DNA from: Parcubacteria group bacterium 21-54-25
Lineage (GTDB): Bacteria > Patescibacteriota > Minisyncoccia > Phycocordibacterales > Phycocordibacteraceae
Length of the DNA stretch: 64,000 nucleotides
Reading direction: 5' to 3'
Assembly: GCA_002255585.1 (NCBI GenBank)
Contig: NCBJ01000004.1
Span: forward strand, 6,415-70,414
Part shown: positions 1-64,000 of the stretch, piece after piece
How positions within the stretch are numbered: the first letter of the stretch is position 1
Layout of the letters: each line of letters begins with the position of its first letter
Made by a program: the position numbers and the translations under genes
The notes under the pieces: model-generated
Database searches by the model: none
What the model was told of the DNA's origin: nothing
Seen by the model: the letters and a program-made list of their open reading frames with translations, nothing else

Positions 1-190
1 CATTTGAAATTTCTGTTAGTGCTGTGGCGAGACTATCCAGCGCTTTCGTTGATTCACGCACATTTTGTGTCGCGGCGACCACGGACAGGTAGCTCGCCGC
101 GGCAATGGTCATGACAATACTAAAAATCCCGAGCGCGACAATGAGCTCGATGAGCGTGAACCCTTTGGGTGTAGTGCGGTGATGTATCAT
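1..190 (-). CDS. Type IV pilin/pseudopilin-like protein, N-terminal part (runs off window start)
   Basis: Minus-strand translation from ATG (revcomp of 188-190) gives MIHHRTTPKGFTLIELIVALGIFSIVMTIAAASYLSVVAATQNVRESTKALDSLATALTEISN..., with the class III prepilin motif G|FTLIEL. Its start overlaps the upstream pilin stop in an ATGA arrangement. No in-frame stop before position 1. Confidence 0.7.
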   Translation of the reverse strand, partial: MIHHRTTPKGFTLIELIVALGIFSIVMTIAAASYLSVVAATQNVRESTKALDSLATALTEISN

Positions 191-858
191 GGGCAGGTTC
201 CTTGGTCAACCGATATAATATTGGCGGTCGTCACGGTAATGCACGCATGCGCCGCTTTATCAGAGGAAGCAAGCTCTATGTGTGCGGTTGTAAAAGACGG
301 CGGATTCGGCGCCAACGTCCCGCCGCCACTTTGAGTGGCAGACATCTTGTTGGTTACTTCTCCGCGCGCAAAGACGATGTCTAGTTTGCTAAGTGATGTT
401 CCTGCTGAGTCATCTATCTTTGAAATGGTAATCCCATTATTGATATTGAAAGTGCTTAGGGTGACGTCGAGCGGCGGCGGCTCAAAAACACAATCCCCAG
501 TTTTTTGGGCTGGCGAGTTTGATGGACCGGTGGACGATGAGGGGTAACAAGGGACGGAACTGGGAGAGGTGTAGGTGTCTGCAAAAAGCGTATACGTATT
601 GTTTGTGGCGATGTTGAAATCGATGCCCGTACCATATGAAACCGGAAAAGAGACAACTCCGCCACCGCCGGTTACTCCACGTCCAGCAAAGCCGTACGCT
701 TCTGCTTCGCGTATGGAAAGCGCCACGTCATAGGCGGTGGTGGAAAGGATTATGGAATTATCAAACGAGCGCTGGTTCACAACCACAATCCCAATAATAA
801 CAGAGATAATAGCCAGCACGATGAGCATCTCAAGGAGCGTAAATCCCACTGAAGACAT
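187..858 (-). CDS. Type IV pilin-like protein (minor pilin/pseudopilin), 223 aa
   Basis: ORF 187..927 contains an internal ATG at 858 (verified: 'cat' at 856-858) giving MSSVGFTLLEMLIVLAIISV..., a prepilin peptidase cleavage/methylation motif. C-terminal Cys...Cys pair (CITVTT...QGTCP) is typical of a pilin disulfide loop. Confidence 0.75.
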   Translation of the reverse strand: MSSVGFTLLEMLIVLAIISVIIGIVVVNQRSFDNSIILSTTAYDVALSIREAEAYGFAGRGVTGGGGVVSFPVSYGTGIDFNIATNNTYTLFADTYTSPSSVPCYPSSSTGPSNSPAQKTGDCVFEPPPLDVTLSTFNINNGITISKIDDSAGTSLSKLDIVFARGEVTNKMSATQSGGGTLAPNPPSFTTAHIELASSDKAAHACITVTTANIISVDQGTCP

Positions 859-908
859 TCTCGAGTTTTTATTTCGAGCAAGCAACGGGACGAGGCGAGG
901 CGAGCGCA

Positions 909-1679
909 TTAGCGGGTGATAATCCATGTGATGAGTGAAAAAACGCTCCAGCCCGAGAAAAACGCAAGAAGGAACCCGGCTGCGAGGAAGGGCGCAAACG
1001 GCACCTCAATGCCCATTTTATGACCTTTGGGTGCGCGCGCCAAGATGACTACCCCGATGATTGCGCCGATCCAAAACGTGTACACAAACCCAGAAAACGC
1101 AAGTGGGCCGGCAAGAAGCGCAAGCGAAAAAGCAATCGGCGCGTCCGCAAGCCCCATGGCGCGGCCGCGCGAGACAAAGTGAAGAAACGCAAGCGAGAGG
1201 CCGATGAGCGCGGCTGTGAGGAATGAAAAACCGAAAGCAGCCGCGTCCGGCGCAACGAGCGCAGCAAAAGCAACAGACACGAGCGCAAACGGCAACGAAA
1301 ATACAGCGGGAACGACGGTGTGCCGCAGGTCATAGAGCACCAGCGCAGCAAGAAGCGAAAGCGCAATGAGGAAGAAAACTAGCGGGAGCGCAAGGCCGAG
1401 CTGCACGTATGCCAGCCAGAACAGCGTGCCGAGCACCGCTTCGGCAATCAAAGAGCACGGAGAGATGCGCGCGCCGCAGTGGCGACAATGCCCCAGTAGT
1501 ACCAACCACGAGAGGATTGGCGCAAGGTCGGTGGTCGTGAGTGCCGTGCCACAAGCGTCGCAGCGCGAGCGGCCGGAAAACCATGGCTCGCCAGTGTGAA
1601 GCCGCCCGGTAACGACGCCGAGGAAGCTCGCGATGACCGCTCCAAGCACAAAGAAAAAAATGCTAAGCGCAAGCAACAT
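909..1679 (-). CDS. pilD: Prepilin peptidase PilD (A24 family)
   Basis: 256 aa. N-terminal tetracysteine motif (CDACGTAL...CRHCGARI) followed by a polytopic membrane domain typical of the PilD/A24 peptidase family. ATG at 1679 verified. Confidence 0.85.
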   Translation of the reverse strand: MLLALSIFFFVLGAVIASFLGVVTGRLHTGEPWFSGRSRCDACGTALTTTDLAPILSWLVLLGHCRHCGARISPCSLIAEAVLGTLFWLAYVQLGLALPLVFFLIALSLLAALVLYDLRHTVVPAVFSLPFALVSVAFAALVAPDAAAFGFSFLTAALIGLSLAFLHFVSRGRAMGLADAPIAFSLALLAGPLAFSGFVYTFWIGAIIGVVILARAPKGHKMGIEVPFAPFLAAGFLLAFFSGWSVFSLITWIITR

Positions 1680-1726
1680 GTGCCTATAGTGTAGCGTACT
1701 TTTTGGCTACCTTGCCGGTTATAAAC

Positions 1727-1760
1727 ACAACAGCCCGCAAAAGCGGGCTGTTGTAAACAC
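1727..1760 (-). terminator. Perfect 12-bp stem hairpin immediately downstream of the major pilin gene
   Basis: acaacagcccgc-aaaa-gcgggctgttgt lies 21 nt past the pilin stop. No clear U-tract, so it may be a terminator or an mRNA-stabilising 3' hairpin. Confidence 0.4.
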
Positions 1761-1780
1761 TGTTGTGAGAAAGAACTCGA

Positions 1781-2311
1781 TTATGGACACGTGGCATCTG
1801 CACTTAGGCCACCGCCCAATCCTGCACCGCTAGCAACTTGTGTGGTCGAAATCAACGCACCCGTCCCGTTAGCGTCAACACAATACCAATTATTGGTAGC
1901 ACTGCTATTGAGCTCGACAGCAACGGCATAGGTTGAACCGTTTTGGCCTATAGCATAATATACTGTGCCAGCGCCGTCTTTTGCGGCTTGGTTCATAGCG
2001 TTCACGATGGTGTTGTCGAACGTAAACATATCCACCCCAGTACTGGAGTAGGTAAGTGGTGAGGCCGGTGTTACTGACTTCGCTGTATATGCTGCACCTC
2101 CAGTTCCGTAGTAGGCATTATTGTTGCTGTAATAAATGGCCGCTTCAGTGCGAACACTACCGATATCAGTTTGAGCTGCCGCGTCAGAGCCTTTCTGTCG
2201 CGCCGTGTTCAGAGACGCGAGCACAACAGCCGAGAGGATGCCGATGATGGCGATAACCACGAGAAGTTCGATAAGAGTAAAACCGCGTGATGCGGAAAGC
2301 TTTTTCTGCAT
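1781..2311 (-). CDS. pilA: Type IV major pilin (PilA-like)
   Basis: 176 aa. MQKKLSASRGFTLIELLVVIAIIGILSAV carries the canonical prepilin leader plus G|FTLIE. C-terminal Cys pair (CVDANG...ATCP). AT-rich promoter region upstream (2312-2429). Confidence 0.85.
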   Translation of the reverse strand: MQKKLSASRGFTLIELLVVIAIIGILSAVVLASLNTARQKGSDAAAQTDIGSVRTEAAIYYSNNNAYYGTGGAAYTAKSVTPASPLTYSSTGVDMFTFDNTIVNAMNQAAKDGAGTVYYAIGQNGSTYAVAVELNSSATNNWYCVDANGTGALISTTQVASGAGLGGGLSADATCP

Positions 2312-2429
2312 AAGAATATATAGTAAGGATTATGAACCGGAATAATGCATTATTGGTAAATATTCCGTTACTCTCATTGTACGCCCCCGCCAATGGTGTT
2401 TCCCAGGAGGGTGTGGATAACTGGTACCG

Positions 2430-3641
2430 TTAAAATGCGTTTGCGAGATTGTAAATTGGCACGAGCACCGAGGCAAGCAAAACGCCGACCCCAACACCCA
2501 AGAGCACAATCATCATTGGCTCAATGAGGTCCACGAGCGTGTCTACTGCTGTCATAACTTCTCGTGAGTAGAACTTTGAAAGCGTCGTGAGAATGCTGCC
2601 GAGCTCGCCGGTTTCCTCGCCCACCTTAATCATGGCAGTCATGATGCCTGGTATGACTTCTGGGTGTGCGGCAAGCGCCGCTGAAATAGTCGAGCCGCCG
2701 CGCACCGCATCGCGCGTCTGGTGGAGAACGTCCTGGTACACGGCGTTGTCGATAACATTTGCGGTAATGTCGATGACGTCCACGACCGGCACGCCGGAGA
2801 GCAGCATGGTTGATAAGTTGTCCGCGATGCGCGACAAATAGAGCTTTTGATACAGGTCACCCAGGTAGGGCAGCGAGATCTTGAAATGATCATACGCATA
2901 ACGCCCGTGGCTCGTCCGCAGCGAACGCCAGCCGAGAATGCCGCCACCAATAAGCACGATGAGTGCAAGAAGGCCGTAGTGAATGAGGAAGTTCGAGAGG
3001 TTGAGGATGATTTGTGTGTACACTGGAATTGGCTGGCCAGAGTCCACAAGAATGGCGCTCACGCGCGGAATGACGAATGTGAGCATGAGTATCATAACCG
3101 CAAAGAACGTAAAAATAACGAACGCAGGATATATGAGTGCGTTTTGCGCCTTGCTCACGAGCGCATAGGTGCGGTCGAGATAATCGGCGAGATAATTGAA
3201 GGTGTCGGAAAGCTTGCCGGATTCCTCACCGGCGCGCACCATGTTTACGTAAAACGTGCTAAATACCTTCGGATGTCGCGCGAGTGCCTGCGAAATGGCA
3301 CTCCCCCCCTGCAAATCGTCTGCAACCTTGGTCAAAATGTCGGCAAGAAGTTTGTTGTCCATCTCGCTTGCGAGGAGTCGGAATACGCGAAGCGCTGAAA
3401 CCTGCGCGGTAAAAAGTGTCGAGATCTGCCGCGAGAGAATAACGACCTCCTTATTGGACACGTGCTGAAAAATAGCGATGTCGGCAGTAAGAAGCGACCC
3501 CTTCTTCTTCGTAGGCTCAATCGAAGAAATGATGAGTTCGCGGCGCTGCAGCGCGGAAACGGCCACGTCCATCGAGAGCGCGTCTATGGTGCCTTCGCGT
3601 TCGTGGCCGTCTTTATCGAGTGCGTGATAGGTAAAAAGCAT
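2430..3641 (-). CDS. pilC: Type IV pilus assembly platform protein PilC (GspF family)
   Basis: 403 aa polytopic membrane protein with duplicated T2SS-F-type domains. Sits between the pilin and pilT. Confidence 0.85.
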   Translation of the reverse strand: MLFTYHALDKDGHEREGTIDALSMDVAVSALQRRELIISSIEPTKKKGSLLTADIAIFQHVSNKEVVILSRQISTLFTAQVSALRVFRLLASEMDNKLLADILTKVADDLQGGSAISQALARHPKVFSTFYVNMVRAGEESGKLSDTFNYLADYLDRTYALVSKAQNALIYPAFVIFTFFAVMILMLTFVIPRVSAILVDSGQPIPVYTQIILNLSNFLIHYGLLALIVLIGGGILGWRSLRTSHGRYAYDHFKISLPYLGDLYQKLYLSRIADNLSTMLLSGVPVVDVIDITANVIDNAVYQDVLHQTRDAVRGGSTISAALAAHPEVIPGIMTAMIKVGEETGELGSILTTLSKFYSREVMTAVDTLVDLIEPMMIVLLGVGVGVLLASVLVPIYNLANAF

Positions 3642-3658
3642 AGAAAGCGAGAGGTCTA

Positions 3659-4723
3659 CTATAGGTACCGCTCAAAGGTTTTTGGATCGAAGGCGTGCTC
3701 GTATGCGTGCTCAACGGTAACTTCGCCGCGGCGCACGAGTTCGGCCAGCGTGCGATCCATGTCAATCATCCCGTCCTGTGAGGAGGTTTGAATAATCGTG
3801 GGTATTTCGCTCGTGCGGCCCTCGCGAATGAGGTTTGCTACCGCGCTGTTGTTGAGCAGGAGTTCATAGGCCGGTATGAGACCGCCGGCGATGCGCGGCA
3901 CCAATCGCTGAGAAAAAATACCTGCGAGTGAACCGGCAAGCTGCATACCCACCTGCTTTTGTTGGCTTGCAGGAAACATGTCTATGATACGGTCGATGGT
4001 CTGCGCCGCATTGTTGGTGTGTAGGGTTGAAAGAACAAGATGGCCAGTTTCCGCAGCCGTGACTGCCGAAGCGACGGTTTCGGGATCGCGCATTTCACCT
4101 ACCATAATCACGTTTACGTCTTCTCGAAATGCTGCTTGAAGTGCCGAGTGAAAATTTGGTGCATCCACATACACTTCACGTTGGTGGATGAGCGATTTCC
4201 CCTGCTCAAAAAGATACTCGATCGGATCTTCGATAGTCACAATGTGATCGGTGCGTGTTTTGTTTATGCGGTCGATAATAGCGGCAAGTGTGGTGGACTT
4301 CCCTTGTCCCACCGGCCCCACCACCAAAAAGAAGCCCTGTGCGTGCTGGGTAAAAACATCGAGTACGGGCGGCAGACTGAGATCGGCAAAGGTGCGAATT
4401 TCGCGCGGAATAAGGCGCAGTGCGATGGCTACCGCCCCCTGCACGACGTAGCCATTGATACGAAAACGACCCTGATCTTTGTGCGCGTAGGAAAAGTCGA
4501 CTGATTGGTTCTTCTCAAACGTCTCCCAGCGTGACTCGGGCAAAATGCTCTTGAGCATTGTCTCTGTGTCGCTTGATGAAAGTACGGGCTGCTGCGTCAG
4601 CGGGATAAGCGAGCCGGTCATGCGAATAATCGGGCGCTGCCCGGCGGTAATATGCAAGTCTGAACCGCCTTCTGCGATAACAATGTCGAGTAAATCAGTA
4701 ATGTGTGATGTGGTGGGGCTCAT
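3659..4723 (-). CDS. pilT: Twitching motility ATPase PilT
   Basis: 354 aa. Walker A (VVGPVGQGKSTTLAAIID) and a PilT-type secretion ATPase core. ATG at 4723 verified. Confidence 0.85.
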   Translation of the reverse strand: MSPTTSHITDLLDIVIAEGGSDLHITAGQRPIIRMTGSLIPLTQQPVLSSSDTETMLKSILPESRWETFEKNQSVDFSYAHKDQGRFRINGYVVQGAVAIALRLIPREIRTFADLSLPPVLDVFTQHAQGFFLVVGPVGQGKSTTLAAIIDRINKTRTDHIVTIEDPIEYLFEQGKSLIHQREVYVDAPNFHSALQAAFREDVNVIMVGEMRDPETVASAVTAAETGHLVLSTLHTNNAAQTIDRIIDMFPASQQKQVGMQLAGSLAGIFSQRLVPRIAGGLIPAYELLLNNSAVANLIREGRTSEIPTIIQTSSQDGMIDMDRTLAELVRRGEVTVEHAYEHAFDPKTFERYL

Positions 4724-5109
4724 GGTGCGTTGTTTTCAATAATGCGAACCGTTTTTTCAAGCACTTCGGAGGGAATCGCGGACGCTTTTATGATATAGCC
4801 GTCAACGTGAAATTGTTTGGCTTTTTCAATATCGGGGTCCTGACCTTGGTTGGAAAGAACGATAATCTTTGCTCCTTCTGCAAGACCATCCTTACGAATC
4901 GTTTCGAGCACTTCAAAACCGTCAAGCTCTGGCATTATCAGATCGAGAAGCAGGGCGTCAAACGTTGGTTTTTCGCGCAATGCAGCGAGCAGCTCTCGCC
5001 CAGAGGTGAATGATTCGACCGTGTTACCAGCGTTCCTAAACTTCGCTGCGTACATGTTGAGCAGAAAACGATCGTCGTCTAACAGAAATATCGTGTGCGG
5101 GGCCGCCAT
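4720..5109 (-). CDS. Single-domain CheY-like response regulator (receiver only)
   Basis: 129 aa. Receiver-domain signature (LLDDD...DALLLDLIMPELDGFEV...K). Its stop overlaps the pilT start by 4 nt, and it lies between pilT and pilB. Confidence 0.8.
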   Translation of the reverse strand: MAAPHTIFLLDDDRFLLNMYAAKFRNAGNTVESFTSGRELLAALREKPTFDALLLDLIMPELDGFEVLETIRKDGLAEGAKIIVLSNQGQDPDIEKAKQFHVDGYIIKASAIPSEVLEKTVRIIENNAP

Positions 5110-5126
5110 AAGTCGAATAAGTTATT

Positions 5127-6887
5127 TTAGGATGTACGCTCTCCATCTCCGTCCTCTGCTAAAAAGTCACCGCCAAGCGCATTCACCTCTTCAAATGGAA
5201 TCTCGCCCGCGAGAGCTTTTATGATAGCATCTTCGTGCAGAGTCAACATGCCTTTTTGTCGTGCAGCAGCGTACACCTTTTCGGCAGCCGGGTTTGTAAG
5301 CACGATATGTTCGAGATCTTTGTCCATAGTGAGAATCTCAAACACGCCGGTGCGGCCTGCGGTACCAGTCGGACACTCCGGAGTGGATGAGGCGTGGTAG
5401 AACTCTTTGAACGGCGGAAGGCGCGGGTGATATTCCTCCGGCAAGTCGGAAAACTCCTTCTCCAAGAGGAGACGGAGGCTTTCGCTCACCGGGAATGGCT
5501 TCCCCGCTTTCGGACACAGTTTGCGCACAAGGCGCTGGGCAATGACGGCAATCAACGTCGGCGCAATAAGGTATGGGTCGACTCCCATATCGATAAGGCG
5601 CGGAAGCGCATCGGCAGCGGTGTTCGTGTGGATGGTCGAAAATACCAAGTGGCCGGTGAGTGCCGCCTGCACCGCAAGCTGCGCGGTCTCTTTGTCGCGA
5701 ATTTCGCCGACCATGATGATGTCCGGGTCCTGGCGCAAGATAGAGCGGAGCCCTGTGGCAAACGTGTAGCCAATTTCTGGACGCACTTGCGATTGCGCAA
5801 CACCTTGCACGTCATATTCAACGGGGTCTTCAAGCGAGACGACGTTGCGCGTTTCTCGGTCAAGCTCGGAAAGCATGGCGAACAATGTCGTTGATTTACC
5901 TGAGCCAGTGGGGCCAGAAATAAGAACGATGCCGTAGGGTTTTTGGATAATACTATGCACTGCATCGAGCTTTTCACCGACCAGCCCCAGCGAGGTAAGC
6001 GTCGCCTTTGATTTTGTCTGATCAAGAATACGCATCACGACCTTTTCGCCGTATTGCGTCGGAAAGGTTGAAACACGAAAATCGATGCGCCGTCCAGAGA
6101 CCGTTGCGGAAAAACGCCCGTCCTGTGGCTTGCGCTTCTCGTCAAGCCGCATTTGAGAAAGTATTTTGATGCGCGCAACGACTGATTGGTGAATCTTGGG
6201 CGGCAATGAAAGTGATGTGTGCAGGTCGCCATCCATGCGAAAACGCACACGGGTTCCTTTTGCAGTGGGTTCAATGTGCACGTCAGAGGCCTCTCCTTCA
6301 ACGGCGTATCGCAAAATAGTCGCAACGATTTTCGTCACCGGCGCATCAGTTTTAATATCTGATTCCTCGACGGCCTGTGGTTCCGCTACGTCTTGTTCGA
6401 GCTCACGCTGCGCAGTGCTCGCCGCGGTATCAAACTCGGAAAGCGCCTCATCGACCTCGCCCGTAATATTCTGATATTCATCGAGTACCGTCTTGAGGTC
6501 GGCTTCAGAAATAATATAGAGTTTGTACGGTATGCCGACTTTCGTTGAGATAAATTGTAGTGCGTCGAGCGCCTCGATGTTGTCCGGGTCGGTGATACCC
6601 ACCTCAAGCGCGCCCTCAACGAGTTTGAGCGGAACGAATTGATAGTGTCGAGCGGACTCTTCGGGCACATAGGCAAGCACGTCCGAAGGAATTTTTGTGT
6701 GACCAAGAACACGATGCGGTAGGCGGTAGTATTCACCGAGTGCGGTGAGCATTGCCTCCGCTGTAACGTTATGTTTGGCAAGCACCGCTTCCACTGAAGC
6801 ACTGCTCGTTCGCGCTTCAGCCTCGATAGCCGACCGGTCCTCGATCGTTATGACCTGCTGCTTGATGAGTACGTCGAGAATATTCAT
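5127..6887 (-). CDS. pilB: Type IV pilus assembly ATPase PilB (GspE family)
   Basis: 586 aa. N-terminal T2SSE_N-like domain and Walker A (GPTGSGKSTT) in a GspE-type ATPase core. Confidence 0.85.
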   Translation of the reverse strand: MNILDVLIKQQVITIEDRSAIEAEARTSSASVEAVLAKHNVTAEAMLTALGEYYRLPHRVLGHTKIPSDVLAYVPEESARHYQFVPLKLVEGALEVGITDPDNIEALDALQFISTKVGIPYKLYIISEADLKTVLDEYQNITGEVDEALSEFDTAASTAQRELEQDVAEPQAVEESDIKTDAPVTKIVATILRYAVEGEASDVHIEPTAKGTRVRFRMDGDLHTSLSLPPKIHQSVVARIKILSQMRLDEKRKPQDGRFSATVSGRRIDFRVSTFPTQYGEKVVMRILDQTKSKATLTSLGLVGEKLDAVHSIIQKPYGIVLISGPTGSGKSTTLFAMLSELDRETRNVVSLEDPVEYDVQGVAQSQVRPEIGYTFATGLRSILRQDPDIIMVGEIRDKETAQLAVQAALTGHLVFSTIHTNTAADALPRLIDMGVDPYLIAPTLIAVIAQRLVRKLCPKAGKPFPVSESLRLLLEKEFSDLPEEYHPRLPPFKEFYHASSTPECPTGTAGRTGVFEILTMDKDLEHIVLTNPAAEKVYAAARQKGMLTLHEDAIIKALAGEIPFEEVNALGGDFLAEDGDGERTS

Positions 6888-6917
6888 GATTCATAGCCGA
6901 GGTCTACACGATAAAAT

Positions 6918-7208
6918 TTAAAGAGGCGCGAAAGGATTCGTGCGACCAATCGGTTCTTGCGTGATTGGTGTCGTTATGTCCTGGAGCACCGTAAAACGCG
7001 GATCGGAAAAAAGGGATACGGAGAACGAAATGGACGAGAGCTGACCTGCCGTTTGTTCGAACTGTCCAGCGGTCGAACTTGCCGTACTAGAAGCTGTGAG
7101 CGGCGGCGCCGTAGACCCGGCGCTCTGCATATACACATACCCTCCAACCATCGCAACAACTACGATAAAGGCAATAACGGCAGGTGTGAGTGAAGAGTCT
7201 TTGTTCAT
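6918..7208 (-). CDS. Small membrane-anchored protein in pilus locus (function unknown, possible PilP-like)
   Basis: 96 aa. One N-terminal TM helix followed by a Ser/Thr/Ala-rich tail. Positioned between pilO and pilB, with a 4-nt overlap with the pilO stop. Confidence 0.45.
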   Translation of the reverse strand: MNKDSSLTPAVIAFIVVVAMVGGYVYMQSAGSTAPPLTASSTASSTAGQFEQTAGQLSSISFSVSLFSDPRFTVLQDITTPITQEPIGRTNPFAPL

Positions 7209-7795
7209 ACGTGTGAAGAGTCTCCTAACCAGTATACCTTGAGTGTCATACTATATGTCGCATTTTGCGCAGCATTCTTATTGGCTGAGCTGCCAGACGC
7301 GGTGCCGGCCGTCACTTTTATCGATTGCACGTCAATCAAACGCAAGCTGTGCTCAAGACCAGTAAGGAACGTGCGGAAGCTCTGGTAAGAACCGGTGCCG
7401 GAAAGATCAACCGTGAAAGATTGAACGGACGGCGCCGTAGCGGCGCGACCGTTTTGCGCGGTAGCCGGGGTCTGTGTATTTGCACTAAATTTCGAAAGCG
7501 TGAACCCCGCATTAGCCGCAAGCGTATTGAGATCATAGAGGAAATGCACGCTATGCGCGGTGGCAGGCAGAAATTGGTCGAGGCGCGTGCGGTTTGCGGT
7601 AGAGATCTGGTTAAATTGATTCTGTAGCTGAGACTCCTTGCTTGTGTATTGTTTTGCTGCTATTTGAGCGGCCTCGGTCGCGGTAATTTGCGCGTTAAGT
7701 GGTACAATCGTGTCGCTGTACGTTGGCTGTATGTAAACAAAATACAGACCGACAACAAAGAGTAATTCTATGAGGATGACGAGGCGGTTGTTCAT
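7205..7795 (-). CDS. pilO: Type IV pilus assembly protein PilO-like
   Basis: 196 aa. N-terminal TM helix plus a coiled-coil/periplasmic domain. Gene order pilM-pilN-pilO, with 4-nt overlaps. Confidence 0.65.
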   Translation of the reverse strand: MNNRLVILIELLFVVGLYFVYIQPTYSDTIVPLNAQITATEAAQIAAKQYTSKESQLQNQFNQISTANRTRLDQFLPATAHSVHFLYDLNTLAANAGFTLSKFSANTQTPATAQNGRAATAPSVQSFTVDLSGTGSYQSFRTFLTGLEHSLRLIDVQSIKVTAGTASGSSANKNAAQNATYSMTLKVYWLGDSSHV

Positions 7796-8460
7796 GGTGT
7801 GGTGCTGGTAGCGGTCGCAGCAGTGCTGGTTGCGGCCGCACCGGTCGAAGAGGCCGTGGTCGGATTTGCTACAGCAGCAAAGTTGTCAACGATTGATTGA
7901 TTAACGGTGGCCGATACGGAGAAATTAATTTCGGTACTTTTTTGCGAATTTGGTGTGATGTCAGAGAAAATGACATTTGTGAGGTCGGTATTTTGCATAA
8001 GCGCCTGCGATTCACTCACGAGCGCGTTAAAATCACGTGCCACTCCCTGCGCGTCCAGCGTAGCGGTGTTGTCTTTTTGTGTAGTGAGAGAAAGTGAGGT
8101 AATTTGTATATTCTGAACAGTTGTTTTTTCGAGCAAATCAAAGAGACGTGAGAATGTGCTGTGTTGACTTAGCAGGGTCTGCGCAGTCGCGAGCTGGTTG
8201 CTGACGTATGAAAACTGGGTCACGGTTGTTTGGTCGAGCGCGTGCTGAGTTTCTTGGAGTGTCGTCTGCTTACTCGCAAGCTGAGAGGTGAGGTACTGCC
8301 CATACAAAAACAACCCCCCCGTGACGACGAGCGCAACAACAAAAAATAGCGTTGCCGCAAAAGCAACCGCGCCCGCCAGATCGAATCGCGCGCGTCGCTG
8401 CGGCGTGTGCGTGGGCGGGCGCGGTACGAAAGAGGTTGGTACCCCGGAAGGAATTGGCAT
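7792..8460 (-). CDS. pilN: Type IV pilus assembly protein PilN-like
   Basis: 222 aa. Short cytoplasmic N-terminus, a TM helix and a coiled-coil periplasmic region. Immediately downstream of pilM. Confidence 0.65.
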   Translation of the reverse strand: MPIPSGVPTSFVPRPPTHTPQRRARFDLAGAVAFAATLFFVVALVVTGGLFLYGQYLTSQLASKQTTLQETQHALDQTTVTQFSYVSNQLATAQTLLSQHSTFSRLFDLLEKTTVQNIQITSLSLTTQKDNTATLDAQGVARDFNALVSESQALMQNTDLTNVIFSDITPNSQKSTEINFSVSATVNQSIVDNFAAVANPTTASSTGAAATSTAATATSTTP

Positions 8461-8537
8461 AGAATACTTATAGTATACGCGAGTACCGACGTTGCAGGAC
8501 TAGTTATACACAGGCCGCGCTGGAGGCGCACACGGCG

Positions 8538-9629
8538 CTATGTATGCTCAGTAAGTTTGCGTAACGCAATACCAACCGCAACGGAAAACTCCGGACCGAT
8601 TTCTTTCAACACTGGCCGCATGAATGCGGGTGCCTGTGTTTTTGCAAACGGATCGGCAATGCGTGTTGCGATAGAGAAAAATTTCTCGGCATAGTCGGCA
8701 AGCCCTTTGGTAACACCACCGCCACCGGTAAGGATGATAGCCGATACGGAGCGGTGGTGTTCCGCTTCAAACTGTGCAAGCACGCGCCTAGCTTCGCCAA
8801 AGATGCCCGAGAAAACGCTCTCCATGGACTCGCGTAGCGATCGTTCGGCATCGACAAAACCGGTCTTTTTCTTTGTTTGTTCGGCATGCACGATGTCAGA
8901 ACTCGAAGATACCGCGATAGCTTGCGTAACGTCCTGGCCACCGTGTGGGATAGCGTGTGAGACGCCCACAACGTTTTGCTCGACCACGTACACTTTGGTA
9001 GAACCCGCACCAATATCGATAATCATGACCGGCTTTGCTGGTTCGTCCACTACCGAACGGATGGTGCTGAAAATCTCAATTTCATAAAACGAGGCTACCA
9101 ACCCCGCTGTTGCAATTACGTTTTCAAGTAGTTTAATCTCGTCATTATGCACCGCAACGAGCAGCACATTGACATTTTGTGCGCGTTCACCATTTTCCGA
9201 CGTAGGCTCAGGCAGAATGAACCAGTCGAGCTGTACTTCAGAAACAGGAACAGGGATATATTTTCGTGCTTCTAGTTCTATAACGGTTTTTTGCTCTGCA
9301 GGATTGTCCCGGCGCGGTAATTCAACAAACGCAAGCAGCGAGCGCGACGAGGGAATAGAGACACCGCAATTAGTTGTGGTCACGCTTGCTTCGCGAAGCA
9401 GGTCAGTGAGTGTTTTAGCCATCGTGTCGGCCGGTAAATTGGTCGCCTGGCCAACTTCGGCACCGCCGTACGGACCGAGCGCTAGTTCGCCATACGTCTC
9501 AAGCACAACGACGCCGCGTTCTTTGCGCAGCTGCACTACCTTAAGCGACGATGAGCCGATGTCGATTCCCAACACGCTCGCGCCTTTCTTCTTTCCGAAA
9601 AAGTTCGTCAGAAAACTCATGTGCGCCAT
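8538..9629 (-). CDS. pilM: Type IV pilus assembly protein PilM (actin-like ATPase fold)
   Basis: ORF 8538..9767 contains an internal ATG at 9629 (verified) giving MAHMSFLTNFFGKKKGASVLGIDIGSSSLKVVQL..., a typical PilM N-terminus. The upstream extension overlaps the divergent gene. Confidence 0.8.
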   Translation of the reverse strand: MAHMSFLTNFFGKKKGASVLGIDIGSSSLKVVQLRKERGVVVLETYGELALGPYGGAEVGQATNLPADTMAKTLTDLLREASVTTTNCGVSIPSSRSLLAFVELPRRDNPAEQKTVIELEARKYIPVPVSEVQLDWFILPEPTSENGERAQNVNVLLVAVHNDEIKLLENVIATAGLVASFYEIEIFSTIRSVVDEPAKPVMIIDIGAGSTKVYVVEQNVVGVSHAIPHGGQDVTQAIAVSSSSDIVHAEQTKKKTGFVDAERSLRESMESVFSGIFGEARRVLAQFEAEHHRSVSAIILTGGGGVTKGLADYAEKFFSIATRIADPFAKTQAPAFMRPVLKEIGPEFSVAVGIALRKLTEHT

Positions 9630-9661
9630 TTTACCACGGGGCGATGCGGTACCATACCAAC

Positions 9662-10285
9662 ATGAGGATAGCTGAGTGGTTAGTAGACCTGCTCTTTCCC
9701 CCGCGCGCGAGCGAGCAGCGCATGCGACGCGGTGACACGAATGCGGTGTTGGCACTTCTTTCGCCAACCGTCATCGACACGTGCACGCCGCCAGCAATCG
9801 GCTTACTTCCCTTTCGAGATCCACTGGTGCGCGCACTCATACACGAAGCAAAATACCACGAGCACGAGCGTGCATTTGCGCTCTTGGGCGGCGCGTTGCA
9901 TGAGTACCTTGCTGAATGGACTGCTGACGTTGGCTTTGGCGATGTGTGCGTGGTGCCCGTACCGCTTTCGGCCGCGCGCCAAAAGACGCGCGGCTACAAC
10001 CAGGTGGAGCGCGTGCTGGCATACGCCATGCGCGGTGTGTCAATCACCGTGCATAGCGACTTGCTTGTTCGCCTTCGCGATACCCCCTCACAAACGACAC
10101 TCTCGGGGAGCGCGCGGCAAGAAAATGTGCACGGCGCCTTCGGCGCTGTGCACCCACTCTCACCTGAGAGCACCTACATACTGCTCGATGATGTCCTCAC
10201 CACCGGGGCCACCATGCAGGCAGCTATCGACGCGCTCACCCAGGCCGGTGCGGCACGCATCATCCCGATCGCGCTTGCACATTGA
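9662..10285 (+). CDS. ComF-family phosphoribosyltransferase-domain protein (competence protein ComFC-like)
   Basis: PRTase motif ILLDDVLTTGATM near the C-terminus. Start set to the ATG at 9662 (alternative 9644) to avoid pilM. Divergent from pilM. Confidence 0.65.
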   Translation: MRIAEWLVDLLFPPRASEQRMRRGDTNAVLALLSPTVIDTCTPPAIGLLPFRDPLVRALIHEAKYHEHERAFALLGGALHEYLAEWTADVGFGDVCVVPVPLSAARQKTRGYNQVERVLAYAMRGVSITVHSDLLVRLRDTPSQTTLSGSARQENVHGAFGAVHPLSPESTYILLDDVLTTGATMQAAIDALTQAGAARIIPIALAH

Positions 10286-10306
10286 TTTCACAACACTGCC
10301 GCTCGG

Positions 10307-11041
10307 TCACTGCTTCTCCTCTTTTCGTATAATAAAGAATGGCGTCATCTCGTCGGCCTGACCGGCGGGATTATCTTTAAGCACCGCTCGCACGAATGCC
10401 TCGGTGATGCGACGAGTCGATTTGCCAAGTGTGAATGCACCAATGTAGTTTGCGTCCACGATCGCCGCCTCCGCACCAAACGCAGCGCGGATCTTTCGCG
10501 CAACACCAGGAGAATCTAGTGGCGGCAATTTCGCATAGTGCGTGTACGGTTCAATATCAAACGACATCGGGCAATCCACCGATTTAGCGCGTTTGCCAAC
10601 GAGAAAGTAGAACGCGCCCTTGATACCAAGCGAGCGCGTGAGCGCCGCAACGGCCGCAGCAAACAGTACGCGCGGCACACCGGCCTCGTCAATGAGAAGC
10701 TGCATCGCCGGCGCAGTACCGTGCCCATAGCCTTTGAATTTCTCTGTGCCCACATGATTATGCACGCGCTTTGAAAGGAATCGCGCGAGCGCCGAAGTCT
10801 GCACGTCAGCAATGCGCACCAGCCGCCTCTGCGTGAGTGCCACTATTTTCTCGCTTACGAAAATGTAGTCACCGGGCTCTACGTGCGGCGCCACGTATTC
10901 TTTGAGTAGCGCCATGAGATCATCGTGCTCACTGATGCGACGCGTGCGTACCGGCAGCCGTAGATACGACACACCGCCCACCGCCATCATAAGCGTGCGT
11001 GTACCGTTTGGAGTAAAAGTGTCTGCCGCGGTGTTGCTCAT
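10307..11041 (-). CDS. CofE-like (F420-0:gamma-glutamyl ligase family, PF01996-like) protein
   Basis: 244 aa. Pattern ...EPGDYIFVSEKIVALTQRRLV... and ...IVDANYIGAFTLGKS... resembles the CofE/FbiB N-domain fold. Assigned from motif memory only. Confidence 0.45.
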   Translation of the reverse strand: MSNTAADTFTPNGTRTLMMAVGGVSYLRLPVRTRRISEHDDLMALLKEYVAPHVEPGDYIFVSEKIVALTQRRLVRIADVQTSALARFLSKRVHNHVGTEKFKGYGHGTAPAMQLLIDEAGVPRVLFAAAVAALTRSLGIKGAFYFLVGKRAKSVDCPMSFDIEPYTHYAKLPPLDSPGVARKIRAAFGAEAAIVDANYIGAFTLGKSTRRITEAFVRAVLKDNPAGQADEMTPFFIIRKEEKQ

Positions 11042-11044
11042 GCG

Positions 11045-12064
11045 TTAATCGTGCGCGCGAAAGTCCTCCGGATCAAGGTGGGTCGAGTACTTCTCCAGAT
11101 ACAGGAGCGCGGTGTCCGGACACACGAACGCCGCGACCACGTCGCCGCGGGCGTTGCGTAGCGCGTCGAGTGTCCCCGCGTTATGTTGCGCCTTAAGCAC
11201 CTGCACCAGCCCCGCAAGTGCCATGCCCGAGCTCGGCCCTGCGAGCAGGCCAACACGGCACAGTTCGAGACTCTGTTTGAACGCGTCTTTTGTCTCTACT
11301 TCTGCATGAAAATCAAGCGTGCCCTCCCACTTGAAACCGACTTCTCTGAGTCTACGTTCGCTCCTGACGCCCGGCACAGAATCTTGGCGGGGCACGACGC
11401 CAACAATCGTTATGCGCGGCGACTGTTTCTTGAAATAGCGCGCCGACCCAACAAGCGTGCCGGTGGTGCCGAGTCCCGCGCAAAATACCGTGAGTGTGCC
11501 GTCAGTTTGTTTCCAGATTTCTGGTGCGAGATACTTCTCATATGCGCTGGGGTTTGCGTCGTTTTCATACTGCCCGAGATTGTACCAACCATCTTGTGCA
11601 CCAAGTTCCTTAGCGCGCGCAATGCCGCTTGCACCACCGGGCGAGGTACTGCTGAACTCGACATCAATACCGAAAAGTCTTAACAGCTCTAATTTGCTCG
11701 CTGGAATGTCACGCGGCACCACCGCTACCATGCGCGGTATGCCATAGTGCCGCGCCAGTACCGCAAGCCCGAGCGCCATATTTCCTGACGAATTCTCCAC
11801 GAGCGTGTGCACCCCTTTGAGTTTCCCGGCATCGTATGCCGTTTGCAATAAATTGTGCGCGGCGAGCTGTTTTATGTTAAAGAGTGGCGAAAGAAATGAC
11901 GCCTTGGCAAAAAGACGCACGCGCTCACCCGCAAGCGGATTGAGCGATGCGGGCAACTCAACGAGTGGAGACGGCGTGTTGTCTCCCGGGTTTAAAAATG
12001 CAGTGAGCGCTCTAGACCCAGAAAACATGTTGTGCTCATGCGCCGCCATGCTCGTTTGTTGCAC
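11045..12064 (-). CDS. PLP-dependent cysteine synthase/CBS-family (Trp-synthase beta superfamily) enzyme
   Basis: 339 aa. Motif VENSSGNMALGLAV matches the SSGNTG PLP-binding region of CysK/CysM-like enzymes. Confidence 0.7.
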   Translation of the reverse strand: MQQTSMAAHEHNMFSGSRALTAFLNPGDNTPSPLVELPASLNPLAGERVRLFAKASFLSPLFNIKQLAAHNLLQTAYDAGKLKGVHTLVENSSGNMALGLAVLARHYGIPRMVAVVPRDIPASKLELLRLFGIDVEFSSTSPGGASGIARAKELGAQDGWYNLGQYENDANPSAYEKYLAPEIWKQTDGTLTVFCAGLGTTGTLVGSARYFKKQSPRITIVGVVPRQDSVPGVRSERRLREVGFKWEGTLDFHAEVETKDAFKQSLELCRVGLLAGPSSGMALAGLVQVLKAQHNAGTLDALRNARGDVVAAFVCPDTALLYLEKYSTHLDPEDFRAHD

Positions 12065-12440
12065 CGAGCGGGATTGCTCGATGCTTTTTTACTTCGGTTA
12101 TCCGATTTTTTTCATCCACAAACACTACAATCGGATTGAGGTCTCCCAATTCTGCTGGATCTACGGCTGCTTCAGCAAGCACGATTATTTTGTCGCCTGG
12201 CTGAAAGTGACGCGCGGGCGGGCCATTCAGACACATCTCGCCCCTGTGTTTCTCTCCGGCCAGTACGTACGTCTGCCAGAGGGTGCCGTTGGAGAGGTTC
12301 GTAATCTGTACCATTTGAAACGGCAGGATGCCGCTCGCGTCAAGAATTGCTTGATCGATGGTGATAGAGCCGATGTAGTTTAAATCTGCCTTAGTGACAG
12401 TTGCGCGGTGAATTTTTGCGGTGCAGACACGAATTTGCAT
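12036..12440 (-). CDS. panD: Aspartate 1-decarboxylase (pyruvoyl-dependent)
   Basis: 134 aa. MQIRVCTAKIHRATVTKADLNYIGSITIDQ is near-identical in pattern to E. coli PanD, including the Gly-Ser self-cleavage site. Overlaps the upstream PLP enzyme by 29 nt. Confidence 0.85.
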   Translation of the reverse strand: MQIRVCTAKIHRATVTKADLNYIGSITIDQAILDASGILPFQMVQITNLSNGTLWQTYVLAGEKHRGEMCLNGPPARHFQPGDKIIVLAEAAVDPAELGDLNPIVVFVDEKNRITEVKKHRAIPLGATNEHGGA

Positions 12441-12472
12441 ATAAAAATGACACTAGATGATAAACGCTCCAC

Positions 12473-12486
12473 GATTCACGTGAATC
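12473..12486. promoter_or_regulatory. 14-bp perfect palindrome gattcacgtgaatc about 30 nt upstream of the panD start
   Basis: Perfect inverted repeat with a CACGTG core in the panD/msrB intergenic region. Candidate operator. Confidence 0.3.
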
Positions 12487-12513
12487 TATCATAGCACTTT
12501 CGCTGCTCGCATT

Positions 12514-12921
12514 CTACTGTGTGTTCTTATACGGGCCGTCCTCCACATCAAGGCACACGGCGTTCATGCAGTAACGCTTCCCGGTCGCGGTTGGTCCGTC
12601 CTCAAATACGTGGCCTAGGTGCGAGCCACACCTGGCGCACACTATCTCCGTGCGCTGCGCATCGTGCGAGTCGTCTGGCACTTCCTTAACTGCACCCGGA
12701 AGCGCCTGATCAAAACTTGGCCAGCCGGTGCCGGAATCAAATTTGGCGTCAGCGGCAAAGAGCGGGTTGCCACACGCCGCGCATAGGTACGCGCCATGTG
12801 CACTGTTCTCGAGAAGTTTTCCGGAAAACGGTGCTTCGGTGCCTTTCTCACGAAGCGCGCGATACTGCTCAGGTGTAAGCTCCTCTTTCCACTCCTCTTC
12901 TGTTTTTGAGATATTTTTCAT
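12514..12921 (-). CDS. msrB: Peptide methionine sulfoxide reductase MsrB
   Basis: 135 aa. Two CxxC pairs (CAACGNPLF...CARCGSHLGHVF) and the RYCMN motif typical of zinc-containing MsrB. Confidence 0.85.
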   Translation of the reverse strand: MKNISKTEEEWKEELTPEQYRALREKGTEAPFSGKLLENSAHGAYLCAACGNPLFAADAKFDSGTGWPSFDQALPGAVKEVPDDSHDAQRTEIVCARCGSHLGHVFEDGPTATGKRYCMNAVCLDVEDGPYKNTQ

Positions 12922-13030
12922 AAAGAAATACTATGTAGTGTTGCTAAGCGCGCCGGTGCAGTGAAAAAGTCCGTAGGACTTGGCCAAGCGGCCCGGAGCG
13001 TGGACTTCTTTCGCTGCACCGGCCCGCGCC

Positions 13031-13582
13031 TTAGTCATGCTCCTGTTTCAATAAGTCAGCGAATTGCTTTTTCACTTTCTCAAGCTTTGGGTTTATGACC
13101 AGCTCGCAGTACGGCGCGCCCGGATTTACAGCGAAGTAGTCGTGATGATACTGCTCGGCTTCGTAGAAATTCGTGAGCGGTTCTACCTCCGTCACGACCG
13201 GCGCGCCCTCCGCGTTTGACGTGTTTATTTCCGCGAGGCACTGTTCTGCGGCTTCTTTCTGTTCGGGCGTCGTATAGAAAATCACCGAACGGTACTGTGT
13301 ACCTACGTCTGCACCCTGCTTGTTGCGCGTCGTCGGATCGTGACTACCAAAGAAGATGGTAAGGAGCGTGCGGTAGTCGACGCGCGCCGGATCGTACTCA
13401 ACGCGCACCACTTCGGCGTGGCCCGTCTCCCCTGTCGACACCTGCTCGTACGTGGGGTTCTCCGTCGTACCGCCAGCGTAACCGGGCACTACACGCGAGA
13501 CGCCGTTGAGCATATTGAATACCGCTTCCGTGCACCAAAAACACCCGCCTCCGAACACCGCCACGGCTTTATGAGGATGCAT
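13031..13582 (-). CDS. msrA: Peptide methionine sulfoxide reductase MsrA
   Basis: ORF 13031..13864 has an internal ATG at 13582 (verified) giving MHPHKAVAVFGGGCFWCTEAVF..., which carries the MsrA GCFWC active site. The upstream 94 codons are an ORF-finder extension. Confidence 0.85.
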   Translation of the reverse strand: MHPHKAVAVFGGGCFWCTEAVFNMLNGVSRVVPGYAGGTTENPTYEQVSTGETGHAEVVRVEYDPARVDYRTLLTIFFGSHDPTTRNKQGADVGTQYRSVIFYTTPEQKEAAEQCLAEINTSNAEGAPVVTEVEPLTNFYEAEQYHHDYFAVNPGAPYCELVINPKLEKVKKQFADLLKQEHD

Positions 13583-13939
13583 ACGCGTATGAGTATACAG
13601 TAATAAACAAGGTACGGACGAGATTAGGAGGAACGTTTCTGTATACTTACGGTATACTACGTGTACCTTATGCAACCGCGTACTGGTATAGATAAAAGCA
13701 CTCTTGAAAAGGCGTTGCGTGCCGCCGAAAAGGCGCACGGCGTCTACGAAAAAAGACTTGGGCGACGAGACTCCCGGTGGCCGCGTTGGTATGCAGCGTT
13801 TATGGTGAAATGGCTCCAAAAGAAACACCCTACACGACCGCGCGCAACGCAACGAAACCTCCACAAAAAATAAAACAGCAGCCCGCTAATGTAATTATTT
13901 TGCGACGTGCCACCTCCTGTCACTTCTAGCGAAAAAGCT

Positions 13940-14029
13940 TGGCGGAGACGGTGGGATTCGAACCCACGAGCGCTTTTATACGCTGGCACGTTAGCAGTGT
14001 GCTGGTTTCAACCACTCACCCACGTCTCC
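13940..14029 (-). tRNA. tRNA-Ser (anticodon GCT), type II with long variable arm, CCA encoded
   Basis: Revcomp is GGAGACG-TG-GGT-GAGTGGTTGAA-ACC-A-GCACA-CTGCTAA-CGTGC-[CAGCGTATAAAAGCGCT]-CGTGG-GTTCGAATC-CCAC-CGTCTCC-G-CCA. T-loop GTTCGAATC and G73 are present. Confidence 0.85.
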
Positions 14030-14037
14030 GTACGGCA

Positions 14038-15048
14038 CTATCCTATCGTACTTTTGTATCTTCTCAAATGTTTCGGGTTATGACTCCCGATTACTGAAAA
14101 ATAACGCTTCACATCCGCGATACGATCCAGACGCACGTCATCGTGCGAACCGAGCCGTGGATGAAATCCGTGCGCACACAGTGCATCGCATATAGACCGG
14201 CGCAGTGGTTCCGAAGCGCTCGTGAACGAGAGTTTCTTATATGTGTAAGTTTTGCCTTTAACACGATACCGGTGCGTGAAAACACTTCCGTCAGTATCAA
14301 AGAGTCCGCGTAGACACGCGCTCGAGAATGCCTCGTTTTTCTTTACCCACGGCGGCATATCAAATCGCTGCTTGATTTTATTTCCTATCGGCAGACCTAG
14401 CCCGTGCAGATAATCGACCAAGTGCTTCCTTGAAACGACGATGTTGCACACCGACTTCTTCGGCGTGTGATATGTGCTTGGCGCAATTTCAAAAAGACTC
14501 TCGATGAGCGATTCGACAAAAGAAGTGTATTCGCGATCATCGATGTGGTGAAGCGTGACGGCAACCTGGTATGTGCTCATGCCGCCGTCACCCATCATAA
14601 TGCCGATGAACTCTGCAAGCATGGCGCTCCTTGCTGGTTTGTGGATGATTTTTGGTGCAAGGATCGAATGTTGCTTATGCTTCCCTACCTTGTTCCACCA
14701 CGCGCGCCACCGTGCACTTCGACATGCCTCATCGTGCGGGATGCATCCGTATTTTTGTATCGTTGCGGCAGCGCCCGTCTTACCAGCCCGCGCGGTGTGC
14801 GCATACGCATCGCGAACACGCATACGCGCGGGCACGGAAACACCGGTTTTTGCAGAGAGCGCCTGCACAGCAAAAAGCGGCATTGAAAATTTCTCCCGCC
14901 GCCAGTCTCGAACGGTACGTTCTGAGCACTGGCACAGGTGCGCCATGTCTGCAACCGTCAGTCTATCGCTGATGTGTTTGAAAAACGCTTCTTGTACACC
15001 TTTCTGGAACACGACTCTCTTAAATAAACGATTCCGCCATGCCTCCAT
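14038..15048 (-). CDS. HTH domain fused to a double-motif LAGLIDADG homing-endonuclease-like protein
   Basis: Two LAGLIDADG-type motifs (FIGIMMGDGGMS and LRGLFDTDGSVF) about 100 aa apart. The N-terminal ~100 aa are HTH-like (LTVADMAHLCQCSERTVRDWRREK). Start set to the ATG at 15048 (MEAWRNRL...); the ORF track extends to 15141. Abuts tRNA-Ser with a 9-nt gap. Confidence 0.7.
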   Translation of the reverse strand: MEAWRNRLFKRVVFQKGVQEAFFKHISDRLTVADMAHLCQCSERTVRDWRREKFSMPLFAVQALSAKTGVSVPARMRVRDAYAHTARAGKTGAAATIQKYGCIPHDEACRSARWRAWWNKVGKHKQHSILAPKIIHKPARSAMLAEFIGIMMGDGGMSTYQVAVTLHHIDDREYTSFVESLIESLFEIAPSTYHTPKKSVCNIVVSRKHLVDYLHGLGLPIGNKIKQRFDMPPWVKKNEAFSSACLRGLFDTDGSVFTHRYRVKGKTYTYKKLSFTSASEPLRRSICDALCAHGFHPRLGSHDDVRLDRIADVKRYFSVIGSHNPKHLRRYKSTIG

Positions 15049-15091
15049 TTTATCACGACCACATTCGAATCGCGTGCGCGACCGCTGGCCT

Positions 15092-15313
15092 CTAGAGCCC
15101 AAGTCTCGACGCGAGTTTGAAGCCGACCCAAATGCCGACAAAACCGCCCACCGCAGTGAGTAGCACCGAGCTCATGGAGAAAAACATATTGCCGCCCCAG
15201 AGGCCCGGCGTCATGCTGCCAAGCGTGGAGCCAATGAAAAGTCCAGCCCAAATAAATTTCTTGCGCGTAAACATTAGTAATAAGTATGCCATATAAAACA
15301 CGCAAACCGACAA
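15092..15313 (-). CDS. Small GlsB/YeaQ/YmgE-family-like membrane protein
   Basis: 73 aa. Gly-rich double-TM pattern (IWAGLFIGSTLGSMTPGLWGGNMFFSMSSVLLTAVGGFVGIWVGF) resembling transglycosylase-associated/YeaQ proteins. The larger overlapping ORF 14958..15407 is judged spurious. Confidence 0.45.
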   Translation of the reverse strand: MSVCVFYMAYLLLMFTRKKFIWAGLFIGSTLGSMTPGLWGGNMFFSMSSVLLTAVGGFVGIWVGFKLASRLGL

Positions 15314-15342
15314 AAGTCGGCCTGTGGATTGTGCAGCAGAAT

Positions 15343-15525
15343 CTAGTGGGCAACGGGCGCAAGCTGGGTTGCGGCGACTGCAAAATGCGACGCGGCAAGC
15401 AGTGCAACTCGAATGCCGTGTAGTGCTACGAGAATCGTCTGCGTAAGTGACGTAAAGATCTCGGGGACGAGCGCTTTGAGAATGAGTATCGTCAGTCCGA
15501 GACCGAGCGCGCCGAATATTTTCAT
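15343..15525 (-). CDS. Small hydrophobic hypothetical protein (60 aa)
   Basis: Single predicted TM-like segment. No recognisable motif. Weak call. Confidence 0.2.
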   Translation of the reverse strand: MKIFGALGLGLTILILKALVPEIFTSLTQTILVALHGIRVALLAASHFAVAATQLAPVAH

Positions 15526-15657
15526 AGGCGTGGACGGTGATGGCTAAGCGGTGCTCTGTGCGAACGCCGCAAGACGAGTGAGTCGTCTCAGTGCTCGTGC
15601 CCGTGCGTCGCGAAGCGGCGCACGCAAGGTGCTTCCTATGTATGTAAACCCCGAGAA

Positions 15658-16113
15658 ATGTATACTGGTTACACGATGGAAACTTCGCGTTCAGCAGGCG
15701 GCGTCGTTCTTGGTGATCAAGGCACCATTGTGCTTGTGCGCGTGCGCGAGGGTGACGGTGCGCTGCTGTTCCCCAAAGGCCACGTAGAGCCAGGCGAAAC
15801 GGACGAAGAGGCGGCGCGACGGGAAATCCAAGAAGAGACGGGGCTCGCTAATATTGAATTTATCGACGACTTGGGCAGCTACACGCGCCCGCACATACGG
15901 AAAGACGGCTCTCTGAATGAGAACGAGCAAAAGGAAATTCATATGTTCCTCTTTGCTGCACCGCCGGGCGCCACGCTCGCGCCCACGATGGAAATTGAAC
16001 ACGTCGAGTGGGTTCCCTACCGCGAAGTCGCCGCGCGCCTTGGCAACACAGCAGACCGCGCCTGGTTCGCCACCATCTTCGACCGTGTCCGAGAGGCCGT
16101 GCAACGGGATTAA
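15658..16113 (+). CDS. NUDIX hydrolase
   Basis: 151 aa with Nudix box GHVEPGETDEEAARREIQEETGL (GX5EX7REUXEEXGU). Confidence 0.85.
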   Translation: MYTGYTMETSRSAGGVVLGDQGTIVLVRVREGDGALLFPKGHVEPGETDEEAARREIQEETGLANIEFIDDLGSYTRPHIRKDGSLNENEQKEIHMFLFAAPPGATLAPTMEIEHVEWVPYREVAARLGNTADRAWFATIFDRVREAVQRD

Positions 16114-16121
16114 TACGTTAC

Positions 16122-17222
16122 ATGAAGAAGAACATCAACGCGGTCTATCTGATGCATTCCTTGAACAGTCTCGCTGGCTCGTTCATCGGTATCTTCATCC
16201 CGATTTACCTCCTTACACTGCACTACCCCGTGAGCACAGTATTTGAATATTACCTTGGACTGTATGTTGCCATATTTTTCCTCTTCATATTTGCGAGCTT
16301 CATTGCGCGACGGCTCGGGTTGAAACGCACCCTGCTCGTCTATTTCCCGTTCCAACTTCTCTATCTCGGCCTCCTCTACACGCTCCCGCACACGACCATA
16401 CCGCTTTGGATAATCGCGGGCGTAAACGCGATTGCCGTTGCGTTCTATTGGTACCCGCTCCATCTTTTTTTCGTCACCCAAGCACAAAAGAAAGAAATGG
16501 GCGAATCTGTCGGCAAACTCTATGCTCTACCGAAACTCGTTACTATCGCGTCACCACTTATCGGTGCATTCATAGCGATTCAGGGCGGCTTTCCCCTCCT
16601 GTTCGCAATCACCATAGTGCTCTATCTCATCGTATCCATATCTCTTCTATACTTGCCCGATAGTCGCCCGGCTATACAATTCCAATTCGGCAAATTTGTC
16701 GCGTTGGCGCGCCGCTATCCACGCTATATCCTCGCAGAAATTGGTGAGAATATACGCGAAGAGGTAGGAGGTCTTGTGCTGCCTATCGTGATATTCCTTA
16801 CGTTCGACAGCATTCTTTCCGTCGGTGTTGTAGGTGTGCTTACAAAAATAGGTAGTGCTTTGTTCATTCTTCTCATCGGTCGCTATGCCGATCGGCTGAA
16901 GCGCACGAGCATCCTGCGCGTCGGTGCGATTATCACCATGGCCATCTGGGCTGTGTTCTTTTTTGCTCACCGTGAGGTGTCCTTCTATGCCCTGACCTTG
17001 TTCGTGGGATTTTTTGGCGCGCTACTACTTATTCCGTTTAATGCGCTTGTGTATGATTACGCGCAAGAGAGCGCGGCGCCAGCAGAGTTCATCGTCTTCC
17101 GCGAGGTGCCTGTGACGCTCGCGCGGGTGTTTGTGTACGGTACCGGCCTGCTGTTTGTAAGCTCGCTTAACTACCTCTTTCTCCTCCCCGTCTTTGGCAG
17201 TTTGTTCTTTTGGGTGCTGTAG
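16122..17222 (+). CDS. MFS-type transporter (about 12 TM)
   Basis: Start set to the ATG at 16122 (MKKNINAVYLMHSL...), directly after the NUDIX stop at 16111-16113. Polytopic membrane protein with MFS-like helix pattern. The ORF-finder start at 16008 overlaps NUDIX. Confidence 0.6.
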   Translation: MKKNINAVYLMHSLNSLAGSFIGIFIPIYLLTLHYPVSTVFEYYLGLYVAIFFLFIFASFIARRLGLKRTLLVYFPFQLLYLGLLYTLPHTTIPLWIIAGVNAIAVAFYWYPLHLFFVTQAQKKEMGESVGKLYALPKLVTIASPLIGAFIAIQGGFPLLFAITIVLYLIVSISLLYLPDSRPAIQFQFGKFVALARRYPRYILAEIGENIREEVGGLVLPIVIFLTFDSILSVGVVGVLTKIGSALFILLIGRYADRLKRTSILRVGAIITMAIWAVFFFAHREVSFYALTLFVGFFGALLLIPFNALVYDYAQESAAPAEFIVFREVPVTLARVFVYGTGLLFVSSLNYLFLLPVFGSLFFWVL

Positions 17223-17243
17223 TTGCGCGCGTATACTGTCCCC

Positions 17244-19409
17244 ATGAACGCCGACGACCTGCTCATCCAGCATTTCCCGCGGTTGCGCGCGGACCAGAAA
17301 ATCGCGCTAAAGAAGCTTGGTATCTTGAGCGTGCGCGACCTGCTCTATCACTTCCCGGCTCGCTATGAAAACGCGGGGCCAACGGGCACTATTGCGAGCG
17401 CCGCCGCCGGTGCAGACGTCACACTCTATGGCACCATTAGAAAGCCTGCCGCAAGGAAGGCGTGGAAGAGCCGACGACCCATCGCCGAGGCGTGGCTCGA
17501 GGACGCCTCTGGTCGCGTGAAAGTCATGTGGTTTTCGCAGCCCTACATTGCTAAGAGTTTAGCTGATGGCATGGTGGTCAAAGCAACAGGGCGCATGGCG
17601 GGCGCCGCTGAAAAGCCGTACCTCGCCAACCCTGACATTGAGCGCACGCCGGTCTCGCCCGAAGACGTGCACGACACACTCTTTGCCGACGCGACAGAAT
17701 CTGGTGACCAGACACTCTACCCGGTGTATTCAGAAAGTAAAGGTATCTCCTCACTTTGGCTCTATCATGCGGTAAAAAAATGTATTGCAAGTGGTGTGCA
17801 CGAGCGCATGGAGGACGCAGTACCGCCAGAACTTCTTGAGCGATACAACCTCCCTACACTTGCCACCGCGCTCGTGTGGATGCACCTACCGCGCACACGC
17901 GGGAACAGCGAGGCGGCACGCAAGCGTTTCGCCTTTGAAGAGGTATTCACCATTCAACTCATGATGGCGCGCCGGCGTGCCAAGGCGGCGCGTGACAATG
18001 CCCTTTCGGTCACGGTCAATCGCGAGGCACTCACCGACTTTGTAAGTTCATTTCCATTTCCACCAACCGATGCGCAGCAAAAAGCAATCAACACTATTGC
18101 CAACGACTTTGAGCACCCGCACCCGATGATGCGGCTCCTCGAAGGCGATGTGGGGAGCGGTAAGACCGCGGTCGCCGCAGCGACGGCATACCTTGTCGCT
18201 ACTTCGCGCCCACCAGGGAGAATCGCTGGCACGCTCCAAGTGGCGTACCTCTGCCCTACGGAGATCCTCGCCAAACAGCACTTCGAGACGTTCGTCTCGT
18301 TCTTTAAGGACCACCCGATCCAGATCGGCCTCATTACCGGCAGCGAGTGCCGCAAGTTCCCGTCAAAAATCACGCGCGAAAAGTCCACACATATTTCACG
18401 TTCGCAGTTTCAAAAGTGGGTCGCAAATGGTGAGATTCCTATCGTCATCGGCACGCACGCGCTCGTGCAGAAATCACTCAATTTCAAAACACTCGCGTAC
18501 GCAATCATCGACGAGCAGCACCGTTTCGGAAAGGTGCACCGCCAAGAGCTCGCACACAAAGACGGCCTCGCCCCACATCTCCTTTCCATGACCGCGACAC
18601 CCATCCCACGCACGCTCGCGCTCACCATCTATGGTGATCTTGACCTCACACTCCTCGACCAGATGCCGCTCGGCCGAAAGCCGATTATCACCGAGGTGCT
18701 CGGTCCCGAAAAACGCGAGCGAGCATATGGGCGCGCACGAGAGGAGCTTGCTGCTGGACGCCAAGCATACGTCATCTGCCCGCGCATCGATGAACCAGAC
18801 CCAACAAAAGAGCTTGCCCTCCAAGCCAAATCGGTCAAAGCAGAAGCCGCACGGCTAAAAAAAGAAGTTTTTGTCGAAGCGAGCATCGGCATGCTCCACA
18901 GCAAGATGAAGCCGATAGAAAAAGAAGAGGCGATGCGGAAATTTTCTACTGGCGAGACCCAGATACTCGTGGCCACGTCGATGGTCGAGGTTGGTGTGAA
19001 CGTACCAAACGCCACCGTGATTTTAATAGAAGGTGCGGAGCGCTTTGGCTTAGCACAACTCCACCAGTTGCGTGGACGCGTGATTCGCTCCACGCATCAG
19101 GCGTACTGTTTTGCGCTCCCTGAATCGTACGGACAGGCGACCAAAGACCGTCTGACTGCACTCACAAAAGCAAAGAACGGATTCGAACTCGCGGAGTACG
19201 ATTTGTCACTGCGCGGCGCGGGCGAACTCTATGGCAAGCGTCAGTGGGGTATTTCAGATGTGGCGATGGAGGCGCTCCGGAATGTGAAGCTCGTCGAAGC
19301 AGCGCGCACGGAAGCGGCAAGACTCATACAAAAAGATCCTGATCTCGCCGCCCACCGCGCGCTAGCCGAGCTCGCGCGCACTCGGCAAGCCGAGCTGCAT
19401 GGGGAGTAG
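17244..19409 (+). CDS. recG: ATP-dependent DNA helicase RecG
   Basis: 721 aa from the ATG at 17244 (MNADDLLIQHFPRLRADQKIALKKLGILSVRDLLYHFPARYE). Wedge/OB domain followed by a DEAD/DEAH helicase core (GDVGSGKT, DEQHRFG). Confidence 0.85.
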   Translation: MNADDLLIQHFPRLRADQKIALKKLGILSVRDLLYHFPARYENAGPTGTIASAAAGADVTLYGTIRKPAARKAWKSRRPIAEAWLEDASGRVKVMWFSQPYIAKSLADGMVVKATGRMAGAAEKPYLANPDIERTPVSPEDVHDTLFADATESGDQTLYPVYSESKGISSLWLYHAVKKCIASGVHERMEDAVPPELLERYNLPTLATALVWMHLPRTRGNSEAARKRFAFEEVFTIQLMMARRRAKAARDNALSVTVNREALTDFVSSFPFPPTDAQQKAINTIANDFEHPHPMMRLLEGDVGSGKTAVAAATAYLVATSRPPGRIAGTLQVAYLCPTEILAKQHFETFVSFFKDHPIQIGLITGSECRKFPSKITREKSTHISRSQFQKWVANGEIPIVIGTHALVQKSLNFKTLAYAIIDEQHRFGKVHRQELAHKDGLAPHLLSMTATPIPRTLALTIYGDLDLTLLDQMPLGRKPIITEVLGPEKRERAYGRAREELAAGRQAYVICPRIDEPDPTKELALQAKSVKAEAARLKKEVFVEASIGMLHSKMKPIEKEEAMRKFSTGETQILVATSMVEVGVNVPNATVILIEGAERFGLAQLHQLRGRVIRSTHQAYCFALPESYGQATKDRLTALTKAKNGFELAEYDLSLRGAGELYGKRQWGISDVAMEALRNVKLVEAARTEAARLIQKDPDLAAHRALAELARTRQAELHGE

Positions 19410-19424
19410 CAGGGCGAGTCGTTA

Positions 19425-19934
19425 TTAGCCGCACACCCCGCGTTCAGCGTACACAACTTGTTTGGCGTTTTGCCAGACAGTATACAAAAGAAAAATGATA
19501 ATGAGCACGTAGAGCGGTATTTCATAGGTTGCGAGAAGTCCTTGTAAAAAACCGCTTATCCCAAACGCTGCGGGTAGCACGCCTGCAAACACCGCGGCAA
19601 TGCTGGGCAATAAAGGTGAGCAACACATAAGAGGTAGGAGAATTCCTCCAAGAGCGCCTCCCACCACGCCGCGGGTACGAGCGTGCTGCTTTTTCTGCAC
19701 AGCATAGAATGCGTAGACGGTTGAGAGTGTAAGGGGAAAAGAAAATAATATGGCAAATAGTATGATGAGCGGCGTAATGAAATGTAATGAAACGAGTCCG
19801 ATGCTACCGCCCGTGTAACGCGCTGGAAGAATAAATACATACAGCGTAAAGAAAATGGCAAATAGAAGCGCGGCTGCCCCCCGGTAGCGGCGATGCGTAA
19901 ATACAATGCGGTTTGCGTCCAGAAGAAACGTCAT
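19425..19934 (-). CDS. Small polytopic membrane protein with intramembrane vicinal Cys-Cys (MerT/MerF-like putative Hg(II) transporter)
   Basis: 169 aa, about 4 TM. LLPLMCCSPLLPS places a CC(x)P motif inside a helix, as in MerT (ACCLGP) and MerF. C-terminal GVCG. Last gene of the arsR-merA-trx cluster. The function is inferred from context. Confidence 0.4.
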   Translation of the reverse strand: MTFLLDANRIVFTHRRYRGAAALLFAIFFTLYVFILPARYTGGSIGLVSLHFITPLIILFAILFSFPLTLSTVYAFYAVQKKQHARTRGVVGGALGGILLPLMCCSPLLPSIAAVFAGVLPAAFGISGFLQGLLATYEIPLYVLIIIFLLYTVWQNAKQVVYAERGVCG

Positions 19935-19940
19935 ACGAGA

Positions 19941-20498
19941 CTATGAGTTTGCAAAAGCTCTAATGGTAGCAGTGGTCGCTGCGGGTGAACCACTTATTGC
20001 TCGCACCACACCCTGTGCGTCAATCAGATAGTAAATATCTGCATAGTGATCGGGGTTATATATAGATGACGTCGTGCTGGCTGTAACGCGACCCCATACC
20101 CACTGTGGGTTGGTAAGCGTGGCAGGGGCGCTTGTTTGTATGAAAGAGTTAATGCTCGGGCCAGGGTATCCGTCGTTGTGGTACGTCTCGACGGGAATGA
20201 TGGTGAGATTGCCGAGCGTGCTTTCGTTTTGCGCGAGTACGCGCGCGCCTTCAGAACAGCTTGAACACCACGTAGATATGAACCAAAACAGCACCTTCTT
20301 CCCCTTGAAGCTGGAGAGTTTTACTGTGGTGCCTTGAAGATTTATAAAAGAAGCCGCCGGAGCTGGCGCATTGAGCGCCACGTGTCCCTGCGCAGTTGGT
20401 GAAGTTGATGGCGCAGACGACTGATGGCGCGCCGCAAACCACACGACTCCGCCGATGACAATAGCGATACTCACAAAGCCGACGACTCTGTTTTTCAT
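19941..20498 (-). CDS. Thioredoxin-fold thiol-disulfide oxidoreductase (TlpA/ResA-like), membrane-anchored
   Basis: 185 aa. N-terminal TM anchor, then a thioredoxin fold with the WCSSC (CxxC) active site. Confidence 0.7.
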   Translation of the reverse strand: MKNRVVGFVSIAIVIGGVVWFAARHQSSAPSTSPTAQGHVALNAPAPAASFINLQGTTVKLSSFKGKKVLFWFISTWCSSCSEGARVLAQNESTLGNLTIIPVETYHNDGYPGPSINSFIQTSAPATLTNPQWVWGRVTASTTSSIYNPDHYADIYYLIDAQGVVRAISGSPAATTATIRAFANS

Positions 20499-20501
20499 AT
20501 C

Positions 20502-21905
20502 TTAGATACAGCAGCTAAGCTGTGAAATATCCTTTGTAAACGAAAGCGCGGCGTATTTTATTGCTTCCGAAAGCGTGGGAAATACTGGTTCCATAGCCAG
20601 TACGTCGTCAATGGTATTTTTATTTTTAATAAGCGGAACAGCGGCAGCGATAAGATCAGCGGCGTCTGGCGCGAGAATGTGCACACCGACGATGACGCCC
20701 GTTTTTGGATCAACGCCCATTTTTATAAGTCCTTCTGTTCTACGAATGATGCCAGCCTTGGGTATCTGCGTAAAGGGCACCGTGCGACACGCACACACGC
20801 CCGCCTCTTTCATTTGCTCGTCTTCGGTAACGCCCACACTCGCGTACCCAGGATCAGTGAAAATAGCGTAGGGTACGGTACGGTAGTCAATGCTGTTGTG
20901 CTTTCCCTGCACAATGTTTTCAATCGCGAGCGTCCCCTCGTGTCCGGCCGTTGTTTCTAATCGCTTCGGTAAGCTAGTCACGTCTCCCACCGCATAGATA
21001 AAAGGCACAGTTGTCTGAAACGTATTACTCACCACAACCGCACCTCTCTCATTCACCGTTACGCCAGAAATATCGAGGCGTAAATCTTTGGTATTGGGTG
21101 TTTTACCAGCAGCAAGAAGAATCTCGTCTGTAGTAATTTCTTCGATATGGCCTTCGGTGCTATACGTCAACACTTTTCTTCCGTTTTCTATTCTGGCGCG
21201 CTGCACCAAAACGTTTGTCTTAATAGTAATGCCTTCCTTCTCTAAAACGGAAACCAACCGGTCTATAAGCTCGCTTTCGCCATGCGGAAAGATACGGGTA
21301 CCGCGTTGCAGTATGGTTACCTTTGTGCCAAACCGTGCGTACACTTGCGCAAGCTCAAGCGCTACTGGCCCGCCGCCAATACAAACCATTTCTTTTGGAA
21401 GCTTTTTTAGCGCTAATGCTTCAATGTGGGTGAGGTACCCCACCTCATGGATCCCGTCTATCGGCGGCACCGTTGCTTTTGAACCGGTAGCGATGATGAA
21501 ATTGTCAGCGGAAAGCACTTCGCCATCAACCGTAATTTCTTTCTGTGCGCTAAAAACCGCCCCTCCTTCCTTGTAGGTTACGTTGGGGAGGCGTGCGAGC
21601 ACTTTTTCATATTTTTCATCTCGAAATGTTTGTACTGTCGCGAGTTCGTCTTGTATTATTTTTTCAAAGTCTATCTTTTCTACAGTCGTGTGGATGCCAG
21701 GAACACCATGCGCGCGTACCATGTGCACAACGTGCGCAGCATGCACGAGCACCTTGGAGGGCACGCAACCGACATTGACGCACGTTCCGCCGGCGGGAAG
21801 GTCGTAGTTACTCATGGCAGTAGCGAGCCCAAGCTCGTTTGCTTTAATCGCTGCGGCAAACGCACCGGCACCGCCGCCGATTATGATGAGATCATATTTT
21901 TTCAT
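20502..21905 (-). CDS. merA: Mercuric reductase MerA (core enzyme, no NmerA/HMA domain)
   Basis: 467 aa. FAD-binding GGGAGA; redox-active GGTCVNVGCVPSK identical to the MerA signature; C-terminal vicinal cysteines ...KDISQLSCCI matching MerA ...KDVKQLSCCAG. Confidence 0.85.
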   Translation of the reverse strand: MKKYDLIIIGGGAGAFAAAIKANELGLATAMSNYDLPAGGTCVNVGCVPSKVLVHAAHVVHMVRAHGVPGIHTTVEKIDFEKIIQDELATVQTFRDEKYEKVLARLPNVTYKEGGAVFSAQKEITVDGEVLSADNFIIATGSKATVPPIDGIHEVGYLTHIEALALKKLPKEMVCIGGGPVALELAQVYARFGTKVTILQRGTRIFPHGESELIDRLVSVLEKEGITIKTNVLVQRARIENGRKVLTYSTEGHIEEITTDEILLAAGKTPNTKDLRLDISGVTVNERGAVVVSNTFQTTVPFIYAVGDVTSLPKRLETTAGHEGTLAIENIVQGKHNSIDYRTVPYAIFTDPGYASVGVTEDEQMKEAGVCACRTVPFTQIPKAGIIRRTEGLIKMGVDPKTGVIVGVHILAPDAADLIAAAVPLIKNKNTIDDVLAMEPVFPTLSEAIKYAALSFTKDISQLSCCI

Positions 21906-22225
21906 AGAGACGATTGCATTCTTTTACGTAATAAATCTGAAAAAGGTGAGCTCCCGAAACGGTAGTACACATGTCGGAAGTCTCGTCGGTCCTCCACCAA
22001 CCCAGCCTGTTTCAGTTTGGTAAGAGTGTGTGATACCGCAGAAACCGAAACACCGACGGCCGAGGCTATTTCCCCGACAGAGAGTTCACTATGTCGGCAT
22101 AATAGATAGCATATTTTCAAACGTGTCGGGTCTCCCACCACGCGAAACTCCTCCGCGCATTTCTGCACCTCTTTTTCGTTTTGTAGTTCTTTCTTGAGGC
22201 TGCGCTTTCTCATTTGCATGTACAT
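21902..22225 (-). CDS. ArsR/SmtB-family metalloregulatory transcriptional repressor
   Basis: 107 aa. wHTH region (DPTRLKICYLLCRHSELSVGEIASAVGVSVSAVSHTLTKLKQAGLV) has the ArsR-type Cys in the HTH vicinity. Overlaps the merA start by 4 nt. Confidence 0.8.
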   Translation of the reverse strand: MYMQMRKRSLKKELQNEKEVQKCAEEFRVVGDPTRLKICYLLCRHSELSVGEIASAVGVSVSAVSHTLTKLKQAGLVEDRRDFRHVYYRFGSSPFSDLLRKRMQSSL

Positions 22226-22326
22226 TCAAATGTACCCGGCCCCGCCGATAGGCGCAACATCTTTTCCACAGCTTCCTTGCGCTCCACGTAGCTCGCTCGC
22301 CATGCCGGGAGGTCATGGGCCGCCAG

Positions 22327-22351
22327 GTGTATCAAACGGAGTTTGATACAC
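22327..22351. promoter_or_regulatory. 11-3-11 perfect inverted repeat (GTGTATCAAAC-GGA-GTTTGATACAC) upstream of the arsR-merA operon
   Basis: Perfect palindrome about 100 nt upstream of the ArsR-family gene start and 33 nt downstream of the tRNA-Ile 3' end. Candidate autoregulatory operator or tRNA terminator hairpin. Confidence 0.4.
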
Positions 22352-22383
22352 CACCGATCGATTGGAGTATATGGTCGTTTTTG

Positions 22384-22457
22384 TGGGCGTACCAGGACTC
22401 GAACCTGGAACCGCTGAGGTATAAGCTCAGTGCTCTAACCAATTGAGCTATACGCCC
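22384..22457 (-). tRNA. tRNA-Ile (anticodon UAU), 74 nt, CCA not encoded
   Basis: Revcomp is GGGCGTA-TA-GCTC-AATTGGTTA-GAGC-A-CTGAG-CTTATAC-CTCAG-CGGTT-CCAGG-TTCGAGT-CCTGG-TACGCCC-A. Anticodon loop CUUAUAC gives anticodon UAU. Confidence 0.8.
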
Positions 22458-22481
22458 GTATCCTATCTCGCTCCGCTCGTG

Positions 22482-22510
22482 GTAAGCTCAGTGCTCTAAC
22501 CAATTGAGCT
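22482..22510 (-). pseudogene. 29-nt exact duplicate of the 5' portion (positions about 8-35) of tRNA-Ile(UAU), embedded in a hairpin
   Basis: Minus-strand TAGCTCAATTGGTTAGAGCACTGAGCTTA is identical to the adjacent tRNA. It is flanked by complementary GCTCGT/ACGAGC arms (22471-22520). No T-arm or acceptor 3' strand follows, so it is not a functional tRNA. Confidence 0.6.
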
Positions 22511-22547
22511 ACGAGCGAACATACCGCTTAACGCGGATGTCCCAATA

Positions 22548-22889
22548 CTAAACCCGCATAAAGCGAACGCCAAATAGGGTATTGACGAGCGCGAGGAGAA
22601 GTGCGAAAAGAAACGCGGTGCCAAAACCAGAAACCGAGAAGCCCGGCACAAGCGCCGCGGCACCCAGTATGATGAGTGCGTTTATGACGAGTGAGAAAAG
22701 CCCGAGCGTGAGAATCGTGAACGGTAGGGTGAGCACCGTAATGATTGGCCGAATAAATAGGTTGATGAGCGCAAGCACCGCAGCGAGCACTAGCGCGCCC
22801 ACGAGCGTCACCTGGACGCCGGGCACGAGGTACGCCGCAATGCCAATCGCAAGTGCTGCAACGAGCCAGTGGAGAAGCGTATGAATCAT
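22548..22889 (-). CDS. Phage_holin_4_2 (PF04020)-like 4-TM membrane protein
   Basis: 113 aa from the ATG at 22889 (MIHTLLHWLVAALAIGIAAYLVPGV...LTLPFTILTLGLFSLVINAL...), matching the conserved PF04020 pattern. The upstream ORF extension is discarded. Confidence 0.6.
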   Translation of the reverse strand: MIHTLLHWLVAALAIGIAAYLVPGVQVTLVGALVLAAVLALINLFIRPIITVLTLPFTILTLGLFSLVINALIILGAAALVPGFSVSGFGTAFLFALLLALVNTLFGVRFMRV

Positions 22890-22956
22890 GCGCGTAGCAT
22901 AGCATGGAGCAACCGCTCGTGCCGTCTGCTCGTGTTGCCTGCAAAGGTATGCTCTA

Positions 22957-23583
22957 ATGGGGCACATGCTGCACTTTTTACAGGAGCTTGTGTTTAATCC
23001 CGCCGCGGTTGTGACTGCGGCGGGATACTTGGGTGTCTCGCTCATCATTTTCGCCGAAACAGGCATTCTGCTTGGCATTTTCTTACCGGGCGATAGCCTG
23101 CTTTTTGCTGCGGGGCTCGTGGCTTCACAAGGCGTGTTGGACCCTGTCGCACTTGCAGCACTCGTCGCGCTCGCGGCAATTGCGGGAGACGCAACCGGCT
23201 ACTGGATCGGCCGCGCTGGAGGCGAGGCCGTACTTGGTCGCTATCCGCGCCTCATAAAGCCAGAACATATCGAGCGAACAGAACAGTTTTACGCGCGCTG
23301 GGGGGCGCGCGCGGTTGTGCTTGCGCGGTTCGTGCCAATCGTGCGTACGATCGTGCCCGTTCTGGCCGGCGTCGGCCGCATGCGCTACGATCGTTTCTTT
23401 CCGTTCAACGTCATTGGTGGCATTTTGTGGGGGCCGCTTGTGATCGCGCTTGGCTACTTTCTAGGACGCAGCATTCCTAATGCCGCACATTATCTGTTGC
23501 CCTTAAGCCTCCTTATCGTCCTCATTTCTTTCCTGCCCTTTTTCATACGCCTCGTACGCAATCGGCGAATGCGCAGCAGCTAG
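22957..23583 (+). CDS. DedA-family membrane protein (SNARE-associated/VTT domain)
   Basis: 208 aa. Hallmark motifs GYLGVSLIIFAETGILLGIFLPGDSLLFAAG and RFVPIVRTIVPVLAGV. Confidence 0.8.
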   Translation: MGHMLHFLQELVFNPAAVVTAAGYLGVSLIIFAETGILLGIFLPGDSLLFAAGLVASQGVLDPVALAALVALAAIAGDATGYWIGRAGGEAVLGRYPRLIKPEHIERTEQFYARWGARAVVLARFVPIVRTIVPVLAGVGRMRYDRFFPFNVIGGILWGPLVIALGYFLGRSIPNAAHYLLPLSLLIVLISFLPFFIRLVRNRRMRSS

Positions 23584-24008
23584 CGCGGTTGTGGCATAAC
23601 AACGCAGTTTTTATACGTCGTCGTAGAGCCTTCGGTGATGAACGCCGTATTCCCTTTGTTCCAGAATACGAATGCATCGTTCTGTGTTGCGTAGCGCGCG
23701 CCGGATGCTGCTATTGCCTGGGGTACAAGAAGGTTGCGCCCGTCGCTCAAAAGTAACTGCACTTCGTTGTTGCGAAATATGGCGCGTATCGTCTTGCCAC
23801 CATCGCACGAGAATGTGACATCGTTACTAATCGGCTCGCCGAGCTGGGTCGGTATCGATGAAGCTGCAGAAGTTGTCTGTGCCGGCGGTGCCACAGTCAG
23901 CGGCACCGAAGCACGTCCAAGAAAAAACCCAACCGCAAAAATACCGAGCGCGAGCACGATTGCGGTTATCTGCGAATACCATGTCACTTTGTCCCAAACA
24001 ATTGCCAT
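23580..24008 (-). CDS. MliC-family (membrane-bound lysozyme inhibitor of C-type lysozyme)-like protein with N-terminal TM anchor
   Basis: 142 aa. FSCDGGKTIRAIF...LLLSDGRNLLVPQAIAASGARYATQNDAFVFWNKGNTAFITEG...KNC matches the MliC pattern (Cys pair, SGARY, WxKG). Confidence 0.6.
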   Translation of the reverse strand: MAIVWDKVTWYSQITAIVLALGIFAVGFFLGRASVPLTVAPPAQTTSAASSIPTQLGEPISNDVTFSCDGGKTIRAIFRNNEVQLLLSDGRNLLVPQAIAASGARYATQNDAFVFWNKGNTAFITEGSTTTYKNCVVMPQPR

Positions 24009-24017
24009 ACCTCTACC

Positions 24018-26387
24018 TTACACCACAATGTTCAAAATGCGGCCGGGGACGTAGATAACGCGCGTGGGAGCGCCGGCAGAAAGTGCGTTGTTGATGGCGG
24101 GTATCGCGCGAGCGGCGGCGAGCGCATCGTCCTTGGACGCGTCGGGCGCAAGCCGCACTTCCCCGCGGCGCTTGCCGTTTATCTGCACCGCGAGCGTTAC
24201 CGTCTGCGTCGCGATCAGTGACTCATCGTATGTAGGCCACTTTGAAAGGTGTATTGATCCCTCGGCTTCAATGCGTTCCCAGAGCGCCTCGGTCACGTGC
24301 GGTGCAAATGGTGCCAGGAGTTGAAGGAATATCTTCATCTGTCTTTTTCCTATCGCGCTTTCTTTCTCGACCGCGTTAAGGAAAATCATCATTTGGCTCA
24401 CTGCGGTATTGAACTTGAACGCTTCAATATCGCTGCTTACTTTTTTAATGGTTTTGTGAAGCAGTGGCTCAAGTGCTGCGTGTGCTTCATCTATTACTTT
24501 TTCTTGCATGTTCCACACGCGCTCGATGAAGCGTGCCGTACCCGCGATAGAATCGGTGCTCCACGCGACCGTATTTTCAAACGGTCCCATAAACATTTCG
24601 TACGTGCGGAATGCGTCCGCGCCGTACGCCGCAACGACCTCATCCGGATTAATGACGTTGCCAAAACGCTTACTCATTTTGCGGCCGTCTTCAGCCAAAA
24701 TAAATCCCAGGAACTCGAGCCGCGCAAACGGCTCTGACGTGCTTACCACACCAATGTCATAGAGAAATTTATGCCAAAAACGCGCGTAAATGAGGTGCCG
24801 CACCGCGTGGTCGCCACCGACGTAGACATCAACCGGCGCCCAGTACTTTTCTGCTGCGGAAGAAACAAGCTCGTGGTCGTTTTCTGGATCCATGAAACGC
24901 AGATAGTACCAGGAAGAGCCGGCCCACTGCGGCATCGTGTTGGTTTCGCGCTTGCCAGCGCCACCACACTTCGGACAGGTGGTATGCACCCATGAGTCGA
25001 TGGCCGCCAGAGGCGACTCGCCCGTGCCGGTAGGCTCGTAGTGATCAACCTCGGGGAGCGTCACTGGCAGGTCTTCGTATGGCACCGGCACGACGCCGCA
25101 TTGTGCGCAATGAATAACTGGTATCGGTTCTCCCCAGTAACGCTGGCGCGAGAACACCCAATCATGCAACTTGTAGCGCACGACTTTCCTGCCACCTACA
25201 GATTCAGTAATGGCGAGCTTTGCGGTTTCGTTGTCCTGCCCAGTAAACGCGCCAGAGTGTATTAGTCTGCCGGAGCCTGTGTAGCAGTCCTCGCCGCTTT
25301 GTATAACTTGCCGCATTGGCAAATTAAACTTCTGTGCAAAATCGAAGTCGCGCTCGTCGTGCGCAGGCACCGCCATGATGGCACCGGTACCATAGGAACT
25401 CAGCACGTAATCGGCGACAAAAATCGGCACCTCCTCCTTAGTCGCTGGGTTGACTGCCATGATGCTTTCAAGCCGCACCCCGGTCTTCTCTTTTCCTTCT
25501 GCGCCGCGCTCGACCTCGGTCTTTTTTGCCGCCGCAGCAACGTACGTACGCACCTCTTTTGCATTTCTCGCCTCTGCCGTGAGTGTGCTAACGAGTGGGT
25601 GCTCCGGCGCAAGCACGAGATACGTCGCGCCGTACAGGGTATCAGGACGCGTAGTAAAGACCATGATCTTCTCGTCGCGCCCCACGAGAGGAAAGCCCAG
25701 CTCCGCGCCCTCCGAGCGACCAATCCAGTTGCGCTGTGCTTCTTTGATGTGCTCGGGCCAGTCGAGCGTGTCGAGGTCCGCGAGCATGCGGTCAGCGTAG
25801 TCGGTAATTTTTAAGACCCACTGGGGGAGTTTTTTCTTTTCAACCGGGGTACCACATCGCTCGCACGCAGTACCGTCGAGATCCTCGTTGGCAAGCCCGG
25901 TCTTGCAGGATGGACACCAGTTAATAGGCTCGTCTGACTGAAACGCGAGCCCATGCTCAAGCATTTTGAGGAAAATCCATTGCGTCCAGTGGTAATAGCG
26001 CGGATCAGTGGTCTGTATCTCGCGCGACCAATCGTAATCAAAACCAATATGTGCGAGCTGCGCCTTAAAATTTGCAATGTTGCGCTTAACCGCTTCACGC
26101 GGGTGCACCTTGTGCTTGATGGCGAAGTTCTCGGCCGGCAGGCCAAACGCATCCCACCCCATCGGGTGAAGCACTGAGTACCCGCGCATGCGTGAGAAAC
26201 GCGAATAAATATCGGTCGCGATGTAGCCTTTTGGATGACCGACGTGCAGCCCTTCTCCCGAAGGATACGGAAACATGTCGAGTACGTATTTTTTCGGCTT
26301 CTTTTTGTCTTCCTGTGCACGATAGAGCTTCGTAGCCTCCCACTTTTTTTGCGCGTCTTCTTCTATTTTGCGGTGATCATAGGCCAT
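24018..26387 (-). CDS. leuS: Leucyl-tRNA synthetase
   Basis: 789 aa. HVGH (HIGH) motif in PYPSGEGLHVGHPKGY; KMSKR (KMSKS) motif; CP1 editing domain; zinc motif CPKCGG. Shorter than the canonical ~860 aa. Confidence 0.9.
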   Translation of the reverse strand: MAYDHRKIEEDAQKKWEATKLYRAQEDKKKPKKYVLDMFPYPSGEGLHVGHPKGYIATDIYSRFSRMRGYSVLHPMGWDAFGLPAENFAIKHKVHPREAVKRNIANFKAQLAHIGFDYDWSREIQTTDPRYYHWTQWIFLKMLEHGLAFQSDEPINWCPSCKTGLANEDLDGTACERCGTPVEKKKLPQWVLKITDYADRMLADLDTLDWPEHIKEAQRNWIGRSEGAELGFPLVGRDEKIMVFTTRPDTLYGATYLVLAPEHPLVSTLTAEARNAKEVRTYVAAAAKKTEVERGAEGKEKTGVRLESIMAVNPATKEEVPIFVADYVLSSYGTGAIMAVPAHDERDFDFAQKFNLPMRQVIQSGEDCYTGSGRLIHSGAFTGQDNETAKLAITESVGGRKVVRYKLHDWVFSRQRYWGEPIPVIHCAQCGVVPVPYEDLPVTLPEVDHYEPTGTGESPLAAIDSWVHTTCPKCGGAGKRETNTMPQWAGSSWYYLRFMDPENDHELVSSAAEKYWAPVDVYVGGDHAVRHLIYARFWHKFLYDIGVVSTSEPFARLEFLGFILAEDGRKMSKRFGNVINPDEVVAAYGADAFRTYEMFMGPFENTVAWSTDSIAGTARFIERVWNMQEKVIDEAHAALEPLLHKTIKKVSSDIEAFKFNTAVSQMMIFLNAVEKESAIGKRQMKIFLQLLAPFAPHVTEALWERIEAEGSIHLSKWPTYDESLIATQTVTLAVQINGKRRGEVRLAPDASKDDALAAARAIPAINNALSAGAPTRVIYVPGRILNIVV

Positions 26388-26417
26388 GTCGCGTTAGTTT
26401 CATTAATCCACACTAGC

Positions 26418-27404
26418 CTATTTCACGGGTGCTGAACGACTCGCGTCAATCGTGCGCTTAAAGCAGGTCTGACCTGCACCATGCGTCCACACGTCCCCAA
26501 CAACCCCTACTGTTTTCACAGAACCTAAAGGAACAGGGAGCGCACGCTCGCCAAGCGTGTGTGTGGCTTGTGTAGGCGCGTTAAACGTCGCACAAAGAGT
26601 GAACGCAAGTGCCCCGGTGACATGATATTCATATGATTCTCCCGTCTGGGGGTCGGTCGGTACGGTGTACCCAACTATGGTGTAGTTCAGGTCGGAGAGT
26701 GCTGCAGGGAGCACCTGTTTTGCCTGCCAGTAGCTCACGATTTCCGACTGGATATTTTGCAGGTCACTCACTTTCTCGGCATCATAGCGATAGAGCCGCA
26801 CTTGCCAGGGAGTACCGATGATGAGGAACCCCGCGACGATAGTGAGCACAACGAGGGCGCTCGTCATCCAGCCAAGGACTCGCGCTTTTGCTGGATTATT
26901 CTTCCAGTAGCCGCGCAGGTCGGCAAGGAAGTGCAGAAAACCACCGCCGGTAACCAGCAGTATTACGAGCACTTTAAGTGCAAAACGTAGCGTCACGTCG
27001 CCATTAAAGAAGTACATGACGAGCGTCACCATGTCGCCTGCGATGGTGGCGCCTGCAATAAAGAGCGTGAGGTACAGTGCCCAACGCCGCACCCACACGT
27101 CCGCGCGTGTGTCGTCTCGCTCGATACTTTTGTGAATGAGTCGCATGAGCACGAGAAACAACGGGAAAAGCACGATGAGCGACGCCATTTCATAACTCAC
27201 GCCGGAGAGGTATGGATCGGGTGCGTAGTACTGGAGCGGGTCGGGGAACGCGTAATTAAAGTAATCGAAGACGAGCGAGATAAATGAAAACACGCTCACG
27301 TAGAGCGCAATCATTGCTCCTGCCCAAAGGAAGAAATCTTTCGGTGTTGCTTTGGACCGTACGGCCTGCCGGGTGTTGTTTTCCATATGCGGATTATAGT
27401 ACAC
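26418..27404 (-). CDS. Polytopic membrane protein (DUF5671-like) with C-terminal extracytoplasmic domain
   Basis: 328 aa. About 6 TM in the N-terminal 200 aa, then a soluble Cys-containing domain. No enzymatic motif recognised. Confidence 0.5.
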   Translation of the reverse strand: MYYNPHMENNTRQAVRSKATPKDFFLWAGAMIALYVSVFSFISLVFDYFNYAFPDPLQYYAPDPYLSGVSYEMASLIVLFPLFLVLMRLIHKSIERDDTRADVWVRRWALYLTLFIAGATIAGDMVTLVMYFFNGDVTLRFALKVLVILLVTGGGFLHFLADLRGYWKNNPAKARVLGWMTSALVVLTIVAGFLIIGTPWQVRLYRYDAEKVSDLQNIQSEIVSYWQAKQVLPAALSDLNYTIVGYTVPTDPQTGESYEYHVTGALAFTLCATFNAPTQATHTLGERALPVPLGSVKTVGVVGDVWTHGAGQTCFKRTIDASRSAPVK

Positions 27405-27485
27405 CTTCGTAAAAAGACGTAGACACCCTGTTTGTGTTGCAATGAGAGCCTGCGTTTTTGACGCAGGCTCTCGTGGAAGGAACGA

Positions 27486-28001
27486 TCAGATGTTTTGGAC
27501 GGTTGGCGTATCGGAAAGAGAGTTGCGTAAGTGTTCTTTCCCGCTATCTATCAACTTTCGCAGTTTGCTCTTGCCAGGCCGTTTTGGAACGCATATCTCG
27601 AAATATACACGCGCCACATTGAACATACACCAGACAGCAAAAGCGTACGAAAACATCCACGCACTAAGAAATCCGAGCGCTATGTAAAAGCCCGTGCGTC
27701 CTCTGCGTACGACATGATTGTGCATTATGCTCACATACAACCTACCCCGAGAAAGGAAATCTCTTTCCTCAAACTCGATAGTAACAACAGTAAGAGACCC
27801 GATGAGCAGCATCATTAATGCGAACACACCAAAAATCCAAAGTGTGGTCTGAATGTAGACTACAATCAGTGATACTACTGCACCTATAAGACTCCATTTC
27901 TCCAACCAGAACTTCGTAAGTCCAGTCCATTCGGTGAAACAGTCGCTAAACCTCTGCGCCCGGGTGAGTAGGAAGTTATCAACGTGCATCAGTATCATCA
28001 C
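27486..28001 (-). CDS. Hypothetical 4-TM membrane protein in a low-GC islet
   Basis: 171 aa. Local GC is clearly lower (~45% by eye) than the flanks. A very AT-rich 100 nt lies upstream (28001-28100). No recognisable family. Confidence 0.45.
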   Translation of the reverse strand: MMILMHVDNFLLTRAQRFSDCFTEWTGLTKFWLEKWSLIGAVVSLIVVYIQTTLWIFGVFALMMLLIGSLTVVTIEFEERDFLSRGRLYVSIMHNHVVRRGRTGFYIALGFLSAWMFSYAFAVWCMFNVARVYFEICVPKRPGKSKLRKLIDSGKEHLRNSLSDTPTVQNI

Positions 28002-28099
28002 GATTCTCCTTGACGTTGTTCAATTTTTTGCGTGAATCCGATGGCACCAAACGTATTCAACCTAGAAAATACTTTAGATTATAAAAAGAGATTTGTCAA

Positions 28100-29197
28100 C
28101 TAGCTATGCAGAAAAACCATCACGTCGCCGTCTTGAACGATGTACTCCTTGCCTTCGGTACGCAGGATTCCCTGCTCGCGCGCCGCGGCCCAAGAGCCGA
28201 CAGCAAGAAGCTTGTCGGTGGGCACGACCTCCGCGCGGATAAACTTGTCTTTAAAATCAGTGTGGATGGCGGCACCGGCTGCCGGTGCCGTGGCACCCCG
28301 CGTAATCGTCCATGCGCGGCTCTCCTTTGGACCCGTGGTGAAAAAAGTAATGAGTCCAAGCGCCGCGTATGCGCCGCGTATGAGATCCGCTACACCATCT
28401 GCCTGCACGCCAAGCTCCTGGCGAAACACTGACTTGTCCTCATCAGCCACATCATTTAATTCATGTTCAGTCGCGGCATCCACGTGCACGTACCTGGAAC
28501 CGAGCGATTCGACGAGTTCGTATGCTTTCTTCGCGCGTCCGTCTGCGAGCTCATGGAGATTGTGTCCGCCTGACTTGCCGTTGAAGCAGTACAGTATCGG
28601 TTTCAATGTGAGGAGGTTCAGATGCACTATCGTGCGTTGTTCTTCCTCGGAAAGTGTTGTGGTGAGGGCGAGTTTCCCCGCCGAAAGAGTCTGCTCGATT
28701 TTTGCGAGTGCGGCGTCTTCTACCCTTGCTTCTTTATTGCCCGCGCGCGTGTCGCGCACAAGTTTCTCACGACGCTTCCCCACCTGCTCGCGGTCTGCCA
28801 ACACGAGCTCAAGATTGATGATTTCAATATCACGTACCGGGTCTACCTCGCCATGCACGTGCGAAATGTCCGGATCGTCAAAAAAGCGCACCATCTCCAA
28901 AATAGCGTCCACTTCCCGGATATGCGAAAGAAATTGGTTGCCCAGTCCCTCGCCCTCGGCCGCACCTTTTACAAGCCCCGCAATATCAACAAACTCGATG
29001 GCCGCGGGAATGACTTTTTCACTTTGCGAGAGCGTGGCGAGTTTTGTGAGACGCTCATCCGGCACACCCACAACGCCAACTGACGGATCAATGGTGCAAA
29101 AAGGGTAGTTTTCTGCTGGTACCGAGGCCTTGGTGAGCGCGTTAAAAAGTGTGGACTTCCCCACGTTCGGAAGACCGACGATACCGATTTTCAACAT
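28100..29197 (-). CDS. ychF: Ribosome-binding ATPase YchF (Obg-family, OLA1)
   Basis: 365 aa from the ATG at 29197 (MLKIGIVGLPNVGKSTLFNALT...NYPFCTIDP...GLGNQFL), near-identical in motif order to E. coli YchF. C-terminal TGS domain. Confidence 0.9.
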   Translation of the reverse strand: MLKIGIVGLPNVGKSTLFNALTKASVPAENYPFCTIDPSVGVVGVPDERLTKLATLSQSEKVIPAAIEFVDIAGLVKGAAEGEGLGNQFLSHIREVDAILEMVRFFDDPDISHVHGEVDPVRDIEIINLELVLADREQVGKRREKLVRDTRAGNKEARVEDAALAKIEQTLSAGKLALTTTLSEEEQRTIVHLNLLTLKPILYCFNGKSGGHNLHELADGRAKKAYELVESLGSRYVHVDAATEHELNDVADEDKSVFRQELGVQADGVADLIRGAYAALGLITFFTTGPKESRAWTITRGATAPAAGAAIHTDFKDKFIRAEVVPTDKLLAVGSWAAAREQGILRTEGKEYIVQDGDVMVFLHS

Positions 29198-29216
29198 ACG
29201 ATACAGGGAGTGTGTG

Positions 29217-29738
29217 TTATGCGCGCAACGAGCTGCTGCGCACCAAGAACCGCACATAGCCAAACAACGCCGCTAGCACAATAACGCTCACAGCAAAACC
29301 AAGCGCGGCCGCGGCAAAATCTGTGACGGGAACAAACCCAAGATCCATACCCGCGAGGTACCACCATCCAACAAACGCAATGGACGACCCCGCCCAAAAC
29401 GGAATGCGCCCATGGAAACGGAGCCATGAAGTTGTAATAAGCACAAGAATGATACCCATTTCAAACCAATACGCCGTGGTGAGCCCTGGAACAAACGAGC
29501 TTCCGGCCGCGGCAAGCACAAACCCAAGCAGGATATTTACTAGAAGCACCATAATGAGTGCAAAACGCAATGAGAAGAATAGGGTCACTAAATGGGCGCG
29601 CTCACCCGCCTCAATGCGGCCGTCAACAATCGCATGAAAATATTGCCATTCGGCAAACGTGATGCTGCTCGCGCCGAGAAACGTCGCGAGCATGTGAGCA
29701 ACAAAAAGTGCCACGGCGATAGGTACGAGCACCGACAT
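29217..29738 (-). CDS. Hypothetical polytopic membrane protein (about 5 TM)
   Basis: 173 aa. Hydrophobic helices throughout. No motif recognised. Confidence 0.4.
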   Translation of the reverse strand: MSVLVPIAVALFVAHMLATFLGASSITFAEWQYFHAIVDGRIEAGERAHLVTLFFSLRFALIMVLLVNILLGFVLAAAGSSFVPGLTTAYWFEMGIILVLITTSWLRFHGRIPFWAGSSIAFVGWWYLAGMDLGFVPVTDFAAAALGFAVSVIVLAALFGYVRFLVRSSSLRA

Positions 29739-29742
29739 AGTA

Positions 29743-29994
29743 TTAGGATTTTCCCATAAGCACCGCGAGCTCCGCGCGGTATTTTTTCATGACCTCCATG
29801 GTTGCTTTCATTTGTGGCTCGCCTCCTTTCGTACGGCGTTCTATTTCCTCGCCGATTTTCTTGAAAAGTGCTGGGTCTTTTTCCACCATAGTGAGCATCT
29901 GCTCACGCTGGGCTTCCGGCACATCCTTCATTTTAAAAGATGCGTACTTGCGAAGGAGAAATCCTTGTATTGACATGCGATTACTGTAGCACAC
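29743..29994 (-). CDS. Small hypothetical protein (about 77-83 aa)
   Basis: Charged helical protein (MSIQGFLLRKYASFKMKDVPEAQREQMLTMVEKDPALFKKIGEEIERRTKGGEP...). No motif recognised. Confidence 0.35.
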   Translation of the reverse strand: MCYSNRMSIQGFLLRKYASFKMKDVPEAQREQMLTMVEKDPALFKKIGEEIERRTKGGEPQMKATMEVMKKYRAELAVLMGKS

Positions 29995-30032
29995 ACGTCG
30001 CTTCCCAGCACGCCCACCAGCTCAAATGAAAC

Positions 30033-30458
30033 CTATTCCGCGGGCGGGTGTGTGCGAACATGAAAGAGGCGTACTCCGCGAAGCGTCTTGGTCGCAAAAT
30101 AGAGTGTGAGAATACCGATAAGCGCGAGTATTTCGTTTGTCAACGCGCCTGGATCATGTAGTGCGAAACCCTCAGTAAGAGCAGCATTACCGAATAAGAA
30201 GGTGCTCCCCGCAGCGAGCAGGACGTTCAGGTAGTGAATCCACACTGCGTTTGGATTGGTGAGACCTGCGGCAACCGCAAATACAATGACCAGCGCGATA
30301 GTAACAGGAACGGCAAGCGGTAGTGCACGCCAGAAAGTTTCTGCGACGAGCATCACTACCGCAGCGCTCACCATGAGTGAACGCACCGCATCGCCGTGAT
30401 AGTGCGGAATCGAACGACGAAGACGCATCGGCGTACTACGATCGATCTCATCTTCCAT
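30033..30458 (-). CDS. Hypothetical membrane protein (3-4 TM)
   Basis: 141 aa from the ATG at 30458 (MEDEIDRSTPMRLRR...). The ORF-finder GTG start at 30638 would overlap atpC. Confidence 0.35.
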   Translation of the reverse strand: MEDEIDRSTPMRLRRSIPHYHGDAVRSLMVSAAVVMLVAETFWRALPLAVPVTIALVIVFAVAAGLTNPNAVWIHYLNVLLAAGSTFLFGNAALTEGFALHDPGALTNEILALIGILTLYFATKTLRGVRLFHVRTHPPAE

Positions 30459-30534
30459 GGCTATAGTATAGTCCTTTTTGACAACTACGAATACGGGTTG
30501 TGTATAACAACAATATCCCGCGTGTGTCTGAGAT

Positions 30535-30783
30535 TTATAACAAAATAGTCGCCTGATTCTGCGATATTTCTGCAATACCACCTTTTTGTACTGGTACGTG
30601 ATAGTGTTTGCCGTCAGATGCTTCAAAACGTACGGCACCGTCTTTGAGTTCTGAAACGAGCGGTTCGTGGTTCGAGAGGACAGTAAACATACCTTCCGTC
30701 CCCGGCACAGTGAGCATGGTCACCTCACCATCGAAGACATTCTCGCCGATACGTGCGACCGTAAGATGAAAAGTTTTTGCCAT
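30535..30783 (-). CDS. atpC: F1 ATP synthase epsilon subunit, beta-sandwich domain only
   Basis: 82 aa. MAKTFHLTVARIGENVFDGEVTMLTVPGTEGMFTVLSNHEPLVSELKDG aligns with the AtpC N-terminal domain. The C-terminal helical hairpin is absent. Last gene of the atp operon. Confidence 0.8.
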   Translation of the reverse strand: MAKTFHLTVARIGENVFDGEVTMLTVPGTEGMFTVLSNHEPLVSELKDGAVRFEASDGKHYHVPVQKGGIAEISQNQATILL

Positions 30784-30820
30784 ACGTTGTGTTAGTTATG
30801 CAGTCCATGCATGCGCATGC

Positions 30821-32233
<1,413 letters not shown>

Positions 32234-32280
32234 CTATGTAAGTAAATGTAAGTAAATTGTGCCAAATGAAACAGTATTCC

Positions 32281-33195
32281 TCACGTGGCTAATGCTTCTC
32301 GCCCACTCACGATTTCTGAAACCTCGCGGGTAATGGCGGCCTGGCGTACTTTGTTGTACGTGCGCGTCAGGTTGTGCACCATTTCTTTCGACTTGTCACT
32401 CGCGTTCTTCATTGCCACCATGCGCGCCGAGTGCTCCGAAGCCTTCGCCTCAAGCAGCATGTGGTAGAGTGATGCCGTGACAAGCCGTGGCACGACGGCG
32501 CTCAGAAGGTCGGCCGAATCTGACTCCATGACGTATGCGCTGGGCGCAACAGATGTGTCTTTGGTGTCGCTCCACTTTCCTTTGGCCGGTACGATATCTT
32601 CAACGAGCTGCGATACGCTCACCAGCGAGAGCGGCAAGAGACGGTTAACGGTGGGTGCTTGCTCGAAGGTCGAGCGAAACCGGCTATAGGCAACAAGCAC
32701 TTCATCGTATACCCCCTCCGTAAACGCTGCAGTCAGGCGGCTTGCAAGCTGATCCACCACATCAAGCGGCACATTGTCAGATGCGTTTTCAAATGCCTCA
32801 GCAAGGCGATAGCCACGGTGCGTGAAGTATGCTTCCCCTTTTTTCCCAAGTGCGTAGATAGTTACTTCTTCGCGCGGGAGGCTCTCAGCAACCGCCTCGA
32901 CCGCGGCCTTGACGACACCACTGTTGACCGAGCCGGCAAGACCCTTATCGCTCGTGATGATAATCAGCGCGGCACGCTTCACGTCACGCACAGCTGCAAG
33001 CGGGTGGCTCGCAAGCTCGGTGGTTCCGGAAAGCCGAGCGAGGATCGCAAGTGCCGCACGTGCGTAGGGACGCCCGGCAAGTGCCGCCTGCTGCGTGCGG
33101 CGCATCTTCACCGCCGAAACCGCTTCCATCGCACGTGTCACCTTGTGCGTACGATTTGTGGAGCTAATCTTTGCTTTAATATCTTTTAGTGCCAT
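32281..33195 (-). CDS. atpG: F1 ATP synthase gamma subunit
   Basis: 304 aa. MALKDIKAKISSTNRTHKVTRAMEAVSAVKMRR N-terminus and the conserved C-terminal helix. Confidence 0.9.
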   Translation of the reverse strand: MALKDIKAKISSTNRTHKVTRAMEAVSAVKMRRTQQAALAGRPYARAALAILARLSGTTELASHPLAAVRDVKRAALIIITSDKGLAGSVNSGVVKAAVEAVAESLPREEVTIYALGKKGEAYFTHRGYRLAEAFENASDNVPLDVVDQLASRLTAAFTEGVYDEVLVAYSRFRSTFEQAPTVNRLLPLSLVSVSQLVEDIVPAKGKWSDTKDTSVAPSAYVMESDSADLLSAVVPRLVTASLYHMLLEAKASEHSARMVAMKNASDKSKEMVHNLTRTYNKVRQAAITREVSEIVSGREALAT

Positions 33196-33198
33196 ACA

Positions 33199-34785
33199 TT
33201 ATGATGCGGTGCGTGCCCTAAACACGTCGAAGGCGGTGCGCAGTTTCTGCTCTATTTCCTCGCTAATTGTTTTCGATTCGCGAATTACCGCGAGCACATC
33301 CTGTCCTTCACGCAACAAAAAGTCCTGCAGCTTCGCTTCGGCACCGCTGGCCGCCTCAGGCGCAACATGGTCGAAGTAGCCGTTTGTGGCCGCAAACATA
33401 ACTGCCGCTTCCATCTCAAAAGGCAGCGGGGCGCCGTTTCGCTGCTTGAGTACTTCGGTCATGCGGCGGCCTGCGTCAATCTGCGTCTTAGTATCCGCAT
33501 CGAGATCCGACGCGAACTGCATAAACGCTTCGAGCTCACGAAATTGCGCCAGCTCGAGCTTGATTTTCCCGGAGACTTTCTTCATCGCTTTTGTTTGTGC
33601 CGCAGAACCAACGCGCGAAACAGAAATACCGACGTCAATCGCTGGACGCATCCCTTTGTTGAAAAGATCGGTTTGTAAGAAAATCTGTCCATCGGTAATC
33701 GAAATGACGTTTGTGGGAATATACGCCGAAACATCGCCTTCTTGCGTCTCAATAATTGGGAGCGCGGTGAGTGACCCACCCCCTTTTTCTTTTGATAGCT
33801 TGGCTGAGCGTTCCAAGAGACGCGAGTGTAGGTAGAAAATATCGCCCGGATACGCCTCGCGGCCTGGCGGGCGGCGGAGCAAAAGCGAGAGTTGGCGATA
33901 CGCGACTGCCTGCTTGGACAAATCGTCAAATACAACCAGCGCGTCTTTGCCTTGATCCATAAAATACTCGCCGATGGTCGCCCCGGTAAACGGAGCGAGA
34001 AATTGGAGCGCTGCTGGCGCAGAAGCGGGCGCCGTAACGACAATCGTGTAGTCCATGGCCCCCTTCTCGGCAAGTTCGGCGACAAGCTTAGCCGTCTTCG
34101 ATTCTTTTTGACCTATTGCTACATAAATACAGATTGGTCGTGTCGCCTCGGGTTCACTCTTTTGATTCAAAATAGTGTCAATCGCTATCGTTGTTTTCCC
34201 CGTACCACGATCCCCAATGATGAGCTCACGTTGACCGCGACCAATCGGAATCATTGCGTCCACTGCTTTGATGCCGGTATGGAGCGGTGTATCGACTGGT
34301 GCGCGATCAATCACCCCATACGCGGCGCGCTCGATCGGGCGCGCAATCGTGCCATCAATCGGCCCCTTCCCATCAACGACCTCACCGAGCGTGTTCACCA
34401 CACGGCCTATCATCGCCTCACCTACGGGAATGGAGAGCAAGCGTCCAAAACCTGCTGGCGCAGCAGCCCCGAGCGTGACAGGCAGACGGCGCACGAGCAT
34501 GCTCTCGTACACCTTGGCGGTGTCGCCGAGAATAACCGCGCGCACGCCATCTTCTTCGAGGTTGAGGACGAGACCGTACACGGGTGACGGATCTCTGAGT
34601 GCTTCTTCAAGCGTACGGTCGAACGTAGGATCAAAGAGTACCATCTCATTTAATACCGCGTTTTCAAGACCGTCGATCTCCGCGATAGCATCGCCGACCG
34701 CCCGTACGGTGCCCACTTGGTCCACGATTGCCAACGGCTCCAGTGCTGCAATTTCTTTTTCGATTCTCTTGATAAGACTCTCCAT
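33199..34785 (-). CDS. atpA: F1 ATP synthase alpha subunit
   Basis: 528 aa. P-loop GDRGTGKTTIAIDTILNQ. Confidence 0.95.
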   Translation of the reverse strand: MESLIKRIEKEIAALEPLAIVDQVGTVRAVGDAIAEIDGLENAVLNEMVLFDPTFDRTLEEALRDPSPVYGLVLNLEEDGVRAVILGDTAKVYESMLVRRLPVTLGAAAPAGFGRLLSIPVGEAMIGRVVNTLGEVVDGKGPIDGTIARPIERAAYGVIDRAPVDTPLHTGIKAVDAMIPIGRGQRELIIGDRGTGKTTIAIDTILNQKSEPEATRPICIYVAIGQKESKTAKLVAELAEKGAMDYTIVVTAPASAPAALQFLAPFTGATIGEYFMDQGKDALVVFDDLSKQAVAYRQLSLLLRRPPGREAYPGDIFYLHSRLLERSAKLSKEKGGGSLTALPIIETQEGDVSAYIPTNVISITDGQIFLQTDLFNKGMRPAIDVGISVSRVGSAAQTKAMKKVSGKIKLELAQFRELEAFMQFASDLDADTKTQIDAGRRMTEVLKQRNGAPLPFEMEAAVMFAATNGYFDHVAPEAASGAEAKLQDFLLREGQDVLAVIRESKTISEEIEQKLRTAFDVFRARTAS

Positions 34786-34794
34786 ACGTATTAC

Positions 34795-35181
34795 TTAGCG
34801 AGTGAGATTCTGATAAAGCTCTGTGAGCGCGCGTTTTGCTGAACGATCGACGAGCACCCCTGCCACCTGTGCGCGCCACCCGCGAATAAGCGTTTCGTTC
34901 ACAACAACGTCCGGTGTAGACAACCCCGCTTGTGCGGCCGCCCGCATGGTTTCCTGACGATCTTCTACGCGCGCCGTTTCAAGAAGTGGTCGCGTGTGTG
35001 CCGTTTGTGCAGCGTGTTTCTTGAGTGCGCGCACGATACTAGGCAGAAGCCCAAGCCGACCCTTCGCACGCAAGTGTGTGATCAATCTCTTGGTGAGCGT
35101 GGCTTCATTTGCGCCCGGGAGCGCACCTAAGCGCATGAGTGCAGCGGCGTACTGTCGTGAAAGCTGTTGGGTGGTACTCAT
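34795..35181 (-). CDS. atpH: F1 ATP synthase delta (OSCP) subunit, short form
   Basis: 128 aa helical protein between atpF and atpA (operon position). About 50 aa shorter than typical delta subunits. Confidence 0.7.
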   Translation of the reverse strand: MSTTQQLSRQYAAALMRLGALPGANEATLTKRLITHLRAKGRLGLLPSIVRALKKHAAQTAHTRPLLETARVEDRQETMRAAAQAGLSTPDVVVNETLIRGWRAQVAGVLVDRSAKRALTELYQNLTR

Positions 35182-35187
35182 GGTGAT

Positions 35188-35631
35188 TTATTGATTGCGC
35201 AACACTCGCTCCGCGGCGAGAATCGCCAGACGCGCAATTTCTTTCTCGCTGTCTCGCTGTGTCTTAGCGGCAACTTCCTCGGCGCGCGCCTGCGCGTCAG
35301 CAGCAATAGCTGCGGCGCGTGCTTCGGCTTCTTTCACTAGACGCGAGCGTTCGGTACCCGCTTCCTCGCGGGCCGCCTTCAGAATATGTCCTGCCGCTAC
35401 TTCTGCCTCGGCGACGTGCGCGGCGGCAAGCGTATCAGCGGAAGCAAGCTTCTCGGCAGCGCGTGCGGCGTCATCAACACCCTTAGTAACAATGTTGCGA
35501 CGTTCTTCGAGTATGCGCATCAGCGGCCGGTAAAAGAAGTACGTCAGCACCACAAGGAGCAGCCCGAAGTTAACCGCCTGCGCGATCAGAAGTTTTCCGT
35601 TGATACCGAATGCCGCGAGAAGTTGTTGCAT
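35188..35631 (-). CDS. atpF: Fo ATP synthase subunit b
   Basis: 147 aa. Single N-terminal TM helix followed by a long Ala/Glu/Arg-rich helix. Confidence 0.85.
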   Translation of the reverse strand: MQQLLAAFGINGKLLIAQAVNFGLLLVVLTYFFYRPLMRILEERRNIVTKGVDDAARAAEKLASADTLAAAHVAEAEVAAGHILKAAREEAGTERSRLVKEAEARAAAIAADAQARAEEVAAKTQRDSEKEIARLAILAAERVLRNQ

Positions 35632-35766
35632 CGTAGATTTCCTTAGAAATGCGGTGGGTTAGTAACTCTTAGACCGGGCACTATGCAATTACGCAATTGC
35701 ATACCGATAGATAGTGCGGCACGGTGCTCGGTTAAGGATATTTTAATCGCATTACTCTTTGACGTT

Positions 35767-36003
<237 letters not shown>

Positions 36004-36061
36004 CTAAGCGTACGTTACGAATAAAGGTGCTCCGGGCATCCCGGAGCCGCATGGGAACGCG

Positions 36062-36811
36062 CTATGCGTGTGCCCCATGCGGCTCCATGATTGCAAGCTT
36101 AATGAAAAATAGCGTTAACATGGCAAATACGAGCGCCTGAATGATTCCGATGAACATTTCAAATCCCATGAGTGGTGCCGGCAGTATGTATGGCAGAAAA
36201 TAACCCGCAACGAGTACGAGTATTTCCCCAGCAAAAATATTGCCGAACAAACGAAACGAAAATGACACGAGCCGGCCGAGATTGCTCACGAGCTCGATGA
36301 GACCAACAACAAATCCCAGTGGCGAGGCAAAATTGATAAACTTCTTTCCGTACTTCAACACCCCAAAAGTTAGAATGCCCGTCACTTCTATCGTTAAGAA
36401 CGAAATAATTGCAAGTGCCAGCGTGACATTGAGATCGGTAGTCGGCGTACGCAACAGTGGCACGAAGACCGTTCCCTGCATAAGTCCGATAGAGCCCACG
36501 CCGGGGAAAAACTCCAGCTCATTAGCAATCAGCACAAAAAGAAAAATAGTTGCGAGAAGCGGGAAAAATCGTCGGGCCAGTTCCTCACTCTCAAACAAAT
36601 CAGCAGTGTACGCAAATGATCGTTCGAACACCCACTCGACACCTGCCTGCAATTTTCCCGGACGAAGCGCGAGGCGGCGGCGAAAGAAATACGCGCCCGC
36701 AATGAGAAGCGCCATAAGCACCCAGGTCATCAAAAGACTGTTGGTGATGGGCAGCCCAAAGAAGGACCCGAGCTGTTCAGCCTTGAGAATGACGTGAATA
36801 CCTGAATTCAT
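36062..36811 (-). CDS. atpB: Fo ATP synthase subunit a
   Basis: 249 aa from the ATG at 36811 (verified). Conserved LFGNIFAGEILV region with the essential Arg. Confidence 0.9.
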   Translation of the reverse strand: MNSGIHVILKAEQLGSFFGLPITNSLLMTWVLMALLIAGAYFFRRRLALRPGKLQAGVEWVFERSFAYTADLFESEELARRFFPLLATIFLFVLIANELEFFPGVGSIGLMQGTVFVPLLRTPTTDLNVTLALAIISFLTIEVTGILTFGVLKYGKKFINFASPLGFVVGLIELVSNLGRLVSFSFRLFGNIFAGEILVLVAGYFLPYILPAPLMGFEMFIGIIQALVFAMLTLFFIKLAIMEPHGAHA

Positions 36812-36870
36812 ACTACGTAGAAAATGCACGCGTATACGCCCCTCCACGCGCTACCGAAAAAAAACGGCGC

Positions 36871-36909
36871 GAAAGTACCCTCTCGCGTGCCTGATCATGA
36901 TACCACACT
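36871..36909 (-). terminator. Rho-independent terminator (minus strand) between the small TM protein gene and atpB
   Basis: Minus strand reads GGCACGCGA-GAGGGTACTT-TCGCGCC followed by a U8 tract. It separates the 36952..37692 gene pair from the atp operon. Confidence 0.6.
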
Positions 36910-36951
36910 CGAAGTTGTGTGGTGAAGTCTCTCTCGGTCTGGCACGTGATG

Positions 36952-37221
36952 CTACGGCGCCGTAATCGGAGTTACTGGTGCCAAACCAAACGTAGCAGTA
37001 GCAATATTCAAAATGCCATAGGCACCAAAAATGATAACGAGACCAATGATTCCCCACAAAATCGCGCTTTGCGCCGTTGCGCGCTCGGCATCATCACCGG
37101 CATTTTTTATGAGCATGAAAACTCCCCAAAGAAACACCACAAATGCGCCGCCCGCGAGCAATGTAATGAGCGGGTTCACAATCTGCGTCACGACACCTGT
37201 CAACAACACACTGAAGCTCAT
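36952..37221 (-). CDS. Small two-helix membrane protein, paralog 1 (TrbC/VirB2-pilin-like architecture)
   Basis: 89 aa. helix-LWG-loop(D/E-rich)-helix: IVNPLITLLAGGAFVVFLWGVFMLIKNAGDDAERATAQSAILWGIIGLVIIFGAYGI. Clear paralog of the next gene. ATG at 37221 verified. Confidence 0.5.
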   Translation of the reverse strand: MSFSVLLTGVVTQIVNPLITLLAGGAFVVFLWGVFMLIKNAGDDAERATAQSAILWGIIGLVIIFGAYGILNIATATFGLAPVTPITAP

Positions 37222-37320
37222 AGCAGCAGTATATCAGACCATGGCACCACACCGCGGCCTCAGGGACCGCGGTGTGCAATGTAAGAACGAATGGAAGCGC
37301 GTGGCCTGCTTCACGCCGCG

Positions 37321-37692
37321 TTATCCTCCGATGTTCACCCCAGCGCTCGGCAGCTGCCCAGGACCTGAATTTTGAGTGCTAAAAGAACCGGTGAAAATAT
37401 GCACAATACCCCAAATGGTGAGCATCACTACCAAGCCACCAATGCCATACATGATGACGTTTTTCCCTTCGCCTTTTGCTTCCTCATCATTAGCACCAAG
37501 AACGAATGCTTTGAACAAACCCCAAAGCAGCACGATGAACGCAACAGCAAAAAGCACCGGTACGAGAATACCGTTAATAGTGTTGATAATAAATTGTCCG
37601 GCACCTGATATGTTGTTAATGGACGTCTGCGCAAACGCGAGAACCGGAGTGACGAGCGCAAGCATCGTAATCGCAGCGATATTTTTTTTCAT
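37321..37692 (-). CDS. Small Sec-signal two-helix protein, paralog 2 (TrbC/VirB2-pilin-like architecture)
   Basis: 124 aa from the ATG at 37692. Signal peptide MKKNIAAITMLALVTPVLAFA|QTS, then INTINGILVPVLFAVAFIVLLWGLFKAFVLGANDEEAKGEGKNVIMYGIGGLVVMLTIWGIV, which aligns residue-by-residue in pattern with paralog 1. Confidence 0.5.
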   Translation of the reverse strand: MKKNIAAITMLALVTPVLAFAQTSINNISGAGQFIINTINGILVPVLFAVAFIVLLWGLFKAFVLGANDEEAKGEGKNVIMYGIGGLVVMLTIWGIVHIFTGSFSTQNSGPGQLPSAGVNIGG

Positions 37693-37847
37693 AGATGTGG
37701 GAGATTGATAATATCCCGAAGCAGGCCGAGATATGTTTATTGTACGTCTCGACGGCCCAAGGTCAATGAACCGCAGTGCTCTTTGTGGATAAGTAGACAC
37801 GCAATATAGGCAATGCAGCAGCGCCGCCATAGTGCTATAGTCGCGCT

Positions 37848-38396
37848 ATGACATCTTCTATAGTACAGGCCGATACGGCCCCTATTCTGCGCCAGAAAGC
37901 TACTGCGGTACCAGAAACGCTTTTTGGCACACCGGAGCTCGCGCGTATTATTGCCGCCATGACTAGCGCACTTGATGCCGAACTTGATGGCGTTGCGCTT
38001 GCCGCACCGCAAGTTGGGTTGCCACATCGACTGTTTGTCGTGCGCTATGACCGAATACTTCCACGCGAAGAAGGCGCGCCGGTACCGGCGGCAAATATCG
38101 GCGTGTATATCAACCCTGAGATTATAAAAACGGCGCGGCGCACCGAAGTCGTGGACGAGGGGTGCTTGTCCGTACGCGGTATCTACGGAAAAACAACACG
38201 CCACAGCCGCGCAACCGTACGGGCACGCGATGCGGCAGGCCGCATGTTTGTGCGCGGTGCCGGTGGCCTCCTTGCGCAAGTGTTCCAACATGAGATCGAT
38301 CATTTGGAGGGCATCCTGTTTATCGACCATGCAATTGATCTCTACACCTTGCGCGACAAAACTGCAGACAACCATGACTCCGAATCCCCATCCTAA
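37848..38396 (+). CDS. def: Peptide deformylase
   Basis: 182 aa. Motifs GVALAAPQVG, EGCLS and HEIDHLEG. TATAGT lies 7 nt upstream of the ATG, so the transcript may be leaderless. Confidence 0.9.
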   Translation: MTSSIVQADTAPILRQKATAVPETLFGTPELARIIAAMTSALDAELDGVALAAPQVGLPHRLFVVRYDRILPREEGAPVPAANIGVYINPEIIKTARRTEVVDEGCLSVRGIYGKTTRHSRATVRARDAAGRMFVRGAGGLLAQVFQHEIDHLEGILFIDHAIDLYTLRDKTADNHDSESPS

Positions 38397-39243
38397 TATC
38401 GCATTTTTCGGCACCCCGTACGCAGCACGCGATACGCTTGCGTTTCTTGTAGCGCACGGTATTACGCCATCAGTCGTCGTAACCAATCCAGATCAACCAA
38501 AAGGACGCGGTCTCGTGCAGTCACCCTCTGAAACAAAGGCGTGGGCGCTCGCGCACGCGCTCCCTGTGCAAACGCCGCACACGCTCGACGACGACGCGAT
38601 TGCCGCGCTTCGCGCCTACCGAGCCGATTTTGCGATAGTTGTTGCCTATGGGAAAATTTTTCCAAAAACACTCATTGATGCGTTTCCGAAAGGTGTTATC
38701 AACGTGCATTATTCGCTATTGCCCAGCTACCGCGGCGCTTCCCCTGTGGAAGAAGCGCTAAAACGAGGAGATGCCATGACCGGCGTCACCATACAGAAAA
38801 TGGCAGCAGCGCTCGACACAGGCGATGTGTTGGCTGCGCAAAGCACTCCGATACACCCGGAGGAAACTGCACGCGAACTGCGACCACGGCTCATCGCGCT
38901 CGGCGCAGCTCTCCTTGTCGAGAGTATACCGGCGATTACCGCCGGAACACTCACCGGCACCCCACAGGACGCACGGCGCGCTACCTATGCGAAAAAAATA
39001 AAAAAAGAAGATGGAAAAATATCGCTTGCCGACAACGCCACTCACAACTGGAACCTCTACCGTGCATACGCTGAGTGGCCTGGTACGTATTTTTTTGCAC
39101 GGCGCGACAACGCGCGTGTCCGCGTTAAAATTGTACGTGCAGCGTATGCCTCAGACGCATTTATTATTGAGCGTGTCATACCGGAAGGTAAGCGCGAACA
39201 ACCGTACGCTGCGTTTTTGGACGCGGGATGGGTGGCGGAGTAA
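38374..39243 (+). CDS. fmt: Methionyl-tRNA formyltransferase
   Basis: 289 aa from the ATG at 38374 (MTPNPHPNIAFFGTPYAARDTLAFL...). Formyltransferase core (INVHYSLLPSYRGASP) plus a C-terminal domain. Overlaps the def 3' end by 23 nt. Confidence 0.85.
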   Translation: MTPNPHPNIAFFGTPYAARDTLAFLVAHGITPSVVVTNPDQPKGRGLVQSPSETKAWALAHALPVQTPHTLDDDAIAALRAYRADFAIVVAYGKIFPKTLIDAFPKGVINVHYSLLPSYRGASPVEEALKRGDAMTGVTIQKMAAALDTGDVLAAQSTPIHPEETARELRPRLIALGAALLVESIPAITAGTLTGTPQDARRATYAKKIKKEDGKISLADNATHNWNLYRAYAEWPGTYFFARRDNARVRVKIVRAAYASDAFIIERVIPEGKREQPYAAFLDAGWVAE

Positions 39244-39254
39244 CGCGCCCACTG

Positions 39255-39629
39255 TTACGAACGGCCAAAACGCAGTAGTGCTTTTAGTGCGGCGCCGCCT
39301 TTACGCATGAGCCGCGCACTGCGTCCGCGCGACTTTTTCACTTCGCGCACAAGCTCATCGCGCATACGATCGAGCGCGAGTTCCGCGCTATTTGCTACGG
39401 CACTTGCATGATACGTATACTTATGTCCCTCGATAGTCAAGTTACCTGAAACACGAAAGAGTAGCGTACGGCCCGTCGATTGTTTTGCTTCCTCTTCCAC
39501 TTCAATGGCAAGCCGCGCGGAAGCGGAACGGTCGGCGAGTACGCGTTCAAGAGACCCAAACCGTTCGTCAACAAGCGTGCGCATTTCATCAAGAAGTTCG
39601 TTATTTGTTGTTTTGAATGTGGTGTACAT
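39255..39629 (-). CDS. hpf: Ribosome hibernation promoting factor / RaiA (YfiA family)
   Basis: 124 aa with a short-HPF beta-alpha-beta-beta-beta-alpha pattern. Confidence 0.7.
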   Translation of the reverse strand: MYTTFKTTNNELLDEMRTLVDERFGSLERVLADRSASARLAIEVEEEAKQSTGRTLLFRVSGNLTIEGHKYTYHASAVANSAELALDRMRDELVREVKKSRGRSARLMRKGGAALKALLRFGRS

Positions 39630-39640
39630 ACGAGAGCAAG

Positions 39641-39865
39641 TTAGATGCTGGTAACTGCAATTAGTTTAGACCGTCGATGATGTCCTGTCATGATGCGCAC
39701 TTGTGCAAACGGCACCCCGACGTGCGCTGCAATGATATTGCGCACGCGGACATTGGCGCGGTTTTCAGTAGATGGTTCACGCACGAACACGCGCAATGAA
39801 CCATTCTCCATGGTTTCAATCCGCTCTTTGCGCGCGTTGGCTGTCACGATAACCCGTAAGTGCAT
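39641..39865 (-). CDS. DUF167 (YggU/UPF0235) family protein
   Basis: 74 aa. ...LRVFVREPSTENRANVRVRNIIAAHVGVPFAQVRIMTGHHRRSKLIAV matches the DUF167 pattern (GKAN...G..SR.K). Confidence 0.6.
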   Translation of the reverse strand: MHLRVIVTANARKERIETMENGSLRVFVREPSTENRANVRVRNIIAAHVGVPFAQVRIMTGHHRRSKLIAVTSI

Positions 39866-39866
39866 A

Positions 39867-40574
39867 CTACTGTTGTAACTTCGGCATAACGAGCGAAAGA
39901 TGCTCTAAAATCATGCGCACGGGTGCTGCGCGATCGTATAGATACCCGCGCAATATCTCAATATCGGAGAGCACCCGCAAAAGCACGCGACGCTTTTGCG
40001 GGTGCTGCTCGTGCTGAAATGCTTGATGTACAGCGCGTTCAATGTCATCAACAATGCGTATCGCCGCATCACGGCCACGTCGACGCGCGTCTTCGTCTTT
40101 GCCGCCCACCAGCTTCTTGATGAGCGTCGTGCGCTTTTCTTGCGTCGCATGAAGAAATACCTGCGCCTCTTCTGAAATTGGTGCGTCTACCGAGGACACG
40201 AGCGCGGCGTGTGACGACGGGAGCGATATCACGCGCGAACGTACGGTCGGCAAGAGCATAGAAAACTGTGGCACGACCAGTATAATGACGGTACCCGCAG
40301 ATGGCTCTTCAAGAAGTTTGAGAAGCGCGTTTTGCGCTTCGTGGTAGATGCGATCAAGCACAATGACGAGCGCCTTCGTCTCTCCCGCGACCGGCGCAAG
40401 TGTGGCAAAGGCAGAAAGCGCGCGCGCGTCCTCAACTGAAAAAAGCCCATACTGCCGCACCACCACGTCGGGGTTTGCGCGGGACGACAGTCCGTACGTT
40501 TCGGCAAGAAAAGCGAGCGCGTGGCGCGCGCCTGCTTCCCCCGCCCTGGCAACGACATATGCGTGATGCGCCAT
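39867..40574 (-). CDS. holB: DNA polymerase III delta-prime (HolB)-like clamp-loader subunit, degenerate
   Basis: 235 aa. LLKLLEEPSAGTVIILVVPQFSMLLPTVRSRV matches the clamp-loader sensor-1/SRC region. No Walker A is evident. Confidence 0.55.
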   Translation of the reverse strand: MAHHAYVVARAGEAGARHALAFLAETYGLSSRANPDVVVRQYGLFSVEDARALSAFATLAPVAGETKALVIVLDRIYHEAQNALLKLLEEPSAGTVIILVVPQFSMLLPTVRSRVISLPSSHAALVSSVDAPISEEAQVFLHATQEKRTTLIKKLVGGKDEDARRRGRDAAIRIVDDIERAVHQAFQHEQHPQKRRVLLRVLSDIEILRGYLYDRAAPVRMILEHLSLVMPKLQQ

Positions 40575-40610
40575 ACTAGCAGCATACTACGCTTTTGCTA
40601 CAATGCCGGC

Positions 40611-41210
40611 ATGAATCATCTGGCGACAGAGCAGCCGCTCAAAAATGCATATTTCGCAATGCGCCATGGTACGAGTGTGGCAAATGAGGAGGGCGTCATT
40701 GTAAGCGATCCGACCAAAGGTGTCGCTGGCTATGGTCTTTCCGAGAAAGGCCGCAAAGAAGTGCGTGCGGCTGCGCAACGTGCAAAAGAAACAGGGTTGC
40801 TCGATGCACATACGATTGTCATCTCGTCCGACTTTACTCGCGCGCGCGAGACTGCCGAAATGCTTGTCGATACACTTGATCTCGACATGGTTACAACGAC
40901 ACCGAAGCTGCGAGAACGTTTTTTCGGTGCGTGGGATGGTACGCATAACGACAACTACCAGAAGGTGTGGGCTGACGATGCGCACAATGCTACCCATACC
41001 GCCAACGGCGTCGAGAGCGTCGCAGCAGTGCTCGACCGCGCAACGAAACTAATCGCGGAACTTGAGCAGAATTACGCTGGGAAACCTATCGTACTCGTAT
41101 CGCATGGCGATACGCTCCAAATACTTCAGACCGCGTTTGCAGATGTGTCCCCTGAAACACACCGTTCACTGACACCCCTCCATACCGCCGAGATTCGCAA
41201 ACTGAATTGA
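40611..41210 (+). CDS. Histidine phosphatase family protein (phosphoglycerate mutase-like)
   Basis: 199 aa from the ATG at 40611. Catalytic RHG motif (YFAMRHGTSVANE) plus downstream His (LVSHGDTL). Confidence 0.75.
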   Translation: MNHLATEQPLKNAYFAMRHGTSVANEEGVIVSDPTKGVAGYGLSEKGRKEVRAAAQRAKETGLLDAHTIVISSDFTRARETAEMLVDTLDLDMVTTTPKLRERFFGAWDGTHNDNYQKVWADDAHNATHTANGVESVAAVLDRATKLIAELEQNYAGKPIVLVSHGDTLQILQTAFADVSPETHRSLTPLHTAEIRKLN

Positions 41211-41220
41211 CGCAGAAACA

Positions 41221-41257
41221 AAAACCATGCGATTGCTTAGAGCAATCGCATGGTTTT
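41221..41257 (+). terminator. Rho-independent terminator (perfect 13-bp stem) after the phosphatase gene, bidirectional
   Basis: aaaaaccatgcgattgc-ttag-agcaatcgcatggtttttg. An A-run precedes and a T-run follows the perfect stem. Confidence 0.8.
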
Positions 41258-41263
41258 TGTTTA

Positions 41264-41465
41264 CTGGGCGGGCCGCCGAGAATCGAACTCGGGTTATACC
41301 CCTTCGAGCCTCGGCAGTCCCCCGGACTACCGGTCGAGCCGAAAGTCGGGCCGCCGAGAATCGAACTCGGGTTATACGCACCCGAAGCGTACGTAATACC
41401 ACTATACCACGGCCCGACTTTCGGCTCGACCCCAAGGCGCACGTACTACCACTATACCACGGCCC
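41264..41465 (-). tRNA. Split tRNA-Pro(UGG)-like gene with a 128-nt insertion at position 37/38 (possibly intron-containing or a pseudogene)
   Basis: The 5' part (41430..41465: TGGGCCG-TG-GTA-TAGTGGTAG-TAC-G-TGCGC-CTTGGG) and the 3' part (41264..41301: G-GGGTA-TAAC-CCGAG-TTCGATT-CTCGG-CGGCCCG-C-CCA) together make one full-length tRNA. Anticodon UGG, CCA encoded. It has a U1-G72 wobble and one G-G mismatch in the anticodon stem. The two parts are separated by 41302..41429, which contains a complete tRNA-Pro(CGG). Confidence 0.45.
41345..41415 (-). tRNA. tRNA-Pro (anticodon CGG), 71 nt, CCA not encoded; nested inside the split tRNA-Pro(UGG)-like gene
   Basis: CGGGCCG-TG-GTA-TAGTGGTAT-TAC-G-TACGC-TTCGGGT-GCGTA-TAAC-CCGAG-TTCGATT-CTCGG-CGGCCCG-A. 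All stems are Watson-Crick, with C1-G72, G37 and the T-loop TTCGATT. It is flanked by a perfect 15-nt inverted repeat (GGTCGAGCCGAAAGT / ACTTTCGGCTCGACC) that extends the acceptor helix. Confidence 0.8.
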
Positions 41466-41592
41466 AAATGCGAGTAGCGTACCATACCGAGCTGCTCGTG
41501 TATGGTGCGCCCGCCAACGAGGAGACGTATCCCACAGGGTGTGGATACAGCCCGGTTTTGGAACACACACAGCGGCAGCAGTGCGTATCCCG

Positions 41593-41666
41593 GTGGGTAG
41601 TACAGGATTCGAACCTGTGACCTCACGCGTGTGAAGCGTGCGCTCTAACCAGCTGAGCTAACCACC
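41593..41666 (-). tRNA. tRNA-Val (anticodon CAC), 74 nt, CCA not encoded
   Basis: GGGTGGT-TA-GCTC-AGCTGGTTA-GAGC-G-CACGC-TTCACAC-GCGTG-AGGTC-ACAGG-TTCGAAT-CCTGT-ACTACCC-A. Confidence 0.85.
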
Positions 41667-41712
41667 CGAATGACCGGAGCATAGCAGAAAAAACACCAAA
41701 ACAAAATGTGCT

Positions 41713-41786
41713 GTGGACCTTACCGGATTCGAACCGGTGACCTCCGCATTGCAAATGCGGCGCTCTAACCAACTGAGCTAAAGGCC
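41713..41786 (-). tRNA. tRNA-Ala (anticodon UGC), 74 nt, CCA not encoded
   Basis: GGGCCTT-TA-GCTC-AGTTGGTTA-GAGC-G-CCGCA-TTTGCAA-TGCGG-AGGTC-ACCGG-TTCGAAT-CCGGT-AAGGTCC-A. The G3-U70 Ala identity pair is present. Confidence 0.85.
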
Positions 41787-41822
41787 CGCAAGAAGGAGCA
41801 TACCCGGTTTTAGCTTTTCTGG

Positions 41823-42152
41823 CTACCCAAGCGCATCAATTTTTGCTGCGAGAATGAAATCGTTCAGCGAGAGTCCCTGCACCGCGTGGGTAGAAAGCGT
41901 AACGCCGACCCTACCCCACGACACTGAAAGGTCTGGATGGTGCCCTTCTTTCTCGGCGAGCGCAGCAATCTGATTGGTAAGTGCAATGGCGCTCATAAAA
42001 TCCTTACATGAGTACTCTTTCGCGATGGACTTTGTGTCTAACGCAAGCGTCCAACCGGAGAGATCGCGCATGAGCTTTTCCGCCTCGGCGCGTGTAAGAG
42101 GAGCGCCACCGACTTCACAGGGAACACATTGTTGTTTATTCAAGTCAGTCAT
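41823..42152 (-). CDS. Pterin-4a-carbinolamine dehydratase (PCD/DCoH)
   Basis: 110 aa from the ATG at 42152. Signature EGHHPDLSVSWGRV ([E]xHHP motif). Confidence 0.75.
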   Translation of the reverse strand: MTDLNKQQCVPCEVGGAPLTRAEAEKLMRDLSGWTLALDTKSIAKEYSCKDFMSAIALTNQIAALAEKEGHHPDLSVSWGRVGVTLSTHAVQGLSLNDFILAAKIDALG

Positions 42153-42171
42153 TGTGTTGTACCGTAGCAGT

Positions 42172-43137
42172 TCATCGCGCACGCGCAAGGTTCACGAGGT
42201 GCTCGAAAAAGTACGGTAGAGAAATACCCGCTGCTGCGAGCGATTTTGGTAGTATCGATTCATTAGTAAGACCGGGAGATGTGTTGGTTTCAAGATAGTA
42301 CACACCATTCGGTGCTACGATAAAATCGGAGCGCGAGTAGTGGCGCGCGCCAAGCGCTGTATGCACCGTACGCGCCGCCTGCATAAGTTCGTTTGAAATG
42401 GCGCGCGTAAACGGTGCGGGGCACACTTCGCGCGCGCCGCCAGAATACTTTGCGCTATATGAAAAAAATTCTTCTTTTTCCGGCGGCACAATTTCGACTG
42501 GTGGTGGCGTATATAGTTCCTCTCCGCGCAGATTCTCCACAACGCCTACCGTTGCTTCCCTGCCACGAATATATTCTTCTACAAGGACGCCGCCGGCGCC
42601 GCGCGCAAGCAAATCCACGACTGCCTCATAGAGCTTGGCGTACCCCGTCACCACCGAGACGCCTATCGATGATCCCCAGCGCAGCGGTTTTACAACCATC
42701 GGCTGAGAAAACGAACGGACTGATTCGACGATATGGCGATCGTCACCGGTGCGCGCTTCAATAAGTGTATATCGCGGTGTCTTGAGACCCACCTCGCGCG
42801 CCCGCTCCTTGGCGAGTGCTTTATGCGCCGCCAGATAGGACGCGAATGAGTCGGCACCGGTATACGGAACGCCGTTGCGCTCAAGCACTTTTTGTACTTC
42901 TCCATCTTCTCCATACTCACCATGCAGTGCGTTTAGTACGACGTCGACTTGTCTGAGTGCACGGTGCGGCTCGACAGGGCGCCCAGCCACGTGCCATGTG
43001 CCTTGCTTGTCTATGAAAATATCGCGCGCGGTGTAGCGCTCGGGCGAGAGATTCGAGAGAATAGAATGTCCGCTTGCAAGCGATACCTCATGTTCGCGCG
43101 ATGGTCCGCCCCGTAACACGCCAACGATGGTCTGCAT
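42172..43137 (-). CDS. ddl: D-alanine--D-alanine ligase
   Basis: 322 aa from the ATG at 43137 (MQTIVGVLRGGPSREHEVSLASG...). ATP-grasp fold with conserved Ddl N-terminal and C-terminal motifs. Confidence 0.85.
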   Translation of the reverse strand: MQTIVGVLRGGPSREHEVSLASGHSILSNLSPERYTARDIFIDKQGTWHVAGRPVEPHRALRQVDVVLNALHGEYGEDGEVQKVLERNGVPYTGADSFASYLAAHKALAKERAREVGLKTPRYTLIEARTGDDRHIVESVRSFSQPMVVKPLRWGSSIGVSVVTGYAKLYEAVVDLLARGAGGVLVEEYIRGREATVGVVENLRGEELYTPPPVEIVPPEKEEFFSYSAKYSGGAREVCPAPFTRAISNELMQAARTVHTALGARHYSRSDFIVAPNGVYYLETNTSPGLTNESILPKSLAAAGISLPYFFEHLVNLARAR

Positions 43138-43355
43138 GCGTACAGTATACATAAAAAGATCGGGGGTGTTGCTAATCCGTCGTGGCGATGGTGCTGCTTG
43201 GTTCAATGGAAAACCGCAATGAGCATTGGCCGCGCGGGTAATGAGGAGCAACGACCGAAAACATTGCCCATTACTGTATCCTCCTTTCCGAGGACGGCCA
43301 CTGGCACCGTAGTTGTGCAGTTCGTAGTTTTACGAATGAGTTCATTACTCTGGTG

Positions 43356-44582
43356 CTATCTTGCCAGGTTCTTGCGCCGAGCGGCGCGGTGGCGAGAGAT
43401 GGCAAACCGGTGCGCCTCGCTGTTAGCGAGCACGGCGTCTACTTCGGATACGCCCGCACGACGCGCGCCAATGACTTCGCGTGGGCGATGTTTTTCGTCC
43501 TTCACAACTGCTACTACCGGAATTGCCACACCCGCCTCTTTGAGCACTTCCTCGGCGGCTTTTTTGTGCGTTGTACCACCATCTATCACGAATGCCACTG
43601 GCAGCGGCCACTCTGTGTGCGGTAGGCGGCGCGAGAGCACTTCTTTGAGTGACGCGATGTCGTCGTTGCCCGCCCCGCGTATGCGGAACGTGCGGTAGTC
43701 TTTTTTGCTCGGTGCACCGTCCTCTGTCACCGTCATCACCGCAATGGCGTTTGTGCCAGAAAGATGCGCGGTGTCATACGCTTCGATGCGTGGACTCGCC
43801 TTCGCGCGATCGTGTTCTTCTTTAATGAGCGACACATCTTGCACATGATCGAGCGCAAAGAGCTCGCGACGGATTTCTGCAGCATCTTCAAATCGCTCAT
43901 CTTTCGCGGCTTTTTTCATGTCGCGTGCGAGCGTCTTCCGGAGCTCCTTCGCGCGGCCCGAAAGAAACAACGCGATACTGCGAATAGAGTGACGGTACGC
44001 TGCTTTATTGAGCTCGCGCGGATACTGTCCAATCTGACGATTAAACTCGATCTTAGCGCGCTGGTGCTTGCCCGACATCGTTACGGGCTTAGTCGTGTCA
44101 TAGAACGGAAAGATGCGGCGAATGAGTCGCAGCGCTTCGCGCAGCTGTGGCCCCGAAGGGAACGGGCCAAATACGTAGCGTATGCCCACGCCACCAGCAC
44201 TTGTGCGCGTCTCGTTCAAATCTTTTCCGCGGACCATGAGTACGCGCGGCCATTCTTCTTTTGTAATCACTGCATAGAGAAACGTTTTGTCGTCCTTTCC
44301 CTCGACGTTCGCTTTGGGTAGATATTTTTTAATGAGCACGGCCTCACGCACCAACGCTTCAAGCACTGTTGGTGTCGTTTCGAACGCCACGCGGTCGGCC
44401 TGCGTCACCATGTCCACAATGCGCGGCCCACGTGTCGCGATGAGGTCATAATCAAAATAACTCCGCACCCTGTCGCGCAAGCTGGTTGCCTTCCCCACGT
44501 AGAGCACGGTGCGACCTTTCTTAAACAGGTACACGCCCGGCACGTCGGGCAGCTTATGTTTTGCGAGATCGTTTTGTTGCAT
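43356..44582 (-). CDS. uvrC: Excinuclease ABC subunit C, short form lacking the C-terminal (HhH)2 domain
   Basis: 408 aa. GIY-YIG (GVYLFKKGRTVLYVGKATSLRDRVRSYF), UvrB-interaction region and RNase H-like endonuclease domain. Ends without HhH motifs. Confidence 0.8.
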   Translation of the reverse strand: MQQNDLAKHKLPDVPGVYLFKKGRTVLYVGKATSLRDRVRSYFDYDLIATRGPRIVDMVTQADRVAFETTPTVLEALVREAVLIKKYLPKANVEGKDDKTFLYAVITKEEWPRVLMVRGKDLNETRTSAGGVGIRYVFGPFPSGPQLREALRLIRRIFPFYDTTKPVTMSGKHQRAKIEFNRQIGQYPRELNKAAYRHSIRSIALFLSGRAKELRKTLARDMKKAAKDERFEDAAEIRRELFALDHVQDVSLIKEEHDRAKASPRIEAYDTAHLSGTNAIAVMTVTEDGAPSKKDYRTFRIRGAGNDDIASLKEVLSRRLPHTEWPLPVAFVIDGGTTHKKAAEEVLKEAGVAIPVVAVVKDEKHRPREVIGARRAGVSEVDAVLANSEAHRFAISRHRAARRKNLAR

Positions 44583-47229
44583 GCCGCTTCACGAGGACGC
44601 GTTTTAGATACTCGCCCGTGTGTGATCCCTTACTATTCGCAACCTCTTCTGGTGTACCTTTGGCCACTACCTTGCCGCCGCCCACGCCACCTTCGGGACC
44701 GAAATCTATCAGGTAGTCAGCACTTTTAATAACGTCGAGATTGTGTTCGATTACGACGACTGTATTGCCACGATGAACAAGTTCCTGGAGAATGTCCAAC
44801 AGTTTACGCACGTCCTCGAAATGGAGCCCGACCGTTGGTTCGTCGAGCAAATAAATTGTTTTCATGGTAAGGGGTCGATACAGCTCGCTTGATATTTTTA
44901 CACGCTGCGCCTCGCCGCCTGAGAGCGTGGTTGCACTTTGCCCGAGTGTCAGATATCCCAAGCCGGTCGAGGCAAGCGCGGCGAGTCGATCGTGCACCGC
45001 CGGCACGTCTTTGAAGAACTCAATACCCTCCTCTACCGTCATCTTGAGCACGTCGTGAATGTTCTTACTGTGATACGTCACCGCAAGCGTTTCTTTCATA
45101 AAACGTGTCCCGTTGCACACGTCGCACACGACGTAGACCGTTGGTAAAAAGTGCATTTCGACCGCAATCAAACCATTCCCTTGACAGGCTTCGCATCGAC
45201 CGCCGGGCACGTTAAATGAAAAACGTCCCGGTTTCCAACCACGAGCGCGCGCTTCGCTTGTGGCCGCAAACAGCTGTCGAATGTGTGTGAAGGCGCCCGT
45301 GTACGTTGCGGGGTTAGAGCGCGGCGTACGTCCAATGGGTGACTGATCGATCATTACCACGCGGCCAGCGTACTCGGTACCAGTAATTGATGCACAGTGC
45401 TCTGGTTTTGCTTGCCGCTTGGTAAAACGTGCGGCGAGATTGCGGTTGAGGATGTCGTAGAGGAATGTGGATTTGCCGGACCCCGACACTCCGGTCACGC
45501 ACACAAGCTTGCCAAGCGGCACATCCACGTTCACGTTTTCTAGATTATGGAGTGTCGCCCCGTGTATATGCACTGCTCCCTTGTCGGCAGTGCGGCGCAT
45601 CACCGGTATGGGAATCTCCGCATCGCCACGCAGGTACGGAAGCGTACGTGACTCCTGCGTATCCGCGGTTTCTTTCAAGAGATCGGCAAGCCATCCTGCG
45701 GCAACCACACGACCACCATGAACGCCCGCTCCCGGCCCAATATCAATCAAATAATCCGCTGCAAAAATAGTATCTTCATCGTGTTCAACGACAATGATGG
45801 TATTGCCGAGATCTTTGAGCGTGAGCAATGTTTTGATGAGTCGGTCGTTGTCGCGTTGATGAAGACCAATCGTCGGTTCATCAAGCACATAAAGTGCCCC
45901 CGTAAGACCACTCCCCAATTGCGAAGCAAGCCGGATGCGTTGCGCCTCGCCGCCCGAAAGGGTTGCGGCCGAGCGATCGAGCGTCAGATACTCAAGGCCG
46001 ACGTCGAGCATAAAACGGAGACGGCTTTCTATTTCACGAACAACCGAGAAGGCAATCTCAAGCTGCATATCAGAAAGTTCAAGATGATCGATGTACGCCT
46101 TGGCGTCGGCGATTGATAGACGGGTAAAATCGACAATATTCTTGCCAAGCCCTTTGTCTGCTTCGCTTTTGAGGTACACGCGCAGCGCCTCGGGCCGCAA
46201 GCGCGCGCCAGTACATACCGGGCAAACCGTCTCTGAAAAGAGTGTTTCAGTGCCAAGGCCGTTACACGCCGGACACGCGCCATACGGTGAATTAAATGAA
46301 AACAGGCGTGGTTCGACCTCGGGAAATGAAGCACCGTCGTCAGGACAAATGAACTTCGAGGAGAGCGTCTCGGTCGTGCCATCGGCGTGCGCAATTTTTA
46401 CGAGACCATCGGTTTCTTTGAGTGCGAGCTCGAGTGCTTCGGAGAGACGCTCACGCGCAGCATCTGGTGATCGTTCAAACTCTGACACAAAAAGGCTGTC
46501 GACAACGGCATCAATGTCGTGTCGTTTATTTCGATCGAGTACTATTTTTTCACGTAGTGACTGTGCCTTGCCGTCGACGACAACTTTTTCATATCCTTTG
46601 CCGAGCAGGTCGTAGAGAAGTTGGTAGTATTCGCCTTTTCTCCCAACTACGACCGGTGCGTATAGCACGACCGTACGGCGGTCGTAGGGTACGCCCATGA
46701 CGGTCTTTGCTTTTGCTTCGCCGCCACGTGGCGCCTGCGAAGCAGTGCGCGCCGCTACTTTTTCAAGTACGAGCTGTATCATTTCTTCTTTCGAGAGTTT
46801 AGAAATGGGCACATCGTGATGAACACAGTACGGCTGCCCGACGCGCGCATAGAGCACGCGCAGATAGTCATATATTTCAGTCACGGTTGCGACCGTCGAG
46901 CGCGGGTTGTTTGAACGGCTTTTTTGATCAATGGCAATGGCTGGCGACAAACCGGTAATATCTTCAATATCGGGCTTAGCCATGTGATTCAAGAACTGAC
47001 GCGCGTAGGCGCTAAGCGACTCCACGTAACGGCGCTGCCCTTCGGCGAAAATGGTGTCGAATGCAAGCGAAGACTTGCCTGAGCCAGAGAGACCGGTAAT
47101 AACGGTCATAGCGCCGCGTGGCAGCTTGACCGAGAGATTCTTCAAGTTGTGCGTGCGTGCACCAACGACCGCGAGCCAATCGCTCCCGTGCTGATGCCCA
47201 TGTGCGTGTGTTTTCTTGGAAGTAGTCAT
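44554..47229 (-). CDS. uvrA: Excinuclease ABC subunit A
   Basis: 892 aa from the ATG at 47229. Two ABC ATPase modules (GLSGSGKSSLAF, GVSGSGKSTFLYD), zinc-finger CxxC pairs and LSGGEAQR signatures. Overlaps uvrC by 29 nt. Confidence 0.95.
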   Translation of the reverse strand: MTTSKKTHAHGHQHGSDWLAVVGARTHNLKNLSVKLPRGAMTVITGLSGSGKSSLAFDTIFAEGQRRYVESLSAYARQFLNHMAKPDIEDITGLSPAIAIDQKSRSNNPRSTVATVTEIYDYLRVLYARVGQPYCVHHDVPISKLSKEEMIQLVLEKVAARTASQAPRGGEAKAKTVMGVPYDRRTVVLYAPVVVGRKGEYYQLLYDLLGKGYEKVVVDGKAQSLREKIVLDRNKRHDIDAVVDSLFVSEFERSPDAARERLSEALELALKETDGLVKIAHADGTTETLSSKFICPDDGASFPEVEPRLFSFNSPYGACPACNGLGTETLFSETVCPVCTGARLRPEALRVYLKSEADKGLGKNIVDFTRLSIADAKAYIDHLELSDMQLEIAFSVVREIESRLRFMLDVGLEYLTLDRSAATLSGGEAQRIRLASQLGSGLTGALYVLDEPTIGLHQRDNDRLIKTLLTLKDLGNTIIVVEHDEDTIFAADYLIDIGPGAGVHGGRVVAAGWLADLLKETADTQESRTLPYLRGDAEIPIPVMRRTADKGAVHIHGATLHNLENVNVDVPLGKLVCVTGVSGSGKSTFLYDILNRNLAARFTKRQAKPEHCASITGTEYAGRVVMIDQSPIGRTPRSNPATYTGAFTHIRQLFAATSEARARGWKPGRFSFNVPGGRCEACQGNGLIAVEMHFLPTVYVVCDVCNGTRFMKETLAVTYHSKNIHDVLKMTVEEGIEFFKDVPAVHDRLAALASTGLGYLTLGQSATTLSGGEAQRVKISSELYRPLTMKTIYLLDEPTVGLHFEDVRKLLDILQELVHRGNTVVVIEHNLDVIKSADYLIDFGPEGGVGGGKVVAKGTPEEVANSKGSHTGEYLKRVLVKRHATKRSRKT

Positions 47230-47280
47230 GATGAAACGCTGCGCGTGGGGGCGCAGAATCGAGTACATTATACCACTTTT

Positions 47281-47670
47281 TTACTTCGCGGGAAGTGTGC
47301 TGAGCACTTCGTTTATTTTCGCCGTAATCTCATCAATAGAGACTTCTGCTTTGACAAGATACGCGCTCACCCCCAATGCTTTGACGCGGTCAATGTCTTT
47401 TTGCTGTCCGAGATTAGACACGACAATGATAGGTGTTGATTTAACCGCATCATTACGCGCGCGCACTTTCTCTAAAAAAGTAAACCCGTCCATGTCGGGC
47501 ATCAATAAATCAAGCAGTATGAGTGTTGGCGTCTGTGTATCCAAAAGCGCAAGCGCTTCTGCACCGTTGTTGGCGTAGAGCATGTTGTATTGATCGGCAA
47601 ACGCGCGGCTAAGCAGTTTCTTAAGGATGATGTCGTCCTCTACGACCAAGATAACGGTATCAGATTCCAT
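47281..47670 (-). CDS. Response regulator, receiver domain only (CheY-like)
   Basis: 129 aa from the ATG at 47670 (MESDTVILVVEDDIILKK...LLDLLMPDMDGF...K). The ORF-finder N-terminal extension overlaps the kinase gene. Confidence 0.8.
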   Translation of the reverse strand: MESDTVILVVEDDIILKKLLSRAFADQYNMLYANNGAEALALLDTQTPTLILLDLLMPDMDGFTFLEKVRARNDAVKSTPIIVVSNLGQQKDIDRVKALGVSAYLVKAEVSIDEITAKINEVLSTLPAK

Positions 47671-47707
47671 AGTAGTGAGTGGTATATGCAGTATAGCAAG
47701 CGATATG

Positions 47708-48769
47708 CTATCCCGCCACCGGAAGCGAGAGCGTGAACGTGGTACCAACCTTAGTGTCATTCGCCGAGAACGACAGGTCGCCACCATGGTCAGCCGCGAT
47801 GGTGCGAGCGATGTAAAGCCCAAGACCGTTGCCGGCGTTTTCCTTTGAGACTGCGTTGCTCGCGCGATAAAACCGTTCGAATATGCCTGAGCGGTCTGTC
47901 TCGGGGATGCCGATGCCGGTATCACGTACGTGCACACAAAGGGTAAGCGAGTCCCGCATATCTGCCCACGCAGTGACGGAGCCGCCGCTTGGCGTATATC
48001 GAATCGCGTTTTCAATGATGTTATTCAACACCCAACGAACTTGTTCACGATCGGCCCTGACTGGCGGGAGCGCGTGCGGATTTTCTTTGTACGAAAGCGT
48101 GACGCTCCGTTCACGCGCCATGTGATCAAAATCGGCGACCACTGTTTTGAGAAATGCTGGCATGTCGACGGCTTCAAAATGATACTGGTGTTTCCCCGAC
48201 TCTATGGACGACATGTTGAGCAGTGTACCGACAATGCTAACGAGTTGATGACTTTTTTCGGCTGCGTTTTCAATGAGTGCGCGCTGCTCTTCTGAAACCG
48301 TATCGCTTTTTTCGAGTGCTTCGAGTGCCCAGCGAATGCCGGTGAGCGGCGTGCGGAGCTGATGCGCGGCCGTCGTGATGAAGTCTGACTTCACGTGTGA
48401 AATTTCGGTATCCCGTGCGTGTGAATGCTCAACGCGCTCAGAAAGATCCACGAAAGTAACGATGAGCATGCGGATCTCGCGTGGTGTCAGTCGAGAAATT
48501 TTAATAGGCACGCGTACGCCCTGCTTCGCAAACGCATTCATCGCGGTAGTGAGGTTCCTAATTGGCACCCCTACTAAACGAAAAAACAAAAATGCTAGCA
48601 ACGCAATGAGTCCTAAAAAGAGTGTTGCGAAGATGAGAAGGTTGAGGAGCGCAGACTCGGGAGTTGCTGGGTCTGTTGCAACCAGAAGGCGAAAGAAAAG
48701 CAGCGCGGCACCATACCCCACCACAGCAAAACTCCCGAGAATGATGAGTAGGGTATTACGAAGTTTCAT
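47708..48769 (-). CDS. Sensor histidine kinase (2 TM, HisKA + HATPase_c)
   Basis: 353 aa from the ATG at 48769 (MKLRNTLLIILGSFAVVGY...). H-box ITTAAHQLRTPLTGI; N/G boxes (GSVTAWADMRD..., DTGIGIP, GNGLGLYIARTIA). Confidence 0.85.
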   Translation of the reverse strand: MKLRNTLLIILGSFAVVGYGAALLFFRLLVATDPATPESALLNLLIFATLFLGLIALLAFLFFRLVGVPIRNLTTAMNAFAKQGVRVPIKISRLTPREIRMLIVTFVDLSERVEHSHARDTEISHVKSDFITTAAHQLRTPLTGIRWALEALEKSDTVSEEQRALIENAAEKSHQLVSIVGTLLNMSSIESGKHQYHFEAVDMPAFLKTVVADFDHMARERSVTLSYKENPHALPPVRADREQVRWVLNNIIENAIRYTPSGGSVTAWADMRDSLTLCVHVRDTGIGIPETDRSGIFERFYRASNAVSKENAGNGLGLYIARTIAADHGGDLSFSANDTKVGTTFTLSLPVAG

Positions 48770-48791
48770 ATGTGTAGCATACCACCCCGCC

Positions 48792-50861
48792 TCAGCGTCG
48801 CCGAGGTCGGTGCGTGGTTTTTGTCGCATGCGCTGCTGGAGCCGCTTCCTCGAGCGTGTAGATCTCATCACGAATGAGTGCCGCGGTTTCAAAATCGAGC
48901 TGCGCGACAGCTTCGGCCATTTGCGTGCGTTTCTCCTTGATAAATTTTTTCGGGTTCTGCGTATAAAGCGCTGCGTCGACCACGAGCAACGAGTGCACCG
49001 TCTTATCATGCTCACTGCGCATTGACTCGGCAATGTCGCGAATCTCCTTATGCACCGTCTTGGGCGTTATGCCGTGTTCTTTGTTGTACGCAACCTGTTT
49101 TGCGCGCCGGCGATTCGTCTCATCAATGGCGCGGGTGAGTGAACCGGTCATGACATCCGCGTAGAGGAGCACGCGCCCCAGCACATTTCGCGCCGCGCGG
49201 CCGATGGTCTGAATAAGCGAAGTCTCACTCCGTAAAAATCCTTCTTTATCTGCGTCGAGGATGCCGACCAACTCAACCTCGGGCAAGTCGAGCCCTTCTC
49301 GAAGCAAGTTCACGCCAATGAGCACGTCGAACACGCCCTTGCGGAACTCGGTGAGGATTGTGATGCGATCGATGGTTTTCACATCCGAGTGCAGGTACTC
49401 GGCCTGCATGCCGCGCTGCTTCAAAAACTCGGCGAGGTCCTCGGCCATCACTTTCGTGAGTGTGGTTGCAAGTACGCGACCGCCATTCGCGATGACTGCC
49501 TCCGCCTCACGTATAAAATCCGCTACCTGTCCAGGGTACGCACCCTGCTCGACGACGCCGCGCACGTCGAGTTCAGGGTCGATGAGCCCCGTCGGACGAA
49601 TTATTTGTTCGACCACCTGACCAGCAGGTGGTGCCGAGTGCTCACGCTCGTAGGGACCGGGTGTTGCGCTCGTGTAAATAACCTGCCCCACGCGCTCTTC
49701 AAACTCTTCAAAAGTGAGCGGCCGATTGTCGCGCGCTGATGGCAAACGGAACCCGAACTCGACCAGTACGTCTTTACGCGAACGGTCGCCCGCATACATA
49801 CCAGCGATTTGCGGCACTGTTACGTGCGACTCGTCAATGATGGTGAGGAAATCTGCTGTGCCGTCTCTAGTGTGTGGAAAATACGAAAGCAGCGTGTGGG
49901 GCGGCTCGCCCGGAGTACGCCCATCAAAGTGGCGTGAGTAGTTCTCGATGCCGGTGGTGTAGCCGACTTCGCGTATAAGCGAGAGGTCGTGGAGCGTGCG
50001 ACGCTTCAAACGCTCTGCTTCGAGATTTTTCTCCTCGCGCTTCAGTTTGACAAGTTGCTCGTCGAGCTCGGCCTTGATATCAATAATCGCGCGGGCGCGC
50101 TCATCCCCACTCGTCACGAAGTGCTTGGCTGGAAATATGAAGAGCGATTCTGGTGAGGCAATACGCGCGCGCGAAATTGCATCCAGTGTGTCGATTACGG
50201 TGATGCGGTCTTCGTCGTCGAAGGCGACTCGGTAGAGTACTTTTTCGTTGACCGGCATCACCTCCACGCTGTTGCCGATGGCGCGAAACTGTCCAGGAGA
50301 AAGGTCGGCATTGGTACGTTCAAAGTAAATGCCCACGAGCTTGCGCACCAGTTGCGCGCGCGAGAGCTCTTCCCCCACGGCGAGCTTCACGTGCACTTTC
50401 TCATATTCTTCAGGTGAGCCGAGACCATAAATAGCAGACACGGACGCCACGATGATGACGTCTTTGCGGGTGAGCAGTGCCTGCGTCGCTGCGTGGCGCA
50501 GGCGATCAATCTCGGCGTTAATCTGTGCCTCCTTCTCTATGTACGTATCCGAATGCGCGATATATGCTTCTGGCTGATAGTAGTCATAGTAAGAAACGAA
50601 GTAGTGCACTGCGTGCGTAGGGAAAAACTCTCGGTACTCCTGCGCCAGCTGCGCCGCGAGCGTTTTATTGTGCGCCATAACAAGCGTCGGTTTATCGAAA
50701 TGCGCAATGACATTTGCTGCGGTGAACGTTTTGCCGGAACCCGTCACGCCGAGAAGCGTTTGGTGACGTATGCCGGTATCCAAACCCTCTGAAAGAGCTT
50801 TGATTGCTTCCGGCTGGTCACCTGCCGGCTGGTAGGGCGTGTGAAGCTTAAATGTTGCCAT
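48792..50861 (-). CDS. uvrB: Excinuclease ABC subunit B
   Basis: 689 aa from the ATG at 50861 (MATFKLHTPYQPAGDQPEAIKAL...GVTGSGKTFT). Helicase motifs, and a C-terminal UVR domain (AEAVAQLDFETAALIRDEI). Confidence 0.95.
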   Translation of the reverse strand: MATFKLHTPYQPAGDQPEAIKALSEGLDTGIRHQTLLGVTGSGKTFTAANVIAHFDKPTLVMAHNKTLAAQLAQEYREFFPTHAVHYFVSYYDYYQPEAYIAHSDTYIEKEAQINAEIDRLRHAATQALLTRKDVIIVASVSAIYGLGSPEEYEKVHVKLAVGEELSRAQLVRKLVGIYFERTNADLSPGQFRAIGNSVEVMPVNEKVLYRVAFDDEDRITVIDTLDAISRARIASPESLFIFPAKHFVTSGDERARAIIDIKAELDEQLVKLKREEKNLEAERLKRRTLHDLSLIREVGYTTGIENYSRHFDGRTPGEPPHTLLSYFPHTRDGTADFLTIIDESHVTVPQIAGMYAGDRSRKDVLVEFGFRLPSARDNRPLTFEEFEERVGQVIYTSATPGPYEREHSAPPAGQVVEQIIRPTGLIDPELDVRGVVEQGAYPGQVADFIREAEAVIANGGRVLATTLTKVMAEDLAEFLKQRGMQAEYLHSDVKTIDRITILTEFRKGVFDVLIGVNLLREGLDLPEVELVGILDADKEGFLRSETSLIQTIGRAARNVLGRVLLYADVMTGSLTRAIDETNRRRAKQVAYNKEHGITPKTVHKEIRDIAESMRSEHDKTVHSLLVVDAALYTQNPKKFIKEKRTQMAEAVAQLDFETAALIRDEIYTLEEAAPAAHATKTTHRPRRR

Positions 50862-52068
50862 AATACGTACGACGAAAGCTCTCATGGTACTCCTCAAACC
50901 GGCCCGCGACTATTGCCTCTCGGGCACCGTCGACCAATGAGAGAATGAAACCGAGGTTGTGCATGGAGGCGATGGTTTGTCCGAGCATTTCGTTTGCGCG
51001 CAGTAGATGCGAAATGTATGCGCGCGTAAACGGCTCTGTACCAGGCACGCGCATCTCTGGATCAAGCGGCGTGAAATCATTTTTGTATTGCTCGTTCTTC
51101 AGGTGTACAGGCCCGCGATGCGTATAGATAGTGCCGTGGCGCCCCATGCGTGTTGCCGCGACGCAGTCAAACAGATCCATACCGTGCGCAATACCCGCAA
51201 GCACGTCGCCGGGTTCACCGATGCCAAGAAAATGACGCGGTTTCTCTTCTGGCAATTCCTGGGCAGCGGCTTGGAGCGCGCCCTGCATGTCCTCCTTGCT
51301 GAACGACCCGCCAATGCCGAAACCGTCAAAGTCAATACTCGCGATTTCGCGCGCACTTTCCCGACGCAGGTCTTCGTAGCGGCCACCCTGCACAATACCG
51401 AAAATAGCTTGTGCGTTGTTTGCAGCGAGGTTCTGGCGATGCGCCTTGAGTGATCGCGCCGCCCATCGATGCGTGCGCTCCATTGCCTCGCGTTGATACT
51501 CCTTTCCCTCCGTCGGTGCCGTGCACTCGTCAAATACAAAGAAAATATCAGCGCCCAGCGCATGCTGAATTTCGACCGAGCGCTCCGGCGTGAAGCGGTG
51601 GAGCGAACCGTCGATGTGCGATGTGAACGTCACGCCCTCGTCGTCGATAACCGCGAGCTGCCCGTGTTGACTTGCGACACCTTCGTCGTAGACAGCCACG
51701 CCGTGCTCGCGCGGTGCCTCTTGCCCATGCGCAATCTTCGTAATGTTTTTGCCGTATGCCGCACCAAGTGAAAACACCTGAAAGCCGCCCGAATCAGTCA
51801 ATGTCGGCCCGTCCCAACCCATGAATGTCCCTACACCGCCGGCCGCTTTAACTATGTTCTCGCCGGGCCGTAGGTAGAGGTGGTACGTGTTGGCAAGCAC
51901 CACCTGCGCACCAAGTGCTGGGAGAAGCCCGGGCAACACGCCCTTCACACTCGCCTGGGTTGCCACGGGGATAAACGCAGGCGTTTTGATAACGCCATGC
52001 GGTGTAGTGAGTGTGCCCGCGCGCGCATGGTGCTCCCGGGCTTCTATAGAAAAAATCAACGCACCCAT
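50848..52068 (-). CDS. tgt: Queuine tRNA-ribosyltransferase (tRNA-guanine transglycosylase)
   Basis: 406 aa. TIM-barrel Tgt motifs (PAFIPVATQASVKG, LANTYHLYLRPG, catalytic Asp region) and a C-terminal zinc site (C..C..C..H pattern). Overlaps the uvrB start by 14 nt. Confidence 0.85.
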   Translation of the reverse strand: MGALIFSIEAREHHARAGTLTTPHGVIKTPAFIPVATQASVKGVLPGLLPALGAQVVLANTYHLYLRPGENIVKAAGGVGTFMGWDGPTLTDSGGFQVFSLGAAYGKNITKIAHGQEAPREHGVAVYDEGVASQHGQLAVIDDEGVTFTSHIDGSLHRFTPERSVEIQHALGADIFFVFDECTAPTEGKEYQREAMERTHRWAARSLKAHRQNLAANNAQAIFGIVQGGRYEDLRRESAREIASIDFDGFGIGGSFSKEDMQGALQAAAQELPEEKPRHFLGIGEPGDVLAGIAHGMDLFDCVAATRMGRHGTIYTHRGPVHLKNEQYKNDFTPLDPEMRVPGTEPFTRAYISHLLRANEMLGQTIASMHNLGFILSLVDGAREAIVAGRFEEYHESFRRTYYGNI

Positions 52069-52154
52069 GCGCTGACGATACCAGCAAAACGTGCCGTGCG
52101 CATCTGCTAGAAAAACTCCCGCAAGGATACCGATATCCCGCGGGAGAGTTACCT

Positions 52155-52769
52155 CTACTTCTGATACGGCGGCCAGAACGCCTGACCACCGTTTTCCATC
52201 TCCGTCATTCCTTTGCGGAAGGCCCTTTGGAACGCGGCGTATTTAGCAGGGTCATGAAGGAGTCGCTTAACCTCCTCCGGCGAATACCAGACAATCCTTT
52301 TGCTGCTTTCTCCATCACGAACGCACGTGAGGTCGAGGTTCATGTTTTCATCCCTATAACTGAACTCCCAGGAGGGGACCATGGTGACGCCGGTAATCGC
52401 CGCATACATCGCCATGAGCGGCTTGATCAGCATACTGGCCCCATCGGAGGTTATGTTGTAGAGATATCCACCGAAACCGCCACCGGCGCCACCGGCAACA
52501 GCCGAAAAAAATGCCCTACGTACACCTCCCTTGACGGCGCTGCCGCGAATGTCGTTAACTACGAGCCTGCACTGGTCGAAGATCTTTCGGTGCATCGCTT
52601 GATCGGTCCTTGTCACCGGACCATCGACCAGTGGTTTCATGATTGGTATCTCACTCACCCGCACCGGGCCAAACTCATGATTACCTCCCATCATCGCACA
52701 CCCGTTGGAAGAAAAGATTGCGAAGAAAATGAGTAGCGCAACCATCCCACGCACGATTCTTTTGGCCAT
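52155..52769 (-). CDS. Hypothetical lipoprotein
   Basis: 204 aa. Signal peptide plus lipobox-like FSSNGC. Gly-rich segment (AGGAGGGFGGY). No family recognised. Confidence 0.5.
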   Translation of the reverse strand: MAKRIVRGMVALLIFFAIFSSNGCAMMGGNHEFGPVRVSEIPIMKPLVDGPVTRTDQAMHRKIFDQCRLVVNDIRGSAVKGGVRRAFFSAVAGGAGGGFGGYLYNITSDGASMLIKPLMAMYAAITGVTMVPSWEFSYRDENMNLDLTCVRDGESSKRIVWYSPEEVKRLLHDPAKYAAFQRAFRKGMTEMENGGQAFWPPYQK

Positions 52770-52885
52770 AGACTGGCCCTCCTTTTTTGTGGCCGCCCTT
52801 GGCGGCGTTCAAGTGAGTGCGAGAAGATTCCTCGCACCTCTGGCATCCTTATAGCACACGTCCTACGATTTGTAAATACGCGCGA

Positions 52886-53401
52886 CTATTGGGCTGGAGT
52901 CGTCGTTGCTGGTGTCACACTTACAAGCTGCACCTTGAAAATAAGTGTCGAGTTCGGAGGGATGGGGCCATTACCTTGTGCGCCGTAGCCAAGTGCCGGC
53001 GGAATGGTGATTGTGCGTTGCCCGCCGACTTTCATACCAATGACGCCCTCCTCCATACCTGGGATGACATTGTGTGCTCCAATGGTGAACGGAAGCGGCT
53101 TATTGCCGTGTGCTTGTGAGGAATCAAAAACCGTGCCGTTGGAAAGCATGCCCTCGTAGAGAATGGAAATTTGATCGCCTGGTTGGGCAACTGCGCCCGT
53201 ACCCACTACCGTATCCACGACAGAGAGGCTCCCTGGTGTCGCGGACGTTGTCGTACCGGTGGTCGAAGCCACGGATACTGCCTGATTGATGGACGACTGG
53301 GTACCTACGCCGGTAAAAAACGCAAAGATTGACTGGCCAAAGAAACCAAAGACGACCACGACAATCGCAAGAGCAACGGCAATTCCAGTAGAAGTGTTCA
53401 T
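52886..53401 (-). CDS. FKBP-type peptidyl-prolyl cis-trans isomerase, membrane-anchored
   Basis: 171 aa. N-terminal TM, then an FKBP domain (GDQISILYEGMLSNGTVFDSS...PLPFTIGAHNVIPGMEEGVIGMKVGGQRTITIPPALGYG). Confidence 0.85.
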   Translation of the reverse strand: MNTSTGIAVALAIVVVVFGFFGQSIFAFFTGVGTQSSINQAVSVASTTGTTTSATPGSLSVVDTVVGTGAVAQPGDQISILYEGMLSNGTVFDSSQAHGNKPLPFTIGAHNVIPGMEEGVIGMKVGGQRTITIPPALGYGAQGNGPIPPNSTLIFKVQLVSVTPATTTPAQ

Positions 53402-53425
53402 AGATGATGAGTGTATGTTAACAAA

Positions 53426-53752
53426 TTATGATGTGGGCCCTGGCTCGCCAAGCGCAGCAACATCTTTGGTAATAGCGCGTACGGTTTCAAGCATAATCTC
53501 GTCGGCGTCCGGAACGTGCTCGGTAAGAAACGTCGAAACCTCTTCTTCGGACGCATCGCGTTCCATAAGCTTCTCGAAGTCATCGCGAGTTTTCTGGTCC
53601 ATGCGCTCAATGAGCCGTATGAGCGTACCCTCGAATATTGTATCAGAGAGATCGAGCAAAATCTGCTCTTGTTCCGCGGGTGGGTATTCTGAAAGGTCCA
53701 GTGTGGAAAAAAGCGTTTCAATTGAGGAGTGGTGTGGTGTGGAAGTGGTCAT
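53426..53752 (-). CDS. Small acidic hypothetical protein
   Basis: 108 aa, strongly acidic and helical. Lies between the giant protein and the FKBP gene. Confidence 0.4.
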   Translation of the reverse strand: MTTSTPHHSSIETLFSTLDLSEYPPAEQEQILLDLSDTIFEGTLIRLIERMDQKTRDDFEKLMERDASEEEVSTFLTEHVPDADEIMLETVRAITKDVAALGEPGPTS

Positions 53753-53775
53753 GGCTTGAAATTATACTTATAAAA

Positions 53776-56661
53776 CTATTTTGATTGCGTGAACTTAGAT
53801 ATATCAATAGGTGGAACAGGGTTCCCCGAGGCATCAAGCATTGGTCTAAGTGATTGTAGCGGCGGACCATCTTTCGCGGTCTGTATGAATGAATAATTAG
53901 CTACAGTCATGCGCCCATTACTCATTTGATAGGGAACTAACGCCTGATCTTTGGGATGTTTGAGTAAATGCTCATACGCGACGAGTCGTTGCGCATCGAT
54001 ATCGCCACCATATACGACGATACGATGTGGAGCGTTCGAGTACACACGCGTCGGATCAAGCCCGCGTTGTGACGCAGTGTGGTTTACTCGTTCTAAGAAA
54101 TGCGCGAGTGTCTCGTTGCTCTCCGGACCCACACCGGATTGTGCCACAACATTTACCAGTTCTTTGTGAAGTTCGGGCGAAACATGTGGAGAATGATAGA
54201 GCACCGCAAACGCGGGAGTGTGCGCATAGTTCCCAAGCTCGCTCGGATCCAGCAGTTTAGCAATTTCGTGGTGGATTAATGCGGGACTTGGCGATACCTG
54301 AGCTGCCGCCTCTGTCACATGGTGGGTCGGTGCAACCCAAGAACCGGTATGCACCGGATTCCCCGACGAATCGCGCACAATTTCCCCTTCTTGGTTATAC
54401 AAGACACCCGGCTGGTGCTGTGGTGCATTTGCGGTATGGTGACCGGCGGTTTCTGCTGCATGTTGCGGCGCGGATGCCGCGGCTTCTGCGTGCGCTGTGG
54501 CACCAGGAGCAACTTGTTCTGTCGCATGCCCCGCACCGCTGGGCGCGTGATCGGTGTGGTACGATCCGCTAAATTGACTGATTTTCTCTATGTGGCCGCT
54601 CGCATCACTTGCGAGAACGTGGTTGTTGAAAACCAAATGTCCGCTCGTCGGGTCATACTGCAGGGTGTCTCCGGCATGCATTACACTGCTTTGGCCGAGC
54701 ATGCGAGCGGCTGACGGTGCTTTTGCGAACCCATACTCTTCTGAGAGATCGTGCAGGCGTGTGTGTAAAATATACTGCACTTCCGGCGGCGCCTTGCTCG
54801 GATCCGGATAGAGTTCACGCAGCTGGTGCTTCAGATCTCCAAAGAGCGCGTCTGCGCCCTCGTCCGACCTATCTATGTGCGCAACGGCCGCACGGGCATC
54901 GAGGTGGTGTTCTCCAGCGGTGTGCGGAACGGTGGCTTCCTGCGCAGGTCGAATGGGGGCTTCGTGCACAGCCGGTGCGTGGGCTGCGTGCTCAACGGGT
55001 GGCAGCAAACTGCTGTTTGAATGCACGTGTTCAACAGGTGCAGGAGCGGCAAGTGTTACGGTGTGTTCGGCAGGCATAGTCGCGACACCTTCAGGAGCGT
55101 GTGGGATCGGCGCGGCAGAATGAGTGGCCTGCTCGATTCCTGTAGTGGCACTAGCCGCGTGATCCAACACTGAGGCAGCAGACATGATTTCATGGGCAGC
55201 AGCGCCAGAGACACCAGCCGCAAACAGCGCCGCGGACGCCCGCTCCCAGAAACGGGCACCGCGTTCGATCGCCTCTTTCGATCCTTTTTTCCATGCACGT
55301 GTTTGCGCGTCGAGCTCTTCTCTACTTGAAATATCTTGCGTACGCGCCTTCGCCAACGCTGCTTCGCGACGCTTGCCAACCGTTGCTCGGTATCCTTTCC
55401 CGCCAGCGGCACCTGCCGCCGCGCCAAGCGGTGTGGAGGCGACGGTCGCACCGACAAGACCGCGGCCAGCACGCAACCCAAACGCCGAAAGCGCAGCAAT
55501 TGGCGCGGCAATACCCGCCACCGCACCCACCACAGTCCCTGCGGCGGTACCAAGAAAGGCAAACGCGACGACACGTCTTGCGCGTGCCACACGCTTGCCG
55601 TAGCGCGCCTCCTGCGCTTCGGTTTTTTGCTGCATCCAACGCACCGCTTTCCGAAAAGTAAGGTGGCTGGCTTCATCGAGTCCGCGCTCTTTGGCAGCGA
55701 TACGCGCACGTTCTCCTCGTCCGATAGTGTGGTGCGAGACCATACTGTTATAACGCGCGTGAATGGCCCGTCGATCGTCCGCGTCATGTATGACATTACT
55801 TTTTCTAAACCGAGCGCGGAGTGCGGCGCGCTCTATTTCAAACTGCTCTTTTTCCTCCTGCGAAATTTCTTTACTTTCAATTTTGTCGGTGAGCGCGTGA
55901 ATGTCTTCAATAAGTTCCATGCGATCAACGGACGATGTGTTGCGCGAGATGAGCTTTCGTGTCTCCCGTTGAACTTTCGTATCCGCATCATCTCCGTGCC
56001 GAGCCCTTTCCTGCTCCAGCGCTCCTTCTTCAGTAGCTAGTATCGCATTGTTCCGTGTGAAAAAATCCTGGTGTTTTTTCGCTAAGGCAAGATCGTCTTC
56101 AGGAGCGGACACAAAACGTTTAGCGGCGCGTTGCGCGACCGATTCATTTATTGCCTCTCGTAAAGCTAGCTGTGCGTCCTGATATTCCTCGTGCAGCTGC
56201 GTCACCCGTTCTCGTGCGAGCCGCTCTGGGCTGTTGCGTCCGGCAAGTCGACTTAAAAACCCGTGTTCTTTGTGCAGGGCGCGGTACGCGCCCAGGTATG
56301 CCGCTTCAGCTTTGAGCATTTTTCTACGTGCGTCTGCAACACCAGCGCGCTCGGCTAATGTATCAGCGATATTTGTCTGCGGCGCAACCCCCAGAGCGCG
56401 AGCGGGCGGACGATTAAGCTCGCTGGAATCAGCGACTCGCCCGCTTGGTATATCAGATCTGAGCAGCCCAGTTTTTCTGAGCTTTTCCTCCGCAACAGCA
56501 AGCTCCGCTTCGGAAGGGTTCTTAAACCCTGGGACTGATATGGAATCCGTGAGTTTCGTGTCGTGGGGTGCGACATCAGACAATTCTTTTACCGTCGCAC
56601 GCAGCTGCTCTCTCTTATCGTGCGGGGTTTCTCCCGTATTTCTTGTGGGACCTTCGCTCAT
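53776..56661 (-). CDS. Giant (961 aa) hypothetical protein: N-terminal coiled-coil, two central Gly/Ala-rich TM helices, C-terminal His/Ala-rich extracytoplasmic domain
   Basis: ATG at 56661 verified. About 390 aa of charged coiled-coil. TM pair near residues 400-450 (VVAFAFLGTAAGTVVGAVAGIAAPIAALSAFGL...). The C-terminal half is rich in His. No known domain recognised. Confidence 0.55.
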   Translation of the reverse strand: MSEGPTRNTGETPHDKREQLRATVKELSDVAPHDTKLTDSISVPGFKNPSEAELAVAEEKLRKTGLLRSDIPSGRVADSSELNRPPARALGVAPQTNIADTLAERAGVADARRKMLKAEAAYLGAYRALHKEHGFLSRLAGRNSPERLARERVTQLHEEYQDAQLALREAINESVAQRAAKRFVSAPEDDLALAKKHQDFFTRNNAILATEEGALEQERARHGDDADTKVQRETRKLISRNTSSVDRMELIEDIHALTDKIESKEISQEEKEQFEIERAALRARFRKSNVIHDADDRRAIHARYNSMVSHHTIGRGERARIAAKERGLDEASHLTFRKAVRWMQQKTEAQEARYGKRVARARRVVAFAFLGTAAGTVVGAVAGIAAPIAALSAFGLRAGRGLVGATVASTPLGAAAGAAGGKGYRATVGKRREAALAKARTQDISSREELDAQTRAWKKGSKEAIERGARFWERASAALFAAGVSGAAAHEIMSAASVLDHAASATTGIEQATHSAAPIPHAPEGVATMPAEHTVTLAAPAPVEHVHSNSSLLPPVEHAAHAPAVHEAPIRPAQEATVPHTAGEHHLDARAAVAHIDRSDEGADALFGDLKHQLRELYPDPSKAPPEVQYILHTRLHDLSEEYGFAKAPSAARMLGQSSVMHAGDTLQYDPTSGHLVFNNHVLASDASGHIEKISQFSGSYHTDHAPSGAGHATEQVAPGATAHAEAAASAPQHAAETAGHHTANAPQHQPGVLYNQEGEIVRDSSGNPVHTGSWVAPTHHVTEAAAQVSPSPALIHHEIAKLLDPSELGNYAHTPAFAVLYHSPHVSPELHKELVNVVAQSGVGPESNETLAHFLERVNHTASQRGLDPTRVYSNAPHRIVVYGGDIDAQRLVAYEHLLKHPKDQALVPYQMSNGRMTVANYSFIQTAKDGPPLQSLRPMLDASGNPVPPIDISKFTQSK

Positions 56662-56718
56662 ATATTATGTATTATCAACGACAAGCATGCGAACGCCAAA
56701 CCCTTCTGTGCACAGGGG

Positions 56719-59499
56719 CTACCCGCCGGTAAGATAGCGTGCATGAATAGTTTCTTCCACCATCGTGCGGTCGCGCCCATAGGTGAGGTAGGAAAGCTGG
56801 CGCAAATCATCCACTTGCGCCAAGTGTCTTTGAGGCGGCGGTAGTGTCTCTATATTAAACGGTTTTTGTGGTACGCCGCGTGCAAGAATCTTCACATACG
56901 CGCGATAGTTCTCGATACTAATGAAATCTGACGTCTCGAACGTCGGTGCAAACTGCTTGGCGAAGAACTCACCATCTTCTTCTCCCACACGGAATACTGC
57001 CATGGAGCCCACGTTGCCGAAAATCGCATCACGAATCTTCTCATCCACCTGATCGAGGTACTGGTGCGCGATATTGAGCGAAAGCTTGTACTTGCGCGCC
57101 TCGGAAAGAATACCAGGAATTGAATCGGTGGTGATGTTCTGAAACTCATCGATGTAGAGGTAAAACGGCGGGAAATCAGTACCTGGTGAGTCGGCGCGCG
57201 AAAGTGCGGCCATGAAAATCTTACCGACCAGGACGAGACCGATGAGGTTCGCGTTTCGCTCGCCCAAGCGGCCCTTGGAGAGATTCACGAGCAATATCTT
57301 TTTCTGGTCCATGATCTGCCGGAAATCGAACGATGACTCCTGCTGTCCGACGATGGGACGCATGAAATCGTTTGCGGTAAAGTCATCAAATTTGTTCGTG
57401 ATGTAGGGCACGATGTTCTCGAGCGATGCTTCCCCGCCGGCTTGCGTGGCAATCTCTGTCCAAAACTGGTTCACCACCGGATTTCTACTACGCGAGAGTT
57501 TCATATTGCGGAACGCAGTGTTCGAAAGTACGCGAGGAATGTCGAGCATGGTCGATCCACTTCCCGGGTCTTCCATGACAAGCTGCGTCGCGTTTCTAAA
57601 GTACTGCTCAAACGCCGGTCCCATACTCTCGGGCACATCGCCATACAGGCGACGAAAGATCGCGAGGAGTTCGTTCACGATAAAGGTTTTCTGCTCGGGA
57701 CGCTTCGGGTCGTATTCAAGCAAATTCAAGCCAAACGGTCGCTCGATGTATGCGGGATCAAAATAAATAACGTCTTCGTAACGCTCGGGCGGAATCATTG
57801 CGAGAATGTCGAGAATGTCATTACCGTGCGGATCGATGAAACAGGCACCGGCGCCCGCTTTTATGTCTTGCGCGATGAGTGTTTTCAAGAAAACTGTTTT
57901 ACCCGTGCCAGTCTGACCGATAACATAGAGGTGTCGGAGCCGGTCTTCCTCCGCAATACGTACCTTAGTTTCTTTTCCGCGAAACAAATTGGTCCCGAGC
58001 ACGGTTCCCGATTGCGGCAGATCGAGCGGCGCAGGTGCGGCGGTGAAGCGTGTTTGTTTCAAATGTGGCGAGGATTCGATACCTTCTGGCGGGAAGTGAT
58101 ACAGCGTGGTGAGCTCACGGAGCGAAAGTGGCATGGCGGCGGCACTCGGCGTGCGGAATGAAAATTCGTCCATGAACGCACGTGCGCGGCTTCCTGTCGC
58201 GCGCGTAAATATAAGCCGGTTTCCAAACGTGTTGTCAAACTGGTTAAACGCCGCCTCGAGGTCCGAGAGCACTTGGTCGGTACGTGCGGCCTGCGGCGAA
58301 GAAACCAGCAGCCGCAGCGTAATTCCCACGACCGGCGCAGAAATCTTTTTCTCCACCTGTTCGATGTCGTTTTTATTTGCTTCGGCCTGTCGCATTTCTG
58401 CCTCACGCGCCTTCTCTTCATCTTTTGGCTTGTTCCTAAAGAAAAGTTTCCCGAAATCATGCGCCACTTCGCCGAGCGTTGTCTCGGGAGTCTTAAATGC
58501 CTCTTCGCGCTTGACGCCCTTCCTGAGCGCCGAGAGTATTTTGCGATAGTGCGCCGTATAACGCTGTCCCTGTGGCTCAAAAATTATCTGCAGCGCAGCC
58601 CCCTCGCCCTCGGTCTCAATTTTCGCAAATGCATTGAGAATGGTGTTCAGTGGGTCGTAATCAAAATCTGTATAGTCTTTGAGCGGCAGCATCGCTGGCG
58701 CAGCGAGACGCGCGGTCGAAACAAGTGATGCGCCGTTCTCGACAAAAATGTTGTAATCGTTTGGCTGCGGTTCTATGTGCGCGTCTGGAAAGACCGCGAG
58801 AAGCTGTTTTTCAAAAAGGTCGCGGCGGCTGTTCGGAATCGCTACGTAAAAGAAAAGATGTGCGCTCTCAACGGGTACCGCAAGCTCAAGCGCTACGTAC
58901 GGTGGTTCTTTTTGGGCGACTGCCCCCACAGCGAGCATGCCTGAGTAAAATTGCTCCATTGCAGAGACGAGTTCTTTGAGCGTTTTACCGCGCGTTTCCG
59001 GCGCATCGCCCTTGTGCTCTGGCAGTGTTACTTCATACAGTGTCATATGAAGTGCCCTGAAGCGTGGGGCGTTCTCAACCATGCCGCGTATCGGTAATCC
59101 CGCCGCTACGTAGCGCACAAGAAAGCGATGGAAATCGTCAGTGATGTGTGGATTATTCAGTTTATCGAGCACGGCAAGCGAGTTCTTGATGCCGCGCGTT
59201 TCCATGATGCTGTAGAGCTCCGTCATCGTGTCGTCGTTATTGTCGGGATCCAGTCCCAACGAAAGTTCATGCACCTCAGACGCTGCCATCCGATAGGGCG
59301 GCGCAAGCACGGCTTCCTGCGGTGCCTGTCGGTGCGTCTGTATCGCCTCATGCGCCGCCGCTTCACGCTCTTGGCGAGCGGCCTCCGGCGCGAGCGGTAC
59401 CTGACGCAACGTTATGAGCTCTTGTTCTTTAGCGGCTACCTGTGCACGCAAGTGCGCGAGTTCCTCCTCTGGTGTCGAGAGCTGTGGCGTTCCTTCCAT
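56719..59499 (-). CDS. FtsK/HerA-superfamily ATPase with TraD/VirD4 (T4SS coupling protein)-like motor motifs and a large soluble N-terminal domain
   Basis: 926 aa. Walker A HLYVIGQTGTGKTVFLKTL followed about 20 aa later by FIDPHGNDI. Walker B/arginine region YLYIDEFQNITTDSIPGILSEARKYKLSLNIAHQYLDQV matches the TraD/VirD4 pattern DEF...AEARK...Q..sQL. No N-terminal TM segments. Confidence 0.6.
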   Translation of the reverse strand: MEGTPQLSTPEEELAHLRAQVAAKEQELITLRQVPLAPEAARQEREAAAHEAIQTHRQAPQEAVLAPPYRMAASEVHELSLGLDPDNNDDTMTELYSIMETRGIKNSLAVLDKLNNPHITDDFHRFLVRYVAAGLPIRGMVENAPRFRALHMTLYEVTLPEHKGDAPETRGKTLKELVSAMEQFYSGMLAVGAVAQKEPPYVALELAVPVESAHLFFYVAIPNSRRDLFEKQLLAVFPDAHIEPQPNDYNIFVENGASLVSTARLAAPAMLPLKDYTDFDYDPLNTILNAFAKIETEGEGAALQIIFEPQGQRYTAHYRKILSALRKGVKREEAFKTPETTLGEVAHDFGKLFFRNKPKDEEKAREAEMRQAEANKNDIEQVEKKISAPVVGITLRLLVSSPQAARTDQVLSDLEAAFNQFDNTFGNRLIFTRATGSRARAFMDEFSFRTPSAAAMPLSLRELTTLYHFPPEGIESSPHLKQTRFTAAPAPLDLPQSGTVLGTNLFRGKETKVRIAEEDRLRHLYVIGQTGTGKTVFLKTLIAQDIKAGAGACFIDPHGNDILDILAMIPPERYEDVIYFDPAYIERPFGLNLLEYDPKRPEQKTFIVNELLAIFRRLYGDVPESMGPAFEQYFRNATQLVMEDPGSGSTMLDIPRVLSNTAFRNMKLSRSRNPVVNQFWTEIATQAGGEASLENIVPYITNKFDDFTANDFMRPIVGQQESSFDFRQIMDQKKILLVNLSKGRLGERNANLIGLVLVGKIFMAALSRADSPGTDFPPFYLYIDEFQNITTDSIPGILSEARKYKLSLNIAHQYLDQVDEKIRDAIFGNVGSMAVFRVGEEDGEFFAKQFAPTFETSDFISIENYRAYVKILARGVPQKPFNIETLPPPQRHLAQVDDLRQLSYLTYGRDRTMVEETIHARYLTGG

Positions 59500-59568
59500 G
59501 TAGCAAGTATAAACTATCTCTCCGTAAATACGGGACCGGTGGCGGGGATTACCAATGCCGAGCGGTGT

Positions 59569-61524
59569 CTATGCAGCGACGACAGTCTTCTCTTCCTCTT
59601 CTTTTTTCTTTGGGGTAATGCCGTTTGCAATAAGCAGTTTCTCAAAATCATCGCGTTCGAGTGTCTCAACCTCGATAAGTCTTCCAGAAATCGCATCGAG
59701 TGCCCCACGATGCTTCTCAAGCAGTTTGTGGGCGCGGGTCTTCCCTTCCTCTATCATGCGAGAAATCTCTGCGTCGATTTTTGCCGCGACTTCCTGCGAA
59801 TACGGTTCGTGTATTGGCGGTGCTGACGTACGTTCTCCGGCAAAGGCAACCGGACCGAGCGCAGCACTCATGCCGTAGCGCACCACCATATCGCGCGCAA
59901 GCGCCGTCGCGACCGCTAAATCATTATGCGGACCGGTCGTTACATCATTGAAAATCATCTCTTCCGCAGCAAAACCACCGAGCGTTGAGGCAATGTCATC
60001 GAGAAACTCTTTTTTGCTCTGCATCTTTTTGTCTTCGAAAGGCAGCTTGAGCGTGTACCCGGCAGCGCGGCCACGGCTGATGATGGAAATTTTATGCACC
60101 GGGTCGGCATACGGCAACACCGAAGAAACGAGCGCGTGGCCTGCTTCATGGTAGGCCGTAATCTTTTTTTCTTTCGCTGAAAGCATGTGGCTCTTGCGCT
60201 CCGGACCGAGCATGACTTTTTCGATTGAGCGAATGAGATCATATTGGGTTACCTCCGTGCGACTTTCGCGCGCGGCAAGGATGGCGGCCTCATTCATGAG
60301 CGAATAGAGCTCTGCGCCAGAAAATCCTGGCGTTCGTTCGGCAATAACAGTGAGGTCTACATCGGGACCAAGTGGTTTTTTGCGCGCGTGAATCATGAGG
60401 ATTTCCTCGCGATCGCGCCGGTCTGGCAAGTCAATAACAACACGTCGGTCGAAACGACCGGGACGCAAAAGCGCCGGGTCAAGCACGTCCGGACGGTTAG
60501 AAGCCGCCATGACAATCACTTTTTCAGTCGGCTCGAAGCCATCCATCTCAACAAGTATTTGGTTCAGAGTCTGTTCGCGCTCGTCGTTGCCACCACCCAC
60601 GCCACTGCCACGCACGCGTCCAACCGCATCAATCTCATCGACAAAAATAATCGCGGGCGCTGCGCGCTTTGCCATTTGAAAAAGGTCACGCACGCGACTC
60701 GCCCCCACACCGACAAACATTTCTACAAATTCCGAACCAGAAATAGAAAAGAATGGCACGCCCGCCTCACCGGCGACTGCGCGCGCAAGAAGTGTCTTAC
60801 CAGTACCTGGCGCACCCATGAGGAGAATCCCTTTGGGAATGCGCGCACCGATATCAAGAAATTTCTTTGGATTTTTTAGAAAGTCGACAATCTCAACCAG
60901 TTCTTCCTTTGCTTCGCGGGCACCAGCAACGTCAGCAAACGTAACGCGCTGGGTGGTGTCGGCCGGGTCAGTCATACGTGCCTTTGATTGACCGAAAGAA
61001 AAGGCCTGCATACCAGCCCCTTTTACTTGGCGCGACAAGAACCAGAACAACAGCGCGAAAAACAAAAACGACAAGAGTACCGGGGCAAGCGTGGTGAGCC
61101 AGAAGTACCAACCAGACTCTCCTTCTATCGTGATAGCCGTTTTCGAAAGCTCGGTGGGCGTTACCCCGTAGGCGGTGAGTGTTTGCGCGAGCGCGGCAGC
61201 CGGATCTTTGCGTGAGGTACGCACCGTACCGTCGGTATACGTCAAATTCAGCCTGTCGCCCGAGACTTTTATTGCGGCCACCTTACCGGCAGAGACGTCT
61301 TGCGCAACCTGCGAGAGTGGAATGTCTTGTATCTTGGTCCCCGGCGAAGAAAAGAGAGTATACAAGCTCATGAGGAGCAGGAAAATGAGGATGGTTGAAA
61401 TGAGGTTGCCCGTGAACGAGGAGCCGAACTTCGGAAAGCGCGGTGGCTTTATCCCTGGTTTTTGTTTTTTGCCGCTGCCGCTGCGTGTAGAGCGACGCGC
61501 AAGACGTGGACGCGGGGTAGGCAT
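59569..61524 (-). CDS. ftsH: ATP-dependent zinc metalloprotease FtsH
   Basis: 651 aa. Two N-terminal TM helices; AAA+ module ([26 protein letters not shown]); zinc protease HEAGHA motif. Confidence 0.95.
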
Positions 61525-61621
61525 GATAATTCAAACTATAGCACACCCACACGCTAAATCACGCGTCGGCCCTTTGCTGCCGCCGCGCACACGTGCCACG
61601 CGGACGGGGTATACTCTCACC

Positions 61622-62068
61622 ATGTCGCTTATCGAGTATAAAAAGGCGGGACTGCGGTACGAAACGCTTGAAACCTTCGAGGCGGGCGTGGAACTCACGG
61701 GTGTGGAAGTGAAGGCGCTCCGCAAAAAAATGGGCTCACTCGACGGTGCGCGCGTGGTGGTGCGCGGTGGCGAAGCGTTTATTAGTGGTATGACCATTCC
61801 GCCCTACCAAGCCGCAAACACCCCTAAAGGTTACGACCCCGAACGAGCGCGACGACTCCTTCTCACCAAACGCGAAATAGCAGAGCTCGCCGGGGCTGAC
61901 GCGAAAAAAGGTTTGACACTAGTGCCACTTTCAATGTATAATGCGCACAGATTAATCAAGGCGAAAATCGCAATCGTGCGCGGCAAAGGCAAGGCCGACA
62001 AGCGAGAAGATTTAAAAAAGCGCGAGGCGGCACGTGAAGCCGAGCGCGCCTTGAAAGGAAACCGGTAG
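61622..62068 (+). CDS. smpB: SsrA-binding protein
   Basis: 148 aa from the ATG at 61622 (MSLIEYKKAGLRYETLETFEAGVELTGVEVKALR...), a canonical SmpB fold sequence. Immediately upstream of tmRNA. Confidence 0.9.
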   Translation: MSLIEYKKAGLRYETLETFEAGVELTGVEVKALRKKMGSLDGARVVVRGGEAFISGMTIPPYQAANTPKGYDPERARRLLLTKREIAELAGADAKKGLTLVPLSMYNAHRLIKAKIAIVRGKGKADKREDLKKREAAREAERALKGNR

Positions 62069-62111
62069 TCCCGACGTCGGCATAAGCACTCCTGTTGCTT
62101 GTGCCGACATC

Positions 62112-62521
62112 GGGGGTGACCGGCTTTGACGGTCTGTACCTTGAGAATGCGCGACGCGGTGCACGCTCACTTACCACCTAAAACTAGTGAGCACCTAAAC
62201 GTGCCAAGAAATCTCTTGCACGCGCAGTGTCGCCATACTTCGGTATGAACGACTTTGCGTTCGCGGCAGTGACGGCTCGAGCGTAAGCTCGCCTCGCTCT
62301 CGCGACGTCTCCCTACCTTGCGTTTGCAGGGGGTAGTCGAGGCGGAATGTACTGCATACTCGACGTGCGCGCGCCCACGCGTACTGTCTAAATTTTGGGA
62401 TCCGACAGGAGTGATTTTGTTTCAGTTCCTCGCACCCTGTCCTAGCTTCAACTGAAACTACGCGTCGTAGAAGCACCTCATGGTCCGGATTCGGACGGGA
62501 GTTCGATTCTCCCCACCTCCA
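62112..62521 (+). ncRNA. ssrA: tmRNA (ssrA)
   Basis: 5' end GGGGGUGACCGGCUUUGACGG. 3' end GGACGGGAGUUCGAUUCUCCCCACCUCCA, i.e. T-arm plus acceptor with the G3-U70 Ala identity pair. CCA not encoded. A candidate tag reading frame ends at TAA 62284-62286 (...NDFAFAAVTARA); the resume codon is uncertain. Confidence 0.8.
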
Positions 62522-64000
62522 CATCTTGTGAATTCTTGGTAGCAAACTGCTCAAAAAGGCCGATAAATGGCGACTTTAGCGCGGTTTCAAATCCAAACTT
62601 TGGATGGAATGCCAATCGTTCCGCAAAGAGTAGTTTTAGAACTACTCTTTTTGCGTTTATGTCTCGCTTTTCCCAGATAACTAGCGGGTTTTCTAGGAAG
62701 TTGAGTACGACCTCTAGTGCGGTTTCAAAACTCACGGATGAGACGCCCAGCCCTTTCATCCGCTCTTGCAAGAGATCGCCTTCGCTTCGGTATTTCGCGA
62801 TCTGTTCCTCGTATGCGCTGATCACCCTTTCGTCTACCGCCTTCACGACACGTCCAGCGAGAACATCCACCTGACGCCGCGTTTCCTTCAGCTTCGTCTC
62901 CAAGGATCTTTGTTGCTGCTCAAGAGAACCCACCTTGTGTTCCCACAATTCCAGAACTACGGCTTTAGCGAGACGAATGGCCCCGGGCTTCGGGTAGATG
63001 GACTGGAGGAGTTTTACAAATTCTGCATCGACAAAGTCTCCGCTCACGCTTTTATTGAATCGAACGCAGGATGGGCTCTTGCAGCGATAGAAACGGTACA
63101 TCTTTGATCTGCCTCTCGACCAGCTTGCGGTGAGTGCGCCTTGGCAGAATGGGCACAGGAGGAATCCGCGAAGCGCGAAGTCGAGCGAATCACTTTTCCG
63201 CACAGCCACCCTGCACTTCCCATCCAGTTTTCCCTGCACTTTTTGGAATGTCTCGAGAGAAATGATCGCTTCATGTTGCCCTTTTCTTCTCGAAACTTCC
63301 CACTCCTCACGCTCGACGTATCCCGCGTACACAACTCGTCGAAGAAGACGTCTAACGCCTTCTTGGTAAATCGGTCCGTTGCTGTAGTCTGTAGCACGCA
63401 AGAATTTAACCACGTCCGCCTGCGACAAAAACTTGCCAGAGGCAAATCCTTCAAACACTTCTCTAATGAGGCTGGCCTGCGGTTCATGGGGTTGAAGTAT
63501 CTTCCCATGCGCCGGATCCTTGACCTGCTTGTATCCGGGCGGCGGATAGTGCGGCCAGTACCCTTTCTCTAGGCGAGCTTTCATTTTCTGAATTACCTGG
63601 CGTCTGTTGTTCTTGCGATGGTATTGATTTTGCAACGCCACCATTCCCTCGAACATCTCTCCTTCCGGCGAATCGTCGAAGTTGAAATTCAAACAGAGTG
63701 GTTTAATTCCTCTAGTCTCGAAGGCCTGTCTTAATTTGAAATGAAAAATAACGTCCCTAGCAAACCGGCTCAAATCGTCAAAAATAACCACGTAGTTTCT
63801 ATGGGGATGATTATCTGCATGAGCAAGTAGCCTTTGCATAGCAGGCCTCAGCATAAAATCGCCGCCGCCGGTGAAACTATCTCTAAAGACTTCCTCTACC
63901 TCGTAGCCGTTGGATCTAGCGAACTCTCGGCATCGGTGTTCTTGGCTGTCGAGTCCGTGCCCTTTGACCTGACCCCCAAATTTCAGACCACTCTCTAGAC
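62478..64000 (-). CDS. Large serine recombinase (resolvase/integrase), N-terminus beyond window end
   Basis: The reading frame stays open to position 64000. Upstream in-frame translation gives ...GQVKGHGLDSQEHRCREFARSNGYEVEEVFRDSFTGGGDFMLRPAMQRLL...VVIFDDLSRFARD (resolvase catalytic domain). It is followed by the recombinase domain, a zinc ribbon (CPFCQG...CKSPSC) and a coiled-coil. Its 3' end overlaps the tmRNA 3' end by 44 nt. Confidence 0.8.
   Translation of the reverse strand, partial: LESGLKFGGQVKGHGLDSQEHRCREFARSNGYEVEEVFRDSFTGGGDFMLRPAMQRLLAHADNHPHRNYVVIFDDLSRFARDVIFHFKLRQAFETRGIKPLCLNFNFDDSPEGEMFEGMVALQNQYHRKNNRRQVIQKMKARLEKGYWPHYPPPGYKQVKDPAHGKILQPHEPQASLIREVFEGFASGKFLSQADVVKFLRATDYSNGPIYQEGVRRLLRRVVYAGYVEREEWEVSRRKGQHEAIISLETFQKVQGKLDGKCRVAVRKSDSLDFALRGFLLCPFCQGALTASWSRGRSKMYRFYRCKSPSCVRFNKSVSGDFVDAEFVKLLQSIYPKPGAIRLAKAVVLELWEHKVGSLEQQQRSLETKLKETRRQVDVLAGRVVKAVDERVISAYEEQIAKYRSEGDLLQERMKGLGVSSVSFETALEVVLNFLENPLVIWEKRDINAKRVVLKLLFAERLAFHPKFGFETALKSPFIGLFEQFATKNSQDVEVGRIELPSESGP

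Follow-up and report, generated by a model that had tools for sequence, protein, structure and literature searches.

Free-standing homing endonucleases of phages spread by cleaving alleles that lack the endonuclease gene, with co-conversion of flanking markers, a process known as intronless homing. WhiA is a domesticated transcription factor in which degenerate LAGLIDADG domains are N-terminal, the helix-turn-helix (HTH) domain is C-terminal and the catalytic residues have been lost, and retention of the catalytic aspartates distinguishes a LAGLIDADG protein from WhiA and from most pure maturases. SegB is a free-standing homing endonuclease encoded in the tRNA region of phage T4 (PMC13096335). 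Among CPR bacteria, insertion sequences in rRNA genes carry LAGLIDADG genes whose homing has been inferred from conserved insertion sites, and the paper that describes them makes no mention of tRNA genes or of free-standing genes (PMC11270868). In the literature that we searched, we found no description of the family reported here or of its linkage to tRNA-Ser. The family is represented by a gene of about 336 aa on the minus strand (14038-15048) of a 64,000-nt stretch of Parcubacteria DNA, which we refer to as the window.

Results

The endonuclease gene (14038..15048, minus strand) consists of 336 codons followed by a TAG stop codon at 14040-14038. A mechanical list of open reading frames gave a longer frame of 367 aa with a TTG start (14038..15141, minus strand). 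Since the homologs are about 333 aa long, spanning 89% of that frame, we take the real frame to begin at the ATG at 15048. A tblastn search found a single copy of the gene and no paralogs within the window. Alignment with the five closest homologs, together with the start regions of 75 loci, places the family-typical ATG at 15040-15038. Shortly after this codon, at 15023-15026, the window copy has a 2-nt deletion, as a result of which a premature TAA is encountered at 15022-15020 (feature at 15020..15040, minus strand). The protein body is intact and is in frame only with the ATG at 15048, which overlaps the -10 box described below. From the N to the C terminus, the protein comprises an XRE-like HTH, a helical linker and a monomeric double-LAGLIDADG domain.

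The nuclease domain, located by Foldseek, by profile search against the PDB and by Pfam, spans aa 141-336 (14041..14628, minus strand). It matches Pfam LAGLIDADG_3 (PF14528) above the gathering score (E 1.7e-6), and the family profile matches the structure of I-Tsp061I (2dch) at E 1.1e-6. The two motifs, read from the sequence of the minus strand, are LAEFIGIMMGDGG at 14581-14619, with catalytic D154, and LRGLFDTDGS at 14284-14313, with catalytic D253. Both LAGLIDADG helices, carried on one chain, are conserved family-wide, and D154 and D253, one acidic residue closing each motif, show no variation among 30 diverse homologs and reach at least 95% conservation in a set of 103. In an AlphaFold (AF2) model with a pLDDT of 91.7, residues ~140-336 superpose on I-Tsp061I with a Foldseek E of 1.7e-12, a TMt of 0.78 and an rmsd of 3.1. 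Intein endonucleases, I-AniI, the bI3 maturase, WhiA (8dy9_I), I-DmoI and I-OnuI follow among the 100 PDB matches at E<=0.001. The modelled domain has the tandem alpha-beta-beta-alpha-beta-beta-alpha fold that forms a DNA saddle, and some of the strongest conservation in the family is seen at beta-strand residues whose counterparts in other LAGLIDADG enzymes contact DNA. By its motifs, predicted fold and acidic residues, the protein is a member of the LAGLIDADG superfamily of the monomeric, two-motif type, with putative Mg-dependent, site-specific double-strand cleavage activity. The earlier note had reported two LAGLIDADG motifs spaced as in a monomeric enzyme; their positions were right, and Pfam, the profile, Foldseek and conservation agree that they are not chance matches. 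The checks that it had proposed for the catalytic acids and by HMM search came out positive for the LAGLIDADG part.

An XRE-like HTH domain is predicted at aa 1-75 (14824..15048, minus strand) from weak Pfam HTH matches, AF2 helices and Foldseek. The Pfam matches (HTH_17/29/23/28, at aa 55-84 of the 367-aa frame) all fall below their cut-offs. The AF2 helices are H18-27, H32-38, H43-50 and H58-68, with the HTH helices proper at aa 32-50 (14899-14955, minus strand), and the CSERTxRDWRREKF segment of the domain is nearly invariant in the 30 diverse homologs. A separate model of residues 1-128 (pLDDT 91) resembles the XRE-type domains of P22 c2, DdrO, SinR and C-protein with a TMt of 0.6-0.68 over 55-60 residues, at E values of 0.05-0.3, none of which reaches 0.001 or is significant. 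The HTH-like segment that the earlier note placed before the nuclease is upheld as a modelled fold and falls short of significance in its Pfam and Foldseek scores. The HTH is followed by a helical linker and then lower-confidence coil (aa 76-140; 14629..14823, minus strand), with invariant W114, W117 and W118, AF2 helices at H83-100 and H107-122, and dips in pLDDT at aa 101-110 and 121-130.

Directly 3' of the gene lies an intact class II tRNA-Ser(GCT) gene with an encoded CCA (13940..14029, minus strand; ARAGORN; Rfam RF00005, 54.5 bits; aligned with 78 orthologous tRNAs). That the gene abuts this same-strand tRNA had been noticed previously, with a gap of 9 nt; the distance from the stop codon to the tRNA 5' end is in fact 8 nt. 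The same tRNA directly follows the gene in 76 of 78 assessable species-level genomes, at offsets of -15 to +42 nt after the stop codon, and tRNA-Ser(TGA) does so in the other two. The two genes linked to tRNA-Ser(TGA) each have closer relatives than one another, which suggests that this linkage arose by independent relocations to a paralogous tRNA-Ser. In a third TGA case, L187, a C-terminal remnant abuts tRNA-Ser(TGA). Upstream genes vary, and the neighbourhoods compared contain no conserved partner gene other than the tRNA.

A generic promoter scan identified a candidate tRNA-Ser promoter, P2, in the end of the endonuclease gene (14040..14067, minus strand). Its -35 element, TTGAGA (14067-14062), falls on the Leu and Arg codons of KHLRRY. 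A spacer of 16 nt separates it from the -10 element, TAGGAT (14045-14040), whose last base is the first of the stop codon, and the tRNA 5' end lies 10 nt beyond. About 60 of 78 loci have this layout in the corresponding codons, with the -35 in the K-H-L-K/R codons and the -10 at the stop codon, and the Leu codon is TTG in 67 of 76 cases (88%) versus 15% elsewhere (p 1e-44). The last ~10 codons and the stop codon of the gene carry the architecture of a predicted sigma-70-type promoter for the tRNA. At the other end of the gene, the start regions of 75 loci point to a promoter, P1, with an extended -10 that reads TGaTAAAAT in the window (15047..15055, minus strand). TAnnnT is found at -12..-7 in 61 of the 75 loci and TG at -15/-14 in 47, and in the family the -10 ends exactly 6 nt upstream of the start codon, a leaderless-type arrangement. 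Two nucleotide-level constraints would account for the gene-tRNA abutment, namely P2 inside the end of the gene and the P1 -10 adjoining the ATG. The earlier note overlooked that the abutment may be functional through the predicted tRNA promoter in the last codons.

The family occurs in 528 species-level genomes of the Parcubacteria/Paceibacteria (CPR) and forms 616 clusters at 50% identity, across which the length (about 330 aa) and the architecture are uniform. Whole-ORF dN/dS values of 0.08-0.17 indicate purifying selection. The endonuclease is 8-10 identity points more conserved than the neighbouring host genes, and its divergence is correlated with theirs (r 0.61, 980 locus pairs). Given that its divergence tracks that of the flanks and that named lineages mostly cluster, inheritance looks mainly vertical, which would also fit a host function. 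The gene phylogeny is mostly concordant with the flanks, with the exception of the tRNA-Ser(TGA) sites and of a second copy of the module, comprising both gene and tRNA (68% aa identity), that one contig carries beside defence and mobile-element genes. The family is absent from IMG/VR viral contigs, where a scan gave only three distant partial LAGLIDADG matches (27-29%), and we rejected phage carriage on these grounds. The tRNA pattern GGAGACGTGGGTGAGYGGNNNAAACC matched 16 viral contigs, mostly at contig ends; because it is not clade-specific, it was left out of the metagenome scan.

The comparison of presence and absence that the earlier note had proposed was made at 107 assessable metagenomic tRNA-Ser(GCT) loci with the same tRNA D-arm, absence being judged within the available flanks. 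The gene is missing from 88 of these loci and present in 19. The figure of 82% empty rests on a single D-arm type, which only 9 of 78 filled loci have, and a fraction of the empty loci may come from other CPR classes. The tRNA synteny is common to empty and filled loci, with a difference of ~1 kb: a divergent tRNA-Arg(GCG) is located at -153..-255 in empty loci versus -1164/-1171 in filled ones, and tRNA-Ser(ACT) at -170 versus -1147/-1152. In one close pair, empty L130 and filled L027, one flank has 93% identity over 3.9 kb and the other 91% over 2.3 kb, and what differs is the gene together with the two-thirds of the tRNA nearest its 5' end, exchanged as a unit. Since the tRNA type of L027 resembles the types of its relatives, L130 may represent a loss via allelic replacement. 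Another empty locus, L226, shares its ComF-like upstream gene with the window's clade. Degenerate copies, which a homing gene's cycle of invasion, decay and loss would produce, also occur, including a frameshifted copy (L138), 3' remnants (L165, L146 and L187) and the window copy with its 5' deletion, and the remnants always retain the 3' end adjoining the tRNA. The gene is not core; it is present, absent or decayed among related genomes. When 21 filled and 74 empty alleles sharing a D-arm type were compared, no position of the tRNA alignment discriminated between them at p<1e-4, and we rejected an immunity determinant inside the tRNA for this reason. Enrichment of the CGAATGGTAAG D-arm among empty loci, if found, would indicate a resistant allele and locate the target.

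Searches for a host element around the gene were negative. Rfam identified neither a group I intron nor another type of RNA family near the gene, whether at the gathering score in a search of the whole window or even at E<=1 in 13000-16500. Pfam identified no Hint/intein domain, and NCBIfam matches span only the endonuclease part of intein-containing proteins. An intein-associated endonuclease was rejected because of the missing Hint domain and the stand-alone ORF of ~333 aa in all homologs.

Discussion

We consider it fairly probable that the gene is a live, free-standing LAGLIDADG homing-endonuclease gene that forms a two-gene cassette with tRNA-Ser(GCT) in the Parcubacteria/Paceibacteria (CPR), with cleavage being putative. 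The enzyme would cut gene-less tRNA-Ser loci either within or close to the promoter or the 5' portion of the tRNA gene. With the gene-bearing allele as the repair template, the cassette would then be copied in by intronless homing and part of the tRNA co-converted. The HTH domain may add DNA-binding specificity, autoregulate P1, or both. Because the predicted tRNA promoter lies inside the 3' end of the gene, deletion of the whole gene would cripple an essential tRNA. With whole-gene deletion so costly, decay would leave 3' remnants, and clean loss would need a foreign gene-less allele as a replacement. Among the three readings in the earlier note, that of a mobile-element relic at a tRNA fits best, except that this is no relic: the family is intact, strongly constrained and found at this one kind of site in hundreds of species. 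Polymorphic presence at a homologous site and the degenerate copies speak for the homing reading; the mainly vertical inheritance, the absence from IMG/VR viral contigs and the lack of a tRNA position that could confer self-immunity speak against it.

The earlier note had also suggested a domesticated protein, and we retain as a serious if rather unlikely rival a host protein, accessory in some lineages, that is either a WhiA-like LAGLIDADG and HTH factor or an HO-like programmed nuclease at tRNA-Ser. Strong purifying selection, conservation that exceeds and is correlated with that of the flanks, and uniform length and architecture in 616 clusters are what such a protein would show. A repressor-type, XRE-like HTH (as modelled) and the presence of WhiA among the structural matches point the same way, as do the highly conserved DNA-contact beta-strand residues, which imply one conserved ligand. 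Regulation of P1/P2 and of the tRNA-Ser(GCT) supply, or guarding of the locus against integrating elements, would be examples of its function. However, close relatives often lack the gene, at many loci with near-identical tRNAs and common synteny, including the genome with 91-93% identical flanks, and decayed copies occur. Both catalytic aspartates are invariant, unlike in WhiA and most pure maturases, no partner gene except the tRNA is conserved, and a regulator would not need fixing to one site in every lineage.

Two further rivals are weaker. The location of P2 within the last codons, and the tRNA-adjoining 3' end that all remnants keep, would suit a nuclease-dead passenger, kept mainly as the holder of an essential tRNA's promoter and undeletable without loss of the -35. 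We find this improbable, since P2 needs only ~40 nt, yet all ~330 codons evolve at a dN/dS of ~0.1 with the catalytic aspartates invariant, and truncated remnants show that the rest of the gene can be lost. It is hardly credible that the gene is intron- or intein-encoded, or encodes a maturase for a tRNA intron with missed exons, even though most bacterial LAGLIDADG genes reside in introns or inteins and the bI3 maturase and I-AniI are among the structural matches. Rfam shows neither a group I nor a group II intron in 13000-16500 at E<=1 and Pfam no Hint domain, the gene has its own conserved promoter and start below varying upstream neighbours, and we rejected a group I intron-encoded endonuclease or maturase on this evidence. 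These empty searches, which include the upstream intron check that the earlier note had proposed, bear out its description of a free-standing gene lacking a host intron or extein. Its maturase reading finds no support, as the tRNA downstream is intact and carries no intron, and tRNA-Ser genes that are nearly identical occur without the gene.

The homing reading can be extended, tentatively, to a "tRNA-gene replacement drive", in which a tRNA-Ser-targeting HTH-endonuclease travels with its own tRNA-Ser allele and has taken over both promoters of the locus; this version is possible, although we would not expect it to be correct in full. The old tRNA promoter would now drive a leaderless endonuclease mRNA, and a new tRNA promoter would have been written into the last codons of the gene, making it hard to delete. 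Homing between naturally transformable cells would account for persistence across the Parcubacteria radiation, and a relic of the tRNA 5' end at insertion would survive in the conserved first 23 nt of the gene. These 23 nt agree with the canonical tRNA-Ser 5' end at 16 of 23 positions. The gene 5' end scores above control windows against the best-matching canonical tRNA-Ser 5' halves, in tests that are not independent; compared with the tRNA of the same locus, it shows no significant similarity (median control fraction 0.33). The resemblance is suggestive of a target-derived tRNA remnant.

Comparison with known systems

Bacterial chromosomes have yielded few descriptions of free-standing LAGLIDADG homing genes, and the family described here keeps to one essential tRNA gene in hundreds of CPR species. 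As a natural system, it lends itself to asking how a selfish nuclease persists in tiny, streamlined genomes, how a coding sequence co-evolves with a neighbour's promoter when codon choice is dictated by a -35 box, and how tRNA genes undergo mosaic exchange between lineages. It also offers a new HTH-plus-meganuclease scaffold that would probably target a conserved region of tRNA genes. In genome annotation, it accounts for the recurrent "LAGLIDADG family homing endonuclease" call in Paceibacteria MAGs and warns of predicted tRNA-Ser promoters inside a LAGLIDADG ORF.

The archaeal rRNA-intron enzymes I-Tsp061I and I-DmoI, the best structural and profile matches at an identity of only ~22%, share with the window family the ~190-aa double-LAGLIDADG fold and, in each motif, a single catalytic acidic residue. 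Their genes lie in introns and their proteins have no N-terminal domain, whereas the window family is free-standing and has ~140 extra N-terminal residues that include the HTH. The LAGLIDADG genes of CPR rRNA insertions belong to the same phylum and enzyme superfamily, but lie inside 16S and 23S rRNA genes (PMC11270868). Like the window family, WhiA (DUF199) is a bacterial chromosomal protein that combines a double LAGLIDADG scaffold with an HTH, a similarity at the level of fold only. The window family differs in its N-terminal HTH, in keeping both aspartates and in being dispensable in relatives; we rejected membership in the WhiA family given the opposite domain order, the retained catalytic aspartates and the lack of a WhiA Pfam match. 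Mitochondrial free-standing LAGLIDADG ORFs are found inserted at the ends of host genes, part of which they duplicate, and the window family likewise edges a conserved gene; its host gene is a tRNA and the duplicated function would be a promoter, the 5'-end resemblance being only suggestive. The free-standing phage homing endonucleases of tRNA regions (T4 SegB and the Seg/Mob families) are, as here, encoded by stand-alone genes beside tRNA genes. They are GIY-YIG or HNH enzymes of phage genomes, whereas the window family is of the LAGLIDADG type, resides in cellular chromosomes, adheres to one tRNA species across a class-level clade and has a predicted promoter in common with that tRNA.

The gene product and its fold

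The window's gene was called mechanically as a minus-strand ORF of 367 aa (14038..15141, TTG start), and an internal ATG at 15048, giving a product of 336 aa, marks the point at which homologs of ~333 aa begin to align. This product belongs to the LAGLIDADG proteins. The two motifs recognized in an earlier note are read from the sequence at 14581-14619 (LAEFIGIMMGDGG) and 14284-14313 (LRGLFDTDGS), both on the minus strand, and profile and structure comparisons agree: the Pfam LAGLIDADG_3 match exceeds the gathering score, a profile built from 30 homologs matches the I-Tsp061I structure (E 1.1e-6), and residues ~140-336 of the AlphaFold model (pLDDT 91.7) superpose on I-Tsp061I (Foldseek E 1.7e-12, TM 0.78), followed by matches to intein endonucleases, I-AniI, the bI3 maturase, WhiA, I-DmoI and the I-OnuI group. 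The aspartates closing the motifs, D154 and D253, are invariant across the homolog alignment. The first ~70 residues form a confidently modelled helical domain whose closest structural neighbours are of the XRE/Cro-C1 HTH type (P22 c2, DdrO, SinR and R-M controller proteins). Because these matches and the Pfam HTH matches are below significance, the HTH-like segment described earlier holds as a helical domain that is predicted to be, and likely is, an HTH DNA-binding domain, short of proof. We found no group I intron around the gene and no Hint domain in the ORF product, in keeping with the earlier view that no host intron or extein is evident.

A word-indexed search returned 878 relatives. 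The best 120 of these are about 330-333 aa long, share 50-64% identity, come from Paceibacteria, Kaiserbacteria and Parcubacteria MAGs and, where named, are mostly called "LAGLIDADG family homing endonuclease" or "hypothetical protein". Scanning 1.84 billion representatives in full with HMMER produced 616 clusters at E<=1e-30, almost all of them full-length, and in a set of one genome per species the family occupies 528 loci, spread over Kaiser-, Yanofsky-, Nealson-, Lipton-, Yonath-, Sung-, Moran-, Uhr-, Andersen-, Jorgensen-, Staskawicz-, Colwell- and Harrisonbacteria. Pairwise dN/dS in the family is 0.08-0.17, and no members were found on IMG/VR viral contigs.

Linkage to tRNA-Ser and promoter architecture

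Linkage was judged in the 78 of the 80 best species-level loci that have enough sequence past the gene. A same-strand tRNA-Ser(GCT) begins -15 to +42 nt from the stop codon in 76 of them (mode 17-22). In the window, where the tRNA (13940..14029, minus strand) had been placed 9 nt away, its 5' end lies 8 nt past the stop codon. The remaining two loci, L071 and L077, have tRNA-Ser(TGA) instead; their genes are not each other's nearest relatives and thus appear to have moved to a paralogous tRNA-Ser independently of each other. Upstream neighbours differ among loci (a ComF-like gene with a pilMNO operon, a divergent tRNA-Arg(GCG), tRNA-Ser(TGA/ACT) or tRNA-Lys), so the conserved unit is the endonuclease gene plus the tRNA.

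When DNA was aligned at the C-terminal motif NPKHL(K/R)RY, the codons CAY-TTG-ARR were seen to contain a -35-like TTGAAA or TTGAGA, followed after 16-17 nt, at or just past the stop codon, by a -10-like TAnnnT (TAGGAT, TACGAT, TATAGT, TATAAT and others), with the tRNA 5' end another 8-14 nt on. This layout occupies the same codons in about 60/78 loci. The motif's Leu codon is TTG in 67/76 genes, against 15% of the other Leu codons of the same genes (p 1e-44), a nucleotide-level constraint. In the window, the elements are TTGAGA (14067-14062) and TAGGAT (14045-14040), 16 nt apart on the minus strand, and a generic promoter scan also lists this site, as one of just three in 13800-15700. Where the gene is lacking, the corresponding position is taken by a canonical TTGACT-17-TAnnnT. 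Since the tRNA promoter elements lie in the gene's last codons, we predict that gene and tRNA abut owing to this shared promoter, and the putative overlap would make clean excision of the element impossible without harm to an essential tRNA. In some loci (L077, 3848-5059; L071, 1688-2798; L051, L066, L076 and L075) the gene instead runs 5-50 nt into the tRNA 5' end and lacks the KHL/-35 motif; such a tRNA must share the gene's transcript and then be freed from it by processing.

The gene's own start is similarly patterned, with the consensus TGnTAnAAT-GGAGAT-ATG-GCT-GAA-TCG-TTT-AA. A TAnnnT hexamer sits exactly at -12..-7 from the start codon in 61/75 loci, with TG at -15/-14 in 47. By known promoter geometry, an mRNA transcribed from a -10 box that ends 6 nt upstream of the ATG is probably leaderless or nearly so. 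Codon 4, where it encodes Ser, is TCG in 28/28 cases compared with 12.7% elsewhere (p 8e-26), and most loci have G as its third base, irrespective of the encoded amino acid; judging from this usage, a DNA-level constraint acts on the first codons. From GGAG onward, 23 nt are similar to the canonical tRNA-Ser 5' end (16/23), a weak test that gives only a hint that the gene start may derive from tRNA sequence into which it once inserted.

Relative to its five closest homologs, the window's copy has a 2-nt deletion a few codons past the family-typical ATG (15040), and the frame from that ATG consequently ends at a stop at 15022-15020 (MAESFI*). The only start that gives the long frame is ATG 15048, and this overlaps the -10 box. 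The rest of the protein body is intact, with all residues that are invariant in the 30-sequence alignment. Expression of this copy may depend on read-through transcription; alternatively, it may have entered the first stage of decay, or the missing 2 nt may be an error of sequencing.

Presence, absence and exchange among relatives

Metagenome contigs were scanned for tRNA-Ser(GCT) with one distinctive D-arm, a type present in 9/78 gene-bearing loci. The gene is not universal: 19 of the 107 loci with enough upstream sequence carry it (filled) and 88 do not (empty). Empty and filled loci have common synteny, with the divergent tRNA-Arg(GCG) 153-255 nt upstream in empty loci versus 1164-1171 nt in filled ones, and tRNA-Ser(ACT) at 170 versus 1147-1152 nt. 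A six-frame HMM search of the available flanks yielded nothing more than four fragments. Flanking proteins of 29 "empty" loci (two with a 3' remnant only) reach 55% identity or more with their counterparts at one or another filled locus, which places these 29 at least as close to a filled locus as are filled loci sharing ~60-65%-identical endonucleases. Empty locus L226 shares its ComF-like upstream gene with the window's closest relatives; the L226 tRNA begins 21 nt past the end of upstream-flank homology and ~25 nt past the ComF-like gene's stop codon.

The flanks of empty L130 and filled L027 match at 93% identity over 3.9 kb on one side and at 91% over 2.3 kb on the other. Homology stops 48 nt past the tRNA-Arg gene and restarts in the T-arm of tRNA-Ser(GCT), so that the endonuclease gene differs along with two-thirds of the tRNA, counted from its 5' end. 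The pair thus shows allelic replacement of the cassette, in either direction, rather than simple deletion. Empty and filled alleles cannot be told apart at any position of the tRNA. Decayed copies comprise L138 (frameshifted), L165 (~100 C-terminal codons kept), L146 (~30) and L187 (~35, adjoining tRNA-Ser(TGA)). All retain the 3' end beside the tRNA, as expected if that end is needed as a promoter.

One MAG contig, QZIY01000024.1, carries two convergent modules 21 kb apart (L086 and L087, at about 7.2-8.4 kb and 29.6-30.7 kb), each with its own tRNA-Ser(GCT) and with 68% protein identity. One is in the usual recG neighbourhood and the other beside defence-like genes; a large serine recombinase gene lies between them, just downstream of the first. 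The stretch looks like an integrated element bounded by modules. The ~21 kb also holds a CI/LexA-like repressor and other genes, the defence-like genes past the second module are AAA_15, SLFN-like helicase, MazG and zeta toxin, and the two tRNAs have identical 3' halves and different 5' halves.

More generally, among loci whose proteins are similar, the tRNA-Ser bodies have a mosaic look. In the L001-L087 alignment, tRNA-Ser(GCT) falls into a few discrete D-arm/anticodon-arm types that recombine independently of endonuclease clade (L012 joins an L001-like 5' part to an L013-like anticodon arm), which suggests gene-conversion mosaics. CCA is encoded in about 40% of these genes and absent from the rest. 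In the window's clade and in Kaiserbacteria (L001, L003, L005, L006, L226) the module neighbours a gene for a ComF-like phosphoribosyltransferase and a divergent pilM-pilN-pilO-pilB operon. Such genes for DNA uptake and type IV pili offer a possible path by which alleles could be exchanged. The window itself has, in place of this neighbourhood and upstream of the gene, two small unannotated membrane ORFs, a NUDIX gene, an MFS transporter and recG; msrA and msrB lie downstream of the gene/tRNA pair, and the 64 kb hold no second copy.

Other tRNA and tmRNA genes

A tRNA-Ser with anticodon ACT (A34) occurs at L019 (891-977), L034 (3823-3912), L067 (3810-3900), L081 (5538-5625), L114/L118/L131, L195, L210 and L161, often divergent and just upstream of the endonuclease gene or tRNA-Ser(GCT). 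To our knowledge, bacterial A34 is normally confined to tRNA-Arg(ACG), which makes this isoacceptor unusual. Metagenome contigs L135, L141, L160 and L167 carry dense arrays of 12-28 tRNA genes with the same tRNA-Ser(GCT) D-arm type, on a CPR chromosome or phage. The window also encodes a tRNA-Ile with anticodon TAT (22383-22457, minus strand); in most bacteria AUA is decoded by a CAT tRNA modified with lysidine. A Phage_holin_4_2-family gene (22548-23078), from a family also found near the module in L003 and L086, lies immediately upstream of the tRNA-Ile gene in the same orientation. The tmRNA (62112-62522, plus strand; Rfam 77 bits) has the ARAGORN-predicted tag VPRNLLHAQCRHTSV. Usual tags are Ala-rich and end in -LAA; this one is unlike them, and the frame may be mispredicted or the tag atypical.

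A selfish gene or a host factor

Pairwise protein identity correlates with the identity of orthologs in the flanks (r 0.61 over 980 locus pairs) and lies 8-10 points above it, and the named candidate phyla mostly cluster; these two lines point to apparent vertical descent under strong constraint. Such a mostly vertical pattern, with the unusually strong conservation of the protein, is what a host function has in its favour, and we regard that reading as rather unlikely. Several features are better fitted by a free-standing homing-endonuclease gene encoding a putative enzyme than by a domesticated factor: the site is fixed beside a conserved gene, the catalytic residues are retained, the gene is present, absent or decayed among relatives, the exchanged cassette includes the neighbouring tRNA, and a paralogous tRNA-Ser is occasionally captured.

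A full-text literature search gave no account of this family or of LAGLIDADG/tRNA-Ser linkage in CPR; published work on LAGLIDADG genes in CPR deals with rRNA insertions and makes no mention of tRNA (PMC11270868). Functionally, the phage Seg/Mob enzymes are the nearest analogues, among them T4 SegB of the tRNA cluster; relative to them, the predicted promoter overlap with the tRNA is an added twist of the Parcubacteria element.

Follow-up and report, generated by a model that had tools for sequence, protein, structure and literature searches.

tRNA genes are classic sites for the integration of mobile DNA, with the crossover frequently falling in the anticodon loop, and, to our knowledge, the same loop harbors all known tRNA introns. 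Bacterial genomes also contain small non-autonomous elements with TA duplications and hairpin ends, such as the Correia elements of Neisseria and elements derived from IS630. An example of an anticodon-loop crossover during integration into a tRNA gene is mentioned in a preprint (bioRxiv 10.64898/2026.04.20.719267). Group I introns interrupt tRNA genes of bacteria (PMC3984707; bioRxiv 10.1101/2020.01.27.920355), and tRNAs of archaea can be interrupted, split or permuted (PMC4307357). tRNA-Ile genes with a UAU anticodon are rare in bacteria generally and are used by bacteria without tilS, for example Mycoplasma mobile (PMC3575796). The locus described here, from a 64-kb stretch of a Parcubacteria group genome (hereafter the window), touches on all of these systems: a complete tRNA-Ile(UAU) gene is preceded by an exact copy of 29 nt of itself. 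This copy, probably a relic, suggests that short inserts bearing a tRNA gene form a class of their own within tRNA anticodon loops; in the open-access literature searched, neither nested tRNA genes nor tRNA introns were described for these bacteria.

The tRNA-Ile(UAU) gene and the repeat upstream of it

The gene, read here as the working, inner (cassette-borne) copy, occupies positions 22383-22457 on the minus strand according to ARAGORN, which assigns it to isotype Ile with anticodon TAT, and the Rfam tRNA model matches 22384-22457 with 74.7 bits. Both calls agree with a preliminary description of the DNA, made from the sequence alone, which had named the gene tRNA-Ile with anticodon UAU. The 7-nt anticodon loop is CTTATAC, the cloverleaf is canonical, and no CCA is encoded. 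By eye, A73, C4-G69, U12-A23, and A37 are present, the 29-41 pair is G-C, and position 38 is C; the elements inspected are those described as isoleucine identity elements in E. coli.

The rarity of bacterial UAU-type tRNA-Ile, also pointed out in the preliminary description, holds in general (PMC3575796) but not at this locus: every related genome with a tRNA gene at the syntenic position, about 20 distinct loci in all, has the UAU type there, which is thus the norm for the group at this locus. AUA accounts for 18% of the isoleucine codons in the window (about 10 per 1000 codons), so that a dedicated decoder is needed. None of the 5 tRNAs in the 64-kb window has a CAT anticodon, and the TilS family is absent from the 25 listed of the 66 Pfam families matched by the 57 window ORFs.

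The 29-nt repeat (TAGCTCAATTGGTTAGAGCACTGAGCTTA, minus strand) lies at 22422-22450, corresponding to tRNA positions 8-35, and again at 22483-22511, with the 2 copies 61 nt apart; the match is exact, as had been reported. The upstream copy does lie 5' of the gene and close to it, although not immediately so, since 25 nt separate the two. A scan of the whole window at up to 3 mismatches returned only these 2 copies (0 further ones expected from 100 shuffles), and neither a T arm nor a 3' half of an old tRNA-Ile was found anywhere in the 64 kb, in line with the missing T arm remarked on earlier. Along the minus strand, the end of a holin-like gene (stop codon 22548-22550) is followed by TCGCTCG, TAGCTCAATTGGTTAGAGCACTGAGCTTA, the leader CCACGAGCGGAGCGAGATAGGATAC, and the tRNA gene. 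The segment 22483-22518 (minus strand) can accordingly be divided into an acceptor strand (TCGCTCG), a D arm, the 5' strand of an anticodon stem, and CTTA. Given the repeat match, the same element in the same place in the relative L017, and the complete interrupted genes of L003 and L004, we consider it likely that the 29-nt copy and the 7 nt before it make up the 5' half of a former resident tRNA-Ile(UAU) gene that became interrupted. The 321 bases 22300-22620 recur exactly in 2 other public assemblies; the arrangement is thus identical in three and is not an assembly accident.

The 25-nt leader (22458-22482, minus strand) aligns with its counterparts in L017, L011, L003, L002, and L004, and is homologous to the 5' cassette flank in the relatives, with the motif GAGCGAGA or GAGTGAG. 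The complementary arms that the preliminary description had seen around the fragment (plus strand, GCTCGT at 22475-22480 and ACGAGC at 22511-22516) are real and close the predicted fold of the leader, but they are not conserved, being unpaired in L017 and L003; they correspond, one each, to the old acceptor strand and to the beginning of the cassette leader. In the predicted fold of the 186-nt leader plus tRNA (z = -3.0), the old 5' half forms a closed hairpin. Farther upstream, a promoter-like element read from the sequence, TTGGCG-17 nt-TAGTAT (22545-22573, minus strand), overlaps the holin-like gene at its stop codon. It matches the consensus at 8 of 12 positions and was not called in a consensus promoter scan; the same 2 hexamers with the same spacing are found in L017, L025, L028, and L029. 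From this site, a single transcript probably runs through the old 5' half, the leader, and the tRNA. The old 5' half would today be part of a 5' leader of approximately 80 nt, which most likely folds back on itself and leaves upon cleavage by RNase P at the mature 5' end. We regard the 29-mer as a relic, itself inert, rather than as a working element.

Nested tRNA genes in relatives and in the window

Related loci were collected using one conserved 27-mer of the repeat, which was detected in 5 genomes (one genome per species scanned) and 11 contigs (metagenome scan), and from the neighbors of homologues of RecG and VTT, 2 proteins encoded next to the tRNA gene. The sample, designated by L numbers, is small: it comprises about 20 distinct tRNA-Ile(UAU) loci, 6 of which have tRNA halves. 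The closest relative with data, L017, the RecG of which is 86% identical to that of the window, shares the layout of the window: a promoter-like site over the holin stop codon, a 5' half, a 24-nt leader, a tRNA-Ile(UAU) gene, and no 3' half. Its 5' half (CCGCCCG-TAGCTCAGTTGGTAGAGCACTGAGCTTA) differs from the adjacent gene at 3 sites and is thus not a fresh local copy. L011/L025 contain a shorter remnant, CATAGCTTATA, followed by a leader much like that of the window (..GAAGTGAGATAGGATAG), and L002 has a decayed 5' half with one base lost and the 3' half gone; a candidate decayed 3' half in L002 scored 26 in alignment against 19.8 +/- 3.3 for shuffles, which is not significant. In all 6 loci (the window, L017, L011, L003, L002, and L004), the old half stops at CTTA, within the anticodon. 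The leader measures 24-26 nt in the window, L017, L003, and L002, and is 8 nt longer in L004; that of L011 fits 24-26 nt if its decayed remnant is read the same way. RecG identity is 75% between L003 and L002 and at most 58% between L004 and the others. No fragment was present in L006, L007, L009, L013, L014, L015, L028, or L029, the first 6 of which have a tRNA gene identical to the 74 nt of the window, whereas that of L029 matches at 73/74 positions and that of L028 is clearly unlike it.

No tRNA-Ile gene adjoins recG in L018-L024, and the synteny is thus not universal. The contigs of the close relatives L018 and L019 break within approximately 80 nt after recG, at the very place that the tRNA-Ile locus occupies in other genomes; repeats or strain variation there may be responsible. 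In L001-L005, L010, L016, and L042, the tRNA-Ile(UAU) gene adjoins ftsH (along with smpB or tmRNA). The position immediately upstream of ftsH is that of tilS in many other bacteria; the adjacency of ftsH and tRNA-Ile may be coincidental. The tmRNA of the window (62112-62522; Rfam, 77 bits) has a predicted tag, VPRNLLHAQCRHTSV, without the usual alanine-rich end, whereas the tags of the relatives L001 and L005 end in ..APAYA and ..AFAFA; the tag call in the window may be wrong or the tag unusual. The idea that the cassette occurs in 2 phylum-level groups was dropped: the "Saccharibacteria" labels of L002 and L003 are doubtful, and their closest source-named RecG proteins are labeled Parcubacteria or Paceibacterota.

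The architecture from which the fragment could have arisen is intact in 2 of the relatives. In both L003 and L004, a whole tRNA-Ile(UAU) gene with short flanks lies between the 5' and 3' halves of another tRNA gene. ARAGORN with intron search misses these outer genes, and the halves were therefore joined by hand before calling. Joined in this way, the halves of L003 are called as tRNA-Ile(tat) with perfect stems, and those of L004 as tRNA-Ile(tat) with one acceptor-stem and one T-stem mismatch. The L003 insert is 145 nt long, with TA at both junctions (CTTA/CCGGC...GCATA/TAC, slashes marking the insert ends). Its inner gene matches the tRNA of L005 at 72/74 positions and its own outer gene at only 58/74, and the T arm of the outer gene is shared with the relative L042. 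Locus L041, the RecG of which is 93% identical to that of L003, has an uninterrupted gene in the same neighborhood that equals the joined outer halves of L003 at 74/74 positions, and the tRNA-Ile(UAU) gene of L042 (RecG 88%) is uninterrupted as well. We conclude that a tRNA of foreign type, together with its flanks, entered the resident gene of L003 after the split of L003 and L041, a precise exit being less likely; this is, however, a single clean pair of filled and empty sites, which alone cannot separate insertion from precise loss. The perfection of the L003 outer gene follows from recency and need not mean function. Empty sites between distant carriers imply either several independent events or many precise losses.

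The cassette is approximately 145 nt long and consists of a leader of about 25 nt, a complete tRNA-Ile(UAU), and a trailer of about 45 nt. When the flanks were folded with the inner tRNA swapped for a tetraloop, long stems were obtained, with z-scores of -4.6 (L003), -2.5 (L002), -7.2 (L004), and -6.7 (the tRNA-Pro insert of the window, described below). A closing helix, P1, at the junctions pairs TACCGGC with GCCGGTA in L003, TACGGGC with GTCCGTA in L002, and TATAA with TTATA in L004, and covaries among the three, L002 and L003 differing by one double compensatory change. P1 is followed by a direct repeat present on both arms, GAGCGA in L003 and GAGTGAACGA in L002; in antiparallel orientation, G-A/A-G steps alternate with 2 Watson-Crick pairs, in agreement with the predicted fold. 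A second helix, P2, is an inverted repeat of 9-17 bp that extends the inner acceptor stem and differs in sequence in each copy, with the pairing always kept. A small hairpin lies just ahead of the 3' junction of the cassette. At the junctions, TA is duplicated in L003 and TATA in L004, and 9-14 extra nucleotides follow P1 at the right end. Rfam searches of L002, L003, L004, and positions 41100-41900 of the window for intron or ribozyme families, including the group I core, returned tRNA matches only, a bulge-helix-bulge motif was seen neither in the predicted folds nor by eye, and no recombinase, transposase, or ribozyme was found beside any cassette copy.

The second nested gene, at 41265-41466 of the window, is complete, and only its inner gene is reported by tRNA finders. 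All of its parts are on the minus strand. The outer 5' half (41430-41466), recognized by comparing all tRNAs with the DNA, ends in the loop CTTGGGG, in which the anticodon would be TGG, and the outer 3' half (41265-41301) is identical to the inner gene over 31/31 nt. Between them lies an insert (41302-41429; ARAGORN, Rfam, and folds) composed of the leader TCGAGCCGAAAGT, a complete tRNA-Pro(CGG) gene called by ARAGORN and Rfam (41345-41416), and a trailer. In the trailer, an exact complement of the 13-nt leader lengthens the acceptor stem; a hairpin (GGTAGTCC..GGACTGCC) and another GGCTCGA are also present. A separate fold gave a z-score of -5.4. The joined outer halves are called by ARAGORN as tRNA-Pro(tgg) of 74 nt, with a G-G mismatch in the anticodon stem; the insert junctions are a G run, without TA. 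A stem-loop with a T run approximately 10 nt past the outer 3' half resembles a terminator by eye, although the terminator scan did not call it. The outer gene fills the normal last slot of the Ala-Val-Pro tRNA cluster, before this terminator-like stem-loop, which marks it as the original resident. We propose a "tRNA-in-tRNA" class, in which a whole tRNA gene with paired flanks occupies the anticodon loop of another tRNA gene with the same amino acid specificity. The tRNA-Pro locus of the window, L003, and L004 display all of these features, whereas the tRNA-Ile locus of the window keeps the 5' half and the leader.

Viral contigs yielded 0 matches to a gapped pattern of half, leader, and tRNA, and none of 11 viral tRNA-Ile(UAU) genes was nested; a phage vector for the cassette was thus not found. 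Phage tRNA-Ile(UAU) genes in L037 (1456-1552) and L039 (918-1012) are 95-97 nt long, with a long extra arm separating the T arm from the anticodon stem. Elsewhere in the window, a free-standing ORF of 367 aa (14038-15141, minus strand) with a LAGLIDADG_3 match (E = 1.7e-6) and a weak helix-turn-helix match lies directly upstream of tRNA-Ser(GCT) (13940-14029) and may encode a homing-type nuclease outside any intron.

The mer cluster and the origin of the fragment

The RecG encoded in the window is 100% identical to a protein of Parcubacteria group bacterium 21-54-25. The gene order in the window is recG (17223-19409), a mer cluster, the tRNA-Ile gene, and then holin_4_2-like, VTT/DedA, MliC, and leuS genes. 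The 2.97 kb that separate recG from the tRNA 3' end (19410-22382, minus strand) are absent in some relatives. They encode an ArsR/SmtB-family regulator (21902-22225), a thioredoxin-like protein (19941-20498), a MerA of 467 aa (20502-21905; NCBIfam MerA equivalog, 496 bits with the cut-off at 454), and a 169-aa protein without a family match (19425-19934), all on the minus strand. A palindrome before the ArsR gene (22211-22232) is probably an operator. In L006, L011/L025, and L017, the mer cluster is absent and recG ends only about 30-50 nt from the tRNA gene; the cluster is therefore an insertion, as had been suspected in the preliminary description, which was also right about its lower GC content (0.50 at 20001-22000 versus about 0.54 for the window). 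AUA makes up 30% of isoleucine codons within 19410-22382 and 18% elsewhere. The 3' flank of the tRNA-Ile gene carries differing genes in L013, L014, L015, and L029, which identifies it as a turnover spot.

The preliminary description went on to suggest that the fragment could be an attachment-site remnant of the mer cluster, with the repeat bounding the cluster. Such integrase-mediated integration would agree with the status of the cluster as an insertion relative to L006, L011, and L017, with its lower GC content and higher AUA use, and with the standing of tRNA genes as classic integration sites in which the crossover often falls in the anticodon loop. Nevertheless, no direct repeat bounds 19410-22382 at either end, and none of the 4 cluster ORFs matched an integrase family, the 169-aa ORF matching nothing. 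The fragment lies 5' and the cluster 3' of the tRNA gene, so that the two are unrelated, and the repeat copies are just 61 nt apart. Furthermore, the duplicated part is a 5' half with a conserved leader rather than a 3'-terminal segment, and L017, which has the fragment without the mer cluster, contradicts the suggestion directly. We therefore give an attachment-site origin almost no credence. By contrast, the more general idea that recombination in the anticodon region left a piece of a tRNA gene behind is supported, and a decayed second tRNA, offered as the alternative, came closer to our conclusion. Classical att-type remnants, in contrast to the nested cassettes, are seen in L023 (3330-3349) and L024 (53-72), where 20 nt from the 3' end of tRNA-Ser(GCT) are repeated approximately 50 nt downstream of the gene; the genes beside this repeat in L023 encode a reverse transcriptase, an NYN nuclease, and an HTH protein.

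The fragment could instead have arisen by local partial tandem duplication of the tRNA 5' half, through slippage or unequal exchange, without any connection to the nested genes elsewhere. This would be the simplest route to a 5' half, a spacer, and a whole gene in that order, and the 29/29 identity to the adjacent gene at a spacing of 61 nt fits a recent local duplication, or gene conversion. However, the spacer should then equal the sequence upstream of the first copy, which it does not, and the acceptor strands differ (TCGCTCG in the old half, GGGCGTA in the gene). The same junction and a homologous spacer occur in L017, L003, L002, and L004, including complete nested cassettes, the L017 fragment differs from its gene at 3 sites, and the 27-mer is conserved in many lineages, so that the identity needs no recent copying. 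A duplication of this kind is in our view unlikely. A further rival explanation is that the 5' half is kept for a function in the precursor RNA, as a processing or folding element or as a decoy for a tRNA-binding protein or nuclease. In its favor are the predicted closed hairpin and the conservation of the half: the fragments of the window and L017 differ at 2 of about 31 nt, whereas the adjacent leader has diverged, a disparity that would not be predicted for a purely neutral relic. Yet the 6 loci with an identical tRNA (L006, L007, L009, L013, L014, and L015) and L029, with 1/74 positions different, do without the fragment, even though L007, L013, L014, L015, and L029 share the end of the upstream gene or the promoter. 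Most of the fragment is gone from L011, the closing arms are not conserved in L017, and no Rfam family was matched, all of which makes such a function improbable.

The inserts might also be true introns, with the outer tRNA rejoined at the RNA level, 2 tRNAs produced per nested gene, and the fragment in the window a leftover. Their position in the anticodon loop, the site of all tRNA introns of which we know, the ability of P1 to bring both junctions together, the perfect outer gene of L003, and the outer tRNA-Pro of the window, which reads TGG where the inner one reads CGG and so would not be redundant, are all as expected for introns. Set against this are the lack of a group I core and of any known self-cleaving ribozyme, and of a bulge-helix-bulge on inspection, as well as the decay of the outer genes, namely, 2 mismatches in L004, the loss of a base and of the 3' half in L002, and the G-G mismatch in tRNA-Pro. 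The tRNA-Ile loci of the window and L017 lack the 3' half altogether, and recency suffices to explain the perfection of L003. True introns are thus very improbable. In a related version, the inner tRNA would be cut from the outer precursor and the halves rejoined by an undescribed bacterial splicing activity, making the cassettes mobile tRNA-bearing introns; this, too, we judge quite improbable, but if it were true, the transcript of 41265-41466 would give both Pro-CGG and Pro-UGG.

The explanation that we favor, and regard as probable, is that the 29-nt copy is a relic of the insertion of a tRNA-in-tRNA cassette into an older tRNA-Ile(UAU) gene. The cassette would have entered the anticodon loop of the resident gene at the TA of the anticodon, splitting the old gene while supplying a working replacement. 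The inner gene would take over, transcribed from the resident promoter; the cassettes are all too short to hold one themselves. The old 5' half may owe its survival to its position, with the only promoter on one side and the only working gene on the other, whereas the old 3' half and the trailer would be free to decay; in the lineage of the window, both would have been lost later, with the mer genes now found at that turnover spot. The tRNA-Ile locus of the window would then stand late in a series of stages, and its tRNA-Pro locus early. This explanation draws on the anatomy of the locus, the homology of its leader, the intact nested relatives, the pair of filled and empty sites, and the second nested tRNA. 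The order of events in the lineage of the window and the co-transcription from the upstream promoter are inferred from these, and the cassettes would be mobile elements rather than one-off accidents. The short junction homologies (TA, TATA, G run), like the pairing of the ends, would fit a recombinase or transposase supplied in trans as well as a repair-type or RNA-mediated event. Several points weigh on the other side. The tRNA-Ile locus of the window is without a trailer and 3' half, and its nested origin therefore rests on homology with other genomes, in which the homology of the leader is that of a short motif. Finally, no other copies of the cassette flanks occur in the 64-kb window, and relatives have one copy per locus, unlike a typical family of repeat elements.

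Implications and comparison with known systems

If our explanation is correct, tiny cassettes repeatedly replace essential tRNA genes that these bacteria, with their small genomes, carry in single copy; the cell cannot lose such a cassette, which holds the only working copy. This would represent a new route for the horizontal spread of tRNA genes and would explain the strong differences in the acceptor and T stems of tRNA-Ile(UAU) between close relatives. For annotation, it means that tRNA finders report only the inner gene, whereas the outer halves are overlooked or taken for att sites. The stem with alternating G-A steps offers a defined target for finding the responsible enzyme.

With the AUA decoders of the Mycoplasma mobile type, the locus shares a tRNA-Ile gene with a UAU anticodon and a well-used AUA codon; unlike in those, it is in this clade the normal gene at a conserved locus next to recG, ftsH, or leuS rather than a peculiarity of a single species. 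The fragments left by phage and island integration at att sites are similar in that a partial tRNA lies by a complete gene, the breakpoint is in the anticodon loop, and the incoming DNA restores function. However, classical att elements carry only the tRNA segment between the crossover and one end, an integrase, and kilobases of cargo, and leave the fragment at the far end, whereas here approximately 145 nt without an integrase bring in a whole tRNA gene that is nested inside its target. Group I introns in bacterial tRNAs are likewise inserted into the anticodon loop and present or absent among close relatives, but our inserts have no catalytic core, are shorter than any of these introns, and have a tRNA as their core, and the decay of the outer genes makes splicing doubtful. 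Archaeal interrupted, split, and permuted tRNAs resemble the nested genes in the break at the anticodon loop and in the paired flanks that juxtapose the halves. Unlike those, the genes described here belong to a bacterium, show no bulge-helix-bulge, and are interrupted by a tRNA gene; we know of no splicing endonuclease of the archaeal type in these bacteria. The tRNA-Ile cassettes resemble the Correia and IS630-derived elements in form: they are about 100-150 nt long, their ends pair to form a long stem, and TA flanks them at either end. They differ from these elements in that each genome has one copy at one site, the cargo is an essential tRNA, the stem sequences vary although the pairing is conserved, and the tRNA-Pro copy is without TA.

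Follow-up and report, generated by a model that had tools for sequence, protein, structure and literature searches.

Two small genes, here called ORF-A and ORF-B, are found in tandem directly upstream of the ATP synthase operon in a Parcubacteria (Kaiserbacteria-like) MAG (Parcubacteria group bacterium 21-54-25 / GCA_027311325.1), and their position raises the question of whether their products assist the ATP synthase or belong to a different machine. A preliminary description of the locus, made from the DNA sequence, compared both proteins with pilins of the TrbC/VirB2 type and preferred this reading over that of accessory proteins of the AtpI/AtpZ type.

Type IV secretion system (T4SS) components have been surveyed in the Patescibacteria; VirB4 was found in 2,417 of 3,035 assemblies (80%), and VirB2-like pilins in 1,948, near virB4 in only 1,135 (PMC12102498). 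The same survey reported 441 pilin arrays of 2 to 11 genes, an array being defined as 2 to 11 pilin genes placed in tandem or one gene apart (PMC12102498). In Southlakia epibionticum, the pilin array and the T4SS are essential for epibiotic growth (PMC10633639; reviewed in PMC12857230).

Here we characterize ORF-A and ORF-B, their relatives and their control regions in a window of 64 kb, i.e. the whole stretch of DNA that was analyzed. From this analysis we consider it likely that the two genes form a conserved pair and encode paralogous VirB2-like pilins of type IV secretion, of a kind that is widespread and arrayed in the Patescibacteria.

ORF-A and ORF-B are paralogs with a common two-helix architecture

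Both genes are encoded on the minus strand. ORF-A (37321..37692) comprises 123 codons and a stop codon, and its product is predicted to be a pre-pilin of the VirB2-like type (PF18895) that carries a Sec-type signal peptide and a two-helix hairpin. ORF-B (36952..37221) is located 99 nt 3' of ORF-A and encodes a VirB2-like paralog (PF18895) of 89 residues that also forms a two-helix hairpin and carries no signal peptide; this is the longest ORF that its frame allows, its ATG being the first start codon past the preceding stop. The preliminary description had proposed that the two proteins are paralogs, and this is confirmed by BLASTP (34% identity over 65 residues, E=3e-11) and by a profile-profile comparison of the A orthologs with the B orthologs (98.9% probability, E=2.3e-17). 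A third paralog was not detected with the family HMM among all 910 ORFs of at least 40 aa in the window.

The signal peptide predicted for A covers residues 1-21 (codons 37630-37692, minus strand) and consists of MKK followed by a hydrophobic core of 17 residues and the sequence AFA|QTS, as had been noticed earlier. An n/h/c layout of the signal-peptide type with the A-x-A motif is retained in all 25 aligned A orthologs, from which we infer cleavage after AFA. For B, the N-terminus was compared across 88 loci; no ortholog has a signal peptide or room for one, most of them have a length of 86-94 aa, and their N-terminal sequence, M-x-x-L-N-x-F-L-x-K-V-V-x-Q-I-x-N-P, is the counterpart of the first residues of mature A.

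The organization proposed for both proteins, i.e. a pair of hydrophobic helices connected through a short charged loop, is also borne out. A map of hydropathy and charge revealed two long hydrophobic helices in A and in B, with all the charged residues of the mature part placed in the loop. The AlphaFold model of B is a helical hairpin (helices 3-39 and 44-77, mean pLDDT 90), and that of A shows the signal helix followed by a hairpin formed by helices 28-65 and 70-101 (pLDDT 74-92 over residues 31-100).

Both proteins belong to the T4SS_pilin family

The pilin models of Pfam that the preliminary description had named for comparison gave a divided result. A and B score 33.6 and 33.7 bits, respectively, with PF18895 (T4SS_pilin), above its gathering cut-off of 26.6, whereas PF04956 (TrbC/VirB2), with a gathering score of 27.9, is matched by A with only 9.5 bits (E=1.5) and is not matched by B. 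The assignment to PF18895 extends to the 61 orthologs that were scanned (25/25 for A and 36/36 for B), and both proteins show the hairpin of this family, with its two hydrophobic helices and short charged loop. Below threshold, PF04956 recurs among the orthologs; it is the second most frequent match for those of A (6/25) and the third most frequent for those of B (12/36), with best E-values of 9.6e-4 and 0.011 in the two ortholog scans.

Among the NCBIfam models, the nearest one is NF045849, which represents the pilin-like conjugal transfer protein of Mycoplasma ICEs (Mbov_0395/MMCAP2_0565 family). Its alignment with A and with B spans nearly the entire model of 80 positions, and all 36 B orthologs match it (best E=4.7e-12); the scores of B (37.7 bits, E=1.2e-9) and A (33.2 bits, E=3.1e-8) are both below the equivalog cut-off of 40 bits. 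Since the curated thresholds of PF04956 and NF045849 were not reached, A and B are not filed under either of these families.

When both AlphaFold models were compared with the PDB using Foldseek, nothing was retrieved at E<=0.001, and the best matches (E>0.5) are generic helical hairpins. Among these non-significant matches are, besides chemoreceptor hairpins, subunit c of the ATP synthase and a conjugative pilin of archaeal origin (E ~7); a two-helix hairpin is not discriminated by a fold search. Searching the PDB sequences with a profile gave a single spurious match, to FliL (E=0.055), and a tblastn search with ORF-A against 72,556 plasmids gave no match at E<=1.

We also considered whether ORF-B could be VirB3, a small signal-less protein encoded after virB2; this was rejected, given that B has no VirB3 match and that its paralogy with A within PF18895 is clear.

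The A-B pair is a conserved unit that usually closes a larger operon

Relatives of A are encoded in 398 species-representative genomes; homologs of B number 635 at the cluster level, and 12,056 representatives of clusters at 50% identity are retrieved with a B-type profile. Gene order was analyzed in 89 loci with gene calls, and two main arrangements were observed. In 12 of these loci, which are the contig of the window itself and its closest relatives (A at 57-100% identity), the order is fmt<-def | A B atpB; in the window, def and fmt are located upstream of ORF-A on the opposite strand. The other main order, present in nearly all of the remaining loci (approximately 70 of the best 80 genome loci), consists of a methyltransferase gene, a gene encoding an SBP_bac_1 protein, three to five PF18895 paralogs and then A and B. 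In this operon A (~125 aa) and B (~90 aa) are the closing genes, and the additional PF18895 paralogs vary in length. Based on the gene orders over the 89 loci, A and B form a conserved unit, and only one sublineage has this unit next to atpB. Whether relatives keep the pair next to atpB had been put forward as a check of the locus; the 12 loci that do so represent one sublineage only.

The SBP_bac_1 protein of the array operons is highly conserved (67-79% identity) and its gene is translationally coupled to the pilin array; it is an orphan, with no ABC permease or ATPase gene nearby. A search for orthologs of this protein gave 950 matches, and none of the best 120 is attributable to the 21-54-25 MAG. 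The finding that in most relatives A-B closes an operon with a methyltransferase, an orphan SBP and multiple pilins is a new detail.

The coupling of the array to this conserved orphan in ~70 of the 80 best-matching species genomes brings in the main rival to the pilin reading, which proposes that A and B are PF18895 two-helix membrane proteins that act in the membrane without forming a pilus, for instance as structural or regulatory subunits of a transport or secretion device, possibly together with the orphan SBP. This rival is in agreement with the fact that T4SS genes are found neither near the pair nor within 10 kb of the homologous arrays, and it gains from the way in which the family was named, i.e. 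from remote similarity and with no demonstrated pilus (PMC12102498, PMC12857230); in the papers cited here on the T4SS of Patescibacteria, no visualized pilus of a PF18895 protein is reported (PMC12102498, PMC10633639, PMC12857230). Nonetheless, the sequence ties of A and B point to conjugative pilins, above the threshold for PF18895 and below it for PF04956 and NF045849, and the pilin array of Southlakia sits inside an essential T4SS cluster (PMC10633639). We regard a role without a filament as unlikely.

A conserved promoter module precedes ORF-A

A sigma-70-type promoter is predicted upstream of ORF-A (37739..37766, minus strand; TTGACC, 16 nt, TACAAT), and a DnaA-box-like element, the TTATCCACA box (37784..37792, minus strand), is located 17 nt upstream of its -35 hexamer and is conserved in the orthologous loci. 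The conserved module reads [C/T]TATCC[A/C]CA, 17 nt, TTGAC[C/T], 16 nt, TACAAT. Of 83 non-duplicate loci, 75 carry the sequence TATCC[A/C]CA ahead of the A ortholog, and 58 of these have it at -78 to -80 relative to the ATG; the geometry of box, 17-18 nt, TTGAC[C/T], 16 nt and TAnnnT is present in 64. The conservation of the box is close to that of the -35 and -10 hexamers, and the spacers are unconserved. The comparison of these control regions reveals a predicted conserved promoter dedicated to A. The promoter travels with the A-B pair, which explains how promoter, A and B could relocate as a module.

The possibility that the TATCCACA box is a general promoter element was rejected, because it is missing upstream of the methyltransferase/SBP operon and is rare elsewhere; only 66 further occurrences of the 8-mer TATCC[A/C]CA were counted in 1.2 Mb of loci with both strands included, and none at the start of that operon. 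TTATCCACA is the textbook DnaA-box consensus and, as judged from its sequence, a candidate site for DnaA. In the window, the same box is also found upstream of a type IV pilin gene (1781-2311).

Hairpins and promoter-like signals between ORF-A, ORF-B and atpB

The space between A and B contains a GC-rich hairpin (37248..37276, minus strand; 12 bp stem, -24.1 kcal/mol, z=-2.8) that is not followed by a U-run. Eight of nine loci arranged as def|A|B|atpB have a strong hairpin at this place, and it is absent in the array-type loci. The distance between the two genes is 49-166 nt in the def/atpB-type loci, and -1 to 8 nt in most array-type loci, where the genes are translationally coupled. After the hairpin, an extended -10-like box, TGATATACT (37228..37236, minus strand), is seen 6 nt before the ATG of ORF-B; the geometry TGnTATACT, 6 nt, ATG is shared by the window and the loci L003 and L005, and makes a leaderless B mRNA possible. 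This geometry is also seen at atpB in at least 16 relatives, with TGnTAnAAT starting 15-19 nt before the ATG.

Downstream of B, an intrinsic-terminator-like hairpin followed by U8 is present (36857..36887, minus strand; 8 bp stem, -14.4 kcal/mol, z=-2.8), and a terminator-like hairpin with a U-run occurs at the same place in the seven relatives that share the gene order. The U8-type hairpin is absent where atpB has no co-directional upstream neighbor (loci L092-L094). Given that it is present with the pair and absent in these three loci, the hairpin fits a plain terminator of the pilin unit. Between the stop codon of B and the hairpin there is a promoter-like site with an extended -10 (36897..36926, minus strand; TTCACC, 18 nt, TG-n-TATCAT). 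The TGnTAnnnT block, whose copy in the window is TGTGGTATCAT, just upstream of the U8 hairpin, is conserved in the seven relatives sharing the gene order; if this block were the atp promoter, the hairpin would belong to the atp leader. Thus, the minus-strand hairpin with its U8 tract noticed in the preliminary description is real, whereas the role assigned to it, the insulation of the pair from atpB, is clouded by the extended -10-like box upstream. An Rfam scan of the region 36700-37900 returned nothing meaningful.

The proximity to atpB does not reflect a role in the ATP synthase

The gene atpB, which encodes the a subunit of the F-ATPase (36062..36811, minus strand), heads the atpBEFHAGDC operon and is a neighbor of the pilin unit that lies outside of it; its ATG at 36811 agrees with the orthologs and is placed 140 nt 3' of ORF-B. 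Like A and B, AtpZ and AtpI (PF09527, ATPase_gene1; PF03899, ATP-synt_I) are small hydrophobic proteins whose gene is directly upstream of atpB. The idea that A and B assist the F1Fo ATP synthase as accessory proteins of the AtpI/AtpZ type, placed in the usual position of atpI, agrees with the location of the pair directly upstream of atpB on the same strand, with the fact that the window has no other atpI or atpZ gene, and loosely, without significance, with the resemblance of the hairpin to the ATP synthase subunit c. Nonetheless, neither PF03899 nor PF09527 is matched by A or B (E<=10) or by their orthologs.

As a positive control, the ORFs upstream of atpB in four distant CPR relatives score 31-56 bits with PF09527, above its threshold, and the custom AtpZ HMM that was built from these four ORFs matches the ORF upstream of atpB in 22 of 73 loci. 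This custom model gives at most 5.2 bits on the A family and recognizes neither A nor B nor any other ORF of the window. Because genuine AtpZ genes are detected upstream of atpB in the more distant relatives, the missing AtpI/AtpZ match of A and B is meaningful. The AtpZ proteins of the CPR relatives also differ from A and B in that they carry a G-R-x-L-D motif, and are encoded by single genes that overlap or abut atpB; no sequence relationship with the pair was found. Two further results speak against the accessory role: in ~70 of the 80 best-matching species genomes the pair is located in a pilin operon far from the atp genes, and in the window it has its own promoter before A and a terminator-like hairpin after B.

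Taken together, the accessory role is largely refuted and we reject it, its probability being very small; the position of A-B beside the ATP synthase genes is a lineage-specific accident with no functional link, and a false lead on these genes is removed. The preference of the preliminary description for a TrbC/VirB2-type pilin over AtpI/AtpZ is in consequence supported, with PF18895 above its cut-off and the AtpI/AtpZ models unmatched.

Secretion and pilus genes in the window

Besides the atpBEFHAGDC operon, the window carries a type IV pilus cluster (187-9767), housekeeping genes, uvrABC, a two-component system, ftsH, a tmRNA gene and a serine recombinase. Genes for VirB4, VirB6, VirB3, TrsD or a relaxase were not recognized in its 64 kb. 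Since VirB4, VirB6, VirB3 and TrsD were recognized neither in the window nor within 10 kb of the homologous arrays, the link of A and B to a T4SS rests on the family assignment and the literature.

The preliminary description had also drawn on a TraD/VirD4-like ATPase elsewhere in the window. This protein exists (56719-59499, minus strand, 926 aa); it has weak TraD/VirD4/DUF87/TraG-D_C matches that make it coupling-protein-like, and its gene adjoins a 961-aa ORF without any family. Its connection with the pair is not supported, because ~19 kb of DNA with unrelated housekeeping genes separates the two loci and homologs of the ATPase occur in nearly all Patescibacteria. Of 3,035 Patescibacteria genomes, 2,918 have VirD4-like proteins, which are encoded close to virB4 in only 148 cases (PMC12102498); given that they are near-ubiquitous and usually encoded far from T4SS genes, this ATPase gives no specific support to the pilin reading.

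Type IV pilins are formed by a single N-terminal helix and a globular domain. The suggestion that A and B are components of the type IV pilus of the window, which has a full cluster at 187-9767 (pilins with the N-methylation motif, PilD, PilC, PilT, PilB and PilO/N/M) and a pilin gene that shares the upstream box with ORF-A, is extremely improbable, considering that a class III (prepilin peptidase) signal is missing from A and B, that neither protein has a type IV pilus family match or matches PF07963, as the true type IV pilins of the window do, that their two-helix hairpin is unlike the type IV pilin build, and that the pair is ~27 kb from the cluster.

Discussion

The results presented here favor the view that ORF-A and ORF-B encode VirB2-like pilins, and the mechanism that we propose is built on the established behavior of VirB2/TrbC pilins and on the literature on the Patescibacteria. 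A would be made as a pre-pilin, exported by the Sec system and cleaved after AFA, and mature A would rest in the membrane as an N-out/C-out hairpin with the charged loop in the cytoplasm; B would insert as the same hairpin without a cleavable signal. A VirB4/VirB6 machine of the Patescibacteria type (monoderm, MPF-FATA-related), presumably encoded elsewhere in the genome, would draw A and B from this membrane pool, and the two proteins would then form, or prime, a pilus of the conjugative type that serves in the contact with a host cell. In the sublineage of the window, the promoter-A-B module would have left the end of a multi-pilin operon and entered the intergenic region between def and atpB, and after this relocation the two genes would be expressed separately, with a hairpin after A and with B transcribed from its own extended -10, probably as a leaderless mRNA.

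Several regulatory and structural aspects of this pair may go beyond what has been described. The DnaA-box-like element TTATCCACA, found 17 nt upstream of the -35 region in approximately 90% of Kaiserbacteria-type species, may control the promoter of A; if true, this control would couple the supply of pilus subunits to the replication initiator or the cell cycle of the epibiotic cell. The signal-less B may be a partner that the Sec-processed A cannot do without, for instance in a heteromeric or primed filament, and the operon headed by the orphan SBP in most relatives hints at a pilus with a ligand-binding function. The full version of this proposal, in which A-B is an autonomous mobile expression module whose promoter is possibly controlled by DnaA through TTATCCACA and in which B is obligatory for A, seems to us quite improbable.

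The A-B unit, its promoter and its place in the operon are handles for studying the expression and assembly of pilins, and the classification of the genes remains unchanged. Three features are new, i.e. the conserved unit formed by A with a predicted signal peptide and B without one, the strongly conserved promoter of the unit with its DnaA-box-like upstream element, and the position that the unit usually takes in Kaiserbacteria, as the last part of an orphan-SBP/multi-pilin operon; as leads, the module, the upstream element and the operon are modest.

With respect to the classical TrbC/VirB2 pilins (PF04956), such as the T-pilin VirB2 of Agrobacterium, TrbC of RP4 and TraA of F, A has the same organization, with a predicted signal peptide, two hydrophobic helices and a short charged loop. 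A signal peptide is usual for the VirB2/TrbC pilins, and B, which has none, is atypical in this sense. The similarity of A and B to these pilins at the HMM level is weak and recurrent and remains below the family threshold; in addition, nothing points to cyclization or to processing of the C-terminus, their host is a monoderm bacterium, and the virB3 and virB4 neighbors that are typical of virB2 are missing from their locus.

Outside Pfam, the best curated match of A and B is the NF045849 family of the Mycoplasma ICEs, whose host is also monoderm, and this fits the MPF-FATA ancestry proposed for the T4SS of Patescibacteria. In contrast with this ICE-borne family, A and B are found off an ICE, have no conjugation genes nearby and score below its cut-off. 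To our knowledge, the published view is that the monoderm classes of T4SS have no VirB2 homologs, and the closeness of A and B to a Mycoplasma ICE pilin-like family is notable beside it.

The closest known systems are the VirB2-like arrays of the Patescibacteria, for instance the essential six-gene array within the T4SS cluster SEML1_0006-0019 of Southlakia epibionticum ML1, and the 'Sec-secreted array' of Nanosynbacter lyticus TM7x. A-B falls within the array class, which takes two or more neighboring PF18895/PF04956 genes on the same strand, and like these arrays it is chromosomal and consists of small, tandem, divergent PF18895 paralogs, at least one of which has a predicted signal peptide. 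Unlike the described Saccharibacteria arrays, it has only two genes, is located between def and the atp operon with no T4SS gene nearby, its B member is universally devoid of a signal peptide, and its host is of the Parcubacteria/Kaiserbacteria type. The identity between A and B (34%) can be compared with a mean of 25% and a maximum of 54% within the described Patescibacteria arrays, and pilin genes away from virB4, as in the case of A-B, also occur in ~40% of assemblies (PMC12102498). The pair is thus ordinary for its phylum, being of a gene class already described in the Patescibacteria, and it exemplifies a recently recognized feature of this group, the presence of VirB2-like pilins in monoderm bacteria with a T4SS that is essential for epibiotic growth.

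Promoter region of pilin A

Upstream of ORF-A, the gene encoding the VirB2-like pre-pilin, lies a promoter module on the minus strand (37739-37792) that consists of the box (C/T)TATCC(A/C)CA, a spacer of 17 nt, the hexamer TTGAC(C/T), a second spacer of 16 nt, and TACAAT. This module is strongly conserved and is located approximately 80 nt 5' of each A ortholog (loci L003-L089), and its box was found at a set spacing from the ATG in 75 of the 83 non-duplicate loci. In the window, the copy of this DnaA-box-like 9-mer is TTATCCACA. The array-type loci, in which A and its signal-less paralog B close a multi-pilin operon, carry a second box-like sequence, GTTATCCACTTA, within the short 5'UTR.

The multi-pilin operon in related genomes

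In most Kaiserbacteria/Paceibacterota genomes, the operon includes a methyltransferase gene, a gene for an orphan solute-binding protein of the SBP_bac_1 family, three to five further PF18895 paralogs and, in the last position, the A-B pair; it was recorded at L007, L008, L013-L089 and L090 (for instance, L090:9468-13614). The solute-binding protein shows 67-79% identity between species, and its stop codon overlaps the start codon of the first pilin. No ABC permease, ABC ATPase or VirB4 gene was present within 10 kb of these operons. Many of the database proteins recovered with the B-type profile are "poly-pilins", in which 2-8 PF18895 hairpins are arranged in tandem in one polypeptide and joined by short linkers, for example P0286 (820 aa), P0270 (555 aa) and P0266 (336 aa).

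Other gene clusters and elements of the window

The type IV pilus genes form a complete cluster at positions 187-9767 of the minus strand, which encodes two N_methyl pilins, a prepilin peptidase, PilC, PilT, a response regulator, PilB and PilO/N/M. A perfect TTATCCACA is found at 2411-2419, some 100 nt 5' of one type IV pilin gene (1781-2311) and 30 nt before a TACAAT. Also on the minus strand, the region 53776-59499 encodes a coupling-protein-like ATPase of 926 aa followed by an ORF of 961 aa. The weak TraD/VirD4, DUF87 and TraG-D_C matches of the ATPase all fall in its C-terminal half, and its long N-terminal half has no assigned family; the 961-aa ORF, which had no match in Pfam or NCBIfam, has a central hydrophobic stretch rich in Ala/Gly and a low-complexity stretch rich in His/Ala/Pro.

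A tRNA-Ile gene with the anticodon UAU, unusual among bacteria, is located at 22383-22457 (minus strand), and a tRNA-Ser gene is directly adjoined by an ORF of 367 aa (13940-15141, minus strand) whose product carries a LAGLIDADG homing-endonuclease domain. On the plus strand, the tmRNA gene (62112-62522) overlaps a large serine recombinase gene of the minus strand (62478-63854) at the latter's 3' end; this overlap may mark one boundary of an element that has integrated at ssrA and extends past the window.

Extended -10 boxes and the possible atp leader

Extended -10 boxes (TGnTAnnnT) precede pilin B in the window (37228-37236, minus strand), in L003 and in L005, as well as atpB in at least 16 relatives (metagenome loci L092-L117). 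Given that these boxes end only 6-8 nt 5' of the start codons, the sequences suggest that leaderless mRNAs are common in the window's lineage. A further extended -10-like block (36897-36926, minus strand), conserved in all seven relatives with the order def-A-B-atpB, lies upstream of the hairpin and U8 tract that precede atpB (36857-36887, minus strand); therefore, this putative terminator could also belong to the atp leader. AtpZ has been lost from, or was never present in, the window's lineage; in more distant CPR relatives (metagenome loci L121-L170) a genuine AtpZ gene (PF09527) overlaps or abuts atpB.
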